Shown: piece after piece, positions 1 to 64,000 of the stretch | How the letters are laid out: each line of letters begins with the position of its first letter | Position numbering within the stretch: position 1 is the stretch's first letter | Source of the DNA: Squalus acanthias | Lineage: Eukaryota | Direction: 5' to 3' | Assembly: GCA_030390025.1 (NCBI GenBank) | Contig: CM059432.1 | Location: 41,914,001-41,978,000, forward strand | DNA length: 64,000 nt | Position numbers and translations under genes: made by a program | The notes under the pieces: model-generated | The model's database searches: none | What the model saw: only the letters and a program-made list of their open reading frames with translations | Told to the model about the DNA's origin: nothing

Positions 1-420
1 GAAGTGCGAGGCTCCAGGAGCTGCGGTGTGTCGGGGTTTTTCGCGGCAACGCTCTCCACCGCGATACTCTTCTTGCCGTTGGATTTTGCGCAGTGTTGTA
101 GCCCAGTGATAGTCACCGCAGAGTGATGTGTGGTCCATGAGGGTGAAGCTGGGTTTTGTAAAGGTGCCCGTGTGTATGCGCCCGATTCTCCCCACCCAAC
201 CCATACACTCGGGTTTCATTCTTACAGACGTTACCCCCGCCCCTCCCCGGTTGGAGTTGAATTGGACTTTGGACTCACTTGCCTCAGCAAACGTGATCTG
301 TATTTATGAAAGGAATGACTACAAATTTGGCGGGGGGCGGGGGGGGGCCAAGTGACATTTTACGCGAGGGACGGTTGAACTATAGGTTTGTTTCTTCGGC
401 CGATCAGATCGTGTCAGTTT
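1..420 (+). promoter_or_regulatory. CpG-rich 5' end / probable first non-coding exon region of the RBM12B-type gene
   Basis: CpG-dense, GC-rich stretch in an AT-rich context. Begins with GAAGTG (possible end of an ETS-type GGAAGTG motif) and has a GGGGCGGG GC box near 333. Lies about 4 kb upstream of the CDS exon. The exon-1 donor was not determined. Confidence 0.5.
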
Positions 421-724
421 GAACAGTGACCGATAAGGTAGTCAAAAAAAGCACTTCATTACTTATCAACGGAGCTGCCAGTGTGGTTTTCTTGCAAATT
501 TTCCAACCAAATGATTGTTACCTGGATCATAAATTGTCTTTTAGAGGAAGAGGCACCATTGCACATTGAATTACATCGTCTTCTGGCCTTTTGGCAATTC
601 AACTTCTAATGACTGAAAGGAATGTGAACGTTTGGAGCTCTAATTTTACAGTCCGGATTTTGAATTGTCAAGCCGATGTATCGTTTCTGCTTTACTTCCT
701 TTTTATCATCTACTGCTTTACCCG

Positions 725-936
725 GCGCTAAGCTCTGGAATTCCCTCCCTAAACCTCTGCGCCCCCCGGCCCCCCCCCCTTAAGATGCTCCTTAAAACCT
801 ACCTCTTTGACCAAGCTTTTGGTCATATGCCCTAATATCTCCTTATGTGGCTTGGTGTCAAATTTTGTTTAATAATGCTCCTGTGAAGCGCCTTGAGATG
901 TTTTATATTAAAGGCGCTATATAAATGCAAGTTGTT
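725..936 (+). mobile_element. L2-clade LINE 3' end fragment
   Basis: ctctggaattccctccctaaacc...aaaggcgctatataaatgcaagttgtt. The same 3' end terminates the RT-bearing L2 copies at 55524-55857 (+) and 59235-60125 (-). Confidence 0.8.
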
Positions 937-1287
937 TCGGAAGAGTTTCGTGCTTGTATCCGATTTCCACTTGTTTCTGTTAACATTTGGGTTTTGTTTT
1001 GAGTGAACATTCATTATTATGCCTAGACCAGATGAACTATGAGTTTAACATCTTTGAAGATGTTTATCAACTTCTAAAGAAGCACTTTGCAAATTATGTT
1101 ATCATGGGCAACATATATATGTGGGGAACTCATGTTCTTCAATTTGGCAAAACTGTGTCTCACGTGGATGGAAGATTTTTTTTTTTCATTCTCCCATAAA
1201 GGAAAAAGACCACATCGGTTTAAAAATATTTGTTAGGACTAGGTGGCACCACCAAAGCTTGCAAAAAAAAATACAAAACAACATAAG

Positions 1288-1710
1288 AGGCCCCTATCAC
1301 ATTTTTTATCCACACTTTTTGTTTGGCCTTTTTTTCTTCCCTCCCACATGGCAGCTGTCCTTCATTCTGCCAGCGCAATTCACACTTCATCTAGAGCCAT
1401 CCTTTGTTCCTTAACCTGTCACATTACCACCTCCTCTTGCCTTGAATATCTCTTAATGTCTCTTAATCTCTCCTGCTTTCTATCCTATCACTGACCTTCC
1501 CTTTTGTTCTTTCATCCCCTCCCCCATTTCCCAGCCCCTAAACCTGCTTTAAAATCTATTCCATTTCCTGCTTTTTTCCAGTTCTGAGGAAAGGTCTTTG
1601 ACCTGAAACGTTAACTCTGTTTCTCTCTCCACGGATGCTGCCTGGCCTGCTGAGTTTTTCCAGCTTTTTCTGTTATTTCGGATTTCCAGCATCCGCAGTA
1701 TTTTGCTATT
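1288..1710 (+). mobile_element. Penelope-like element terminal repeat (pLTR/3' UTR) fragment in an RBM12B 5'-UTR intron
   Basis: Colinear with 40690-41089, which directly follows a GIY-YIG ORF. Contains the hammerhead motif. Confidence 0.85.
1580..1616 (+). ncRNA. Minimal type I hammerhead ribozyme motif (PLE-derived)
   Basis: AGUU-CUGAGGA-A-AGGUC-UUU-GACCU-GAAA-CGUU-AACU: stem I AGUU/AACU, stem II AGGUC/GACCU, palindromic stem III ACGU, predicted cleavage after GUU. Confidence 0.8.
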
Positions 1711-1957
1711 GTAGGCTAATTATCTTGATGTGTTCAGTCAATCCAGATTTCTTTTGAATTTTAAATTGGTTTTGGTAATACAGTTTTAATACGAAATGTG
1801 TGAACACATCCAAGAATTTGCTCTATTAAAATGTTTCTAATCTATATAAGGTTTGTTCAATTCCAGTTGGTTGAAATTCTTCTTTTGAGAATCCCAACAT
1901 TATCTTGATTCTAATTGCTTGTTACAGGTTTGACCTTGTTCAATTATTTTTTTGCAG

Positions 1958-2025
1958 TCTGTAAAGTTGGTTTTAACACTTGTCCGAGTGGTCTTCTGCT
2001 TCTTAAAGGAAACTTCCTTTTACAG
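1958..2025 (+). other. Candidate 68-nt 5'-UTR exon of the RBM12B-type gene
   Basis: Polypyrimidine acceptor ttttttttgcag ending at 1957 and a consensus donor CAG|gtaagt at 2025/2026. It lies between the CpG-rich 5' end and the coding exon. Confidence 0.55.
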
Positions 2026-4067
2026 GTAAGTGTCTTGCGGATGGTAGATGACTCAAACTCCCCTCCTAACTGGGATAAAGCATCAATTTTTGTTATCGTC
2101 ACATAAACCTTCCAATGACACTTGTTTTTGATTTTTTTTTAATGGAAATTTTATGGTCAGTTATGAAGTGACAATCCTGAACTTGCCTTTAAAGATTTGT
2201 CATTTTGAAAGTAGCTGTGTATGGGTAGGAACTTATCGTTGTGCACATCCAGCTACAGAGCACTCTCATTTCCTTTGCATCACAAGTTCCATGTTTTTTT
2301 CAAGCAGGGTTTCTTTACATAGTGAGGCAATAACCAGGAAATATGCAGTTTCACTGTTTTCTAAATACATTGAGAATTTCTGCTATATCAAATATATTTC
2401 ATAATGCAGGGATAGAATTTAACTTTGTATCTAGCAACATTTTTGGGGGGTTTCTTTTCCTGCTTACCTGAAAACAGAAATATTTGTTTGCCAGCAAAAC
2501 TTTGGTGAATCTGACCTTTTGATTCTTAGAATTTGAGTTGCTTTGCCTTTTTACTACTATTTAATCCAACATATGGGAGTAATCTAGGATTCTGCCCAAA
2601 GTGCATTCTGGGTTTTTGTTTTTGCAATCGTTGTCAGGCAAAAAACTAAAATTATAATGGAATACAGGTAGGATTGATAATTTAATTCTACCAGCTCATC
2701 GCTGTCTTTTTAGCTTCATTTTAGAAACCTGTGCAAATTATACCTATTCCCCGTGTTGCTAATTTTGTGGTGCTAATTTTGCAGTTCTACTGTCTCTAGA
2801 TCAGGAATCTGTTATCTCTTGAGTAGATAGTGAAGGTCTGCATGGTCCATTCAGGGCAGGTCAAAAATTGACACATTTCAGAGCTCAAAAATTTCACTTT
2901 CTTTTTGTTCAAAGTATTTTGGGGCAAATAATCATCAAAAGTCAAACTTAAGGACAATAACTTCAAAAGGATTAAGGTTTGAGTAATTCAAAAAGTAATT
3001 AAATATTCTAGATGTGAGAAATACAAATTCTATTGTCAACTGAACTTACCTTGGAGTTGCTACAGAATCCAATCTACAGTATCTGATATTTTCACTAAAA
3101 CATTACTATTGTGATCTACCTGAACGAGCCATCCATTAAACCTAATAATTTGTTTGAGGGTTGCTGAATCATGTGCGTTAGTGGACTTCTCAATGCCTGG
3201 AATTATTTAAGACATTTTGAAAATGGCATAGTTACGGATTTTACAATTGTGGTGTTGCTTTATATCTGATTTTGTTTGGTTCACGCAGAGTTAGAGGATT
3301 ATTTGAAGGAAAAAAATCAGGTTACTGGCTTGACATTGCTTCCTGTGTGCAATAAGTAGGATTGTGCCCACCACTAGTGTGAAGTTCATTGGTAGGGGTG
3401 GACTACAATGTGGGATAAAAGCTGTGATGGACTCTCTAAATTGAGGGCCTAGGGTGCAGTTGGTAAATTAAGGTCATATTTTGTTTTATGTCTAATCAGT
3501 GGAATTTTAAATCATGGGTCCTTTTTATAATCCTTGTTTGGAGAAGGAAGAATGCAGTGGTAGTAAGCTGCACTTGGCTCGACAGCAGTTTTGATGTGCT
3601 ATTGGTGTGCGAATGAAACTCTGAGCAATTTGATCGATCACATTATTTCAGGATGAATTGCATTCCACTGAGGTACTACTGCTGAATTACAATACTTCTC
3701 ATCATATCAATTTTTTTCACATTAAATACAATTTCAATTGTTTATCAGACTTTGAGGAAAACTGATGTGGCATGGCGGACATCTTCAGAATTTTCAAAAA
3801 CAACTCCAGTGCATTTGGTGGTGTTTAGTGAGTTGGGAGCTTTTGAGATTTGATGGTTATATTTTTGAAGTGATAACTCAATATTAAAAAAAATCCTATT
3901 TTGTGCAAAGTAAGAAGAATCTGCTTTATTCTTAAAATGAGCATTTCTGACTTATTTATATTGTATTTGGAAGTTAATGAAGTATCCAGAACCTTTTGAA
4001 ATAATTTGATGTCATCCTGTGTGCCTTTCTTGCCTGCAGGTGACTTTTTCTATTGATAGAGCTCAGC

Positions 4068-6290
4068 ATGGCTGTGGTCATCCGCTTGCAGGGGCTCCCA
4101 GTTTCTGCAGGAACCTTGGATATTCGTCACTTCTTCTCTAGATTAACCATTCCTGATGGAGGGGTGCACATTATTGGTGGTGAACTGGGAGAGGCATTCA
4201 TTGTATTTGCCACAGATGAAGATGCACGGCTTGCTTTGATGAGGTCGGGTGAAATTCTTAAAGGGAACAGAGCAAAGCTAACACTAAGTAGCAGAAATGA
4301 AATGCAGAATACAATTGAAATGAGTCGTAAGCGATATGCACGCTCGAGTGGAGAAATGTCCAGTTCTAGAAGGTCGGGATCCAGCAGTTCTGGCACAGGT
4401 GGGTTAGGTAGCATACCTTCTACACTAGCTGCAAACTTAGTTGCAGCTATGCAACATGGAATTAATACGGGTGCATTTCATCCCAGTGAAATTGGAAGTT
4501 CCGATATGAACAACTATGGCTCTCGCATGGATCCCATGATGAGTGGTAATATGTCCACAATGGCTTTATCTTCTCCACAGGACATTCCAGTTACTCCTGC
4601 TTCCTCCATGTCTACATTCTTTGGAATGTCTTCTAGAGCAATGAGTGGTAGTTTGGATAAATTTAATGGCTCTGGGTCAATGGATCCCTCTGCTGATACA
4701 GTTTATAATCAAATGAGAGAACGAGGAGCATCTTTTAATTCTGATGATGTTTACTTGCGTCTGCATGGCATGCCGTATTCTGCAAGAGAACTGCAAGTAA
4801 GAGAATTCTTCCACAGTTTACAAGTTGAAGCAGTTCATCTAACAAAGGATTATCGGGGTCTGAATAATGGAGAGGGTTTTGTTCGGTTTGCCAGTGCTTG
4901 GGATGCAGCTGAAGGACTAAAACGTCACAAAAAATACATGGGGCAGAGATTTGTAGAGGTGTATCGAGCTACAGAGCTGGAGTGGGTTTCCGGGGGAACT
5001 GATTTGTTTATAGAAGATAGGCATTCAGATCTAAGCCGAGGAAATCGAGGTCGCTCCCCTCCTCGTGAAGGGAAATATTTCCATTCTCGAACTCGATCAA
5101 GATCACCTCGAAGGCGCCGATCGCGATCTCATTCCCCTCGTGATCAAGATTATTGCGTGCAGCTGAAAAATATGCCCTATGGCATCTCAAAAAAAGATGT
5201 ACGGAATTTCTTTGATGAGCTGAACATAGCAGATGACCAGATTTACCTTGTATGTGACTTCTATGGTAAAAGTACAAAGGAAGGTTTTGTGAAGTTTAAA
5301 AACTCTGCCGAGCATCGTAAAGCTCTAAAGTACCATAAGGTATGCATTGGAAACCGTGCAATTTATGTTTATCCCATTGCTAAAAAAACCATGTTAGAGT
5401 TGATAGACACTGTTAAGAAGCAAAGATCGAGAGAAAGATCTACCTATAAAATTGAAGAAAAAAGATACCAGTCAAGAGAAGAGGATCATTCCTCATCAAG
5501 ATTATATATTTATGTTCGTAACCTTCCATTTGATATCTCCAAATCTGAGATCCATAAATTCTTTGAGGGATTTGGTGTGGCTGATTATGGGATCCACATA
5601 CTTGTTGATAGTAATGGCATTGGACTAGGAGAGGCTCTGGTCAAGTTCAAGTCTGAGGATGAAGTACTAAGGGCTGAGTGCTTGTATGGTAAAAAGCTTG
5701 GAGGAAGAGAAGTTTTGCTAAAGCTGGTTACTTCAGAAGAGGTGCTTGAACTCGGTTTCGGTTCTGTGCATGAAAGAACCAAAGGTCAAAAGGAGCGTGA
5801 CTATTTTGGTTCATATGGTAGTGGTGGTGATCACTCATTATCTCTTGATATGCATGAATTAGCTGAGCCTTTCTTTGAACCTCATGGTAGTTTGGGTTCT
5901 GTATCCTCCATGCAAGGACCAAGGTATGGCCAAGAAGAAGGACTTTATGGAGGGTTTGACGCTGGAAGCAGCAATTTTGGAGGCTACAGTGGAGGGGGAT
6001 TTGGATCTGGATTTGATTCAGGCTACCAAGGTAATATGGGAATGTCCAGTGGCATGGCTGTTGTGAAGGCTTTCAACCTGCCTTTCAAAATCTCGGTTGA
6101 TGAAATACTGGACTTCTTCTATGGCTATCGTGTTATTCCAGATTCTGTCACTGTACGGTACAATGACAAGGGATTACCAGCAGGCGATGCTGTAATTACA
6201 TTTGAAACAGTTGATGAAGCAATGGCTGCTGTTCGGGAACTGAATGAGAAACCGATTGGAAAAAGGAATGTCAAACTAAGTTTGCTTTAA
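4068..6290 (+). CDS. RBM12B: RNA-binding motif protein 12B-like (RBM12 family, five RRMs, RS-rich linker), single coding exon, 740 aa
   Basis: Starts MAVVIRLQGLP...DIRHFF..LTIPDGGVHIIGGELGEAFIVFATDEDAR, the RBM12/12B N-terminal RRM. Has RSRSPRRRRSRSHSP after RRM2 and a C-terminal RRM NLPFKISVDEILDFFYGY...IGKRNVKLSLL. Acceptor tgcctgcag at 4039. The convergent CIBAR1 neighbour matches known RBM12B synteny. Confidence 0.9.
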   Translation: MAVVIRLQGLPVSAGTLDIRHFFSRLTIPDGGVHIIGGELGEAFIVFATDEDARLALMRSGEILKGNRAKLTLSSRNEMQNTIEMSRKRYARSSGEMSSSRRSGSSSSGTGGLGSIPSTLAANLVAAMQHGINTGAFHPSEIGSSDMNNYGSRMDPMMSGNMSTMALSSPQDIPVTPASSMSTFFGMSSRAMSGSLDKFNGSGSMDPSADTVYNQMRERGASFNSDDVYLRLHGMPYSARELQVREFFHSLQVEAVHLTKDYRGLNNGEGFVRFASAWDAAEGLKRHKKYMGQRFVEVYRATELEWVSGGTDLFIEDRHSDLSRGNRGRSPPREGKYFHSRTRSRSPRRRRSRSHSPRDQDYCVQLKNMPYGISKKDVRNFFDELNIADDQIYLVCDFYGKSTKEGFVKFKNSAEHRKALKYHKVCIGNRAIYVYPIAKKTMLELIDTVKKQRSRERSTYKIEEKRYQSREEDHSSSRLYIYVRNLPFDISKSEIHKFFEGFGVADYGIHILVDSNGIGLGEALVKFKSEDEVLRAECLYGKKLGGREVLLKLVTSEEVLELGFGSVHERTKGQKERDYFGSYGSGGDHSLSLDMHELAEPFFEPHGSLGSVSSMQGPRYGQEEGLYGGFDAGSSNFGGYSGGGFGSGFDSGYQGNMGMSSGMAVVKAFNLPFKISVDEILDFFYGYRVIPDSVTVRYNDKGLPAGDAVITFETVDEAMAAVRELNEKPIGKRNVKLSLL

Positions 6291-8279
6291 GTACAGTGGA
6301 ACCTGCATTTTAATTTTTAATGAACAAATTTTAGATTCTCTGAAGTAAAAGACAGTTACTATCTGGCCACTGCTTCCGCTGAACTGAATATATAACTTAA
6401 TTGAGTTGTTGTCATTTGTGACTTTCGGGCAAACATGATTCCTGTTGAAATTGGTTTTTGTTTTAAGTGTTACCAGAAAATAGTTAGCTCTAGTTTACTG
6501 CTTTGGGGTATATTATATTTTGTCTTAACTCAATTGATATAGTTTACAAGATTGTATTCTAACTTTGTTCAGTTTCTTGATTTGATAGGGTTTGAAAGTT
6601 AAATGCTGTTGTCGTCTAGATGGTTTGAAAGTAAACTTGAGTAGTTGAACTTCAGCATGCAGAAGTTCTGCATTAACTTTATTTTTTCACTGTAAAAGGA
6701 TGATTGAGTGAAACCTTTTAAACTACTCGATATCCTGTATAATATTGTGTGTAACTTTTTTTAACTGATGATTTTTTTTTCATTTACCCCAATTCTATTT
6801 AAGGAAACTAGTGGTCATGAGGTAGACTTGTGCTGACCAAATTTTGCTCTGAACATAGTGATGTGCACAATAGAAGTGAACACATACTTTTCCAATAAGC
6901 AAAAATTGGCTTGGAAGTGTACATGCATTGTTGCAATAAGCAAAATCCAGCCTAGGTCAGCAGGTAGAAGTTATTAGACCACAGGGAAACCAATTGACCT
7001 GATAGCATTACAAAAATTAAAATTTTATTTACCCCTTACATAAGTGTCTATTGAAGGAACATTTTCTTAAAATGACATTACAGGTTTCTGAATAAGACGC
7101 AACTTACTTGATGCTCAAAGAGTGGATTTTTGTTCAGTCTCTTGTCAAATGGGGGTATTCATGTTACAGAAGGATAATCAAAAGAAAGTTGCAACATATT
7201 CCCATTTGTTAAAAACATAGGAAGTTATTTACAAAATGCCTGTTTAAGGTTCTGGAGTATGGCAGTGCAATTCCATACCTAAATATTTGAATGCATACGT
7301 GGTCCAGAGTTACCCTCTCTTTAAATGTACCGAATTTGTCCAGTTTGATCCTTGTCAAGAATGACATCAGGAATTTGATTTTGCATTTGTAGGCCTGTTA
7401 ACTTTTAATTAAAAATCTTATATCTTCAAAGCATTTGTGTTTGTTGGAATACATACATTCTGTTGTGTTTGACGGTTAAGACAACTACTTGTCGTTCTGC
7501 AGTAAGCATTTTTCTTTGTAATAGCAAATGCTTGTCATGTCTGAGAATATACTTAAAAGCCATTTAAATGTTTTTTTGTGAAGATCTTACTAAAGATGTC
7601 TGTTTTTATCTGCGATTTATTCTGCATAAGTTTTCTGCTTCATAGTTACCCTCCAAAATGGAACAGTTAACGTACTATGCATTTTCTGATGGGGTTGGGG
7701 GGATATATAGTGCTATTGAAGCACCTAACTTAAGACCCTAGCTAAGTATGAGATTTTCATCTCACAAGCCAATCTATATGGATGTGAAGTGAGCTGACAG
7801 GCATTTCTTGCTAGGCCAGAATATCAAGCTCCGAATAGTTTCTGTTTAAGTTATGGAACACAGCACCACAATCTTAAATTCCAACTACAGGTTTTAAAAG
7901 TTGACACGAGCAGGAAAAACTAGTTTCAAAAGTAATGCCTTCTCTCTGATTACAACCTTTTTGCCCTTGAGGAAGATCAGTGACAACTGGTGTCAGGAAA
8001 CCAACTGCTAGCTCAAATGCAGTGAAGAGTGTTCAAATATAGCTTGGTTGAATTAAAATGTGTATGTATATTTTTATATTGGGTCATCTTGCTGTTGGGT
8101 GATGCCAGAATAATCAGCGATGCTTAGCCATATTTCTTAATGTAGGTTGAAACAAAAAAGTATTCCATCATTTTTGCTAAACAGAGTGAGAATGAGTGAC
8201 ATAAGAACATTTTGGGGCTACAAATGGCCTTTTTTTCATGACAAACTTGGTAGTCTTTTTTATAGAAGTTAGTTTTTTT

Positions 8280-10220
8280 TTAATCATTCTTCGGGATATG
8301 GGTGTTAAGGCTGGCATTTATTTCTCATCCCTAGTTGCCCTTGAGAAGGTGGTGGTGGTGGGCTGCTGCCTTAAGTTGCTGCAGTAAGATATCCTCACAA
8401 TGTTATGTAGGGAGTTACATGATTTTGACCCAGTGACGATAAAGGACGATGATATATGTCCAAGTCAGGATGGTATGTGACTTGGAGGTGATGGTGTTCC
8501 CAAGCACCTGCTGCTCTTGTGCTTCTAGATGATGGAGGTCGTTGGTTTGGAGGGTGCTGCGGGCAAAGCCTTGGCAACTTGCTGTAGTGCATCGTAGATT
8601 GTACACACGGCAGCCATGGTATGCCAGTGACGTAGGAATGGTTGTTTGTGGATGGGATGCCGATCAAGCGGACTGCTTTGTCCTGGCTGCAGCCAGGCTT
8701 TTTGAATGCTGTTGCAGCTGTACCCAACCAGGCAAGTGGAGAGTATGCCATCGCGTTCCTGACTTGTGCCTTTGTAGGTGGAGACTTTGGGGAGTCAGAA
8801 AGTGAGCCACTTGCCGCAGAATACCTGGCCTCTGACTTGCTCTAGTAGCCACAGCATTTATGTGGCTGTTCCCATTGAGTTTCTGGTCAATGGTGACCCC
8901 AAGGATGGTGGGGGACTTGGCGATGGTAAAGCCATTGAATGTCAACGAGAGGTGGTTGGGCTCGCTCTTTGGAAATGGTCATTGCCTGGCACTTGTGTGG
9001 TGTGAATGTTACTTGCCCTTTATCATCGCAAGCCTGGATGTTGTCCAGGTCTTTTTGCATGTTGGCATGGACTGCTTCATTATCTGAGGAATTGCAAACA
9101 GAGCTGAACACTGCAATTACCAGCAAACAGCCCCACTTCTGACCTTTATGATGGAGGGAAGGTCATCGATGGAGCAGATAGTAGGGCTTAGGGTGTTGCC
9201 TTGAGAAACTCCTGCAGCAATGTCCTGGGTGACATGATTGACCTCCAACAACCATCTTCCTTTGTGCCAAATACGATTCCAGCCACTAGAGAGTTTTTTG
9301 CCCTAATCCCATTGACTTCACTTTTACTAGGGCTCCTTGGTGCCACACTCGGTCAATGATGCCTTGAAGTGAAGGGCAGTCATTCTGACCTCACCTCTGG
9401 AATTCAGCTCTTGCTTCCATATTTTGATCAAAGTTGTAACTAGGTCTGGAGTCGAATAGTCCTGGTGGAACCCAAACTGAGCAGGTTATTGGTGAGTTAG
9501 TGCCGCCTGATAGCACAGTTAATGACCCCTTCCATCACTTTGCTTATTGGGCGTAGGCTGATGGGGCGATAATTGGCTGTGTTGGATTTGTCCTGCTTTT
9601 GTGGACAGGGCATACCTGGGCAATTATCACATTGTCAGGTTGATACCGGTGTTGCTATACTGGAACAGCTTGGCTAGTTCTGGAGCACAGGTCTTTAGCA
9701 CCACATCTGAGATGTTGTCAGTGCCCATAGCCTTTGCTGTTTCCAGTGCACTCAGCTGTTTCTTGATGTTACGTGGAGTGAATTGAATTGGCTGAAGACT
9801 GACATCTGTGATGGTGGTGACCTCTGGAGGAGGCCAAGAGTATCATCCACTTGGTAGTTCTGACAGAAAATGGTTGCAAATGCTTCAGTTGTCTTTTGAA
9901 CTCGTGTGCTGGGCTCTGCCATGGTTGTGGATGTTAATAGAGGCTCCTCCTTGCATTAGTTGCTTAATTGTCCACCATTCACGACTGGGTGTGGCAGGGT
10001 TGCAGAGCTTTAACCTGATCCATTCATTGTGGGGATGCTTATCTCTGTCTATAGCATGCTGCTTTTGTTTAACATGCATGTAGTCCTGTGTTGTAGCTTC
10101 ATAAGTTTAACATTTCATTTTCAGGTATGCCTGATGCTGCTCTCAGCATGTTCTTCTACAGTCCTCATTGAACCAGGGTTGGTCACCTACCTTGTTGGAG
10201 TGAGGGATATGCAGGGCCAT
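8280..10220 (-). mobile_element. Degenerate, 5'-truncated copy of the SINE-headed APE-RT LINE family
   Basis: Minus-strand ORF pieces (MTFNGFTIAKSPTILGVTIDQKL; SSDNEAVHANMQKDLDNIQA; SREWWTIKQL) match the ORF at 37532-39490. Confidence 0.85.
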
Positions 10221-12824
10221 GTAATCTTTATACAAAATTTAGTCACACAAGCGCAACTTAAATTTAGGTGGTTTTGATGGGAAAAGGCATAAGAGTCTTT
10301 TCATTAAATTGATGCTGAAAATAGAGATTTTAGGGGATGATGCTGCAAACAACACCTAGTTACATTCACATTTTAGTGGTTTTTTAAAAAAGCCTTTAAA
10401 TGGATTTTGTTAATGTTGTTCTCCACTCAAATCTAATAAATTATGAATATCTTGCCCTGCTGACCAATTACTTTTAATTAAAATTTTTAAAAAGGCACAG
10501 GCCAATCAAGTTTCATTAATTTTGGATACAACCTCTCTTTTCAAAAGTTAGCCTAGCTCACTGGGATGATTTTAAAGAAAATTGGCATGAGGACATTTTA
10601 GTACATCATAACTTTTTTCTTAAATTGGCAGAGAGAATTTCATCCCTCTATGTTGGTTTGTGATCTGTCTTGGATAACAAAGTTCACTCTAAACATAGGT
10701 TAGGGCCTCATGGAGCTTATGATTTCCTTCAAGGGGTTGAAGAGGAATTTTTGACTAGTATACTGAATTCACTACAGGTCTCTGTGGAAGAGGGGAAGGA
10801 ACGGTGGGAAAGCAGAGAGAAGTCCAGTAATAAGTGGAACAAGTATGTATTGGCCTGAAGGTCGTTTCTTATCCTGAGTACATAACAAATTGGACATTTC
10901 TTCAGGAAAATGTAATTTTTGACCGGCTGCACAAACTTAATTCTGAATCGGTATTGTTTGCAAAATTATACATCCCAACATTCAGAACTTGCATCTGATT
11001 TGTTTTGTGCCAAGTAAGACAGGTTAGGTCATGTCTGGTCTTCCGACATTTTGAGCTAAACTATGAACATATAGCCTGTGCAGTCACCTACAAACTTAGT
11101 GCATTAATTAATCATCTTTGCTGATTGTGCAAATGCATGTACTCATGTTCAGAGTGTCTGTTGACACCACTGTTGGCCAATGAGTTGGAGGTGGGGCAGG
11201 ACTTGTGGCAAACAGTCTATTTTACAGCAAACAGACAAAGTCTTTTAAAAAGCGTCTCTACGAACTAGAGAATTCAGAACTTACAGCAACTTCTCCCAAT
11301 AAATGCAAGATGATTTCACCAGCAAAATGCCTGCGTGGAGGATAGTTGCATACAAATTATGTGTGTAAAATCAATCCCAGTCACTTAGAGTAATGTGGTC
11401 TCCAAGCGTGATTGATGGGGAAATTATCCATGTCCATTCTGGTCGGGAATAGTGGTGTCACTATATGCAGCCGTTGATGTTAGCCCCAAGGTGTGTCTCC
11501 CTTTAGGCCCCCCGCCCCAAATATCCTAACTGTGATAACTGCCCAGGTCTTCAGTGGAGTAGCAGAATGATTGTATTATATATCTGTGTGTGACATGCAT
11601 GTATTATATATATGGTCTTGGTAATGAAGGATAGTGCAATATGGACATTTGTTGGCAGTGCATTTATGAAACACGGTTATATTAATGGTGCCTGAACTCA
11701 GTTGGTACTCGGTTTTAGGACTAATTCTTGTCTAAAAATCATATGAAAGTGATAGTAAAACTGCAAGGTTTTTCTATATTGTGAAGTATACACATTGAAA
11801 TGCATTTGGGCAATCTCAGTGGATTTCTTATTGGGTGTGGGCTCCAAAAATTACCTAATTAAGCATTAATTGTCTTTTTTTAAGCGGCCATCGGATGACT
11901 GCTATAGAAATTGTCACACGGGGGGGGTTGCTCTTTTGAGGTTTGGAGCAGAATGAGGGTTTTAATCTGTAGCTAATCTTGCTTTATTTGACCTGGGAGT
12001 ACTTGATGCTGGGTGCCTGAAAAGGAGTATTCCATTTCCCAACACCAGCATAATTTAAATCTATTAGTACAGAATTTACAAAAAATAAGTCACGTGAATT
12101 GGTTCTGGAGAATTGTAGACCTGTTCGCTAAACGTGTGATGGGTTCGGTTTACTTTTTAATCAAAAAAGTAAGATTCTTTCAGAAGATATCACTATCTTT
12201 CACTGTTCATGTTCACACATTTTAAAGTAACTCAAATGATCCCCAATGTTTGTACTTAACATTTTTAATCAAAATATTTTACAAGTGGTTTAACTAGATT
12301 CATACATCGTGTAAAATACTGCACTTAAATCTTGATGGTTTAGTTAAGAATAAATGAAGTATAATTCTGGTGTAGGCTGCTTGTGTGTTTTTGTGTAGTC
12401 TAGTTCCGATATTAAAGGCTTCAATCATGGTAATTATCCCTGCGGTGGAACTAAAGGTCCAGTTAAGGATGCAATCTAGTGTACTACTATGTTTATTAAT
12501 TTAGTTTTGGTATTCCAAATTTGTTATTGACATTCTGAAACTATTCCCAATTCATGTAAAGCACCTTTCCACTATATATACTATAGCGCATAAAAAATAT
12601 ACAGGATGCACATTATCAATAGCGCAATTATTTAAAAATCTCCTGTTTTCTAGTCATATTTATCAGTTAATCCTTCTCATTGCCCTAAAGCTTGCTCTTC
12701 TGAAGTCAAGCATTTTTATGGTTTTTGTCTCGAGTGTATAAATCCCCATGATGATTTCTCTGTGGCTTCACTGTCTACCTATTTACCTTAGACTGAGGGT
12801 CGGTCGCTGTTACCACTTATTAAA

Positions 12825-13215
12825 GAAAAGAAAGAACTTGCATTTATAGAACGCCTTTCACAACTAGGACGTCCCAAAGCGCTTTACAGCCAATGAATTA
12901 GTTTTGAAGTGCAGTCACTGTTTTAATGTAAGAAATGCAGCAGTCAATTTACGCACAGCAAGGTGTCTCAAACAGCAATTAAATAAATGATCAGATAATC
13001 TTTTAGTGTTGGTTAAGAGATAAATGTAGACCAGGGCACCGGGAGAATTTTGCTTTTCTTCAGATCTTTTGCGTCCACCTGAGAGGGCAGACGGGACCTC
13101 GGTTTAACATCTCATCGGAAAGGCAGCACCAACGGCAGTGCAGCACTGAAGATGTGCTCAAGACTCTGGAGTGGAACTTCAACCACAACCTTCTGACTAA
13201 GAGGTGAGCATGCTA
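12825..13215 (-). mobile_element. tRNA-derived SINE with Deu-type core (SacSINE1/AmnSINE1-like) and L2-like tail
   Basis: The minus strand reads a tRNA-like head, then ...tttccgatgagatgttaaaccgaggtcccgtctgccctctcaggtggacgcaaaagatc..., ending ataaatgcaagttctttctt. A second copy is at 43213-43640. Family name is from recall. Confidence 0.75.
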
Positions 13216-13974
13216 ACACCGAGCCAAGACTGATGCCTATTAATAATTTCTGCACACATTTCTTGCACCATCTGGCTACTTTGTAGATTCACCCATCATA
13301 GTTATTATCCCTTATCAATAATGTCACTCACTCGAAATTAATTGGTCGCATTTTGCCAAATTGTGACATCTTGACTACATTTCTACTCCTTCAATTTTCT
13401 GATTCATTTAAATGAGAGGAAAGAGTTGGATGTTCTGTTGTAGGAAAATCTGGTTTATGGAGAGCAGACATAGGAATATCTCAAATCTCCCTGGAGTTGT
13501 GGTCCTACCCTGAGGGAGTGGCTCACTGAAATGAGGCGATTGAACTCCATGGATCTCTACATACAAATGAGATTATCTGTCACTTTTCATTGGTACAACC
13601 ATATGTCAGTGTCCCTTTTTAATAATTTTGAGGAAACCTCTTCGGTGTCCTGGGACATCTTTGCAGAAAAATCATCTGAGGGATACAAAAGATGCATCCA
13701 ACAGTGAAGTATAAAGAATGAATGCAAGGAGTTGACCATGTGGTGCACTGTGTTGGAGTACTTGTCAGTGTATGAATTATCATCGATGGGTAAATGTTGG
13801 AAAAACTGAAGTGTTCTGTTCACTGTTGGGAGCTCCAACTAACAGTTTATAAAATTTGAGGTCCAATTGTGTGAATGCTGCTCAGGAGGCCATTTTCATG
13901 GGTCTTAGTCTGTTGGGTTAGGCATCTACTGAACTGGATGAAATAGAGTCACAGAACCAGCTCAGCATGATTTT

Positions 13975-14235
13975 TTTTAAATTATTCATTCATGGGATTT
14001 GGTCGTCGCTGGCAAGGCCAGCATTTATTGCCAATCCCTCATTGCCCTTGAGAAGGTGGTGAGCTGCCGCCTTGACCCGTTGCAGTCTGTGGTGAAGGTA
14101 CTCCCACAGTGCTGTTAGGTAGGAAGTTCCAGGATTTTGACCCAGCGTTGAAGGAACAGCGATATAGTTCCAAGTCAGGATGGCGTGTGACTTGGGGAAC
14201 TTTGAGGTGGTGGTGTTCCGATGTGCCTGCTACCC
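13975..14235 (-). mobile_element. 3' tail fragment of the SINE-headed LINE family
   Basis: Reverse complement of 39520-39779 (caccaccttctcaagggcaat...atgaataa). Confidence 0.8.
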
Positions 14236-15076
14236 TAATACACAAGCAGTAGTGCCATGGGTCAGGGAGGGAAAATCAGGCAAGATTCCAAGGAGCTTTA
14301 TGGATGATGATGATTTTATGTCCTTAATTAGGTGTTTGGCTAGAGTTGGGGAATTATCTAAAACAAATAAGTTTAGGGAAATCTGGGTAATTTCTGTGGG
14401 TGAAACCTGAGGCTACTTTTAACTGAATCAAAGAAAGCCATTGCATATTTAGAGTGCTGTCCCAGGGCTTGGAAGTCAAAAAGTTGCCTCTAAAAATTTG
14501 ATCTTTATGTATTGAGAAACAGATTAAAGTTCTCTATAAAAGACAAATTCGGTTGAAGACGACCACTTAGCTTAAAATATGGTGCTTCTTTCGAGCAATG
14601 ACGATAGAAATTACTGGAAGCAGAGTAAGAAGCATTCCTTCATAGCATGTTCCTGTACCTATTTTATGAAGTTGAAATGGAGAATTGCTTTTTTTTTGTT
14701 CATAATGTGGCTCTTATTCTGTTTCAGGCAGTTCTTATGGATGGTCTGCCCTTCCCAAAGAAAAGGGTGGCTGGGAAACATGAGGACAGAGGATTTGACT
14801 TATCTTGTTTACCTTCTATTCACATCCCGGAAGGGTGACCTATTTTACATGTTTGGCTGGTAATTTCAGCTTGAATAGTGTCAGCCCTTTGCAAGATCTT
14901 AACCCTGAGTTTGCTGGCCATGCCAGGGAAATCTGAAAAGCTTAACCCTTTTTAAAAAAAAAGTTTATTTAATCTAACTGTAAAATATTAGTAGCTTTAT
15001 TACTACTGCAATATTATAAATTTGAAATTCAAAATGGGCTCCCCAGATGGCTGTGGGTGTATACAAGGTATAGATT

Positions 15077-15535
15077 AAGAACATAAGAAATAGGAGCAGG
15101 AGTAGGCCATTTGGCCCTTCGAGTCTGCTCCGCCATTCAATAAGATCATGGCTGATCATCTACCTCAGCTCCACTTTCCTGCACTATCCCCATATCCCTT
15201 GATTCCCTTTAATATTCAGAAATCTATCGATCTCTGTCTTGAATATACTCAACGACTGAGCCTCCACAGCCCTCTGGGGTAGAGAATTCCAAAGATTCAC
15301 CACCCTCTGAATGAAGAAATTTCTCCTCACCTCTGTCCTAAATGGCCGACCCCTTATTCTGAGACTGTGACCCCTGGTTCTAGACTCCCCAGCCAGGGAA
15401 ACGTCCTCCCTGCATCTACCCTGTCAAGCCCTGTAAGAATTTTGTATGTTTCATTCTTCTAAACTCTAGCGAATATAGGCCTAGTCTACTCAATCTCTCC
15501 TCATAGGACAACCCCCCCCCCCCCATCCCAAGAAC
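15077..15535 (-). mobile_element. CR1 LINE 3' fragment
   Basis: aagaacataagaaataggagcaggagtaggcc tail plus the end of ORF2 (RRNFFIQRVVNLWNSLPQ) on the minus strand. Confidence 0.85.
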
Positions 15536-15654
15536 CTTCGTAGATTGATGTGGCACTGAGCAAGACAGACAAGAAAAGCACAGAAGTCAAGTTTTTTGGT
15601 TGCAAGTTACTGAGCAACCTATACGTAAAAATTGATTGCCCAATATTAAATGTA

Positions 15655-16077
15655 CAGGAAACTTTCGTTTATCCGGCATCGACGGGACCGGCGTGGTGCC
15701 GGTTTATTGAAAGTACCGGATAACGGAGAGTTATATCTACCGAGGCTATTTTTAACAGAGACTCCAGGCAACGCGGGAGAATCAACTCCTGCTACTGCAG
15801 TGTTTTGGACTTCCGACAGCGCCAGGAGGCCGAGTAGTGGCACTTTTGAAAAGTACCCCTACTGACTAAATCGGCGTTCGCGGACTCGGACTCTGACTCG
15901 GGATCGGCAACATTGCCGGTTATTTGAGAGGAGTTTTCGGAGCACTCGGCGTTCGCGGAGACTCGACTGCGACTCGGCAACATTGCCGGTTATTTGAGAG
16001 GAGTTTTCGGAGGATGATTTTTGCCGGTTAAGCGAGAATTCCGGATATTTGGGTGCCGGATAAACGAAAGTTTCCTG
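15655..16077. mobile_element. Tc1/mariner (pogo/Tigger-like) MITE, 423 bp
   Basis: Perfect 24-bp TIRs CAGGAAACTTTCGTTTATCCGGCA, TA on both sides (15653-54, 16078-79), and an internal ~70-bp direct repeat. Confidence 0.9.
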
Positions 16078-16129
16078 TACACTCTTCTTCGCAGGGATGC
16101 TTATGATTTAACTAACTTAACAATGGGAG

Positions 16130-16980
16130 AAGGCCATTTGGCCCCTTGAGCCTGAAATAGATCATGGCTGATCTGTACCTCAACTCCATTTACCTGCCTT
16201 TGCTCCATCCTCCTTGATACCCATTGCTAACACAAATCTATCAAGCTCAGTTTTCAAAATTTCAATAGACCCAGCATCCACAGTGTTGTGAGGAAGATAG
16301 TTCTAGATTTCCACTCTCCTGAGGCTTGTTGGAAAAATTCTGATATGGTAAAAGGAAATGTAGTAGCGTGGATGGGAAGTTGGTTGACAGATAGGAAATA
16401 TAATTGGGATAAATGGGTTTTGCTTGGATTGGAGAAGAGTTGGAAATAGTGTACCCATGGGAAATTGTTGGGTCTAATTTTGTTCTCTGTCTTGATAAAG
16501 TGAAAGTGGCAAGTTTGGCAAATGGTGAGAACTGTAAAAGACTTCAGGAAGACATAGCCAGGTCAGCAGAATGGGCAGACAGGTGGCAGATGCAATTTAA
16601 TGTGGCTAAGTGTCAGGTGATACATTTTGGGTGGAAAAACCAGAATAAGTGCATTTAATGGAAAGACATTGAATGATATGGATGAATAGAGACTATTCAA
16701 ATTATTCCCTGAAAGTGAAAGATAAAACCATAAAAAGGCCAATAACATTTTGTATTTTATAAATAGTGGTATAGAGAACAAGACTAAAGGAGTAATAAAT
16801 TTTTACAAAATATTGGTTAGGCTACAGTTAGATTAATGTAGTTTTTGGGAGCCCCATAATATTGAAACAGGAAGATTCAAGGCTAGGGGGAGAGCATGGG
16901 ACAGTGCAATTAGTTTTGTATTGCTGTTGCAGAGTTGGCACAGACATGGGGGCTGAATGGCCCCCTGTACTGTAAACATT
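16130..16980. mobile_element. Old CR1 fragments: 16130-16320 (-) and 16325-16980 (+)
   Basis: A CR1 3' UTR on the minus strand, followed by the RT remnant LQEDIARSAEWADRWQMQFNVAKCQVIHFG and a CR1 tail on the plus strand. Confidence 0.7.
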
Positions 16981-17599
16981 TATGGTTTACTGGTCAATCA
17001 ATAGGGCCCTGTTGTATCGCAGATCTGTCCAATTTGGGCTTGGAATAGTGCATCAACTGCAAAGGGTTGACTTGATTCTGAATTTCCAGTGCTAGGGGTG
17101 TGAGCTTGGCACTCCCTCAACTCTAAAGAGATTCCATTTACCTACCATCCTCACCCACTACGCACAGAGGATAGTTACTCATCATTTGTTAGAATGATAA
17201 CGCATTGGTTTGAGTCCTCCCTAGGTGGACAGTTGGTACTATAATCCCCCATGTGCAGCATAATTCACTAAAATGTCAGTTTGTCACCATCCTTCAAATC
17301 GCACCCATGAAGCTGCACCATCGAGTTCCACCTTTTGGAGATGCACAACTCTGCTTCCCAAACGTGGTAGGTACTGAATCTAAGATATGACTACATACAG
17401 GTTTTTATTCCTTACACCTGCAAAACGCCTTCTAGCCAATGTGAGTTTTGCCTTCAGTGTGGTAGAAGGACCTATATAAAGTGGTTAACATTGTGCAGCA
17501 ATCTTATTGTTCTAGACATTCAAGCTCAGGATATGAAGGGTTTTGGCAAAGATGCATACCTACTGTGAGGCTGACTTCCCCCTCCAGCGTGCACAAGTC

Positions 17600-18200
17600 C
17601 TGCATGCCATCGGATTAACTTGCATTGTCACCTTGGTATATCTCTCTTCAATGACAGCAAAGTGTTACTTTCTGCTTCTCACCTTTGTCCTGAAGGACTG
17701 TCCCCAGATACAGAGATGAATCAGCAATTGGAGTATATGCAACATGTATCCAGCATTGAATACTTTTGAGTTCCCCACTTGAGGCATACAAAGCTACAAT
17801 GCTACACCTGGTAGTACCCACATCATATCTTGTTGGCTTGCCCATTGTTCAAAATAACAGGTAGTGTACACTAGACAAGATCCCCAGATGCATGCCAATA
17901 ACAAAATAGTATCTCCATACAAGTGAAGAAATACTTTCAGATATGCCTGAAACAAGTAAGACCTTCACATGATGCTATCAATACATGATAAAGGCAGCAA
18001 AAAGGATGGGTGACAATGGACAACATTGCTTCACTTTTTCAAGAGTTGTGTTCAGTGAGCCCATCATCTATTCTTACAAATGTCTTGCAGCTAGATAAAA
18101 TCCAAGATTTGGCCTTGCACTTCTAAAATTGATTTTAGTTGAGTTTCTCCTGGACCTAGTAATACTTTGATCTCAAAACGATACCATGATTTTCACAAAG
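17600..18200 (-). mobile_element. Highly degraded non-LTR retrotransposon RT remnant, a different family from the CR1/L2 copies here
   Basis: The minus strand at about 18035-18000 encodes VKQCCPLSPILF (RT GV.QG.PLSP.LF motif), followed by LHLYGD (YADD-like) and SLYLG motifs. Confidence 0.45.
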
Positions 18201-19693
18201 CAAAATCCAGTCGTTTAGAAACCATAACTGCCCTGTGGAGTACGGAGGGAGGTACCTCAACCAGAATCCTAATCATTGGCTTCAGAATGGCAGCACCAAG
18301 GCTGATGGTTACTGGCATTTTTCTCCAAACATCATTATCATTCCTTCACCTAGAGCAACTTTTAGAAATGAATACCATACATGGCAGTTGCCTTACCATT
18401 TGCTGCAGTAGAGTTCATTTCTTCCTATTGAACTGATCCATTCAGTGTTCTTTGTGTAGCATAACTTACCAGTTGTGCAGATAGCTCCTTACTGCATGTT
18501 GTGCCAGATAGCAAATCAGAATAGCCATCTCTCCAGACTCCAAAAAATAACACTTCATCAATTTCTGATCAGTGCTAAGTTGGTTGATCTCAGCTGAGAT
18601 ACTAGAAGTGCCTCAGTGTTACTTTCAGGGAGGGAGAAATCAGCTGGGGTTCTATGTCAGATTGTAACCTGTACCTGTAATAACTTTATTTTTAAAGAGT
18701 TAATACATTTATGGTTCCTGCAACTATTCCAAATCTGGGACCCAAGTGTTTTTTTTTTAAATTGAGAAACCTCAAAGAGGCAAAGTCTTATATAGAGCAT
18801 CACTAAGGTTGAAAAGAATAGAAGAGATGAGGTAAAGTGAGAAGTTTAGATTAGGGGACCCCAATGTTTTAGGATTGAAGGAAGAAGGAAAGTTTAAAGG
18901 ATGTCCCAAAATTTTGAAGTTTAAAGCATCTGATTTACAATAATGAATAATTTAATGAGTTTTCATAATGGGATAAAGCAGGTCCAGCAAGAATATATGA
19001 TGGGTATTAGACAAGCTTCTGCAGTTGTTGGAGCAGTGTTCAGCTGTTGGTTGAAATTGGGTTTTAGAGATAAGGGTCTGGAGTGTCTGCTAGGTTGCGC
19101 TGGTTTTTTTTCAGCGCAATTCACCCGAAATCAGCCAAACCACTGCAAAAGATAGAGGAATTTCAAATGCAAGTTACATCCAGCACATATTCAGTTTCTG
19201 TGATCTTTTGCGCTAGTTTGAAAAACATCATGCTGGAAGCTGGCCCTGCCCACATAACTGAACATGCCCCCAGATCAAATTAATCATCATGGCACGTTTC
19301 CACTAATTGCACCTATTTGTGGGCCTTTGAGGAGGCTCTTAAAATTAACCTTGTTTTATTAGGTGCATGGACACTAATAGGCACCTTTTTAAAATATTTA
19401 ATTTACTAAGAATCTGACTACTCTATCAATGAAACTAGTAAATGGTTCCGTATAGTTTTTTTTAAAATAATTTTCAATCATTTAAAATCGGTTTATTCAC
19501 AGGTGGTGGACAAGACATTTATTAAAAATGCTTATTTTTTGTGATAAACCCTTTTCAGCTGTATTAATAAAACTGCATCAGATTACCACTCAAATATATC
19601 ACGGAATATTTTTTAATGCAAGAAAAAAAAAATTGCGTTCTAAAACACTGCCCGATTGCACTGGTTCATGGAAGATTTTATGTTTGGCAATGT

Positions 19694-20075
19694 GAGGGTA
19701 CGGTAGCATAGTGGTTATGTTACTGGACTTGCAATCCAGAGGCCTGGACTAATGATCCAGAGACGTGAGTTCAAATCCCACCACAGTAGCTGGGGAATTT
19801 AAAACCCATCTGGTTCACTAATATCCTTTGCTGTCCTTACCCGGTCTGGCCTATATGTGATTCCAGACCCACAGCAATATGGTTGACTCTTAACTGCCCT
19901 CTGAAATGGCCTAGCAAGCCATTCAGTTGTAACAAACCGCTACGAAAAGCAATAAGAATAATAAAACGGGATGGACCACCCGGCATCAACCTAGGCACTG
20001 ACTTTGAACACGACAATGGCACACCCAACCCAGTTGACCCTGCAAAATCCTCCTCATCTGGAGACTTGTACTAAA
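19694..20075 (+). mobile_element. 5' portion of the SINE-headed LINE: intact tRNA-like head, core and ORF start
   Basis: A box TAGCATAGTGG (19704-14), B box GTTCAAATCC (19769-78), core ggttcactaat...ggtctggcctatatgtga, then gaccctgcaaaatcctcctc, which is the start of the APE ORF in the other copies. Confidence 0.8.
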
Positions 20076-20234
20076 CAGCAGCAGCCTCTTAATTGACTGG
20101 TATATGAACTCTGTTTAATTAACAATTATACACTGCAGCATAAAGGGACATATACCTACACTTGGTATAGTTTCCCGAACCTTATAATACAGCACATCCT
20201 CTGACTTACTGAGCAGCACCACTGTAGAGTTACT

Positions 20235-20860
20235 TACCGAAACCCTCATCCATGCCTTTTTTTTTGTTACTTCTAGACTTGACTATTCCAATGCTTTCCT
20301 GGCCGGCCTCCCATCTTCCACCCACCATCAACCTGAAATCATTCAAAAATCTGCTGCCTGTATCCTAACTCGTACCAAGTCCCGTTCACCCACCACCCCT
20401 GTGCTCGCTGACCTACATTGGCTCCCGGTTAAGCAACGCCTCGATTTTAAAATTCTCATCCTTGTTTTCTAATCCCTCCGTGGCCTCCTCGCCCCTCCCT
20501 ATCTCTGTAACCTCCACCAGCCCACAACCCCGCCTCGCCCCTCCCTATCTCTGTAACCTCCACCAACCCCGCCTCGCCCCTCCCTATCTCTGTAACCTCC
20601 ACCAGCCCCACAACCCCGCCTCGCCCCTCCCTATCTCTGTAACCTCCACCAGCCCCACAACCCCGCCTTGCCCCTCCCTATCTCTGTAACCTCCACCAAC
20701 CCCGCCTCGCCCCTCCCTATCTCTGTAACCTCCACCAGCCCCACAACCCCGCCTCGCCCCTCCCTATCTCTGTAACCTCCACCAGCCCTATAATCCTCTG
20801 AGATCTCTGCACTCTTCCAATTCTGGCCTCTTGTGCATCTCCGATTTTAACCGCTCCACC
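20235..20860 (+). mobile_element. L2 LINE 3' fragment containing a minisatellite
   Basis: SRLDYSNAFLAGLP...TPVLADLHWLPVKQRLDFKILILVF, the L2 ORF2 C-terminus. Confidence 0.85.
20487..20790. repeat. Minisatellite of 7 copies, 47/39-bp unit, derived from L2
   Basis: The core tatctctgtaacctccacca recurs at 20500, 20546, 20585, 20632, 20679, 20718 and 20765. Confidence 0.95.
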
Positions 20861-23800
20861 AAGGCAGCTGGGGAATTTCAATTCAGTTAATTAAATAAAT
20901 CTGGAATAAAAAGCTAGTATCAGTAATGGTGACCATGAAACTTTCAGATTATCGTAAAAACCCATCTGGTTCATTAATGTCCCTTAGGAAAGGAAATCTG
21001 CCGTCCTTACCTGGTCTGGCCTATATGTGACTCCAGACCCACAGCAATGTGGTTAACTCTTAACTGCCCTCTGAAATGGCCAGCAAGCCACACAGTTGTA
21101 ACAAACCACTACGAAAAACAATAAGAATAAAACTGGATGGACCACCTGGCATCGGCTATGGACACAACAATGGCACACCAGTTGACCCTGCAAAGTCCTC
21201 CTCACCAACATCTGGGGACTTGTGCCAAAATTGGGAGAGCTGCCCCACAGACTAGTCAAGCAACAGCCTGACATAGTCATACTCACAGAATCATACCTTT
21301 CAGCCAATGTCCCAGACTCCTCCATCACCATCCCTGGGTATGTCCTGTCCCGCTGGCAGGACAGACCCACCAGAGGTGGTGGCATAGTGGTATACAGTCG
21401 GGAAGGAGCAGCCCTGGGTGTCCTCAACATTGACTCCAGACCCCATGAAGGCTCATGGCTTCAGGTCAAGCAAAGGCAAGGAAACCTCCTGCTGATTACC
21501 ACCCCTCCCTCAGCTGATGATTCAGTACTCCTCCATGTTGAACACCACTTAGAAGAAGCACTGAGGGTAGCAAGGGCACAGAATGTACTCTGGGTGGGGG
21601 ACTTCGATATCCATCACCAAGAGTGGCTTAGTAGCACCACTACTGACCGGGCTGGCCGAGTCCTGAAGGACATAGCTGCCAGACTGGACCTGCGGCAGGT
21701 GGTGAGAGAACCAACACGAGGGAAAAACCTACTTGAAGTCATCCTCCCTGATCTACCTGTCGCAGATGCATCTGTCTATGACAGTATTGGTAGCAGTGAC
21801 CATTGCACAGTCCTTGGAGACCGGGAGCTGAGCGAAAACGGAGAAAAATAAAGAGCACAGCGGCAGAGGAGGCCCAAGACCAGAAGCAGCGAGAGCGTAG
21901 CAAGATAAAGGGCTCAGTGGCAGAGCAGGCCTGAGACCAGAAGCAGCGGGAGCGGAGCAACATAAAGAGTGTGGCGGCACAGCAGGACCGAGACCAGAAG
22001 TAGTAGGAGCTGAGACCAACCAAACACAGGCAGAAATTGAAAGTGACATCAGAGTAAAAAAACACCGGAAGTGACATCAGCACAAGGGAAGGAGCGAGTT
22101 GGTGAGTAGCTGGTGAGTGTCTTTTTTAAAGAGGCATTTAACTTTTTTTTACCCAGTTTCACTGCTTAGTGCAAGTTAGAGTGTGGAAAAAGAAAAAAAC
22201 TAGAAAGCAGATAATATAAATAAATAATGTAAATAATCTAGACTAAGACATGGCAGAGCAGGTTGTGTGTCTGGACTGCAGTATGTGGGAGTTTGTGGAA
22301 AGCAAGACTGTCTCGAGCAGTAGTTGTCTCCGTCTCGAATCTCTCCGGCTCAGAGTCATTGAGTTGGAGTGTGAGTTGGAGACACTCCGACGCATGAGGG
22401 AGGGGGATGAGTAACTGGACTGTTTGCTCCAGACTTCGCTTACACCTCGTAGAGAGGTGCAGGTTCAGAACGGGGTTGGTGTGACTGATAATGTGCAGAG
22501 TATGGGGATCCCAGGTGAGATAGAGAATGAGGATCCACTGAAACTGATCCTATTCAACAGGTACAATGTACTTGCTACCTGTGAGGATAAGGATAAAGAC
22601 TATCGGTAGGACAGCCAGAATGCAAACCATGGCACTTTGGAGCAGGAGGCTGCCCTAAAGGTGCGGGGGAGGGGGGGGGGGGGAGGAGGAGGAGGGGAAG
22701 CGTAATGTGGTAGTTGTAGGGGATTCAATAATTAGGGGGACAGATAGCATCCTTTGTAAGCAAGATCGAGAGTCCCACATAGTATGTTTGTTGCCTATCT
22801 GGTGCCAGGGTGAGGAACATCTCAAACCAGCTTGAAAGGATATTGGAGAGGGTGGGGGTGTGATCCAGTCGTTGTGGTCCATGTTGGGACCAACAACATA
22901 GGGAAGAGTAGGCAAGAGGCAAGAGGTCCTGTTTGGGGAGTACCAGGAACTAGGAGCTAAATTAAAGAACAGGACCTCAAGGGTTATAATCTCTGGATCA
23001 TTACCTGAGTCATGTGCAAACTGGCATAGGGATAAGCTGATTAGGGAGGTGAACATGTGGCTGTGGGAAAGAGGGGTTCCATTTCATGGGGCACTGGCAC
23101 CAGTATTGGAACAGGAAGGAACTGTACCATTGGGACGGGCTCCACCTGAACCGGTCTGGGACCAGGGTCCTAGCAAAAAGGATAAATAGGGCAGTCACAA
23201 GGACTTTAAACTAGTAAATGGTGGTGGGGGGGCTCAAGTGGAAATTGTAGTACAAATAATAGTTCACAAACAAACAAAAGGGAAGTGAGTAGAGTAACAG
23301 TCAGAAATTGTGCTTTAGGCACTACAGGTAAAGGGAAAACTAAAAGATGTAAAGTGATTAAACCAGGAAACAGAAATAAGAAACATGTGAGTAAAACATT
23401 AGAGCTGAAGGACAGGCTAGGGTGTGGCCCAAATAAGCATTCTTTATACAAACGCACGGAGTATAAGGAATGAACTGCAGGTGCAAATTCAACTTGGAGG
23501 GTATGATATGGTAGCCATTACTGAGACATGGCTGCAAGACGGTCAGGACTGGGAACTAAATGTACCAGGTTATAAAGTCTACAGGAAAGATAGGGAAATG
23601 GTGGAGGGGGAGGAGTAACTTTAGCGATTAAGGATGAAATCACTTCATGATAAGAGAGGATGTAACAAGAGGTAAGCAGGCAGTGGAGACTTTATGGGTA
23701 GAATTAAGAAATAGGAAAGGATTTAAGACTGTAGTGGAAGTTGTGTACAGGCCCCCTGGTAGCAGTTGTGAAGTGCGAGATTGTATAACTGCAAAGATTA

Positions 23801-24050
23801 GACAAGCGTGTAGCAAAGACAGTGGTTTTAATGGGGGATTTTAACTTTGATATAGATTGGGATAAGCAGATTAGCACCTGTCAGAAATGGTAGTGAATTT
23901 CTTGTGTGTGTCTGGGATAGTTTTCTACAACAATATGTCCTAGAACCAACAGGGGGCATGCCATATTAGACTTAGCAATGAGCCAGATTTAGTTAACAGC
24001 CAAATGTGCGGGAACATTTATCTAATAGCGATCATAACATGATCGAGTTC

Positions 24051-24427
24051 GAGATTCTGAAGGGGATTGACAGGGTAGATGCTGAGAGGTTGTTTCCCCT
24101 GGCTGGAGTGTCTAGAACTAGGGGGCATAGTCTCAGGATAAGGGGTAGGTCATTTAAGACTGCAATGAGGAGGAATTTCTTCACTCAGAGGGTTGTGAAT
24201 CTTTGAAATTCTCTGCCCCAGAGAGCTGTGGATATATTTGTCTTGGATATATTACAGTCTTTGAGTATATTCAAGACTGAGATAGATAGATTTTTGGAAT
24301 CAAGGGATATGGAGATCGGGCGGGAAAGTGGAGTTGAGGTGAATGATCAGCCATGATCTTATTGAATGGCAGAGCAGGCTCGAGGGGCCGTATGGCCTAC
24401 TGCTGCTCCTATTTCTTATGTTCTTAT
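24051..24427 (+). mobile_element. CR1 3' fragment nested in the endonuclease region of the CR1 copy
   Basis: Interrupts SDHNMIEF|NVVFE with ILKGIDRVDAERLFPL...tatttcttatgttcttat. Confidence 0.85.
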
Positions 24428-26330
24428 AATGTAGTGTTTGAAAACGAGAAATGCGGAACAGCTACTAAGATTCTAGATTTAGGTAAGGCCGACTTCAATG
24501 GAATGAGACAGAGAATGTCCACAGTAAACTGGACAAATCTGTTAATGGGTAAAACGACAGATGATCAATGGGAGGTGTTCAAAAAATAATTTAATGTGAT
24601 ACAGAACCAGTTTATACCCGAGGGGCAAAAGCTCTACTTGCCAAAAAAACCCCAGCCATGGACGACTGACGAGGTAAGAGACAGCATAAAACTAAAAGAA
24701 AAAGTATACAAAAATGCAAAAAAAAGCAGATCCTGGTGAATAGGAAAGATACAAAGAACAGCAAAGGGTGACAAAACAGATAGTAAGATTACAAAAAGGG
24801 AGTATGAAAAGAAACTTGCAAGGGATATCAAAATCAACACAGAATTTTTACAATTAGGAAAAAGAGGGTGGTCAGGAGCAATGTTGGCCCCTTGAATACT
24901 GATATTGATGATATTGTCAATGATGAGGAAATGGCGGACATGTTGAATAATTACTTTGCGTCAGTATTTACAGTAGAGGAAGAGGATAGCATGCCAGAAA
25001 TCCCAAGGAAACTAATACTGAATCAAGGACAGGGACTCAATAAAATGAACATAAGCAAAATAGCAATAATGAAGAAAATAATGGCACTAAAGAGTGACAA
25101 AACCCCAGGACCAGACAGTTTCCATCCCAGGGTTTTAAAGGAAGTAGGTGAGAACATTGCAGATGCCCTAACTATAATCTTCCAAAGTTCTCTCGATTCA
25201 GGAACTATCCCTTTAGATTGGAAAATTGTGCATCTCACTCCACTATTTAAGAATGGTGAGAGGGAAACCAGGGAATTATAGACCAGTTAGCCTAACATCT
25301 ATTGTCGGCAAATTACAAGAGTCTATAATTAAGGATAGGGTGACTGAATACCTTAAAAATTTTCAGCTGATCAGAGAGAGCCAGCATGGATTTGTGAAAG
25401 GTAGGTCATACATGATTAACTTGATTGAATTTTTTGAAGAGGTAACTAAAGTAGTGGACAGGAGAATGTTATTTATATGGACTTCCAGAAGGCATTTGAT
25501 TAAATCCCTCATAAGAGACCGTTAACTGAGGTTGAAGCCAATGGAATTGAAGGCAAATTATTGGCCTGGTAAGGAAATTGGCTGAGCGGCAGGAGACAGA
25601 GAGTAGGGATAATGGGCAGGTACTCTAATTGGCAGGATGTGACTAGTGGTGTCCTGCAGGGATCTGTGTTCGGGCCTCAACTATTCACAGTATTTATTAA
25701 CGACTTAGACGATGGCATAGAAAGCCACATATCCAAATTTGTCGATGACACAAAGATAGCCAGTACTGTAGATTAAATCATAAAATTACAAAGGGATATT
25801 GATAGATTAAGTGAATGGGCAAAACTGTGGCAAATGGATTTCAATGTAGACAAATGTGAGGTCATCCACTTTGGACCTAAAAAGGATAGAGTAGGGTACT
25901 TTCTAAATGGTGAAAAGCTAAAAACAGTGGAGGTCCAAAGAAACTTGGGGGCAGGGGCAGGGGCAGGGGCAGGGGGTCTAGGTACATAGATCATTAAAAT
26001 GTCATGAACAGGTACAGAAAATAATCAAAAAGGCTAACTGAATGCTAGTCTTTATATCTAAAGGACTAGAATACAAGGGGTTGAAGTTATGCAGCAGTTA
26101 TACAAAGCCCTGGTTAGACCACACCTGGAGTACTGTGAGCAGTTCTGGGCACCACACCTTGGGAAGGATATATTGGCCTCGGAGGGAATGCAGTGTAGGT
26201 TTACCAGAATAATACCCGGACTCTAAGGGTTAAGTTACGAGGAGAGATTACACAAATTAGGGTTGTATTCCCTAGAATTTAGAAGGGTAAGGGGTGATTT
26301 GATCGAAGTTTTCAAGATATTAAAGGGAAC

Positions 26331-26512
26331 AGTCGTTGAGTATATTCAAGACAGAGATCGATAGATTTTTGGATATTAAGGGAATCAAGGGATATGGGGA
26401 TAGTGCAGGAACGTGGATTTGAGGTAGATCATCAGCCATAATCTTATTGAATGGCGGAGAAGGCTCGAGGGGCCAAATGGCTTACTCCTGCTGCTATTTC
26501 TTATGTTCTTAT
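26331..26512 (+). mobile_element. Second nested CR1 3' tail
   Basis: gtcgttgagtatattcaagac...ttcttatgttcttat is inserted within the host CR1 ORF2 end. Confidence 0.8.
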
Positions 26513-28899
26513 GAGATAAACTATTTCCGCTGGTTGGGGAGTCTAGGATTAGGGGGCATAGTCTAAAAATTAGAGCCAGACCTTTTAGGAGTGAAATTAG
26601 GAAACACTTCTACACACAAAGGGTGGTAGAAGTTTGGAACGCTCTTCCGCAAATGGCAATTGATCCTAGATCAATTGTTAATTTTAAATCTGATATTGAT
26701 AGATTTTTGTTAACCAAAAGGTATTAAGGGATATGGGCCAAAGGCAGGCATATGGAATTAGGTCATAGATCAGCCATGATCTCATTGAATAGCAGAACAG
26801 GCTCGAGGGACTAAATGGCTTACTCATGTTCCTAGTGGAGACAAAGTCTCGTCTTCACACTGAGGACACCCTCCATCGTATTGTGTGGCACTACCACTGT
26901 GCTAAATGGGATAGATTCAGAATAGATCTAGCAGCTCAAAACTGGGCATCCATGAGGCGCTGTGAGCTATCAGCAGCAGCAGAATTATATTCCACCACAA
27001 TCTGTAACCTCATGGACCAGCATATCCCTCACTACCATTACCATCAAGCCAGGGGACCAACCCTAGTACAATGAAAAGTGCAGAAGAGCAGCACCAAGCA
27101 TACCTAAAAATGAGGTGCCAACCTGGGAAAGCTGCAACACAGGACTACATGCATGCTAAACAGCAGAAACCGCATGTTTTAGACTGAGTTAAGCGATCTC
27201 ACAATCAACAGATCAGATCAAAGCGCTGCAGTCCTGCCACATCCAGTCGTGAATGATGGTGGACAGCTAAACAACTAACGGGAGGAGGAAGCTCCATGAA
27301 TATCCCCATACTCAATGATGGTGAAGCCCAGCACTTGAGTGCAAAAGACAAGGCTGAAGCGTTTGCAACCATCTTCCGAATGATCCATATCGGCCTTCTC
27401 CTGAGGTCCCAACCATCACAGAAGCCAATCTTCAACCAATTCGATTCACTCCACGTGATATCAAGAAACAGCTAAGCGCACTGGATACATCAAAGGCTGT
27501 GGGCCCTGACAACATCCCGGCTGTCGTGCTGAAGACTTGTGCTCCAGAACAACTTGCACCTCTAGCCAAACTGTTCCAGTACAATTACAACACTGGCATC
27601 CACCTGACAATGTGGAAAACTGCCCAGGTATGTCCTGTCCACAAAAAGCAGGACAAATCCAATCCAGCCAATTACTGCCCCATCAGTTTACTCTCAAAGA
27701 TCAGCAAAGTGATGGAAGGTGTCGTCGACAGTGCTATCAAACGGCACTTACTCACCAATAACCTGCTCACTGATGCTCAGTTTGGGTTCCGCCAGGATCA
27801 CCCGGCTCCAGACCTTGTTACAGCCTTGGTCCAAACATGGACAAAAGAGCTGAATTCAGAGGTGAGGTGAGAGTGACTGGCCTTGACATCAAGGCAGCAT
27901 TTGGCCAAGTTTGGCAGCAAGGAGCCCTAGTAAAATTGAATTCAATGGAAATCGAGAAAATTCTCCACTGGCTCGAGTCAAAGCTAGCACAAAGGAAGAT
28001 GGTTGTGGTTGTTGGAGGCCAAGGCACAAGTCAGGAGTGTGATGGAATACTCTTCACTTGCCTGGATGAGTGCAGCTCCAACAACACTCAAGAAGCTTGA
28101 CAGCATCCAGGACAAAGCAGCCTGCTTGATTGGCACCCTATCCACCACCTTAAAAAACATTCACTTCCTCCACCACCACCACACCATGGCTGCAGTGTGT
28201 ACCATCTACAAGATGCACTGCAGCAACGCGCCAAGGCTTCTTCGACAGCACCTCCCAAACCCGCAACCTCTACCACCTAGGACAAGGGCAGCAGGCACAT
28301 GGAGTTTATCCATATAGTACATGATTGCTCCCCAACTTAAATTTTATTCTTACCATTCAAAATAGTTTGCCACAAATAGATGACAGCACCGTGTGTATAG
28401 TATAGGCATTCTACTGGCAGTAGGGAGGAGTTTTTCGCCACGAGCCAAGGTGTGCCAGCATCAGAAGAGGGCTTAGAAGACATGTCTATCCCTAGAGTTG
28501 TGCATATCGACCACTCATTTTCCTGACAACTTTTATGCCACTGTCTCATTTTACACTTTGCCCGATTTTCTTTACCGTTGATTTCAATGGAAAAGAAAAT
28601 CTAGTCGCGTTTAAACGGGCTTCCAATTCTCTATCGCCCATTTGCGCTACAGCCCAAAATGAATTTCACCCCAATGAACCCCAAACAGGAAGGAGAAATT
28701 GTGATACAAGTAAAGTTGCATATAAATTTCCATAGTCAGCTGAAGTATTAGTGATCTTGATGGAAAACTGTTACACAGCTCTGCTAACAACTCCCAATGA
28801 AGTTAGGAAAGCAGTAAATAAAAGTTTAGATTACAATTCTCTGAAGTTTCAATTAACCCATAGGTCACAGCATAATTTTATGCACTATCATTCAAACAG

Positions 28900-29312
28900 G
28901 AGGGTATGGTAGCTTAGTGGTTATTTTACTGAAGCAGTAATCCAGAGGCCTGGACTAATAATCCAGAGAATGTGAGTTCACAGCCATTTGAGAAAACGAT
29001 TTTTTTTTTTAAAAAGGAAATAAAAAACCAATATAAGTAAAAAAAAAAGTGTCAATGAACCTAATCGGATTGTTGTAAAAACACAATTGGTTCACCAATC
29101 CCCTTTAGGGAAGGAAACCTGTCGTCTTTACCCAGTCTGGCCTATATACCAACACACCACACCAACGTGGTTGATTCTTAACTGCCCTCTGAAGCAAGCC
29201 ACTCAGTTGTATCAACCCGCTACAAAGATTACCATCTTCTCAGGACAATTATGGATGAGCAATAAATGCCGGGCTTGCCAATGATACCTACGTCCTGAGA
29301 ATTAATAAAAAA
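28900..29312 (+). mobile_element. tRNA-derived SINE sharing head, core and 3' tail with the SINE-headed LINE
   Basis: TAGCTTAGTGG A box, gagttcac B-like box, core ggttcaccaatcccctttagggaaggaaacctg, then a direct join to accatcttctcaggacaatt...caataaatgc...aataaaaa, the LINE tail. Confidence 0.8.
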
Positions 29313-29826
29313 TAAATGATGGCCATGATTTTCCATCCATTGATTTAATAAAAAGGCAAGTAATGTGCTTGCTTTCATCATCAATGTAGACTTAGAAAAC
29401 AAGTTTACGTGTACTACATGTACAAGCAAATTTTGTACAGCTGATTGGCAGATCGCCAGTACCTTTGCTATACAAGATGCACATCAGCTTTAGAATGTAA
29501 ACAATTGCACATTGTGCAACATAGTTAATGTTTATAGTGCACAATCAGATGAACTTTTCACACACCTGTTGTGTATAAAGTAACATGTCCCCTTAAATCT
29601 TTAATGAGTTAAAACTACTTAACTGTTTACATATAAAATTTTGGCATACATAACAGTAGAAAATTAAAATAGTGTTTGGCAATGTCAAATGTTTTAAAGC
29701 ATTTCTGAAATTTCTTGCAAGGCTGGACAAGTTTACAGCAATTAAGATTATAAAATAAATGTAGCATAAACAGAAATAACTATCCAATTGTCCAAAAAAA
29801 AAGTTTGTGTGGCGTTGTCATCTTCT

Positions 29827-29931
29827 TCAGTCATCTTCATCTTCCTCCTCCTCATCATCATCCTCCTCCTCGTCGTCGTCATCCTCATCCTCCTCTTCTA
29901 CCTCTGTTTTCCTACATAGTGGAGTGTGGTG
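29827..29931 (-). CDS. CIBAR1: CIBAR1/FAM92A last coding exon with acidic tail (HHTPLCRKTEVEEEDEDDDD...EDD*)
   Basis: Acceptor ttttttttggtatag, phase 0, TGA stop at 29827-29829. The acidic C-terminus is typical of FAM92A. Confidence 0.75.
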   Translation of the reverse strand, partial: HHTPLCRKTEVEEEDEDDDDEEEDDDEEEEDEDD

Positions 29932-30619
29932 CTATACCAAAAAAAAATTGGATTTGAGAACAAACCTAGATATCACTGATATTACATCACAATTTCACAA
30001 GCTAAGCCAAGGTGCCCAAGTATTATTAGAGTTTATAGAGTTCCTCCCCCAAGAGAAAGGCAGATATTACTGGCTCCATGGTGCCAACTTGGTTATACAA
30101 TAGTCAAACAAAAATTGAATACCACATTTGCAAAAAGTGTAACTATGTTTTTAGAGTGTTAAATAAGTCTTTGGTAAAGAGTGTTCTCAGAATTCAGAAA
30201 ATACACTTTACATCTCATTTTGTCTTTATGCAACAGATAGTTGAAGTTAGTCTCTGCATGTACTTAACAATCACAGGCCTGTGAAGTCAACAAAACCGAA
30301 ACCTACACATTTCAGTAAACACCCAGCAATACAATATAGGTCCATGTGACTGCAGCAGTCACTTACAGCACTGACTTTAAATAGCAAGTATGGAGTGCTA
30401 ATGGCAAAATAGAATTTTTCTCAGACGACAAGGAATTAATTTAATATATCTTCTATATTTTCTCTTGGCCCCTCCTTCATCCAAGGAAACTATCTGATCT
30501 GCACAAAGTCAAAATATGTCATTAAAATGAAGGTGACCCCCAATAAGCAGGGAATATACAAGTTATTTTATTTTATTTTTTCTTGCCAATTTTCTCTCTT
30601 TTTAATGCAGTAATCGTCC

Positions 30620-30930
30620 AGCACCTGGCCCAAGTGTGCATTATTGATAGGTGAGCCTTGGCAGTGAAGGTTTGGAAATGGTCCAACCCAAAGAGCATTA
30701 TAGCCAAACCCAATCTTACTATCATGTCCTCACATGGCAGTTCTAGTGGGGCTTACTAGATAGCAATCATGAGTGGGATTCCTAGTGATTTCTCTTCCCA
30801 ATCCAGGGACACAGGTTATTAGCATCCTAGCACTGCTTCGGCTGACACCAAGTGAGCAATGCCTGGGGTGTTGAATTTGGAACCTTCCTAGTTTTAATGA
30901 CACAGTTACTCATTGGATAACCTCACTAAG
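30620..30930 (-). mobile_element. Ancient, diverged tRNA-derived SINE (family unresolved)
   Basis: Head-like ...ggaaggttccaaattcaacacccc on the minus strand. Related diverged pieces at about 18560-18670 (+). Confidence 0.35.
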
Positions 30931-31329
30931 AAAGAAAAAGAGCCAGATTTATGTTTTTAAAGAGATGGGAATACTTTATATAGAAAGCTCTCTACCTTAG
31001 CCTACCCTCCTGGATTTTGCTCGTGTTGCCTGACTAGATTTTTAAAACTTATGCTTCCTTGTACACAAGGTGGTATCCTCGTGTACAATCCGAAGCAATT
31101 CCTGCCATTTTTTAGAAAATGGTTCCCTCCCATTCCACTCTCATAGCAGGGTCTTAGACAAGATAGACGCTAAGGAACCTTGTACTCACAAATTTAAAAG
31201 GTAGTAACTAATTGATAGCTTGGTTGGTTGAACACTCATCTCACAGACGGGTGACAGAGAAGAATGTCTCTGAGTGAGCTATGAGGTTTGCAGGCAGCAG
31301 CAGAAAGCAATTTGCATTAGGCGAGTGCC

Positions 31330-32860
31330 CAAGGGTTCAATATGGTGGGCAGCATGCGTGCACTCATTCTGTGCTGGAAGTGCACCGCCTGCCATATTGG
31401 ATCGTGCTCCTGCATAGGCCTCCAGTGCCTGCACCGTAAGTATTAAAAACGGCCATTATAACTAAATAAGGGACCTACGCTTGTTGTAGGACCCTTTTCT
31501 GAAATTGGTCTGCCCTAGCGCCTGACTCACCGCATAATAAGCTCACTGAGCAAATCATGGCGCGAACAGGCAGCAAAGACCCTGCGGCAGTACTATTTAA
31601 AGGGCTCATCCCCTCCATAAAGGTTAGTTGCTGGTTTGTCCTTTTAGGCTGCAAGATAACTTCTGGGTGTTTGGTTGCCTATTTTATCACTTCTACAACT
31701 CAATTCTCACTTCTGCTAACAAGCATTTGCTGATACGGGACTGTTTTTGTCTGAACTCAAAACAATTTTATTGCAGTCATAGATGGTCTGGTAGGTCTTC
31801 CCTTGAGACTGGAGGACGAGGGTGAACAGCAAAGAAGACAGGAGAGGAGGGTGGAGCTCACTGTGCAGGAGGCCATACCCACAGTGAATCTTCAGCGAGC
31901 ACTTTTCATACTTCAACTTCACTAAGGATCAATGTGTCTGGCACTGTCGCATCACAAAGGAGACTATCACTGAGCTATGTCACCTGCTTTAGCCACAACT
32001 GGAGCCTCAAACCAGGGCATAGATAAGCATTGTGTGTGGCTGTCAAGGTCATAGTGGCCCTTAACTTTTATGCAACGGGCACCTTCCAGGCTGCAGAGGT
32101 GGCATCAGTGACATCTCCCAATTTGCTGTGCTGCAATGACCTGGCAGTCGCCAGGAGGAACACCTACATCCCAATGGATAGAATGAAGCATGAGGAGAGA
32201 GCACTAGGCATCACCCGCATTGCAAGCTTCCCAGGGTCCAGGGTGTCCGAGACTGGACCCACATTGCCTTGCATGCTCTCCATCGCCATCCTGGCATTTT
32301 TCTGAACAGAAAGTGATTCCACTCTCTCAATGTTCAGCTCGTTTTTGACCACAGGCAGTGCAATCATCCTGTGCTAGTCCTCTGTGCTGCCTTTATTCCA
32401 ACCAGGCCATCTGGATACTGGGCAACAAGGGCTATCCACTTCAGACTTGGCTGATGACCATCAGGAACCCAGATACAGCTGCAGAGATGGCCTACAATGA
32501 GAGTCATGCTGCCAGCAGAAATACCTTTGAGCAGACTGTCGGCATGCTCAAGCAATGCTTCCGCTGCCTGGACTGTTCAGGAGATTTGCAGTACACCCCT
32601 GACTGTGTATCCAGATTTGTGATCATGTGCTGCATGCTGCATGACTTCACGATAATGAGGGACCAGCCCTTACCACTACCTGGGCAGCAAGAAGTGCAGG
32701 AGCGGGAGGAAGAGCAGGAGCGGCATCATCTAACAGTGCCACTAGCTGCCAGAGCTCACAGCAAGCAGCTCATCTCTTCCATCCCCAATACACCAAGAGT
32801 CCTACAATCCTTATCACTACTATCCTTATTGCCACCATATGACTGCCTTCCTTCAGTCTA
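31330..32860 (+). mobile_element. Degenerate PIF/Harbinger transposon with transposase pseudogene
   Basis: RRPYP, AVKVIVALNFYATGTFQ, WILGNKGYPLQTWLMT, YNESHAASRNTFEQTVGMLKQCFRCLD and CCMLHDF, the Harbinger DDE motifs, spread over several frames. Confidence 0.85.
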
Positions 32861-32869
32861 GCCGTATCA

Positions 32870-33295
32870 GTTTTGCCTTCACTTATTTATTTTTAGTTTC
32901 CTTTGTGCCGCTGGCATTTTATCCTCTTCCCCTGTGAAAGTATTCATTTAACAAGTCTGCCATTTCCTTATTAGCCATTATAGTATCACCTTCATCTGTT
33001 CACATTCCCCCTTAATAAACTTATAAAAACTTTTACTATTAGCTTTGATATCTCTTGCAAGTTTTTTCCATACTACCTTTTTGCACCTCTTGTTACATTT
33101 TTTGTATCCTTTTCTTGCTTTTTATAGCTCTCCATGTCTGCTGGATTTCCACTTTTCCTTGCATTTGTGTAAGCCTTTTCTTTTCGCTTGATACTGTCTC
33201 TAACCTCATTTGTTGACCCAGGTCGCTTAACTGCACAAGTGAAGTTTTTGCCGTTTATGGGCATGTACTGGTTTTGTATTGTACCAAATAACTGG
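32870..33295 (-). mobile_element. CR1 ORF2 linker fragment
   Basis: TNEVRDSIKRKEKAYTNARKSG...AKR, matching 24650-24900 of the CR1 copy. Confidence 0.7.
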
Positions 33296-33554
33296 GCACA
33301 GGGAATGATACCTACGCTGGAATGGTAGGTCCGAGGCACACCTGATATTGGGCTTCAAGCCTCATTTACATGAGACCGGTGAGCAGCTCGCCAGCAAAGA
33401 GGATTTCAATTTTGGGCGCTGAGGCGCGGCAGCAGTCCTCCAATAGGACCAAGGATGGGCGGGGATGGGGTGGGGCGAGGGGGGAAGCGATCAGGAGGGA
33501 CAGTCTGATTGGAAGAGACGGGGGGGGGGGGGGGGGGGGGGGGAAGAGATCACA

Positions 33555-33905
33555 AAATACATAGAATATACAGCACAGAAACAAGCCACAGCCCAACCAG
33601 TCCATGCTGGCATTTATGCTTCACTAGAGCCTTCTCCAATCCTTCCTCATTTAACCCTCAGCGTAACCCTCTATTCCCTTCTCCCTCTTATGCTTATCTA
33701 GCCTCCCCTTAAATGCATCTAGACTATTTGCCTCAACTACTCCTTGTGGTAGCGAGTTCCACATTCTCACCACTCTCTGGGTAAAGAAGTTTCTTCTGAA
33801 CTCCCCATTTGATTTCTTGGTGACGATCTTATGTTGATGGCCTCGAGTTGTGCTCTTCCCCACAAGTGGAAACACTCTCTCCGTGTCTACTCTAACAAAA
33901 CCTCT
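33555..33905 (-). mobile_element. CR1 3' fragment
   Basis: RVDTERVFPLVG...RRNFFTQRVVRMWNSLPQ plus tail. Confidence 0.8.
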
Positions 33906-34212
33906 CAATTTTATTATGAATTATTAAGTGACCCCTCAGCTCAGATTGAGAGGATGAAGCAATCAGCAGGGAAGGGGCAATGGAGGGCCGGCACTTCAGT
34001 GGACTTGGGAGGAGTGCTCCTACTACTTCATCTCCACATTCAGTCAAGTATTTTTTTTAAAAAACGTACCTTTTTGGTGACAACCACCATATAGACTATG
34101 TTTACCTGAATGTAGCTGGTCCGATTTTGCAAAAGGGGCTTCAAAGAGGCATGAGGCCCTCTATTTGCACATGCAAGGGGCCTATCACCTGTGTCAGGCA
34201 CGGGCCCCGGAC

Positions 34213-34367
34213 CAATGTTCCTCCTAAGGTGCGTGGCCACGCATCAATCGCGAGGTCCCGCGCAGGCCGGTCACCAGCTGCTGCCGCTGGAAGAGATACT
34301 GCGCATGCGCGGCCGTGCAGCAAATTTAAAAGGGCCTGCGCAGGAAAAAATATTAGAGGGAACATAG
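34213..34367. mobile_element. hAT-type MITE, 155 bp
   Basis: TIRs caatgttcctcctaa / ttagagggaacatag. 8-bp TSD ccccggac (34205-12) / ccccggat (34368-75). Confidence 0.75.
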
Positions 34368-34469
34368 CCCCGGATGCCTCTTTTTCTGCCTTAACCAATA
34401 TGGTGGGTGGCACACTTACGGCACATAATAAACACATGCACGGCACCCGCCATATTGGATGCATAAGTT

Positions 34470-35610
34470 TTTTTTTAATTCGTTTTATGGGATGTGGGCG
34501 TAGCTGGCAAGGCCAGCATTTATTGCCCATCCCTAATTGCCCTCGAGAAGGTGGTGGTGAGTCGCCTTCTTGAACCACTGCAGTCCGTGTGGTGTTGGCT
34601 AGGGAGTTCCAGGATTTTGACCCAGCGACGATGAAGGATCGGCGATATACTTCTAAGTCAGGATGATGTGTGACTTGGAGGGGAACTTGGAGGTGGTGGT
34701 GTTCCCATGCGTCTGCTGCCCTTGTCCTTCTAGGTGGAAGAGGTCGCGGGTTTGGGAGGTGCTGCAGTGCATCTTGTAGATGGTACACACTGCAGCCACG
34801 GTACACCGGTGGTGGAGGGAGTGGATGTTTAAGGTGGTAGAGGGGTTGCCAATCAAGTGGGCTGCTTTGTCCTGGATGGTGTTGAGCTTCTTGAGTGTTG
34901 TTGGAGCTGCACTCATCCAGGCAAGTGAAGAGTATTCCATCACACTCCTTACTTGTGCCTTGTAGATGGTGGAAAGGCTTTGGGGAGTCAGGAGGTGAGA
35001 CACTCGCCGCAGAATACCTAGCCTCTAACCTGTTCTTGTTGCCACAGTATTTATGTGGTTGGTCCAGTTAAGTTTTGGGTCAATGGTGACCCCCCAGGAT
35101 GTTGATGGTGGGGGATTCTGTGATGGTAATGCCATTGAATGTCAAGGGGCGGTGTTTAGACTCTCGCTTGTTGGAGATAGTCATTGCCTGGCACTTCTGT
35201 GGCGCGAATGTTACCTGCCACTTATCAGCCCAAGCCTGAACATCATCCATGTCTTGTTGCATGCTGTCATGGACTGCTTCATTATCTGAGGAGTTGTGAA
35301 TGGCACTGAACACTGTGCAGTCATGAGTGAACATCCCCATTTCTGACCTTATGTTGGAGGGAAGGTCATTGATGAAGCAGCTGAAGATGGTTGGGCCTAG
35401 GACACTGCCCTGAGGAACTCCTGCAGCGATGTCCTGGGGCTGTGATGATTGACCTTCAATCACCACAACCATCTTCCTTTGGACTAGGTATGACTCCAGC
35501 CAGTGGAGAGTTCCCCCCCCCCCCCCCCCCCCCAATTCCCATTGACTTCAGTTTTACTAGGGCTCCTTCATGCCACACACGGTCAAATGCTGCCTTGATG
35601 TCAAGGGTAG
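34470..35610 (-). mobile_element. 5'-truncated copy of the SINE-headed LINE family (RT to 3' tail)
   Basis: TLHWLESYLVQRKMVVVIEGQSSQPQDIAAGVPQGSVLGPTIFSCFINDLP on the minus strand. Confidence 0.9.
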
Positions 35611-35639
35611 TGATCGTTTTGCACCTGAAAAATGGGGAC

Positions 35640-36140
35640 AGCACCATCAAATTTCTAGGCCATTGTTCCAGAAAACTGTGCCAAATACATTCTAGAATGC
35701 TGTTGCCTTTACTACATGAGCTATTCTATTTCTTCCAGTCTGTGAAAATTAAAATCTCCCAAAATAACCACATTCTTTCTGCTACATGCTTCCCCGATCT
35801 CATATTTATACATTCCCTCACCACATCACTACTGTGAGGAAGTCAGCAGATACCAGAGTTTTGAATCCTTTACTGTTCCTTAGTTTTACCCATACTGTTT
35901 CCACTGCCTGTTCACCCTTACGGAAGTCCTTTCTTGTGTCTTTTATCAATATTGCTATTTCTCCTCCTTTCCCAATTTCTCTGTCCTTTCGAAATATCCT
36001 ATAGCCGGGAATATTTGAATCCCAATCATGCTCAGCTTATAGCCAGGTTTCTGCAATGGCTACTACATCATGCCATTTGAACTGAATTTGTGATTTTAAC
36101 TCACTTGTTTCCTTTCTTATACTATGTGCATTCCTGTATA
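35640..36140 (-). mobile_element. Old CR1 endonuclease fragment
   Basis: IYRNAHSIRK...DVVAIAETWL on the minus strand. Confidence 0.6.
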
Positions 36141-36286
36141 TAACTCTTATTTGGATATATGTTCCCACCATGCCCATATGCCCTGATGGTGTATTTCTCA
36201 CACTTTTTGATTCATCACACTTCTTTTTGTTGATGCTCTGTACATCGCTATACAGACAATTTAATATGTTTTTATTTTTTAATAAC

Positions 36287-39200
36287 GGGAATGGTAGCAT
36301 AGTGGTTATGTTACTGGACTAGTAAGCAGAGGCCTGGGCTAATGATCCGGAGATCACAGCAGCTGGGGAATTTAAATTCAGTTACTTAAATAAATCTGGA
36401 ATAAAAAGCTAGTATCAGTAATGGTGACCATGAAACTACCGGGTTGTCGTAAAAACCCATCTGGTTCACTAATGTCCTTTAGGGAAGGAAATCTGCCAGT
36501 CCTTACCTGGTCTGGCATATATGTGACTCCAGAGCCACAGCAATACGGTTGACTCTTAACTGCCCTCTGAAATGGCCTAGCAAGCCACTCAGTTGTAACA
36601 AACCGCTACGAAAGCAATAATAATAAAACGGGATGGACCACCCGGCATTAACCTAGGCACCGACTTCGAACACGACAATGGCACACCCAGCTCAGTCGAC
36701 CCTGCAAAGTCCTCCTCACCAACATCTGGGGACTTGTGCCAAAATTGGGAGAGCTGTCCCACAGACTAGTCAAGCAACAGCCTGACATAGTCATACTCAC
36801 AGAATCATACCTTTCAGCCAATGTCCCAGACTCCTCCATCACCATCCCTGGGTATGTCCTGTCCCGCTGGCAGGACAGACCCACCAGGGGTGGCGGCACA
36901 GTGGTATACAGTCGGGAGGGAGCAGCCCTGGGTGTCCTCAACATTGACTCCAGACCCCATGGGCAAGGAAACCTCCTGCTGATTACCACCTACTGCCCTC
37001 CCTCAGCTGATGAATCAGTACTCCTCCATGTTGAACACCACTTGGAAGAAGCACTGAGGGTAGCAAGGGCACAGAATGTACTCTGGGTGGGGGACTTCGA
37101 TGTCCTTAATGTCCACCGTCTTTACCTGGTCTGGCCTATATGTGACTCCAGACCCACAGCAATGTGTTTGACTCTTAACTGCCCTCTGAAATAGCCTAGC
37201 AAGTCCCAGGCGGCACAGTGGTATACAGTCGGGAGGGAGTGGCCCTAGAAGTCCTCAACATTGACTCCGGACCCAATAAAGTCTCATGGCTTCAGGTCAA
37301 GCATGGGCAAACCTCCTGCTGATTACCACCTACCGCGCACCCTCAGCTAATGAATCAGTACTCCTCCATGTTGAACACCACTTGGAAGAAACACTGAGGG
37401 TAGCAAGGGCACAGAATATACTCTGGGTGGGGTCTTCAACATCCATCACCAAGAGTGGCTTGGTAGCACCACTACTGACCGAGCTGGCTGAGTCCTGAAG
37501 GACATAGCTGCCAGACTGGGCCTGTGACAAGGTGGTGAGTGAACCAACAAGAGGGAAAAACCTACTTAACCTCATCCTCACCAATCAACCTGTAGCAGAT
37601 GCATCTGCCCACGACAGCATTGGTAGGAGTGACCACCGCACAGTCCTTGTGGAGACGAAGTCCCATCTTCACACTGAGGACACCCTCCATCGTGTTGTGT
37701 GGCACTACCACAGTGCTAAATGGGATAGATTCAGAACAGATCCAGCAGCTCAAAACTGGGCATCCATGAGGCGCTGTGAGCCATCAGCATCAGCGGAATT
37801 GTATTCCACCACAATCTGTAACCTCAAGGCCCGGCATATCCCTCACTCTACCATTACCATCAAGCCAGGGGACCAAACCTGGTTCAATGAGGAGTGCAGA
37901 AGAGCATTCCAGGGGCAGCATCAGGCGTACCTAAAAATGAGGTGCCAACCTGGGGAAGCTGCAACACAGGACTACATGCACGCTAAACAACGGAAGCAAC
38001 ATGCTATAGACAGAGCTAAGCGATCCCACAATCAACAGATCAGATCAAAACTCTGCAGTGCTGCCACATCCAGTCGTGAATGGTGGTGGACAATTAAACA
38101 ACTAACGGGAGGAGGAGGCTCCATGAACATCCCCATCCTCAATGATGAGGCCCCCACCATCGCAGGAGCCAGTCTTCAGCCAATTCAATTCACTCCACGT
38201 GATATCAAGAAATAGCTGAGCGCACTGGATACAGCAAAGGCTATGGGCCCCGACAACACCCCGGCTGTCATGCTGAAGACTTGTGCTCCAGAACTAGCCG
38301 CGCCTCTAGCCAAGCTGTTCCAGTACAGCTACAACACTGGTATCTACCCAACAATGTGGAAAACTGCCCAGGTATGTCCTGTCCGCAAAAAAGCAGGACA
38401 AATCGAATCCGGCCAATTACTGCCCTATCAGTCTACTGTCAATCATCAGCAAAGTGATGGAAGGCGTCATCGCGCTATCAAGCGGCACTTACTCACCAAC
38501 AACCTGCTCACTGATGCTCAGTTTGGGTTCTGCCAGGACCACTCAGCTCCAGACTTCATTACAGCCTTGGTCCAAACATGAACAAAAGAGCTGAATTCCA
38601 GAGGTGAGGTGAGAGTGACTGCCCTTGACATCAAGGTAGCATTTGAGCGAGTGTGGCATCAAGGAGCCCTCGTAAAATTGAAGTCAATGGAAATCAGAAG
38701 GAAAACACTCCACTGGCTGGAGTCATACCTAGCAAAAAGAAAAATGGTTGTAGTTGTTGGAGGTCAATCATCTCAGCCCCAGGACATCGCTGCAGGAGTT
38801 CCTCAGGGCAGCGTCCTAGGCCCAACCATCTTCAGCTGCTTCATCAATAGCCTTCCCTCCATCATAAGGTCAGAAGTGGGAATGTTCGCTGATGATTGCA
38901 CAGTGTTCAGTTTCATTTGCAATTCCTCAGATAATGAAGCAGTCCATGCCCGAATGCAGCAAGACTAGGATGACATTCAGGCTTGGGCTGCTAAGTGTCA
39001 AGTAACATTCGCGCCACACTAGTGCCAGGCAATGACTATCTCTAACAAGCGAGAGTCTAACTACTTCCCCATGACATTCAACGGCATTACCATCGCCGAA
39101 TCCCCCACCATCAACACCCCGAGGGTAACCATTGACCAGAAACTTAACTGGACCCGCCATATAAATACTGTGGCAACAAGAGCAGGTCAGAGGCTGGGTA

Positions 39201-39779
39201 TTCTGCGGCGTGTGTCTCACCTGACTCCCCAAAGCCTTTCCATCATCTACAAGGCACAAGTCAGGAGTGTGGAATACTCTCCACTTGCCTGGATGAGTGC
39301 AGCTCCAACAACACTCAAGAAGCTCGACACCATCCAGGCCAAAGCATCCCGCTTGATTGGCACCTCATCCACCACCTCAAACATTCATTCTCTCCACCAC
39401 CGGCGCACCATGGCTGCAGTGTGCACCATCTACAAGATGCACTGCAGCAACTCGCCAAGGCTTCTTCGGCTGCACCTCCCAAACCCATGACCTCTACTAC
39501 CTAGGACAAGGGCAGCCGGCGCATGGGAACACCATCATCTGCAAGTTCCCCTCCAAGTTACACACCGTCCTGACTTGGAAATATATCGCCATTCCCCCAT
39601 CGTTGCTGGAACAAAATCCTGGAAGTCCCTCCCTAACAGCACTACGGGAGTACCTTCACCACATGGACTGCAGTGGTTCAAGAAGGCAGCTCACCACCAC
39701 CTTCTCAAGGGCAATTAGGGATGGGCAATAAATGCTGGCGTTGCCAGCAAAGCCCAGAACCCATGAACGAATAAAAAAA
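36287..39779 (+). mobile_element. Near full-length LINE (CR1/L2 group, clade unresolved) with tRNA-derived SINE head and single APE-RT ORF
   Basis: A box at 36295-36305 (B box deleted in this copy), core, APE (KVLLTNIWGL, ILTESYL, WVGDF, SDH), RT (GVPQGSVLGP, FADD), C-terminus SLHHRRTMAAVCTIYKMHC, and 3' tail ending atgaacgaataaaaaaa. Few stops/frameshifts; internal duplication at about 37105-37445. Confidence 0.9.
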
Positions 39780-40081
39780 TAATAATTCCTGCTTTATTTT
39801 AACAGGTATTTTATTATTACTTCCTACAAACTTCTCTGTTCCGAGTATTTATATTGGCTCAAAAATTGTACTCCGCGGCATAGCTCCGGAGTACGCCGCG
39901 GACCTGCGAAAAGAATACGCACCGACCTGATGGGGGCCCTCCTTCGTAAACTTGCTCTCTGACGCTGTGTACTGGAGGGCAGCGTAATGGCCCACGGATT
40001 CCAGAGGCGCAGCCTGTGCGGAAGCGTATCTGGGATCACGTGGGCCTGGTGCTCCAATCACAAAACAGAATTAGATTTTAC

Positions 40082-41089
40082 CCCACCAGCCTCCACATTC
40101 AACGGATCATCCTCCGCCATTTCCGCCACCTCCAGCGTGATCCCACCACCAAACACATCTTCCCCTCACCTCCCCTTTCAGCATTCCGTAGGGACCGCTC
40201 CCTCCGCGACACCCTAGTCCACTCCTCTACCACCCCCAGCACCCCTTCCCCTTCGCCCGGCACCTTCCCGTGCACGCGCAGGAGATGCAACACATGCCCT
40301 TATACCTCCCCTCTTCCCACTGTCCAGGGCCCCAAACACCCCTTCCAGGTGAAACAGCGATTTACTTGTACTTCCTGCAATTTAGTATACTGTATTCGCT
40401 GCTCACGATGTGGACTCCTCTACATTGGGGAGACCAAACGCAGATTGGGTGACCGCTTTGCGGAACACCTCCGTTCAGTCCGTAAGGGGGACCCCGAGCT
40501 CCCGGTGGCCTGTCACTTTAATTCACCGCTTCACTCCCACTCTGACCTCACCGTCCTCGGCCTATTACACTGTTCCACGGAAGCTCAGCGTAAGCTCGAG
40601 GAACAGCACCTCATCTTTCGTTTAGGCACGCTACAGCCCTCTGGACTCAATATCGAGTTCAACAATTTTAGATCATAACCTCAGCTCCAATCACATTTAT
40701 ATTTTATTTTATCCACCCTTTTATTTGTCCCCCCCCACCCTTTTTTTTCCTCCTAGAAGCTGGCAGCTATCCTTCATTCTGCCAGTGGATTTCACACTTC
40801 ATTCAGCCTTAATCTGTCACATTAACACCACCTCTAGCCTTGCATATCTCTTAATGTCTCTTAATGTCTCTTCATCTCCCCCTTTGTTCCTTTATCCCCT
40901 CCCCCTTTTCCCAGCTTTACCCTGGCCTTAAATCTATTTGATTTCCGGCTTTTCTCAGTTCTGATGAAAGGTCATCGACCTGAAACGTTAACTCTCTTTC
41001 TCTCTCCACGGATGCTGCCTGGCCTGCTGAGTTTTTCCAGCGTTTTCTGTTGTTATTTCGGATTTCCAGCATCCGCAGTATTTTGCTAT
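40082..41089 (+). mobile_element. 5'-truncated Penelope-like element (Neptune-like): GIY-YIG endonuclease ORF end plus pLTR
   Basis: Open frame to 40678: GTFPCTRRRCNTC linker, NLVYCIRCSRCGLLYIGETKRRLGDRFAEH (GIY-YIG), GTLQPSGLNIEF. 15-bp TSD agaattagattttac at 40067-81 and 41090-104. Confidence 0.92.
40957..40993 (+). ncRNA. Minimal type I hammerhead ribozyme motif in the PLE terminal repeat
   Basis: AGUU-CUGAUGA-A-AGGUC-AUC-GACCU-GAAA-CGUU-AACU, a perfect consensus core. Confidence 0.85.
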
Positions 41090-42779
41090 AGAATTAGATT
41101 TTACATCATTTCAGAAGGGAATCCCATAATCAGATTTAATTACAATTACTTTACAGGATTGGAATTTAATTCCTAATTAGTTTAATTTCATCAACTTCAT
41201 TAAATCCTAATCTGTTTGTAAAAATTTAATTTTGCTGATAATAATTATCAATATCATTAAAACTCCAATCTTTGCTGAAACAAGAAAAACTCATTTGATA
41301 CAATTAAACAATCCGATTTCCGAGATGAAAATGGTTAAAACATGCCTGAGTTATCCCTTAAGCTGATGCAAATAGGCCTTGCACCTGTTTGCATCAACCG
41401 TAAAATTTTCATATGCAATTGCTGGGCAAATAGCCCAACTCTGCGCCAGCAATTGTTTTTTCTTGGGTCGTGGGGATGATCTGTCAACGTGCTGTACATT
41501 GACAGATCGCAAGTTCGGGATTTAGCGCATATGCAAGCGGAAATCCCGAACTTGCGGTCCATTTCAAAGGTGATATGACAGCGTACTCTCAGAGTACGCC
41601 GTCATACCAATCTCAAATTATGGTCCATTATCTGTATCTCTTTTGGTGCGCTAACCTTTTCTTTTATCCCCAGATTATTTTTATTTTCACCTTTTCTGCA
41701 GTCCTATTTATCCTTTCCACTAGGAGAGAATGGATAAGTGGAGGAGTCCACTACCAACATCTTGCCAGAACACACTGGAAAACGTGGCAGTCTAGGACAT
41801 GTCTGCAGTAGCAAAGTGTCAGGAGGAGGATCTGAGTGCAATTGTGGCTTCCAAGTTGTAGATACAACTGCTTTAATAGATTCTTTACAGCACCATGGGT
41901 CAAGGTTTTCAAGACTATTGGGACTATTCGGTCTGTTAGCCCAAATAAGTCTGTGGCCAGTAGCAGTGGCTGCAAGGAACGATAACAATATCTCGGTCTC
42001 TCATGATAGTGACACTACTGTATCTTCATTCCAGCCCCCTCAGATACCAGCACAAAAGAGCTTTAGGCTATGGCTCGGCAAACGCCAGGAAGGTTCAGCT
42101 GGAAGCTGGCCCTTCAAGGACAGAAACCTCATTGAGGCAAGTTTGCGTGATCTAGTAATGGAGGTCCTCTTCCTTCACCCACCTCCTCGTCCTTCTCACC
42201 ATCACCTGGGAGGCCTAACCGCTTCCTAGTTGCATAATTGTGCAATAGGAAGGTGTCAATTATTCTGGAAACCATGCTGTATTGCAAGGATCCTCCAGAT
42301 TTCTGAGGTACCTGAAGCCGGATTTCAATATGCTGACAGCATGCTCTATAACAATTCAGATGGATGCAAGGGCCACATTATATCTGTTCTCTGCTGCGGA
42401 GGTTGGATGCGTTAGGAAAGGGTTAATCAGATGGCACTGCTATCGATTTCCCTTAATATTAATTTCTTTAAATTAACTGCGTCCAGTACCTTTTCAATTG
42501 TAGCTGATCTCACTAACAGTTTAATTATTCCTTTGATCTAAACAGATCTTGTAAACTTCGAACAAGACCACGAGAGTTTATAAGCCTGAGTGGGTGTGTA
42601 GACAACATGGCATCTTGTAGACTATACGTCTTTCAACTTCACAGGGATGCAGGAGAAGTGCGACATTTTTACGATGGGTAGATGTCTGCTAAGTTGAAGG
42701 TGGCAGGAAAGGGTTGTATTGATCAGACATAAACAGCTGTATGCAAATGCAACCTTGGAAGGCTACATCTGTCAAAGGA

Positions 42780-42909
42780 CACTGTACCTGTACCTGAAGA
42801 AGGAGCAGCACTCCGAAAGCTCGTAATTTTAAATAAAACTGTTGGACTATAACCTGGTGTTGTGCGACTTCTCATTTTTGTCCACCCCAGTCCAACACCA
42901 GCATCTCCG
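42780..42909 (+). mobile_element. 130-bp retroposed insert (second PLE-type family) carrying a hammerhead motif
   Basis: 14-bp TSD catctgtcaaagga at 42766-79 and 42910-23. Confidence 0.8.
42791..42825 (+). ncRNA. Minimal hammerhead ribozyme motif (second family)
   Basis: UAC-CUGAAGA-A-GGAG-CAGCA-CUCC-GAAA-GCUC-GUA: stem I UAC/GUA, stem II GGAG/CUCC, palindromic stem III AGCU. Confidence 0.75.
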
Positions 42910-43212
42910 CATCTGTCAAAGGAATACAGCCTAGGGTGATGGAAAAGTAACACCCTCACAGATTGTTAGAAGGCCTTTGATAGTTCATGTAATGCTGAAA
43001 TATAACAGGATTGAAAAAAAAGGTATAAAAAAAGTGGGGCCTAATCAGCCTTGAAAATCCTCAAGCTCAAAACTGTAAAGTGCATGAATTCTCCAGTGAA
43101 CTCGCATGGTATTGCCACAAGTGCATGTTTAATTAATCAATATTAATTATCATATACTTAATAAATCTGTGAATATCTACCTGTGAACCCTATTATTTTG
43201 AGGAGTAACTTA

Positions 43213-43640
43213 AGAAAAAAAAGACTTGCGCATTTCACGACCTCAGGACGTCCCAAAGCACTTTACAGCTAATAAAGTACTTTTGAAGTGTAGTAACTGT
43301 TGTAATGTAAGAAATGAGCAGCCAAGCTCCCACAAACAGCAAATGTGATAATGATCCGATAATCTGTTTTTAGTGATGTTGATTTGAGGGATAAATATTG
43401 GCCAGGATACTGTGGATAACTCCCTTGCTTTTCTTTGAAATAGTGCCACGGGATCTTTAACGTCCACCTGACAGAGCAGACAGGGCCTTGGTTTAACGTC
43501 TCATCCTAAAGATGGCACCTCAGAGTACTGCATTGGAGTGTCAGCCTAGATTGTTGTGCTCAAGTCTCTGGAGTGGGACTTGAACCCACAACCTTGACTC
43601 CGAGGCGCGAGTGCTACAAACGGAGCCACAGCTGACACGT
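43213..43640 (-). mobile_element. Deu-core tRNA SINE, second copy
   Basis: Colinear with 12825-13215. Head gtcagctgtggctccgtttgtagcact...gtgggttcaagtcccactcc. Confidence 0.8.
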
Positions 43641-43689
43641 AAATAAGAACACCTATCCTATAACAGATGGCCGAGAGCTGTCATCAGTC

Positions 43690-43955
43690 AGAGCTACAGA
43701 GGGTATTCCCTGGTCTCCAATCATCCAAACCAAACCTATGTTCTGGTTCATCAATGCAAGTATTATTGAGTATTGAAGTACAAATTCATCATTGCAACTT
43801 CCTGAGTAACAAGCATTCACATGCAAGATCATGTGGTTGATATCATACACTTGCTACACATTAATAGAATGACATCTCTTTCTGTTGATAAAATAAAGAG
43901 GGTTCTTATGCTGGGCCTTTTATGCAACACAAGTTCCATCAATCACAAACCTGTA
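43690..43955 (-). mobile_element. Old Harbinger transposase fragment
   Basis: VIDGTCVA...FINRKRCHSINV*QVYDINHMILHVNACYSGSCNDEFVL...WMIGDQGIP, the Harbinger catalytic core. Confidence 0.75.
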
Positions 43956-44622
43956 CCATGATATTTCCTCTATGACAAAGTTGTGCAACATGCTACAATG
44001 ATCCTTGGTCATGGAGTAGCCATCAGTCTAGTCTTCCTCCCCCATAAATGGCACCACCCAGTTTATGGAATTGACCCCAGCCCCGGGATTTAGGTCAGGG
44101 TCAACATTGTGACAGACTGGTGGCAGGATGTCCCGCAACGCATCACTTCTGGCAGCAGAGAGGATCTCCAAGAATTGTAGGCCCATTATACTTTGTGACA
44201 ATTCTAAATGTTTATTAGCTATAATATATTAAAAAGTCTTACATCTATTTCTATGTAAATTTGTGACACTGTCATTACACCCTCCTGTCAGTGATGGCAC
44301 CGTGCGCCTAAGTTTTGTATCTCCAGCTCCTCAGCCTATATTGCAGAGAAACCCCATTGCTACAACTAACTCCACTTCGCCACTTCCCAAAATGTGGTTA
44401 CACCATGGGGGATTGACAAGTTTACTTTCCTTTTTTTAATACAAATACTCAGATCTTTTTTACCCAATAAAGTATGTAACTGCTCACAACCATTTTTCAT
44501 ATATGTAGAGTCAGGAAAAAAATAAAACCTAAAAAAAGAATTAAATATATTCAAGGATAATCTTGGACATAAATTTAAAACAATTTATACTGTATTGTAA
44601 AAGTCAAAGTTATCACTCTTAC

Positions 44623-44742
44623 CTTAGAAGATCCTGACATACGTAGAGCTGAATCAGTTCCATTCATAGTGTTTATAGAATTTGCAGACACTATGCTTAG
44701 GCGAGGCTGGTTGTCTTGTAAATGAAGCGTGTTCCTGAAAAT
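44623..44742 (-). CDS. CIBAR1: CIBAR1/FAM92A internal exon, 120 nt (IFRNTLHLQDNQPRLSIVSANS...GSSK)
   Basis: ttttggtag acceptor, AAG|gtaaga donor, phase 0. Resembles human VFRNSLYAPDYSSRLDIVRANS. Confidence 0.85.
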
Positions 44743-46389
44743 CTACCAAAACAACATGAACTGCTACACTAGTCCATTACTGCCCGATAGAAAATAGATC
44801 ACACTGATGGTATGTTCTTAGTTATTTTCCAAATGTTAAAAAAAAAACTTCAGCTTGTGATTATGAACATACTTCACACAAAGGACACAACGTCAGTACT
44901 GCATTAACAGCGGAAAAGTATTAATCCATGGATTCAGGCTCCAAAAATATTTTATAATCAAACTTTTTAAATCAGGTACTGTGAATGATGGCACTAGGCA
45001 GTAAGGTTATCATTGAAACTCCTGGAGTAATTGAAGATACTGCACCAGTAGCAGTGTGAAAATAATGAACGACTGATGGTGTTAAAAAGACAAGAGAAAT
45101 ATGAGGTCTTTTCCATGAATAAAATATTCCCCAGGCTACTGGGAATGTTGGTGTTCTGAAAAATGGTCAATTTCAACTTTTAAAATATATATATTTTTTA
45201 ATATGCATATTAATAGAAACAATAATGTCCAGAGTGCTTTATCGTGATAGGATCTTCAGCTGTCAATGGAATACGTTGTATGGCATGCTTTTGTAAGAAT
45301 CTGCAAGATTATTTGTGTGTGATTTGCCTCAAAAAGGCAGCTGTTTTTTGTGATCCTGTTCCTTGCATTGATGTATAAAAAGTGAAGTGAAAATATAAAA
45401 CAATTATTGCACTAGAAAATGCTGTAGCACTGTGCAGTGAGCACTAATATGTGGCACCACCACAGCATAATGCAGGTTTAAATGTTCATTGAGTTCCCCA
45501 TCTTTGCAGCACTGTGCAGGGAGATACAGGTGTCTGTGTGGGTAGGTGGGAAAAAAGTAACAGAGGGAAAGTCTCCACTAGGCTAATCTCGGTGTGCCTC
45601 TGGGTGATCAGTCAAGAGCAGCGACCCAATTTTACTGGACCAAGTGCTTGACCTTTGGGCAGTGGATGAAGGGGTGGGGTAAGAAGGAAAGGGTAAATAC
45701 CCCAAAAGACTAACTAGTCAAAAAGACTAAAAGAATAAATACTGTATTGTTAAGAAAAAAAGAGACAAATTGGAGAATTTTAAATTTGAAACTTGGGAGT
45801 CATAGGAATTTCCAATAGCTATTAAAATGAAATGTTGTGACGCACTCGGTTAGAAAGTTGTGACGCACTTAGATATTTATACAATAGATATTTATAGTAA
45901 TAAAGCTACTCTACAGCGCATAGAAATTACAGGACAGAAGAGGCCATTCAGCCCATCACACCTGTCCCAGTGCCAGATTCTTAAGAGTTATCCACTTTAA
46001 TCACATGTCCTACTCTTTTCCAGTCTCCCTTTAGGTTACATACATTTTTGTAGATTTTTAAAAATTAATTCAGTGGAAATGCAAAACATATAAATCATAT
46101 GTAATGGACAATTTTAAGTGCAGCTATAATTTACTGATATAAAATACTGATGAAATAAGAAATACTTAAAATGTTATTATTCCACCTAATCAGACTCACC
46201 AAGTAGTTACTGATTTAGTAGATTATGCTAGAATTTGCTGACAACTTTGCATTCAGCCCAGGCTTTTTAGGAAATGCTCACCACATAACTTAACCAGTTA
46301 ATTTTGTTTATGAACAAGAAGCCAGAAGAAAGTAGAACAAGCAATATTTTTAAAATCAAAATTATGTGGTGGACATTGCCTTCAAGATC

Positions 46390-47545
46390 AATGTAGTATA
46401 TTTGGATTTCCAAAAGGCATTCGATAAGGTGCCACATAAAAGGTTGCTCCACAAGATAAGGGCTCGTGGGGTTGGGGGCAATATATTAGCATGGATAGAA
46501 GATTGGTTAACGGACAGAAAACAGAGAGTAGGGATAAATGGGTCATTTTCCGGTTGGCAGGTTCTAACTAGTGGGGTACCCCCAAGGATCAGTGCTTGGG
46601 CCTCAGCTATTTACAATCTATATTAATGACTTGGATGAAGGGACAGAGTGCATTGTATCCAAGTTTGCTGACGATACAAAGCTAGGTGGGAAAGTAAGCT
46701 CTGAGGAGGACACAAAGAGCCTACAAAGGGATATAGACAGGTTAAGTGAGTGGGCAATAAGGTGGCAGATGGAGTATAATGTGGGAAAATGAGAGGTTAT
46801 TCAATTTGGTAGGAAGAATAGAAAAACAGAATATTTTTTAAATGGTGAGAAACTATGAAATGTTGTTGTTCCGAGAGATTTAGGGATCTTGTACAGGAAA
46901 CATAGGATGTGAGCATGCAGGTACAGCAAGCAATTAGGAAGGCAAATGGCATGTTGGCCTTTATTGCAAGGGGGTAAGGAAGTCTTACTACAATCACACT
47001 TGGCTTTGGTGAGACCACACCTGGAGTACTGTGCACAGTTTTGGTCTCCTTATCTGAGGAAGGACATACTTGCCTTAGAGGCAGTGCAACGAAGGTTCAC
47101 TAGATTGATCCCTCGGATGAGAAGGTTGTCCTATGAGGAGAGATTGAGTAGATTGGTCCTATACTCTCAGGAGTTTAGAAGAATGAGAGGTGATCCCATT
47201 GCAACATAGAAGAGATACTGAGATGTTGTTTCCCCTGGCTGGAGAGTCTAGAACTAGGGAGCATTGTCTCAGATAAAGGGTCGGCCATTTAAGACTGAGA
47301 TGAGGAGGAACTTCTTCACTCACATGGTTGTGAATCTTTGGAATTCTCTACCCCAAAGGGCTGTGGATGCTGAGTCATTGAGTATATTCAAGACTGAGAT
47401 AGATAGATTTTTGGACTCTAGGGGAATCAAGGGATATAGAGATCGGGTAGGAAAGTGGAGTTGAGGTTGAAGATCAGCCATGATCTTATTGAATGGCGGA
47501 GCAGGCTCGAAGGGCCGTATAACCTACTCCTGCTCCTAATTCTTA
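46390..47545 (+). mobile_element. CR1 RT to 3' tail, 5'-truncated
   Basis: VYLDFQKAFDKVPHKRLL, PQGSVLGPQLFTIYINDL, KFADDTKL, plus tail. Confidence 0.9.
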
Positions 47546-47569
47546 ATCACTATAGCCTTAAAAACCTCA

Positions 47570-47720
47570 AAACATAGAAAAATAGGAGCAGGAGTAGGCC
47601 ATTTGGCCCTTCGAGCCTGCTCAGCCATTCAATATCATGGTTGATCCTCTATCTCAATACCATATTCCCACTCTCTCCCCATACCCCTTGATGCCTTTTG
47701 TGTCTAGAATAGAAACATAG
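47570..47720 (-). mobile_element. CR1 3' tail fragment, tail-to-tail with the previous copy
   Basis: aacatagaaaaataggagcaggagtaggccatttggcccttcgagcctgctc. Confidence 0.8.
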
Positions 47721-47738
47721 AAGAAAAATACAGCTTAC

Positions 47739-47852
47739 CTCCATATCTGCATCTTCATCAATATTCTGTATATGCTGATATGCTTTGCTATAAACTTCCA
47801 AAGCTTTTGCATGGAATGCCATTTCAACTGTAATGAAGTCTCCAAAAATCTT
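47739..47852 (-). CDS. CIBAR1: CIBAR1/FAM92A internal exon, 114 nt (KIFGDFITVEMAFHAKALEVYSKAYQHIQNIDEDADME)
   Basis: ag/gtaagc boundaries, phase 0. Strong match to the FAM92 BAR-domain helix (human TIFSEFITIEMLFHGKALEVYTAAYQNIQNIDEDEDLE). Confidence 0.93.
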
Positions 47853-49269
47853 CTATTTTAAGTAAATAAAAAAGAACTTGAGAAATCATTTCACCAAAGA
47901 GAAGCATAGTTTGATGTATCAAAACAGATCTGCTATATGATGTTAAAACAATATCCCTGTTTTATAAAACAGAATTAAATTTTGTCTAATTCAAGTTGTC
48001 CCATAAAATGTGCAATAGACTTTCATACATAAAAACTATTTTAAAATTTTGGCATATATCTCAAACATTCAACATGTATAGCTGACAACAAGGCTAAATT
48101 TAAGTTAAATAAAATTAATGCATGGTGAGTTTCACAGACAATCCCAATTATATAACTTTATACAACATATGTGGCCCTGAACAGCGTATGATACATGTCA
48201 GTTATCTTACACCTGCAGAATATACAATTTATTCATATACAGTGAAACCTGGATCATCCGCATTCCCATTATCTGTAAGAATTGTTGCACGCAATGAGAT
48301 ACTAGCAGGATTTGGGACTGCCAAACATTTTTTTGTTTCAGAGCAAGGTCTGTAAAATTAACCTAACATGAATTACTTTTCCACAAACCAGTGGCAGTTC
48401 AAAGAGGAATCAAAATATAATGCTTATTAAATATTCAGGAAATTTTTAACAATAGCAATTCTATCGCCACAAATGTTCCGAAGCATTCTGCAGGAACAGT
48501 GCAAAAATGATTACTCACTCGTACTACCCAAATGAGCCACTGAAAGTCTTCCAATATAAATTAGAAACAAATAATCCTTCCAAGACCACATCTCAATAAT
48601 CACTTCATTCATTTACGTCTTGTTCAACTAAACAAACTGATGTCATTCTGAATATATCAAGAAGAATTGCATCCAAGCATTCTGAAGTACTAAACACTAC
48701 GCCAAAATCAAAAACTGCCCATCTGTTTATCCTTCACATTAACTTAAATATTGATGCTTATGGCATCAAAACAAAATATGCTCATTACACAACTTGTATT
48801 TAGATAAATCTAAGGGAGTAGAAATTACTTGACATAACTGTTTTACAGTAATGATCCTACGGCAACTATTTTGCTATTGGCTCATAAGGTGGGCAAGGTT
48901 GAGGTGAAATGCACTTTGGCTTTACCCACCAGTTCTTCATCAGTCAACTGATAAAGATATGCATTAGTTGACTCATTAGCATGGTTAGAAATGATTTACC
49001 TCACTGTATAGTAACTCTTGGTCCTACAGACAGAATTTTCAATAACTCTGGAAATGTAAAATTAATGGTCAGTCTTTCAGGGATGCAATGTCAGGCAAAA
49101 ATTTCACCACTTTTAAGGGAAAGGTGAGATTTCGAAAATTTGACGCAAATTTTTTAGAGCAGAATTAAGCAAAATACCATTTAAATAAAAAAAGCCACTA
49201 TAAAAGCATTTAAATTTAGTGCCAGCCAGCAGAAAAACTGAGCTACTTTTCAAATGGTATCCTAGTCCT

Positions 49270-51490
49270 TTTTATTATTCATTCATGGGATGTGGGTGTC
49301 ACTGGCAAGGCCAGCATATCGCCCATCCCTAATTGCCCTCGAGAAGGTGGTGATGAGCCACCTTCTTGAACCACCGCAGTCCGCGTGGTGAAAGTACTCC
49401 CAACAGTGCTGTTAGGGAAGGAGTTCCAGGATTCTGACCCAGCGACGATGAAGGGATGGCGATGTATTTCCAAGTCAGGATAATGTGTGGCTTGAAGGGG
49501 AACTTGCAGCTGGTGGTGTTCCCATGCGCCTGCTGCCCTTGTCCTTTTAGGTGTTAGAGGTCGTGGGTTTGGGAGGTGCTGTCGAAGAAGCCTTGGCGAG
49601 TTGCCACAGTGCATCTTGTAGATGGTACACGCTGCAGCCATGGTGCGCCGGTGGTGGAGGGAGTGAATGTTTAAGGTGGTGGATGGGATGCCAATCAAGC
49701 AGGCTGCTTTGTCCTGGATGGTGTCGAGCTTCTTCAGTGTTGTTGGAGCTGCACTCATCCAGGCAAGTGGAGAGTATTCCATCACACTCTTGACTTGTGC
49801 CTTGTAGATAATGGAAAGGCTTTAGGGAGTCAGGAGGTGAGACACTCACTGCAGAATACCCAGCCTCTGACTAGCTCTTGTAGCCACAGTATTTATGTGG
49901 CTGGTCCAGTTAAGTTTTCAGTCAATGGTGACCTCCAGGATGTTGATGGTGGGGGATTCAGCAATGGTAATCCCACTGAATGTCAAGGGGAGGTGGCTAG
50001 ACTTTCTTGTTGGAGATGGTCATTGCCTGGCACTTGTGCGGCGCGGTGTCACTTGCCACTTATCAGCCCAAGCTTGAATGTTGTCCAGGTCTTGCTGCCT
50101 CTGGGCATGGAATACTTCATTATCTGAAGAGTTGTGAATGGAACTGAACACTGTGCAATCATCAGCAAACATCCCCACTTCTGACCTTATGATGGAGGGA
50201 AGGTCATTGATAAAGCAGCTGAAGATGGTTGGGCCTGGGACACTGCCCTGAGAAACTCCTGCAGCGATGTCCTGGGGCTGAGATGGTTATCCTCCAACAA
50301 CCACAACCATCTTCCATTGTGCTAGATATGACTCCAGCCGATTCCCATTGACTTCAATTTTGCTAGGGCTCCTTGATGCCACACTCGGTCAAATGCTGCC
50401 TTTATGTCAAGGCCAGTCACTCACCTCACCTCTAGAATTCAACTCTTTTGTCCATGTTTAGATCTGGAGTGGAGTGGTCCTGGCAGAACCCAAACTGAGC
50501 ATCGGTGAGCAGCTTATTGGTGATTAAGTGCCATTTAATAGCACTGTCGATGACACCTTCCATCACTTTGCTGATGATTGAGAGTAGACTGATGGGGCGG
50601 TAATTGGCCGGATTAGATTTGTCCTGCTTTTTTTGGACAGGATATACCTGGGCTATTTTTCACTTTGTCGGGTAGATGCCAGTGTTGTAGCTGTATTGGA
50701 ACAGCTTGGCTAGAGGCACGGCTAGTTCTGGAGTACAAGTCTTCAGCACGACAGCCGGGATGTTGTCGGGGCCCACAGCCTTTGCTGCATCCTGTGCGCT
50801 CAGCCGTTTCTTGATATCACGTGGAGTGAATCTAATTGGCTGAAGACCGGCTTCTGTGATGGTGGGGACCTCAGGAGGAGGCCGAGATGGATCATGCACT
50901 CGGCACTTTTGGCTGAAGATGTTTGCAAACACTTCAGCCTTGTCTTTTGCACTCACGTGCTGGGCTCCGCCAATCTTTGAGGATGAGGATATTCATGGAG
51001 CCTCTTCCTCCCGTTAGTTGTTTAATTGTCCACCACCATTCACGAATGGATGTGGCAGGACTGCAGAGCTTTGATCTGATCGGTTGGTTGTGGGATCACT
51101 TAGGTCTGTCTATAGCATGCTGCTTCTGCTGTTTAGCATGCACGTAGTCCTGTTTTGTAGCTTCACCAGGTTGGCACCTCATTTTTAGGTACGCCTGGTG
51201 CTGCTCCTGGCATGCTCTTCTACACTCCTGATTGAACCAGGGTTGTTCCCCTGGCTTGATGTTAATGGTAGAGTGAGTGATATGCCAGGCCATGAGGTTA
51301 CAGATTGTGGTGGAATAAAATTCTGCTGCTGATGATGACCCACAGCGCCTCATGGATGCCCAGTTTTGAGCTACAGCTGTTCTGAATCTATCCCATTTAG
51401 CACGGTGGTAGTGCCACACAACATGATGGAGGGTGTCCTCTGTGTGAAGACGGGACTTCGTCTCCACAAGGACAGTGTGGTGGACCACAG
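49270..51490 (-). mobile_element. 5'-truncated copy of the SINE-headed LINE family
   Basis: HTVLVETKSRLHTEDTLH...; GPDNIPAVVLKTC; EYSPLAWMSAAPTTLKKLD; 3' tail. Confidence 0.9.
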
Positions 51491-51684
51491 TGTAAGAAGT
51501 GAAATTATGATTTAGGGACTATGTTTAGTGTGAAAGTGAGTGACGTCTTAATTATTTTGTATATTGAGGAGAGTAGAGAAATGTATTATTCACTATTTTA
51601 CCCCATTTACTGTTCATTCAGCTGTCTTCTGTAAATAAAACTATTTGTTGGTTCAGAGCCTAACACACAGTCTGATCAGATTAT

Positions 51685-52439
51685 GGGCCGAATTTTCCCC
51701 TCAGCAGCGAACGAACAGAGCCAGCCGTTCATTACACTTGCACTTGCCCACAGACATTCCATGGGATTTTGCACTGGAATTTACTGTAGAGAAATTTTGG
51801 CACAGTGCCCTCTACAGGGGATCTGGGACCTGTGTGAACAGGACAAGCAACTGTGCATCTCCTTAACCAATCAGATTGCAGAACCATTAAAGAGCAGTGC
51901 AGAGTCTGAACCAGAATGTGTCAGTTACAATATTTAATTCAATGTTAAATGTCAGGTTCAGAAAGCAAAATAAAGAGAAGGAAAGAAAGTTGGGATTAAA
52001 AGAGAGGATAAGAGAGACAGAAAGAAAAAGTAAACAAATTTTTTTTTACTTTTTTTAAAATCTCCAACAATAAATTAAAATCTGAGGGAATGAGACTCCA
52101 GGCTTGTAAAGGTTAATTTTCAGTGCCAGCAAGGTTGTTTGGCAGTAATTAAGACTTATTAAAAATGTACTTACCGTGGAATGGACAAGCCCCAACTTTT
52201 TCTGGCGAGTTTAGTGGGTATATAACTACAGAACTACAGCAACTTCACTACATTCCATGTATTTAAATGCCTAGTCTCTTGGCGAGATGCTGTTTTCGCG
52301 CAGCTTCTGGAGGAGCAAGGCAATTCAGACAGCAACTTCCTGATTTCCACGTTAAACTGCGCATGTGTGCTGTCCGATTTATTCTTTAATAACAGTGAAC
52401 AGTTAGCCTCATCGTTATTTCTACAGCAAAATCCGGCCC
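51685..52439. mobile_element. Harbinger-type MITE
   Basis: TIRs gggccgaatttt / aaaatccggccc. TSD not clean. Confidence 0.6.
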
Positions 52440-52734
52440 ATTATATTCAGTCCATTTTTCTAAGAGACGAGAATCACATGGTAGCACATGATACATTACA
52501 GAAGCTAGTGTACAGAGTTAGAGTTCTCTGTTCTGATCATTGGATTTACAATCACTTATCCATTCAAGATTAGATACTTTTTGGGCATCAAACTCAACAA
52601 ATGAGAACTATCCAGATTGTGTTAAAAATTAGTGCAAAATGTTTCTTCTTCCTCCCCTTTAAGTCAGAATATCTTGACCTCTGACTAGTCTGGCTGAAAT
52701 AGATACAGATGAAATTTCCAATATCAAAGACAAG

Positions 52735-53485
52735 GGCCCGTATTTTCCGATCGGAGGCTTCCTCCGTGCGGAGCCCTCCGATCTGGAAAAAATCTATGAA
52801 CTTACCCGAGGGCTCCCGAGGTGCATATACTTCCGCTCCTGGGCCTCTCCAAACTCGAAATGCACAGGGCCCACGTATCCCAGAGGCGCATGCAGTTCGC
52901 AAGCGTCCCTGTGATCACGTGGGCCATAGGGAGCCAATAGGAGAAGGGAATCTAATCTCCCTTCATACACTTGACAGATAGACCTGTCAAATATATGAAT
53001 GGAGATCACCCCAAAAACACAGTAAAACATTAAATACATTTTTAAAAACCATCACATTTTTAAAATGAGTTGAAATTACAATAAATTAAATATTTTAAAC
53101 AAAAATTTAATTTTTTGAAAAAAATAATTGAAGTTTTCTACGGGGCTAAAAATAAACTTACCTTTTTTAAAAAGTATTTTTAAATAAATGAGTGAATTTT
53201 TTAAAAAACTTTTTTTCAACTCTTATGCTGGGTAAAAGCAGGCCTTACGCCTGCTTTTACCAGGCGTAAGATTTCTAAGGGTTTTCTGCGGGCGGAGGTT
53301 CTCCAGAAAGCAGAACTATCCGCCTGCAGAGGCCCTTCTCTAAGGCAGGTGTCCAAGCTGTCAAGAGCATTCTTAACAGATCGGAAATACCGGTTTTCAG
53401 CGCAAGCCTGAAACCGGCATTTACGATGTCCCTACGGGTGTGTACACAGCTCGTACACACCCATAGGCATCGGAATATACGGCCC
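52735..53485. mobile_element. Harbinger-type MITE
   Basis: TIRs ggcccgtattttccgat / atcggaatatacggccc, with a 3-bp AAG duplication. Confidence 0.75.
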
Positions 53486-54029
53486 AAGGCTGTTGGGTCA
53501 GAACAATTAACATAAAAGCTATGTTTTGAGTAGGTGCATTGAGGTAAATCCTTCATAATGCAGAAGCTTACCAACAGTGGGTGTGGCATCTTCATGCAAG
53601 GATTTTTTTTTTGTCTGAGAATATTAGCAGTGGTCAAAATTTGATTTAAGCAAATAATCTCGAAGAAAGTAAACAAGAAAGTGTCCCAAGGCGATTCACA
53701 CAGGAATAAGAAAAAAATGGATGTTGAGCCAAAGGAGATGTTACCAAAAGCTTTATCAAAGAGGTGGGATTTAAAGAGGATCATAAAGGAAGGGAGGGTT
53801 TTGGAGAGACAGTGGAATTTAGGGACGGAATGCCAGTAGGGGGCTTAAGAGGCTGATGGCATGGTCACCAATGGTGGGGCAAAGGGAGGAGGGGGAAGGC
53901 ATAAGAGGTCAAAGTCAGAGCAATACAGTTTTGGGGAAGGATGATTGTAGGACTGGACGAAGTTAAAAAGATAAGGAGGGACAAGGCTATACAGGAATTT
54001 AAACACAAGGATGAGAATTTTACATTTTG

Positions 54030-55857
54030 ACCCCTCTGTCCTTGCAAACTACTGCCCCATCTCCAATCTTCCTTTCCTCTCCAAAGTCCTTTAACGTGTC
54101 GTCACCTCCCAAATCCATGCTCATCTTTTCCGCAACTCCACGTTTAAGTCCCTCCAATCAGGTTTCCGCCCCTGCCACAGTACTCAAACAGCCCATATCA
54201 AAGTCACAAATGGCATCCTAATGTGACCATTACCATGGTAAACTATCCCTCCTCATCCTTCTTGACCTGTCTGCAGCCTTTGACACGATTAACCACACCA
54301 TCCTCCTCCAAAACCTCGCCACCGTCGTCCAGCTGGGTGGGACTGCCCTCGCCTAGTTCCATTCTTACCTATCCAGAGTAGCCAGAGAATCACTTGCAAT
54401 GGCTTCTCTTCCCGCTCCCGCACCGTTACCTCTGATGTCCCCCAAGGATCTATCCTTAGCCCCCTCCTATTTCGCAACTACATGCTGCCCCTCGGCGATA
54501 TCATCCGAAAACACATCAGATTCCACATGTATACTGACAACATCCAGCTCTAACTCACCACCATCTCTCTTGAACCCTCCACTGTCTCCAATTTGTCACA
54601 TGGCTTGTCCAACATCCAGTACTGGATGAGCAGATATTTTCTCCAACTAAATATTGGGAAGACCGAAGCCATTGCCTTTGGTCCCCGCCACAAACTCTGT
54701 TCCCGACTCCATTCCTCTCCCTGGCAACTATATGCAGCTGAACCAGAATGTTTGCAACCAGGGGGGGAAAAATTCAGCTGCTTGCGCCTCCCGTTAGCGC
54801 CTTAAGAGGGCGCTAATGGGGCGTAAAGCAGCTAACGCCCGGGCGCAGCGCCGCCCACGCCTCCCGAAAAATTCAGCGGGAGGTTAGCGGCGGCGCCAGC
54901 CAGTAGCGCCCTGTGGCGCTGCGCCGCCGGCGATGACGTCATCGCCGTGCGCAGCACCCCGCTCGCGCTCCAGCCGCGATCTTCAGTCGCGCCCCCTGAT
55001 TTACCGCCAGACGCTATGTCCGACGGGTTCAGGGAGGCGTACGTGCGGCCGGGGCGGCGATATTTAAAGGGGAGGTGGCAGGCGGCCATTTTTGTTGCTG
55101 GCCGCCTGCCAGCACCTGCCCCCGTTGCTGTCCCCGGCCCCCGTGAAGCCCCCCCACCGTGAAGTGCCGGCTGCGCTCCAAGAGCCCGGCACTTCTCTTG
55201 AGTGCCGGGCTCTTTTGCCGGCACTCCCGATCCCTGGGGGCCCAGCTGGGCCCCGGTTCGCGCTGCGCAGGGTCCCTCCCCTTTAAGAAGGGGAGGAAGG
55301 CCTGCAATACCGCGGTGCGACGTGCCGCAGCGCCACGTAGCGCCAGGATATTCCCTCGCAGCGCCCCAAGAGGGATGCGGGGTGCTTCCAGTGGCGCCCC
55401 GCTTCCCTCTTGGGGCGCAACCACTGAAGTTCCGGCGCGGGGCCGCTAATTTTTTCGGGGCGCTAAAAGTAGCGCCCCGGCGAGGTTAGCGCCCCAAATG
55501 GGGCGCGACTCAATTTTTACCCCAGGGTGTCATATGACCCCAAGATGAGCTTCCGACAACATATCTACTCCATCACCAAGACCGCCTACTTCTACCTCCA
55601 TAACATTGCCCAACTCCATCCCTGCCTCAGTTCATCTGCTGCTGAAACCCTCATCTATGCCTTTGTTTCCTCTAGACTTGACTATTCCATTGCTCTCCTG
55701 GCCGGCCTTAAAACCTACCTCTTTAACCAAACATTTGGTCATTTATCCTAATACCTCCTTATATGGCTCGGTGTCAAATTTTGTTTGATAATGCTCCTGT
55801 GAAGCACCTTGGGATGCTTTACTACGTTAAAGGTGCTACATAAATGCAAGTGGTTGT
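54030..55857 (+). mobile_element. L2 LINE RT to 3' end, interrupted by a GC-rich MITE
   Basis: LLILLDLSAAFDTINH, PQGSILSPLLF, LQLNIGKTEAI; resumes at 55524 with SRLDYS and the L2 tail. Confidence 0.85.
54763..55523. mobile_element. Young, CpG-rich Harbinger-type MITE
   Basis: TIRs gggggaaaaattcag / ctcaatttttacccc, AGG TSD, and recurrent ttagcgcc/ggcgctaa subterminal motifs. Confidence 0.85.
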
Positions 55858-55859
55858 TT

Positions 55860-56780
55860 TTGATGGGATGGGAGACCAGACCCAACATCAGTAACTGAGA
55901 ACTTGGTGAGGGTCAGGGTTTTAGATGAGCTGAAGTTTACAGAGATTGCCCAGGAGATTACTGGAGTAATTGAGTCTGAAGGTTTGACCTGGGAGGAGAA
56001 TGGAGTTGGTGGCCAGGGTACAGAGTTTGTAATGGGTGCTGTAGGGGACGGCATGGTAAACCTTGTCAAAGACAAGAGAGAGGTCGAGCAGGACAAGGAG
56101 CGATAATGCACCACGGTCACAGTCATCGAGAATGCCATTCATGATACTGTGTAGGGCTGTTTTGGTGCTATGAGAGGGGGTGAAATCTGATTGGAGGGAT
56201 TTAAATGGAGTTACGGGATAGAGGGGCACAAACCAGTGAGAAAACAATGTATTCAAGGACTTTGATTAGGAAAGGGAGCTTGGACAGTAATTTGCTTGGA
56301 CAGAGTGGTCAAGGATGCTTTTTTTTTTTAAAATAAAAGGAGGAAAAGGAACAATTTGCAATGTCAACTAGCATGGGGGACAGGAAGGGAAGTTGAGTGG
56401 TCAGATGTTTAATGTGAATGAGGTTAGGGGTGGAAGGTGCAAGTCTCATGGACGAGACGAGCTTGGATGGGTGGAAGCAGAGATGGTTGAGAAACTAGAG
56501 AGTCGGGGGTTCAGGGCTAGCGTAGGAGGAAAATGGTGGGATTAACGTTTGGCGCGCAGGGAGAGGCAGTTGAACGAATGGTCTCTACTTTAGTGACAAA
56601 AAAATCTATGAGCTCCTCCCACTTGTTAGAGATGAGGGTTGAGGAGGTAAAGGATAGGAGTTTAAAGAGGCATCTGGTAGTGGAGAAAATTAGTCTGGTG
56701 TTATCTTTACCCTCGAGGATTATCCTGGAGAAGTGGGCGGTTTTAGCAAGGGAGAGTGCGGTTCAGTAAAGCTTAATGTG
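55860..56780 (-). mobile_element. Old L2 fragments
   Basis: QSDFTPSHSTKTAL...LLVLLDLSLVFDKVYH on the minus strand. Confidence 0.65.
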
Positions 56781-57008
56781 TTTAACATTTATTGCAGTTA
56801 TTCTGGCATTGACTGGTACATGCCAGAAATTACCTACCGAGAACAGGACCTCTTATGCAGTGGAGATGATGATCAGTTATCATTCAGGATATGTATTTCT
56901 TAAAGAGTCAATGTCCTAGGATTTCCCCTTTACGATAGTGATCTAAATCCTTATTGTTTGTGGAGGATGAACAAACGAGGAAGAATTATTTTTATATGCT
57001 ACATTTAC

Positions 57009-57113
57009 CTTAATATCTTTAATTTTCTCTTCTTGAAAATCATCAATGGTTTCTTCCAGCTGTCGCGAAATTCGAGTGGCATCCATTGTGACCCTCTGTA
57101 ATTCAGTCTCGGC
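57009..57113 (-). CDS. CIBAR1: CIBAR1/FAM92A internal exon, 105 nt (AETELQRVTMDATRISRQLEETIDDFQEEKIKDIK)
   Basis: cttctctgacag acceptor, AAG|gtaaat donor. Matches human [35 protein letters not shown]. Confidence 0.93.
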
Positions 57114-57224
57114 CTGTCAGAGAAGAGCAACTCATAAACTGAAATATTTTAGTAAATTAATAACTTGTTTTGCATAATACATTCAATTTGAATAGATTCT
57201 AGAATGGAAGTTTATAACAGTAAA

Positions 57225-57760
57225 CATACATAGAAACACAGAAGATAGGAGCAGGAGTAGGCCATTCGGCCCCTCGAGCCTGCTCCGCCATTCGATGAGA
57301 TCATGGCTGATCATCCAAATTCAGTACCCTGTCCCTGCCTTCTCCCCATATCCCTTGATACCTTTAGCTTTAAGAAATATATCTAACTCATTCTTGAATA
57401 TATTTAATGACTTGGCCTCAACTACCTACTGTGGTAGATAATTCCACAGGTTCACCACTCTCTGGGTGAAGAAATTCTTCCTCATTTCTGTTCTAAATGG
57501 CTTACCCCTTATCCTTAGATTATGACCCCTGGTTCTGGACTCTCCGACCATCGGGAACATTCTTCCTGCATCTAGTTTGTCCAGACCTGTCAGAATTTTA
57601 TATGTTTCGATGAGATCCCCTCTCATTCTTCTATACTCCAGCGAGTATAAGCCCAATCGACCCAATCTCTCCTCATATGTCATTCCTGCCATCCCAGGTA
57701 TCAGCCTTGTGAATCTTCGCTGAACTCCTTCCATGGCAAGAACATCCTTCCTCAGATAAG
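57225..57760 (-). mobile_element. CR1 3' fragment
   Basis: EGVQRRFTRLIPGMAGMTYEERLGRLGLYSLEYRRMRGDLIETYKIL...LWNYLPQ plus tail. Confidence 0.9.
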
Positions 57761-58349
57761 GACATCCTTCCTCAGATAAAGTTAATAATTACCCTAGAAT
57801 ACCAGCAGACTTGCAATTTAAACTTGTATGTACCCAGAAAGCATTAAGATTTAAGTGCTGGATCTTTTGGAAGGGATGAGGAGATGTATTTAAAGTAAAT
57901 ACATAAACTCTTAAGATAGTGCAGGAAACCATGCCATTCAAATCTTTCTACAAAAGTCCCAAAACCGCAGTCTAATCTGCAGATATTTATTGACATCAAG
58001 TAAACCTAATCTTAGATAATGGGCAACACAAAACAAGTTCTTTTATAGATGCTGTCCTTCATTGAATTAGGATTTTGGCATGATTGCTTTATTAAGTCTG
58101 TAAGTAACGCATGAGCCCCAATTCTGGAGTAAGCAGAATCTGGCCGACTCCACTGGATACCTGATTCTATTCATTTCATCTAGCTCACAACACAGTAAAA
58201 ATGTGCACAGGAAGATGAGTACAAAGTCTATTTTTGTAATTGAGGAAGTTTAATGCTTAATTTACACAGTAATTACTGTTCTTTCCAGTTTGTCAAATTA
58301 TCAAAAGAATGAAATAGCAGTACTGAGGAACAGAATATTCTTTCAGTTA

Positions 58350-58620
58350 TACATAAATTAGATGCAGAGTAACGCTTCCTCTACACAGCTATAACAATAC
58401 CTTGGTCCAAATCTAGTTAACACCCAACAGCACGCTAGTGTGATTTATTTATATCCTACACCAGACATTTTTATGGCCTCCTGGAAATAAATTTCTGAGT
58501 TATGTGCTGCAAAATGATGGACTGAGACCAATCAAGGATATGTCACTTAGGACTCTTAGACCTCATATCTTCAGTCTGGCCTGGAATCAAACCTTGGACC
58601 CGCAGGTGAAAGGACAGTGT
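58350..58620 (-). mobile_element. Ancient SINE, possibly LF-SINE-related
   Basis: Minus strand reads cactgtcctttcacctgcgggtccaaggtttgattccaggcc...ttggtctcagtcca..., resembling the LF-SINE head and body as recalled. Confidence 0.35.
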
Positions 58621-58788
58621 TCGATTCCTCATTTCTTTACAAAATGGATTTCATCCTTCATGTGAGTATTCACTTCAGATTTGCTGGTGACCGCATAATT
58701 TGTAATTTCATAAATTTTAAGAGGCTATAATTTCTCTGCAATACAATTGAAATTCCACATGAATTGCAGTTGATAGTCAGTCACAAAC

Positions 58789-58794
58789 CTGTGT
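58789..58794 (-). CDS. CIBAR1: Candidate 6-nt microexon of CIBAR1 (ACACAG = Thr-Gln)
   Basis: aaacag|ACACAG|gtttgt, upstream of the AETEL exon. The human protein has SQ immediately before AETEL. Confidence 0.45.
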
Positions 58795-59234
58795 CTGTTT
58801 GATTGTCAAGGAACTCATTTTCTCAAAGTTCTTATTAACAGTATTTCAAGACATCAATGCCAGAGTTCCAGTGGAATGGGACTTCCGACTCCAGCCCCCC
58901 ACCAACCCATTTTCCTGAGTCGAGGTAATTTCATATGCATGGTGTGTTTCCGGTGGAATTCCTACTGCCAAGAGGAAACCTGCCAGTGCAAAGAGCACAA
59001 AATCCTGACAGTGCTGCAGCGAGGATGCCATTGCAGAATCAGAAGAGGTGGCAAGGAAGCTTAAAGGGGCATAAGTGCACCAAAGATTGCATCAAGACTC
59101 CCACCGAAGGCCTTGGCCTAGACCGAGGCATTCAGCAGGTAGTTCTAGGCCTGATTTGGAGGGAGAGGACGCCACTACAAGGCCCTGTTATAATTCTAGT
59201 GAATCTGCGCTGCACCTACTCCAAGGCCAATATA

Positions 59235-60125
59235 TCAACAACAACTTGCATTTATACAGCACCTTTAACATAGTAAAACATCCCAAGGTGCTTCACAGGA
59301 GCATTATCACACAAAATTTGACACAGATCCACCCACATAAGGAGATATTAAGTTAAATAACAAAAAGCTTGGACAAAGAGGTAGGTTTTAAGGAGTTCTT
59401 AAAGGAGGAAAGAGGGGTAGAGAGGCGGAGAGGTTTAGGGAGGGAATTCCAGAGATAAGGGCCTCGGCAGCTGAAGGCACTGCGCCAATGGTGGAGCGAT
59501 TAAAATTGGGGATGCGCAAGAGGCCAGAATTGGAGGAGCGCAGATATCTCGGAGGGTTGTAGGGCTGGAGGAGGTTACAGAGATAGGGAGCGGCAAGGCC
59601 ATGGAGGGAATTAAAAACAAGGATTAGAATTTTAAAATCGAGGCATTGTTCAAACGGGAGTCAATGTAGGTCAGCGAGCATAGGGGTGATGGGTGAATGG
59701 AACTTGGTGTGAGTTAGGATACAGGCACCAGAGTTTTGGATGAGCTCAAGTTTATGGAGGGTGGAAGAAGGGAGGCTGGCCAGGAGTGCGTTGGAATAGT
59801 CAAGTCTAGAGATAACAAAGGTACGCATGAGGGCTCCAGCAGCAGATGAGCTGAGGCAGGCATTGAGTTGGGTAATATTTCGGAGGTGAAAGTAGGCGGT
59901 CTTAGTGAATGAGTGGATATGTGGTCGGAATTTCATCTCATGGTCAAATACAACACCCAGGTTGCGAAGTGTGGTTCAGCCTCAGACAGTTGCCAGGAAG
60001 AGGGATGCAGCCGGTGGATAGGGAACGGAGTTTGTGGCAGGGACCGAAGACAATGGCTTCGATCTTCCCAATATTTAGTTGGAGGAAATTTCTGCTCATC
60101 TAGTACTTGATGTCGGACAAGCAGA
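59235..60125 (-). mobile_element. L2 LINE 3' portion
   Basis: KTAYFHLRNI...ISRLDYSNALLASLP...ITPMLADLH and tail ataaatgcaagttgttgttg. Confidence 0.9.
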
Positions 60126-60337
60126 AATTTCTGTGTGTTACTTCAACCCATAACATCACCTGTCTCCTCCTTTCTGATATGGTATCTAACCTGGTTTACA
60201 AAATGCTCAGAGGGTCCACTGAATACCTGGATATTTTTAAAGTTGGGCACTTTTTAAACCTACAAAATGCCAATTTAAATGTTTGAAGAGCAGGGATTAT
60301 TCCCCCACCCCGCTCTCAAACATTTAGAGGGTGAAAC

Positions 60338-60640
60338 AATAGCAAAATACTGCGGATGCTGGAAATCTGAAACAACAGAAAATGCTGGAAACACTCAGCA
60401 GGTCAGGCAGCATCGTGGTGAGAGAAACAGAGTTAACGTTTCAGGTCGATGACCTTTCGTCAGAACTGGAAAAAGTTGGAGAAGTAACAGATATTTAAGC
60501 AAGTGTAGGGCAGGGAAAGGGGGGAGGGGAGGAAAGAACAAAAGGGAAAGGTCTGTGCTCGGCTGGAAGGCAGGAGAGATTAAAAGACAAAAGGGATGAT
60601 GGTGCAAGGCAAAAGGAGATGGTAATGGGACAAGTTAAGA
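60338..60640 (-). mobile_element. Penelope-like pLTR fragment (third copy)
   Basis: Reverse complement colinear with 1420-1710 and 40830-41089. Confidence 0.85.
60431..60467 (-). ncRNA. Minimal hammerhead ribozyme motif, sense to CIBAR1 pre-mRNA
   Basis: Minus strand AGUU-CUGACGA-A-AGGUC-AUC-GACCU-GAAA-CGUU-AACU. Confidence 0.82.
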
Positions 60641-60870
60641 AACATGATCTACCCGCACCCGATCAAAGTCGTGCAGGCAGCACGCAAAATTCATGCTGCC
60701 TGTTCATTTACATGATTGGAGCGCTGAGCTCAGCCCTAAACGTGCTGCTGGCTGGGCGCTCAAGAAGGGGGCCAATATCAGGTGCAGTCTACTGTCCAAT
60801 AAAATTTTGCCTAGGCTCTCTCCACTACATAAAAGGGAGGTGCTTTGTTGCAGATTGTCGCTCCAAAGCC

Positions 60871-62795
60871 ATGGCTCAACAGGGAATAGAAAGAGCAAGG
60901 ACATTCTCTGATGCAGCACTGGAGACCTTGGTCCTGGGGATACACAGAAGACAGGTCCTCTACCCGCAGGGGGGCAGGAAGCCTTCCACACAGAATACCA
61001 GAAGACAGTGGGAGGAGATAGCAAAGCCATCAGTGCCACCAGTATTGCCCCCAGGTCCTGGATCCAGTGCCGCAAGAAGTTTAATGACCTCACACGAGTG
61101 GTCAAGGTGAGTGAATGCATCTTTAAATGCCATATCCCACCAACTGCACCACTAGCCTCACACACTGCTTGATGCACCATGCCCCCACCACTCACCTACC
61201 AATAATCGCTACCAAGTACGACTCATACCTCAGTCATAGCTTCACCTCACACACTTACCACTGCTGCATGCCTCACACCCACATCTCCCACCTTGCACAC
61301 ACTGCCAGCTATTCAACCATAACACATCACCTAAACATACTGCACCACTCACCGACACACTTTCCTTTCTCTTGCAGGCCAAGGTGGTGTATAACAGATG
61401 TGAGCAGCAACAGACAGGCGGAGGGGAAGCATGTCTTCAAAACCTCACTGGAGGAGACGGTGCTGGAGATAATTGGAGGGACAGTCACTGAGGCCACGGT
61501 TGAAAGCATTGCTGATGACGGTATGCTCATACTTAATCCTTCTTCTCACATCCCACTTCCCCCTTATGGCACAATCTCTTCTCACTTACAAGCGGCTGAT
61601 GGCATAAGCATGCACATCTTGCTTTACCCCCTCCCCTCACCACAACCCGACTCTCGTGCCTTTCTCCTTTCAGATACCCTAGAACTGCCAGCAGCCCAGC
61701 CTGTCCCCGACCGAGTAGAGGTGAGTGAAGGAGAAGAGGCACCGTCACTCGATCTGACACTCCCAGGCACCAGCTCAGAAAATGGCACTGCGCGTACGAT
61801 AAAGGGTAGTATAGAGGTGGCCATCTGCACGTGATGAGCCACCGGGCACAAGTGAGCTGCAGCCAGGCCAGGGGGGAAAAGGGTAGCTTGGGTGCCAGCT
61901 CCCCGGAGGGCGAGTTCGCGCACACGTTCTGCTGCACAGGACTCAGCTGATGACTTAAATGGGGCAGCCTTCAGAAGAAAGGTGATGGGCATGCGCACAG
62001 AAATGCTTGGTGCAATGGCAGACCTGCCAGAGAGCCTCTTGTCACGGTCAAGGAGCATGGAGGAGTCCAACGGCTCCAACATTGCATGGAGCTTTGCGCG
62101 GAGCTTAGAGCCCATGATTTCCAGGATGGAAGTGATGGGCAACTCTATTAGAACAATTGTGGATCCAACCATGATGCTGGGTGTGATGGGCGATGTCAAA
62201 GCTTCCATTGCAACACAAGCGGAAGCAACCCAACGTTGCACTGGAATCTCAGACTGCTCTCATGCAGGCTCAGCTTGCTGCCACGCAAGCTCAGATTGTT
62301 CTCATGCAGTCTCAGCTGGCTACCACACAAGCTCAGACTGATGCCATCGTGGCTGGGTTTACGAGTGTGAAAAGGGGCTTGCAGGGTCTCACAGCAGTTC
62401 AGCAATCTGTGCTCCAACAGATGGCTAGGAATGCTGAAGCATCACCCCAGGGGAGTGGCAGTGGCTCTGTGGGGCAAGAACCTGCTGTCCCCTCTCAGGA
62501 TGACAGGGGTGGCAGTCGTACTCCCACCCATGCCACTCCGCCAGTGTCCTTGCTGCTGTCTGTCAGCCAGCCCGGACTGCTGCCACCCATGCCAAGGTGG
62601 TGCAGTCTACAGCTGGGCTTTCTGGGCCCAGAGTTGCTTGAGGTCATCCTGCAAGGCCATCTGCAGTCTCTCCCAGGGAAAATCAGTAGCCTTCCACCAG
62701 CTATGCTGCAGCTCTTGGGGTAGCACTGCGTAGGAGCACCAGGATTGGTAAAGGAACACGAAAGACAGACACTAAGGGAATGGACAAAGGTGATT
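60871..62795 (+). pseudogene. Harbinger Myb/SANT-like DNA-binding gene (3 exons: 60871-61106, 61378-61520, 61674-~62795), frameshifted
   Basis: MAQQGIERARTFSDAALETLV...QWEEIA...RSWIQCRKKFNDL (Myb-like/trihelix). Splice sites aag|gtgagt, ttgcag|, acg|gtatgc and tttcag|. Confidence 0.8.
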
Positions 62796-62959
62796 AGCTG
62801 ACCTGGTTATGTAGTTTTGGATTGATTAATTTATGTTTGGAATGTTTGTTTTGTGGTGGCTCTCATTTCAGCTTTGTGCCCAAGAGGACGCTGTGTTGTT
62901 CCGTGACAGCGGGATGGTAAGGTGGGGAAGTGTTGAGCAACGGGGATCTGGGGTTTCAT

Positions 62960-64000
62960 TAAGGGGGAGACTGGATTCTGATGAGGTGCTCATGGACAGC
63001 CCGTTCGGAACAGGGATCTGCTGCTTGCCTCCTCCCTTCCTCCTCCTCCTCCTCGAGGTCGTCGCGGAACCCATGGTGGCAAGAGCTGCACCCTCATAAT
63101 GGCCAAGTTGTGGAAGATGCAGCAGATTTCCACGAAATGGGACACCTGCTCCGACGTGTACTGGAGAGCTCCTCCCGAGCAGTCAAGGCAGCGACACCAC
63201 TGCTTTCGCACCCCGATGGTCTGCTCGATGAGGTTCATCATAGCAGCATGGCTCTCATTGGTGAGGTTGCGGAGGGGAGTCATCAGCCAGGTGTAGAACA
63301 GATAGCCCTGGTTTCCAAACAGCCACCCTCACTTTCGACGTGGTGGCTGGAAGATTGCTGGCACACCGGACTGCTGCAGGAAGGCATCATGACTGCTGCC
63401 AGGATACCAGGCATTCACCATCATGATGTGCTGGGCATGGTTGTACACTAGCCGCACATTAAGTTTGTGGTAGCCTTTGAAGTTGCGGTACATCTCAGGA
63501 TTGATATGCGGTGCCCGCTAAGCCACTTGTGTGCAGTCGATGGCGCCCTGAGCCATGGGGAAGCCCGATATCCTGGCAAAGCCACTTGTACGCTCCTCCT
63601 GCTTCTCTCTGTTCAGAGAGAAGACAATTAAGTCCCTTCTCCTAGAGTACAGAGCCTCTGCGATCTCCTGGGCAGCGAATTGGGAGATGTTAGCTATGTC
63701 TCCTGCTCCAGACTGGAAGGATCAGGTGGCGAAAAAAATTGAGGGTCACGGTATCCTTGAGGGCCACTGGCAGTGCCAGCGTCGCTGTGCTCTGAAGGTG
63801 AAGGTCTGGTTCCAGGAGGTGGCAGAGTTCTGTGACCACCTCCTTGGTGAAGCGGAGCCTCCGAATACACTGCTCTTGGCTTAAGTGCAGGTAGAAATGC
63901 TCTCGAAAGACCCTAGGTGGGTAAGGCCTCCTGCCCCTCCTTCTCCTCCCTCTGCGAGCAGCTTGTTTTCTTTGCTGCCTCTGCTCCATCTCCCGGTCAT
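62960..64000 (-). pseudogene. Harbinger transposase pseudogene, convergent with the Myb-like gene; runs off the window edge
   Basis: RRPYPPRVFREH...CIRRLRFTKEVVTELCHLL; GFPMAQGAIDCTQV; YPGSSHDAF; NLIEQTIGVRKQWCRCLDCSGGALQY...CCIFHN, with stops and frameshifts. Confidence 0.9.

What the first reader, a model, noticed from the sequence alone, without database searches (positions are those of the whole stretch)
36287..39779. Autonomous-type LINE whose 5' end is a tRNA-derived SINE head (Pol III A/B boxes): candidate Pol III-driven protein-coding retrotransposon
Seen: three independent copies (19694, 20861, 36287) show the same order of head/core, short spacer and start of an APE domain, so this is the element's own architecture rather than a chance SINE-next-to-LINE insertion. 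The 19694 copy keeps both the A box (TAGCATAGTGG) and the B box (GTTCAAATCC). There is no ORF1; one APE-RT ORF runs to the 3' tail. Established: LINEs normally use internal Pol II promoters, while tRNA heads define non-coding SINEs. Inference: the family captured a SINE as its promoter, or its SINE partner arose from it. The core (ggttcactaatgtcctttagggaaggaaatctgccgtccttacctggtctggcc) resembles, from memory only, the conserved Meta-type SINE core.
Basis: partly seen in the sequence, partly recalled or inferred. Interest (0 to 1): 0.85.

Follow-up and report, generated by a model that had tools for sequence, protein, structure and literature searches.

The report
Shark LINE with a tRNA head
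This is a broken copy of an abundant 3.3-kb protein-coding jumping gene whose full-length copies begin with the tRNA-like promoter normally seen on tiny non-coding SINEs, lack the usual AUG start and almost lack internal T-runs, so it is likely read by RNA polymerase III, which is not supposed to make coding RNA.

Summary
The architecture is real. Genome-wide, full-length copies of this single-ORF APE-RT LINE start at the same tRNA-derived head (A and B boxes) with unrelated flanks, and no other 5' UTR was seen. Corrections: the 36287 copy has lost its B box and its ORF is broken; the 20861 copy lacks the head; the core does not match the published Meta (or UCON3) domain. For Pol III: T4+ runs are 0.13-0.41/kb inside the element against 4-5/kb in two other LINEs of this genome; 20 of 72 tails end T4+ then A, after an AATAAA; 81 of 83 copies have no open AUG before the endonuclease, yet the frame is kept. 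Against: under a dinucleotide shuffle the T4 absence is not significant (P 0.11), C and G runs are also few, the leader folds no better than shuffles, and no RNA-end data exist. A 400-bp SINE family shares head and tail. Nearest proteins are invertebrate single-ORF elements (Zenon-like), without tRNA heads where I could look. A tRNA-like sequence in an RTE LINE is mentioned in print. The scan noted this family before on other DNA. Pol III transcription about 55%.

The parts
36280..36285 (+). left copy of a possible 6-base target-site duplication (right copy 39780-39785)
   Evidence: sequence; short and AT-rich, so weak on its own
36287..36362 (+). tRNA-derived head with a doubled anticodon arm; A box 36295-36305; B box deleted in this copy (17 bases between 36352 and 36353)
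36363..36429 (+). AT-rich linker with two AATAAA hexamers and no T4 run
36430..36526 (+). 31-codon AUG-started upstream micro-ORF in the frame of the main ORF (shifted by a 1-base insertion in this copy)
   Evidence: coding constraint weak (4 of 5 subtype differences synonymous)
36452..36598 (+). conserved core shared with the short elements; ends with an AUG at 36572 closed by in-frame stops at 36578 and 36596
36599..36705 (+).
   Evidence: length divisible by 3 in 48 of 57 copies, two classes differing by one codon
36706..37660 (+). APE endonuclease domain, interrupted by a rearrangement: 37116-37203 repeats the core, 37209-37432 repeats APE 36892-37092
   Evidence: (PF03372)
37661..39718 (+). 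rest of the decayed ORF with the RT domain (PF00078 at 38582-38968); about 97 bases missing at 38146; stop at 39716-39718
39719..39779 (+). 3' tail: AATAAA at 39727-39732, then A-rich end (T4+ run before the A run in 20 of 72 family tails, not in this copy)
19696..20075 (+). second copy: intact head with A and B boxes, two internal deletions, ends at the APE start
20861..21821 (+). third copy: 5'-truncated after the B box, core and APE (221-codon open frame)
28902..29310 (+). short non-coding element (SINE, older subtype): related head and core joined directly to the LINE's 3' tail
26830..28302 (+). 5'-truncated, internally deleted fragment of the same LINE
34471..35611 (-). 5'-truncated 3' fragment of the same LINE
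49270..51483 (-). 5'-truncated fragment of the same LINE
8275..10221 (-). more diverged 5'-truncated fragment of the same LINE (76-79%)

Best explanation
This is a decayed copy of a 3.3-kb single-ORF APE-RT LINE whose 5' end is a tRNA-derived head, and it is likely transcribed end to end by RNA polymerase III and likely translated without an AUG start. Shown: head as the family's 5' end; one reading frame with no open AUG before the endonuclease; near-absence of T4 runs on the sense strand; AATAAA, T-run and A tail at the 3' end of many copies; a 400-bp family made of the same 330-base leader plus the same tail. Inferred: TFIIIC binds the A/B boxes; Pol III runs 3.3 kb because selection removed terminators, and stops at the terminal T-run or in the flank; the RNA is polyadenylated as in mammalian T+ SINEs; ribosomes start, cap-independently, at a non-AUG codon just after the core; the protein copies its own RNA by target-primed reverse transcription and also the short elements, which arose repeatedly by internal deletion and are true SINEs because the leader already carries a Pol III promoter.
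For: 5' end: 11 of 29 junction-picked, 5 of 20 RT-picked and 6 of 24 mid-ORF-picked loci reach the head, 13 of 30 in a fourth set; the 22 upstream flanks tested share nothing in register (2 chance pairs); 18 copies cut between positions 21 and 700 share no other 5' sequence; L031 sits head-to-tail inside an L2 end whose uninterrupted form is seen in all 4 runs laid. Boxes: A box in 18, B box in 19, both in 13 of 29 head-to-APE copies at about 10% decay; of the column differences between two subtypes, the two in the A box keep its consensus and none falls in the B box. T runs: 14 T4+ in 108,674 bases of 41 copies, none recurrent beyond 2 copies; column-level T4 0, A4 16, C4 11, G4 9; 20 in 48,474 bases in a further set; CR1-like 4.10/kb and L2-like 5.24/kb in the same genome; all 62 metagenome relatives with a frame of 450+ codons have 2 or more, median observed/expected 0.98; amino-acid-preserving null for L061: T4 0 vs 2.8 (P 0.035), T3 4 vs 15.4 (0 of 400). 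Tail: T4+ then A in 20 of 72 tails vs 21 of 360 flank windows. Start: frame kept in 48 of 57; at least one in-frame stop after the last AUG in 81 of 83.
Against: All indirect: no transcript end, cap state or polymerase occupancy was seen. The element is T-poor (0.20), so few T4 runs are expected: dinucleotide shuffle of L239 gives 2.1 expected, P 0.11, and C4 (9 vs 16.3) and G4 (7 vs 11.0) are also below expectation; the plain codon shuffle gives P 0.09-0.39 per copy. Terminal T-runs can lengthen after insertion (PMC8466645, passages) and I had no poly(A)-tailed Pol II control family. The leader folds no better than shuffles (z 0.0 and 0.15) and Rfam finds no IRES or ribozyme. It holds AUGs in good context, which would suit a capped, scanned RNA. 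Reviews state that autonomous elements use Pol II and that Pol III is poorly processive (PMC10886601, PMC2881922).
Confidence: 0.55

Rival explanations
1. The tRNA head is the LINE's own 5' end but works as a Pol II promoter (or as a TFIIIC-bound helper of Pol II). The RNA is capped; ribosomes scan to the upstream AUGs and reach the ORF by reinitiation or stop-codon readthrough. T-poverty is the ordinary A-rich bias of LINE sense strands, or avoidance of splice and polyadenylation signals. Only the short derivatives use Pol III.
For: Dinucleotide null not significant and other homopolymer runs also low; a 31-codon AUG micro-ORF with 4 of 5 subtype differences synonymous; an AUG in strong context 11 codons before the first open codons, each following stop being followed by CAA, a context recalled as leaky; no special fold; characterised LINE promoters are Pol II.
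Against: T4 and T3 are far rarer than in both control LINEs and all 62 relatives, including 9 with T at most 0.24 (2-10 runs each); 5' ends pile up 8 bases before the A box, as in SINEs; two AATAAA hexamers sit in the first 135 bases; T-run before the A tail.
Confidence: 0.3
2. The head-bearing 3.3-kb form is a Pol III-transcribed but untranslated passenger (a very long SINE). It arose once by template switch between a SINE and a LINE and was copied in trans by protein from a rarer, ordinary Pol II master with another 5' UTR or an open AUG.
For: No open AUG in 81 of 83 copies; the family mobilises short elements in trans; 2 of 83 LINE and 6 of 16 short copies have neither stop after the AUG. 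My samples are the best-scoring matches among thousands, so a rare master could be missed.
Against: No alternative 5' sequence among 44 loci picked on the ORF alone; the full 969-codon frame and the frame of the AUG-less extension persist across at least two LINE subfamilies, which a passenger would lose, as the short forms did.
Confidence: 0.12
3. Chance or targeted insertion of a SINE next to 5'-truncated LINE copies, or an assembly artefact.
For: Both elements are very abundant in this genome (3456 and 5347 first-look candidates).
Against: The head-to-ORF junction is the same in 57 copies, with no SINE tail or TSD at it; whole elements are inserted as one unit; contigs from 3 of 4 other runs bridge core and ORF among the pieces listed.
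Confidence: 0.03

Closest known systems
CR1-Zenon-type single-ORF LINEs and their internally deleted partner Persaeus (PMC6740152, passages; 'CR1-Zenon like LINE' named in whale shark, 10.1101/443036, passages)
   Same: Single APE-RT ORF, poly(A)-type tail, short derivatives made of the 5' and 3' ends; the protein groups with invertebrate elements, one from a butterfly, apart from this genome's CR1 and L2.
   Different: Persaeus, which carries the Zenon 5' end, is stated to lack tRNA homology and a Pol III promoter. No tRNA hit in 80 relatives by ARAGORN or 15 by Rfam. The clade label itself is inferred: no named Zenon sequence was available.
RTE-1_DAn and relatives (one sentence in Kojima 2018, PMC5786205)
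   Same: A LINE that contains a tRNA-like sequence matching many SINE2 elements.
   Different: RTE clade; the paper gives no position, promoter test or T-run analysis. It shows that the bare architecture may have a precedent in Repbase.
Bov-B / Bov-A / Bov-tA and other bipartite LINE-derived SINEs (PMC5786205 parts 1-3; PMC4494074 passages)
   Same: A SINE built from both ends of its partner LINE.
   Different: There the tRNA head is added to the short form only; here the coding element itself starts with it.
Mammalian T+ SINEs: B2, Dip, Ves (PMC8466645, passages)
   Same: tRNA head, AATAAA, T-run of variable length, short A tail.
   Different: Non-coding, a few hundred bases, L1-mobilised, and stated to be found only in mammals. 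Polyadenylation was not tested here.
R2 and other LINEs with non-Pol II transcription and unusual translation (PMC2881922, passages)
   Same: Single ORF from an RNA that may be uncapped, with a proposed IRES.
   Different: R2 is co-transcribed by Pol I at a fixed rDNA site and has no promoter of its own.
MetaSINEs, UCON3 and Deu SINEs (PMC4824008; PMC7245038 supplement 1)
   Same: tRNA head followed by a conserved body.
   Different: The published Meta and UCON3 domains do not align with this core by eye; only about 10 bases resemble the start of the Deu domain.

Membership tests
APE-type LINE (non-LTR retrotransposon) | APE endonuclease followed by RT in one frame | tested here: met
   PF03372/PF14529 and PF00078; L1 ORF2 and R2 as the solved relatives; one 969-codon frame in L239
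APE-type LINE (non-LTR retrotransposon) | Variable 5' truncation, fixed 3' end with simple tail, no LTRs | tested here: met
APE-type LINE (non-LTR retrotransposon) | Target-site duplications around whole elements | tested here: inconclusive
   about 9 bases in L045, 6 in the window copy, 2-3 or none in L031, L038 and others; read by eye
APE-type LINE (non-LTR retrotransposon) | Internal Pol II promoter, capped RNA | not testable with these tools
   no raw RNA reads; contigs cannot show RNA ends
CR1-Zenon clade | RT phylogeny with named Zenon elements | tested here: inconclusive
   quick tree, 53 rows: in a 39-row group (SH-aLRT 93; enclosing group 98) with amphioxus, crab and butterfly proteins, apart from 1 CR1-like and 2 L2-like rows of this genome; no named reference; careful search unfinished
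CR1-Zenon clade | Single ORF, poly(A)-type tail | tested here: met
   feature as stated in PMC6740152
CR1-Zenon clade | 5' end without tRNA homology or Pol III promoter (stated for Persaeus/Zenon) | tested here: not met
tRNA-derived SINE (SINE2) | tRNA head with A and B boxes at the 5' end | tested here: met
tRNA-derived SINE (SINE2) | Short and non-coding | tested here: not met
   3.3 kb and coding; met only by the 400-bp derivatives
tRNA-derived SINE (SINE2) | No Pol III terminator (T4+) inside the sense strand | tested here: met
   significance depends on the null
tRNA-derived SINE (SINE2) | Transcription by Pol III | not testable with these tools
   needs inhibitor, ChIP or 5'-end chemistry
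MetaSINE | 66-base Meta domain right after the tRNA head | tested here: not met
   compared by eye with the Meta consensus and members printed; its two invariant blocks are absent from the alignments; no computed alignment
T+ SINE 3' end | AATAAA, T-run terminator, A tail | tested here: met
   20 of 72 tails with T4+, most others with T1-T3
T+ SINE 3' end | AAUAAA-dependent polyadenylation of the Pol III transcript | not testable with these tools
   bench test
Type 6 (intergenic) IRES | Pseudoknot core with PKI next to a non-AUG first codon | tested here: inconclusive
   no Rfam hit, fold z about 0; a hairpin with an anticodon-like loop could pair with an in-frame GCU, but 0 of its 3 pairs co-vary

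The most novel reading that the evidence does not exclude
An autonomous retrotransposon that runs wholly outside the mRNA pathway: a tRNA promoter drives Pol III through 3.3 kb purged of terminators, its own T-run and AATAAA make the poly(A) end, and a structured leader starts translation at a non-AUG codon on uncapped RNA, giving a natural Pol III protein-coding gene present in thousands of copies in shark genomes and a direct route by which a LINE gives birth to SINEs by simple deletion.
Probability: 0.4. Interest if true: 0.88.

Novelty: new variant of a known kind. Interest (0 to 1): 0.66.

Why it matters
The textbook split is LINE = Pol II and coding, SINE = Pol III and non-coding; a 2024 paper argues that autonomous elements must use Pol II because Pol III is poorly processive. 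A successful family that breaks this split would show that Pol III can make kilobase coding RNA in a vertebrate, would supply a natural cap-independent, AUG-independent leader, and would make the open question of where SINE bodies come from testable: here head, body and tail of a SINE are simply the two ends of its LINE. The 330-base leader can be tested in a reporter in days. Even if Pol II does the work, a LINE that took a tRNA as its 5' UTR is barely described.

Tried and rejected
Meta, UCON3 and Deu identity of the core: rejected by eye. Chance SINE-LINE adjacency: rejected. Donor tRNA: only five tRNA labels were recovered from 50 loci, best match weak, unresolved; the tRNA-Ala call of ARAGORN rests on a mutated loop in one copy. 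Ribozyme or IRES family in the leader: none. Stable leader fold: none by energy; a hand-drawn 25-pair structure pairs in 89% of cells but was derived from these sequences, and only one pair changes on both sides between subtypes (11 of 31 rows). Viral contigs: no relative. Expression: no RNA holder listed on record; the four runs laid are contigs and show presence only. An ORF-bearing LINE with the fully old-type leader: not found among 14 and 30 loci examined; an intermediate subfamily was. Scan look-up by sequence: nothing. Ten literature searches listed no paper describing a Pol III-transcribed or tRNA-headed coding LINE beyond the RTE-1_DAn sentence; (six phrasings) returned 0. Repbase, Dfam and most subscription journals were not searchable, so this is no proof of absence. 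Two older papers that I recall (functional mRNA made by Pol III; a disputed Pol III claim for the L1 promoter) are not held and are recall only. No structure or complex prediction was run: the domains are known.
Full report
What is in the window. The stretch 36287-39779 is one copy of a LINE in a 3.7-Gb vertebrate genome; an 89%-identical protein fragment from the shark Heptranchias perlo points to a cartilaginous fish. It reads: tRNA-like head, AT-rich linker, conserved core, AUG-less coding extension, APE, RT, short tail. The copy is decayed: B box deleted, at least 9 stops, an internal duplication and a deletion of about 97 bases. The 19694 copy has both boxes and scores as a tRNA but ends at the APE start; the 20861 copy lacks the head.

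The head is the family's own 5' end. The core-to-APE junction has 3456 first-look candidates (40 scored). Of loci picked by the junction 11 of 29 reach the head, of loci picked by the RT protein 5 of 20, of loci picked by a mid-ORF fragment 6 of 24, and 13 of 30 in a set picked with an older copy (one of the 30 is the query locus). The rest are cut at scattered positions, as 5'-truncated LINEs are. The 22 upstream flanks tested share nothing in register (two pairs hit each other in opposite orientation or at unequal offsets), and the 18 ORF-picked copies cut between positions 21 and 700 share no other upstream sequence. L031 lies head-to-tail inside the 3' end of an L2 element, whose uninterrupted form appears as loose ends in all four runs laid. 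L239 is a natural 3.3-kb copy with one frame of 969 codons, two stops and no frameshift. Contigs of four coded organisms cover every bin of the first 1.1 kb, and listed pieces bridge core and ORF in three of the four. These samples are best-scoring matches, not random draws.

Tests of the Pol III idea. Pol III stops at runs of four or more T (PMC11485995, passage). In 41 copies there are 14 such runs in 108,674 bases, at most two at one place; counted column by column there are 0 T4 and 7 T3 runs against 16 A4, 11 C4 and 9 G4. A further set gave 20 in 48,474 bases. Two other LINEs of this genome have 4.10 and 5.24 per kb, at or above their own expectation (24 loci each; the focal figure there, 0.30, includes flank columns). 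Of 80 metagenome relatives, 62 have a frame of 450+ codons; all have at least two runs, median observed/expected 0.98, minimum 0.30 (the other 18 were dropped for length). With the amino acids held fixed, 9 of 11 natural focal frames have none (L061: 0 vs 2.8, P 0.035; T3 4 vs 15.4, 0 of 400); the two with runs extend into flanking DNA. These copies share ancestry and are not independent tests. Against: the element is only 20% T; a base shuffle of L239 gives P 0.011 but a dinucleotide shuffle P 0.11, and C4 and G4 runs are also below that null; a codon shuffle that keeps the TTC bias gives P 0.09-0.39. At the 3' end, 20 of 72 tails carry T4-T12 directly before the A run (5 of 77 tails were cut and dropped), against 21 of 360 flank windows, some 35-40 bases after an AATAAA. 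This is the layout of mammalian T+ SINEs, but that paper shows such runs can lengthen after insertion (PMC8466645, passages). A and B boxes are kept in 18 and 19 of 29 head-to-APE copies and between two subtypes; the box patterns are from recall.

How the ORF could be read. An in-frame TAA opens it in 52 of 57; the nearest AUG is closed by at least one in-frame stop in 81 of 83 LINE copies; 4 of 57 have an ATG in the stretch, at a CpG site. The first Met of L239's frame is residue 103, past the first endonuclease motifs. So initiation must be unconventional: internal entry at a non-AUG codon, reinitiation or readthrough. I could not decide. Energy gives no support for an IRES (z about 0), Rfam finds none, and only one base pair changes on both sides between subtypes. 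A 31-codon AUG micro-ORF in the core has four synonymous and one non-synonymous subtype differences, one of the four at a CpG: a lead only, and one that would suit a capped RNA as well.

The SINE partner. The short element has 5347 first-look candidates. Its copies are the first 310-335 bases of the LINE joined to the last 70-190. Young copies (84-89% to the LINE head) share the LINE's diagnostic letters and have differing junctions, so they look like repeated internal deletions. An older subtype (72-82%) has no matching LINE among the loci examined, though an intermediate LINE subfamily exists. The head has therefore been on the LINE through more than one master lineage; whether the LINE first took it from the old SINE is open.

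What it is related to. The best 120 protein matches, apart from the shark fragment, are 29-44% identical APE-RT proteins, most of them 900-1150 residues; named ones come from amphioxus, crabs and a butterfly. A quick tree places the RT among them and apart from this genome's CR1-like and L2-like rows (careful search unfinished). This fits the CR1-Zenon group, named in the whale shark paper (10.1101/443036, passages), whose lepidopteran short partner lacks a tRNA head (PMC6740152, passages); the label is inferred. None of 80 relatives has an ARAGORN tRNA and none of 15 an Rfam match, though many contigs may lack their 5' ends. The core does not match the Meta domain (PMC4824008, parts 1-3 of 6 and supplement 2 part 1 of 4; PMC7245038, passages, section 7 and supplement 1). 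[quoted passage not shown] Passages of PMC5499810, PMC4494074, PMC11481361, PMC10886601, PMC2881922 and 10.1101/2024.04.17.590008 describe no such element. Figures (for example the MetaSINE alignment), the unread supplement parts, bioRxiv supplements and Repbase/Dfam entries could bear on novelty.

Verdict. The architecture is established; Pol III transcription is the best single account of head, box retention, T-run scarcity, tail layout and missing AUG (about 55%), with a Pol II reading at about 30% and a trans-mobilised passenger at about 12%. Earlier notes of this scan reached a like reading on other copies; they are not independent evidence. New here are the AUG-less conserved frame, the homologue and same-genome controls with nulls that cut both ways, the tail count and the rejection of the Meta label.

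Noticed in passing
window 36430-36526: 31-codon AUG micro-ORF inside the SINE-type core, in frame with the main ORF; 4 of 5 subtype differences synonymous. Open with ATG and ungapped in 28 of 52 young and 9 of 20 old copies.
   Followed up: partly
window 36572-36607: A small hairpin whose 7-base loop looks like a tRNA anticodon loop and could pair with the in-frame GCU codon downstream, as in intergenic-type viral IRESs; no co-variation. Both in-frame stops here are followed by CAA.
   Followed up: partly
window 36315-36352: The anticodon arm of the head is tandemly doubled in the whole family, lengthening the A-B box distance.
   Followed up: partly
window 37116-37203: A second copy of the core sits inside the APE region next to a duplicated APE segment, suggesting a template jump during reverse transcription of this copy.
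   Followed up: no
window 4044-6290: 748-codon single-exon frame that reads like an RBM12-type multi-RRM RNA-binding protein (name from recall, not tested); the repeats would lie in or near this gene's locus.
   Followed up: no
window 39950-40678: 242-codon frame ending in a GIY-YIG-like motif, Penelope-like element inserted just after the LINE (label from recall).
   Followed up: no
window 61624-63328 and 32349-32861: PIF/Harbinger-like nuclease and Myb/SANT-like frames (labels from recall).
   Followed up: no
window 24808-25525, 57426-57788, 59661-59975: CR1-like and L2-like LINE fragments; used as controls for T runs.
   Followed up: partly
L039, L036, L238: Copies with rearranged or inverted internal segments; frequent internal deletions are typical of this family.
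   Followed up: no
L270-L299 (G000 C29, C2208, C1484, C1516): Tandem arrays of tRNA-scoring units with a period of about 1.8 kb; ARAGORN calls in L270-L319 are mostly Lys and Cys.
   Followed up: no

Follow-up and report, generated by a model that had tools for sequence, protein, structure and literature searches.

The window analysed here, a stretch of 64,000 nucleotides from Squalus acanthias, carries at 36287-39779 a LINE copy whose sense strand seems to avoid runs of four or more T, the word at which vertebrate RNA polymerase III (Pol III) terminates. LINEs are usually regarded as Pol II units and SINEs as Pol III units, and a sequence-only reading of the window cut across this division: it took the missing T runs as selection for Pol III read-through of a coding transcript of about 3.3 kb, and as independent support for a Pol III model. 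This locus raises the question of whether the absence of one short word can tell which polymerase makes the RNA of a retrotransposon, or whether other features of the element have to carry such a claim.

The copy at 36287 and its family

The features of the copy and of its relatives in the window are collected in Table 1. The copy is 3493 nt long (20.6% T) and reaches 3.5 kb only through an internal duplication, with ~97 nt absent from its frame at 38146/38147; with its B box deleted, its internal duplication, its deletions and its stops, it is dead. Its A box was recognized by the A-box pattern, and no terminator stands ahead of its A tail (39719..39779). Right behind the element, 39950-40678 (+) gives a weak GIY-YIG match (22.5 bits, cut-off 22.6) and is probably a Penelope-like element. 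Elsewhere in the window, an open frame of 748 codons without introns occupies 4044-6290 (+); it encodes four RRM domains (PF00076) and represents a host gene, a large exon or a retrocopy. A near-perfect inverted repeat at 47499-47622, with chance miRNA-family matches below cut-off, lies between two opposed repeat-tail copies.

Table 1. Features of the copy at 36287-39779 and of related copies in the window
Feature	Position	Strand	Basis or remark
Near-full-length but decayed copy of an ORF1-less APE-RT LINE, elasmobranch Zenon type	36287..39779	+	~7.5% from family majority
tRNA-like head; 5' end of element at 36287	36287..36362	+	alignment; ARAGORN on family loci
A box (TAGCATAGTGG), starting at element base 9	36295..36305	+	
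Site of ~17-nt deletion, B box thereby gone from this copy	36354..36355	+	alignment
Body common to the 440-nt SINE, with several upstream AUGs inside	36363..36612	+	Deu-like by eye only
Start of single frame, APE endonuclease (PF03372), no in-frame AUG ahead	36652..37115	+	
Rearrangement specific to this copy: repeat of 36499-36584, then of ~36892-37105	37116..37432	+	
Remainder of frame, interrupted by stops and deletions	37209..39718	+	stop codon 39716-39718
RT domain (PF00078)	within 38582-38968	+	domain match
3' UTR, AATAAA at 39727-39732, A7 tail; common to the SINE	39719..39779	+	
First flank T4, 17 nt past the A tail; predicted Pol III stop	39797..39800	+	
Old SINE copy, head and body fused directly onto the same tail as the LINE	28902..29312	+	
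5' piece of a further Zenon-type copy, B box intact	19696..20075	+	Rfam tRNA match 19703-19782
Old 3' copy, 1 sense T4 (9867)	8273..10221	-	79% to majority
Sister copy, 5' part, resuming at 26830-28302; 1 sense T4 at 27177	20864..21821	+	
Sister copy, 3' part, 0 sense T4	34468..35611	-	
Sister copy, 3' two thirds, 1 sense T4 (51317)	49269..51483	-	

A genome search with 36500-36900 returned 4083 candidates, of which 40 were scored and the 39 besides the window retrieved; head, frame and tail are present together in most of these 39 loci, and first-look candidates for the family number 4083 and 12213 in the 3.7-Gb genome. The majority sequence of 25 copies is 3316 nt long and holds one stop-free 973-codon frame encoding APE and RT, which PF03372 and PF00078 both match; it has no ORF1, with only 329 nt upstream of the frame, and it ends in an A tail that is mostly ~A5-A10 among the 94 3' ends examined. 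This majority was compared with a pile-up of 124 aligned pieces (207 kb, median depth 64), and the two differ at 6 places. The copy at 8273-10221, 84% identical to its best match elsewhere, is unusually old or fast-decayed; its placement in a separate older subfamily was rejected, the 29 other retrieved loci being the main family.

By eye over the first 400 nt, and by length (3314 nt for the published element), the family appears to match SquAca_Zenon-1 of supplementary table 2 in PMC13343379, with which it also shares the lack of ORF1, the APE-RT frame and the poly-A tail; we take the two to be the same family. Zenon elements are described there as ORF1-less and poly-A tailed, occur in elasmobranchs, coelacanth and hagfish, and are assigned to the CR1 group (PMC13343379). 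An RT tree that included no named Zenon protein set the family apart from the CR1 and L2 elements of S. acanthias with a support of only 0.64. In the main text of the Zenon paper the words 'tRNA' and 'promoter' have 0 hits each, and neither the head nor the loss of T runs is described there (PMC13343379).

The frame of the family evolved under purifying selection. Among variants at a frequency of at least 15%, 35 were synonymous, 19 were not and 0 were stops (35/54 synonymous), as compared to 375/1667 synonymous (22%) among variants seen in a single copy (P 9e-11).

The tRNA-like head and its SINE partner

The family, as distinct from the 36287 copy, has A and B boxes in a tRNA-like 5' end, the A box at base 9 and the B box near base 72; the B-box region is retained in 6/7 aligned sequences, the 36287 copy being the exception. 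The head folds cloverleaf-like, and no special fold of the family 5' UTR was seen (z -0.84). ARAGORN at default settings calls the head a tRNA in 3/29 loci, while calls under relaxed settings (-ps90) were left uncounted because these also place tRNAs inside 3/9 RTE loci; the Rfam tRNA match at 19703-19782 scores 28.8 bits (cut-off 29). The element begins with the head: of the 72 alignments starting within the first 130 nt, 27 extend to base 1 and are preceded by unrelated flanks (15 LINE copies, 11 SINE copies and 1 fragment), and these loci, having been selected for 5' sequence, show the boundary of the element and not the share of full-length copies. With regard to target-site duplications, matches of 4-6 nt were seen in 3/9 full-length copies, with no pattern.

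The published elasmobranch consensus sequences point the same way. The supplement of PMC13343379 gives 7 Zenon rows from elasmobranchs (5 species codes). Judged by eye, every one of these opens with the head, the A and B boxes are conserved across sharks and ray with differing sequence between them, and no T4 occurs in the first 400 nt displayed. The Zenon sequences of the four elasmobranchs other than S. acanthias are stated to exceed 84% identity. Three hagfish and coelacanth rows, of uncertain orientation and 5' ends, are head-less and contain runs of T4 or longer (by eye, PMC13343379).

The head is shared with a 440-nt SINE (majority of 19 copies), which consists of LINE bases 1-343 followed directly by 3216-3315 (91% identity) and whose tail contains the last codons of the Zenon frame. 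Compared by description and not by sequence, this SINE fits SacSINE1 (PMC5499810); SacSINE1 and LmeSINE1 are Deu-SINEs with a tRNA head, a body and a LINE-type tail, of which copies of up to 425-463 bp have been described (PMC5499810, PMC4824008, PMC3747384), and two short blocks of the body common to SINE and LINE resemble, by eye, the supplementary Deu alignment of PMC7245038. The passages of those papers on the tail donor name L2-2_CM or CR1-4_DR-like elements, whereas the SINE here ends in Zenon frame codons. The LINE itself is unlike the Deu-SINEs in that it comprises all of the 5' 343 nt together with a frame of 973 codons and is neither short nor non-coding.

At base 115 of the SINE majority, 7/19 copies have a T5, which is probably drift at a T/A boundary, and about 17/94 family 3' ends (counted by eye) have T>=4 directly before the A tail, which looks like post-insertion drift. 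A terminator at the family 3' end of the kind found in T+ SINEs was rejected, as the most frequent end shows just one T, and the length of T plus A is roughly constant. In old copies more generally (the 94 3' ends; SINE base 115), T runs at T/A boundaries mimic terminators while the total length stays roughly constant.

Runs of four or more T

The counts behind the original claim were right. Runs of T>=4 are absent from the sense strand of 36287-39779, and runs of A>=4 number 17, where more than a dozen had been stated; about three sense T4 runs had been reported in the sister copies, and there are 3 across five stretches, each (9867, 27177, 51317) at a site where the family majority is non-T, in line with the proposal that they arose by later change. 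The neighbouring CR1 element (24600-26330) does carry sense T runs, 5 in all (24845, 25133, 25360, 25430, 26309); as a control it is unfair, CR1 being richer in T. The contrast between A4 and T4 is mostly base composition, the A4 count standing at 17 as compared to 16.4 expected. A check of the consensus, which had been proposed, found 0 T4 inside the element (25-copy majority; 124 aligned pieces).

How surprising this is depends on the null. For the 36287 copy, the absence of T4 has P = 0.007 under base shuffling and 0.085 under dinucleotide shuffling; for the majority, the corresponding values are 0.013 and 0.17, with 0.10-0.11 under codon shuffling, where shuffles of the majority frame have a mean of 1.9 T4 runs. 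The outcome named alongside the claim as one that would refute it, shuffled controls that often lack T4 as well, was partly observed: 10-11% of codon shuffles lack T4, and about 30% do so after calibration on other S. acanthias LINEs. In this calibration the codon-shuffle null was tilted to the TTT shortfall (about a quarter) of L2, CR1 and RTE, and a harsher tilt was also tried; P(no T4) becomes 0.30, with a range of 0.30-0.41 over the calibrations.

The T4-free state of the 36287 copy is itself unremarkable, because T4 is also missing from half of the copies simulated at the age of the family. Over all copies there are 37 T4 in 203.6 kb, or 0.6 per 3.3-kb element, as compared to 0.68 simulated by neutral mutation; since copies have gained T4 at the neutral rate, the loss of T runs belongs to the source lineage. 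Variants that make a T4 are 0/94 among those shared by at least 4 copies and 19/1072 among rarer ones, too few to count. The absence of T4 by itself is weak evidence for Pol III, and the T4 count alone should not be cited as proof of it.

Finer T-rich words

Interrupted T4/T5 runs such as TCTTT and TATTT stop human Pol III, and TTT alone is nearly inactive (PMC3141230, PMC8466645, in the parts dealing with termination). The family majority contains 0 TVTTT, 0 TTTVT and one TTCTT. Under codon shuffling of the majority frame, T4 and TVTTT together number 0 as compared to 3.5 expected (P 0.013), TTT numbers 5 as compared to 13.3 (P 0.002) and is the most depleted of the 64 trimers, and windows with T at four of five positions number 1 as compared to 9.4 (P 0.004-0.007). 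The same windows for A, C and G stand at 0.98, 1.20 and 0.85 of expectation, and the loss of T words is spread through all three thirds of the frame. After the tilt the values are P = 0.058 (T4 plus TVTTT), 0.03 (TTT) and 0.019 (4-of-5-T windows), and after the harsher tilt 0.098, 0.082 and 0.033, respectively; several overlapping T-word statistics were tried.

On the opposite strand T runs are normal (A4 13 vs 10.3 expected in the majority frame), which rules out avoidance of self-insertion. Avoidance of Pol II poly(A) and splice signals as the cause was likewise dismissed, since the majority shows no depletion of either poly(A) signals or splice-like words.

Synonymous T is used at 42/167 isolated sites but at 2/44 sites where it would make a run of at least 3 (P 0.0016), with 15/62 for TT sites within a codon and 6/53 for TT sites at codon junctions. 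As junction TT making a run of only 2 is also low (P 0.036) and indistinguishable from longer runs (P 0.29), the loss of T is not confined to true terminators; nor is TTT loss directly predicted by Pol III, because plain TTT hardly terminates. With the TT count held fixed the signal vanishes (P 0.14-0.73), in a null that absorbs the signal by construction. Phe makes up 1.85% of the family frame, with 2/53 relatives at or below this value, and there is no excess loss of conserved Phe (10/16 kept; mean 12.4, minimum 7).

The finer T-word loss is moderate evidence for Pol III. We infer a likelihood ratio in favour of Pol III of ~3-9 from T4 alone and ~10-20 from the finer T words. The proposal that the missing T4 reflects selection for Pol III read-through holds up by way of the T-rich words and the head, and not by way of T4 alone; the further claim of independent support goes too far, as the T-word evidence is modest and no independent proof.

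Other LINE families

Comparison with other LINEs of the genome, another of the proposed checks, cuts both ways. The L2 majority (8 copies) has 8 runs of T>=4 in 2999 nt and the CR1 majority (12 copies) 7 in 3862 nt, as the claim would have it; the RTE majority (9 copies, 17% T, no tRNA head) has only 1 in 3480 nt. A nearly T4-free state can thus be reached without a head by an element that is poor in T. The same RTE has 5 TVTTT, 15 TTT and 16 4-of-5-T windows, as compared to 0, 8 and 1 in the Zenon-type family. L2, CR1 and RTE all fall about a quarter below their own shuffles for TTT. Run-making synonymous T in RTE, at 4/44, is not far from the 2/44 of the Zenon-type family, and a drop in such T was seen in none of L2, CR1, RTE or 45 pooled outside frames. 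Codon shuffling overstates T runs elsewhere too: 4-of-5-T windows in CR1 have P 0.01-0.015, and the host RRM frame has 7 T4 vs 12 expected (P 0.014).

The outside frames come from 80 metagenome LINE loci, of which 45 were kept and 35, without a 500-codon open frame, were dropped. Each has at least 5 T4, and their TTT ratio is 0.73-1.19 vs 0.38 in the Zenon-type family, in frames that are richer in T (22-37%) than the Zenon-type frame (19%). In the closest full-length head-less relative (L160), an A-tailed element at 37% identity that lacks a long upstream frame, the frame contains 20 T4. For an L1 poly-A comparison, PF02994 gave no match, in the positive control as well, which makes the comparison uninformative, and two scans of viral contigs found no relatives.

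We note two further features of the comparison families. The RTE family (L270-L278) has a 5' array of GC-rich tandem units, and its lone run of T>=4 lies near the end of the frame; an abundant L2-type family (L040-L069, L279-L286) has a 902-codon majority frame and 6034 candidates.

Discussion

Head and finer T words together suggest that Pol III probably makes the RNA that is copied from the source elements of this family. TFIIIC would bind the A and B boxes, and Pol III would start at base 1, transcribe the 3.3-kb element together with its A tail and stop at the first T4 of the flank (39797 in the 36287 copy); this full-length RNA would be the template for target-primed reverse transcription by the element's own APE-RT. 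Source elements that acquired T4 or TVTTT would have lost their full-length RNA, and such words would have been purged. The missing ORF1 would fit this Pol III model: as outlined in PMC2666806, ORF2p alone suffices for the retrotransposition of Pol III RNAs.

The least certain step is translation, for the same uncapped RNA would have to be translated without AUG via a cap-independent route; alternatively, Pol II read-through of the same loci might supply the protein. The leader has 8 AUGs in 329 nt, and none of the AUGs upstream of codon 287 is in frame. According to older reports, RNA made by Pol III can be translated, and the human L1 promoter was reportedly once claimed to be Pol III dependent. 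An out-of-frame AUG just before APE is present, by eye, in 6/7 elasmobranch rows of the supplement of PMC13343379 vs 21/56 copies here. This AUG (family bases ~355-360; near 36620-36630 in the window) lies in a short frame that overlaps the start of APE in one copy (L001:3044-3274); it is possible that the short frame acts as a mini-ORF or a frameshift entry. Taken as a whole, elasmobranch Zenon may be an autonomous coding Pol III retrotransposon that took a SINE head, dropped ORF1 and the need for AUG, purged its terminators and has its uncapped RNA translated, a chain of steps to which we give slightly less than even chances.

Several other explanations have to be weighed against Pol III transcription. 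The frame may simply be poor in T (19%) and Phe and be transcribed by Pol II, with the head a captured SINE serving as 5' UTR or Pol II promoter. This would agree with an RTE of the same genome that is almost T4-free by composition, with calibrated P values of 0.3-0.4 for the absence of T4 and with a Phe content that only 2/53 relatives equal or undercut, and translation would be easier from a capped RNA; yet that RTE retains its TVTTT, TTT and 4-of-5-T windows, calibrated P for the finer T words is 0.02-0.06, the two boxes are kept across sharks and ray in the published rows (by eye) where the sequence between them differs, and the 8 AUGs of the leader would be an obstacle to cap-dependent scanning as well. 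We consider composition and chance an unlikely explanation.

Alternatively, an RNase P-type cut at the tRNA-like fold might free the element from an extended transcript made by Pol II, much as R2 elements are released by their 5' ribozyme. The boxes would then be maintained because they form D and T loops, and the T runs would have been lost for some other cause. The exact 5' end close to tRNA base 1, the lack of an AUG start and the cloverleaf-like fold would all suit such a processing signal, which we nonetheless hold to be improbable. A slightly smaller chance still falls to avoidance of U runs at the RNA level, owing to pairing with the element's own A tail, mispriming at insertion or the sensing of U-rich RNA. 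The family is A-tailed, unlike CR1 and L2 (PMC13343379, in its description of the group), some copies are internally inverted, and the loss reaches TTT and junction TT, all of which avoidance at the RNA level would accommodate; against it, L160 is A-tailed and yet has normal T4 numbers, and other LINE RNAs of the same host show far less loss.

With regard to known systems, one parallel is lepidopteran Zenon and its internally deleted derivative Persaeus, where a single-frame poly-A Zenon likewise has a short derivative made of its 5' and 3' parts; Persaeus differs in that, as described in PMC6740152, it contains part of the Zenon 5' UTR but shows neither similarity to tRNA nor a Pol III promoter. 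SINEs that are transcribed by Pol III and mobilised by ORF2p alone, Alu among them (PMC2666806; PMC8466645 for the T+ and T- classes), resemble the family in their internal A/B-box promoter, in having no terminator ahead of the A tail and in not needing ORF1p; they differ in being short and non-coding, as compared to 3.3 kb encoding APE-RT. In the literature covered (titles and openings of abstracts, with few subscription papers), neither a Pol III-transcribed autonomous LINE nor a tRNA head on Zenon was described; the family is known, and its architecture was not found described.

The abundance of the family, and the presence of the head in five published elasmobranch consensus sets, mean that existing RNA methods can settle the Pol III question. 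The case would test a proposal, put forward in PMC2666806, that the polymerase decides whether ORF1p is needed, and it would inform the question of how the heads and bodies of SINEs are exchanged with LINEs. If true, a natural coding Pol III transcript of 3.3 kb would break the division of polymerases between LINEs and SINEs, and Pol III RNA would be translatable in a vertebrate.
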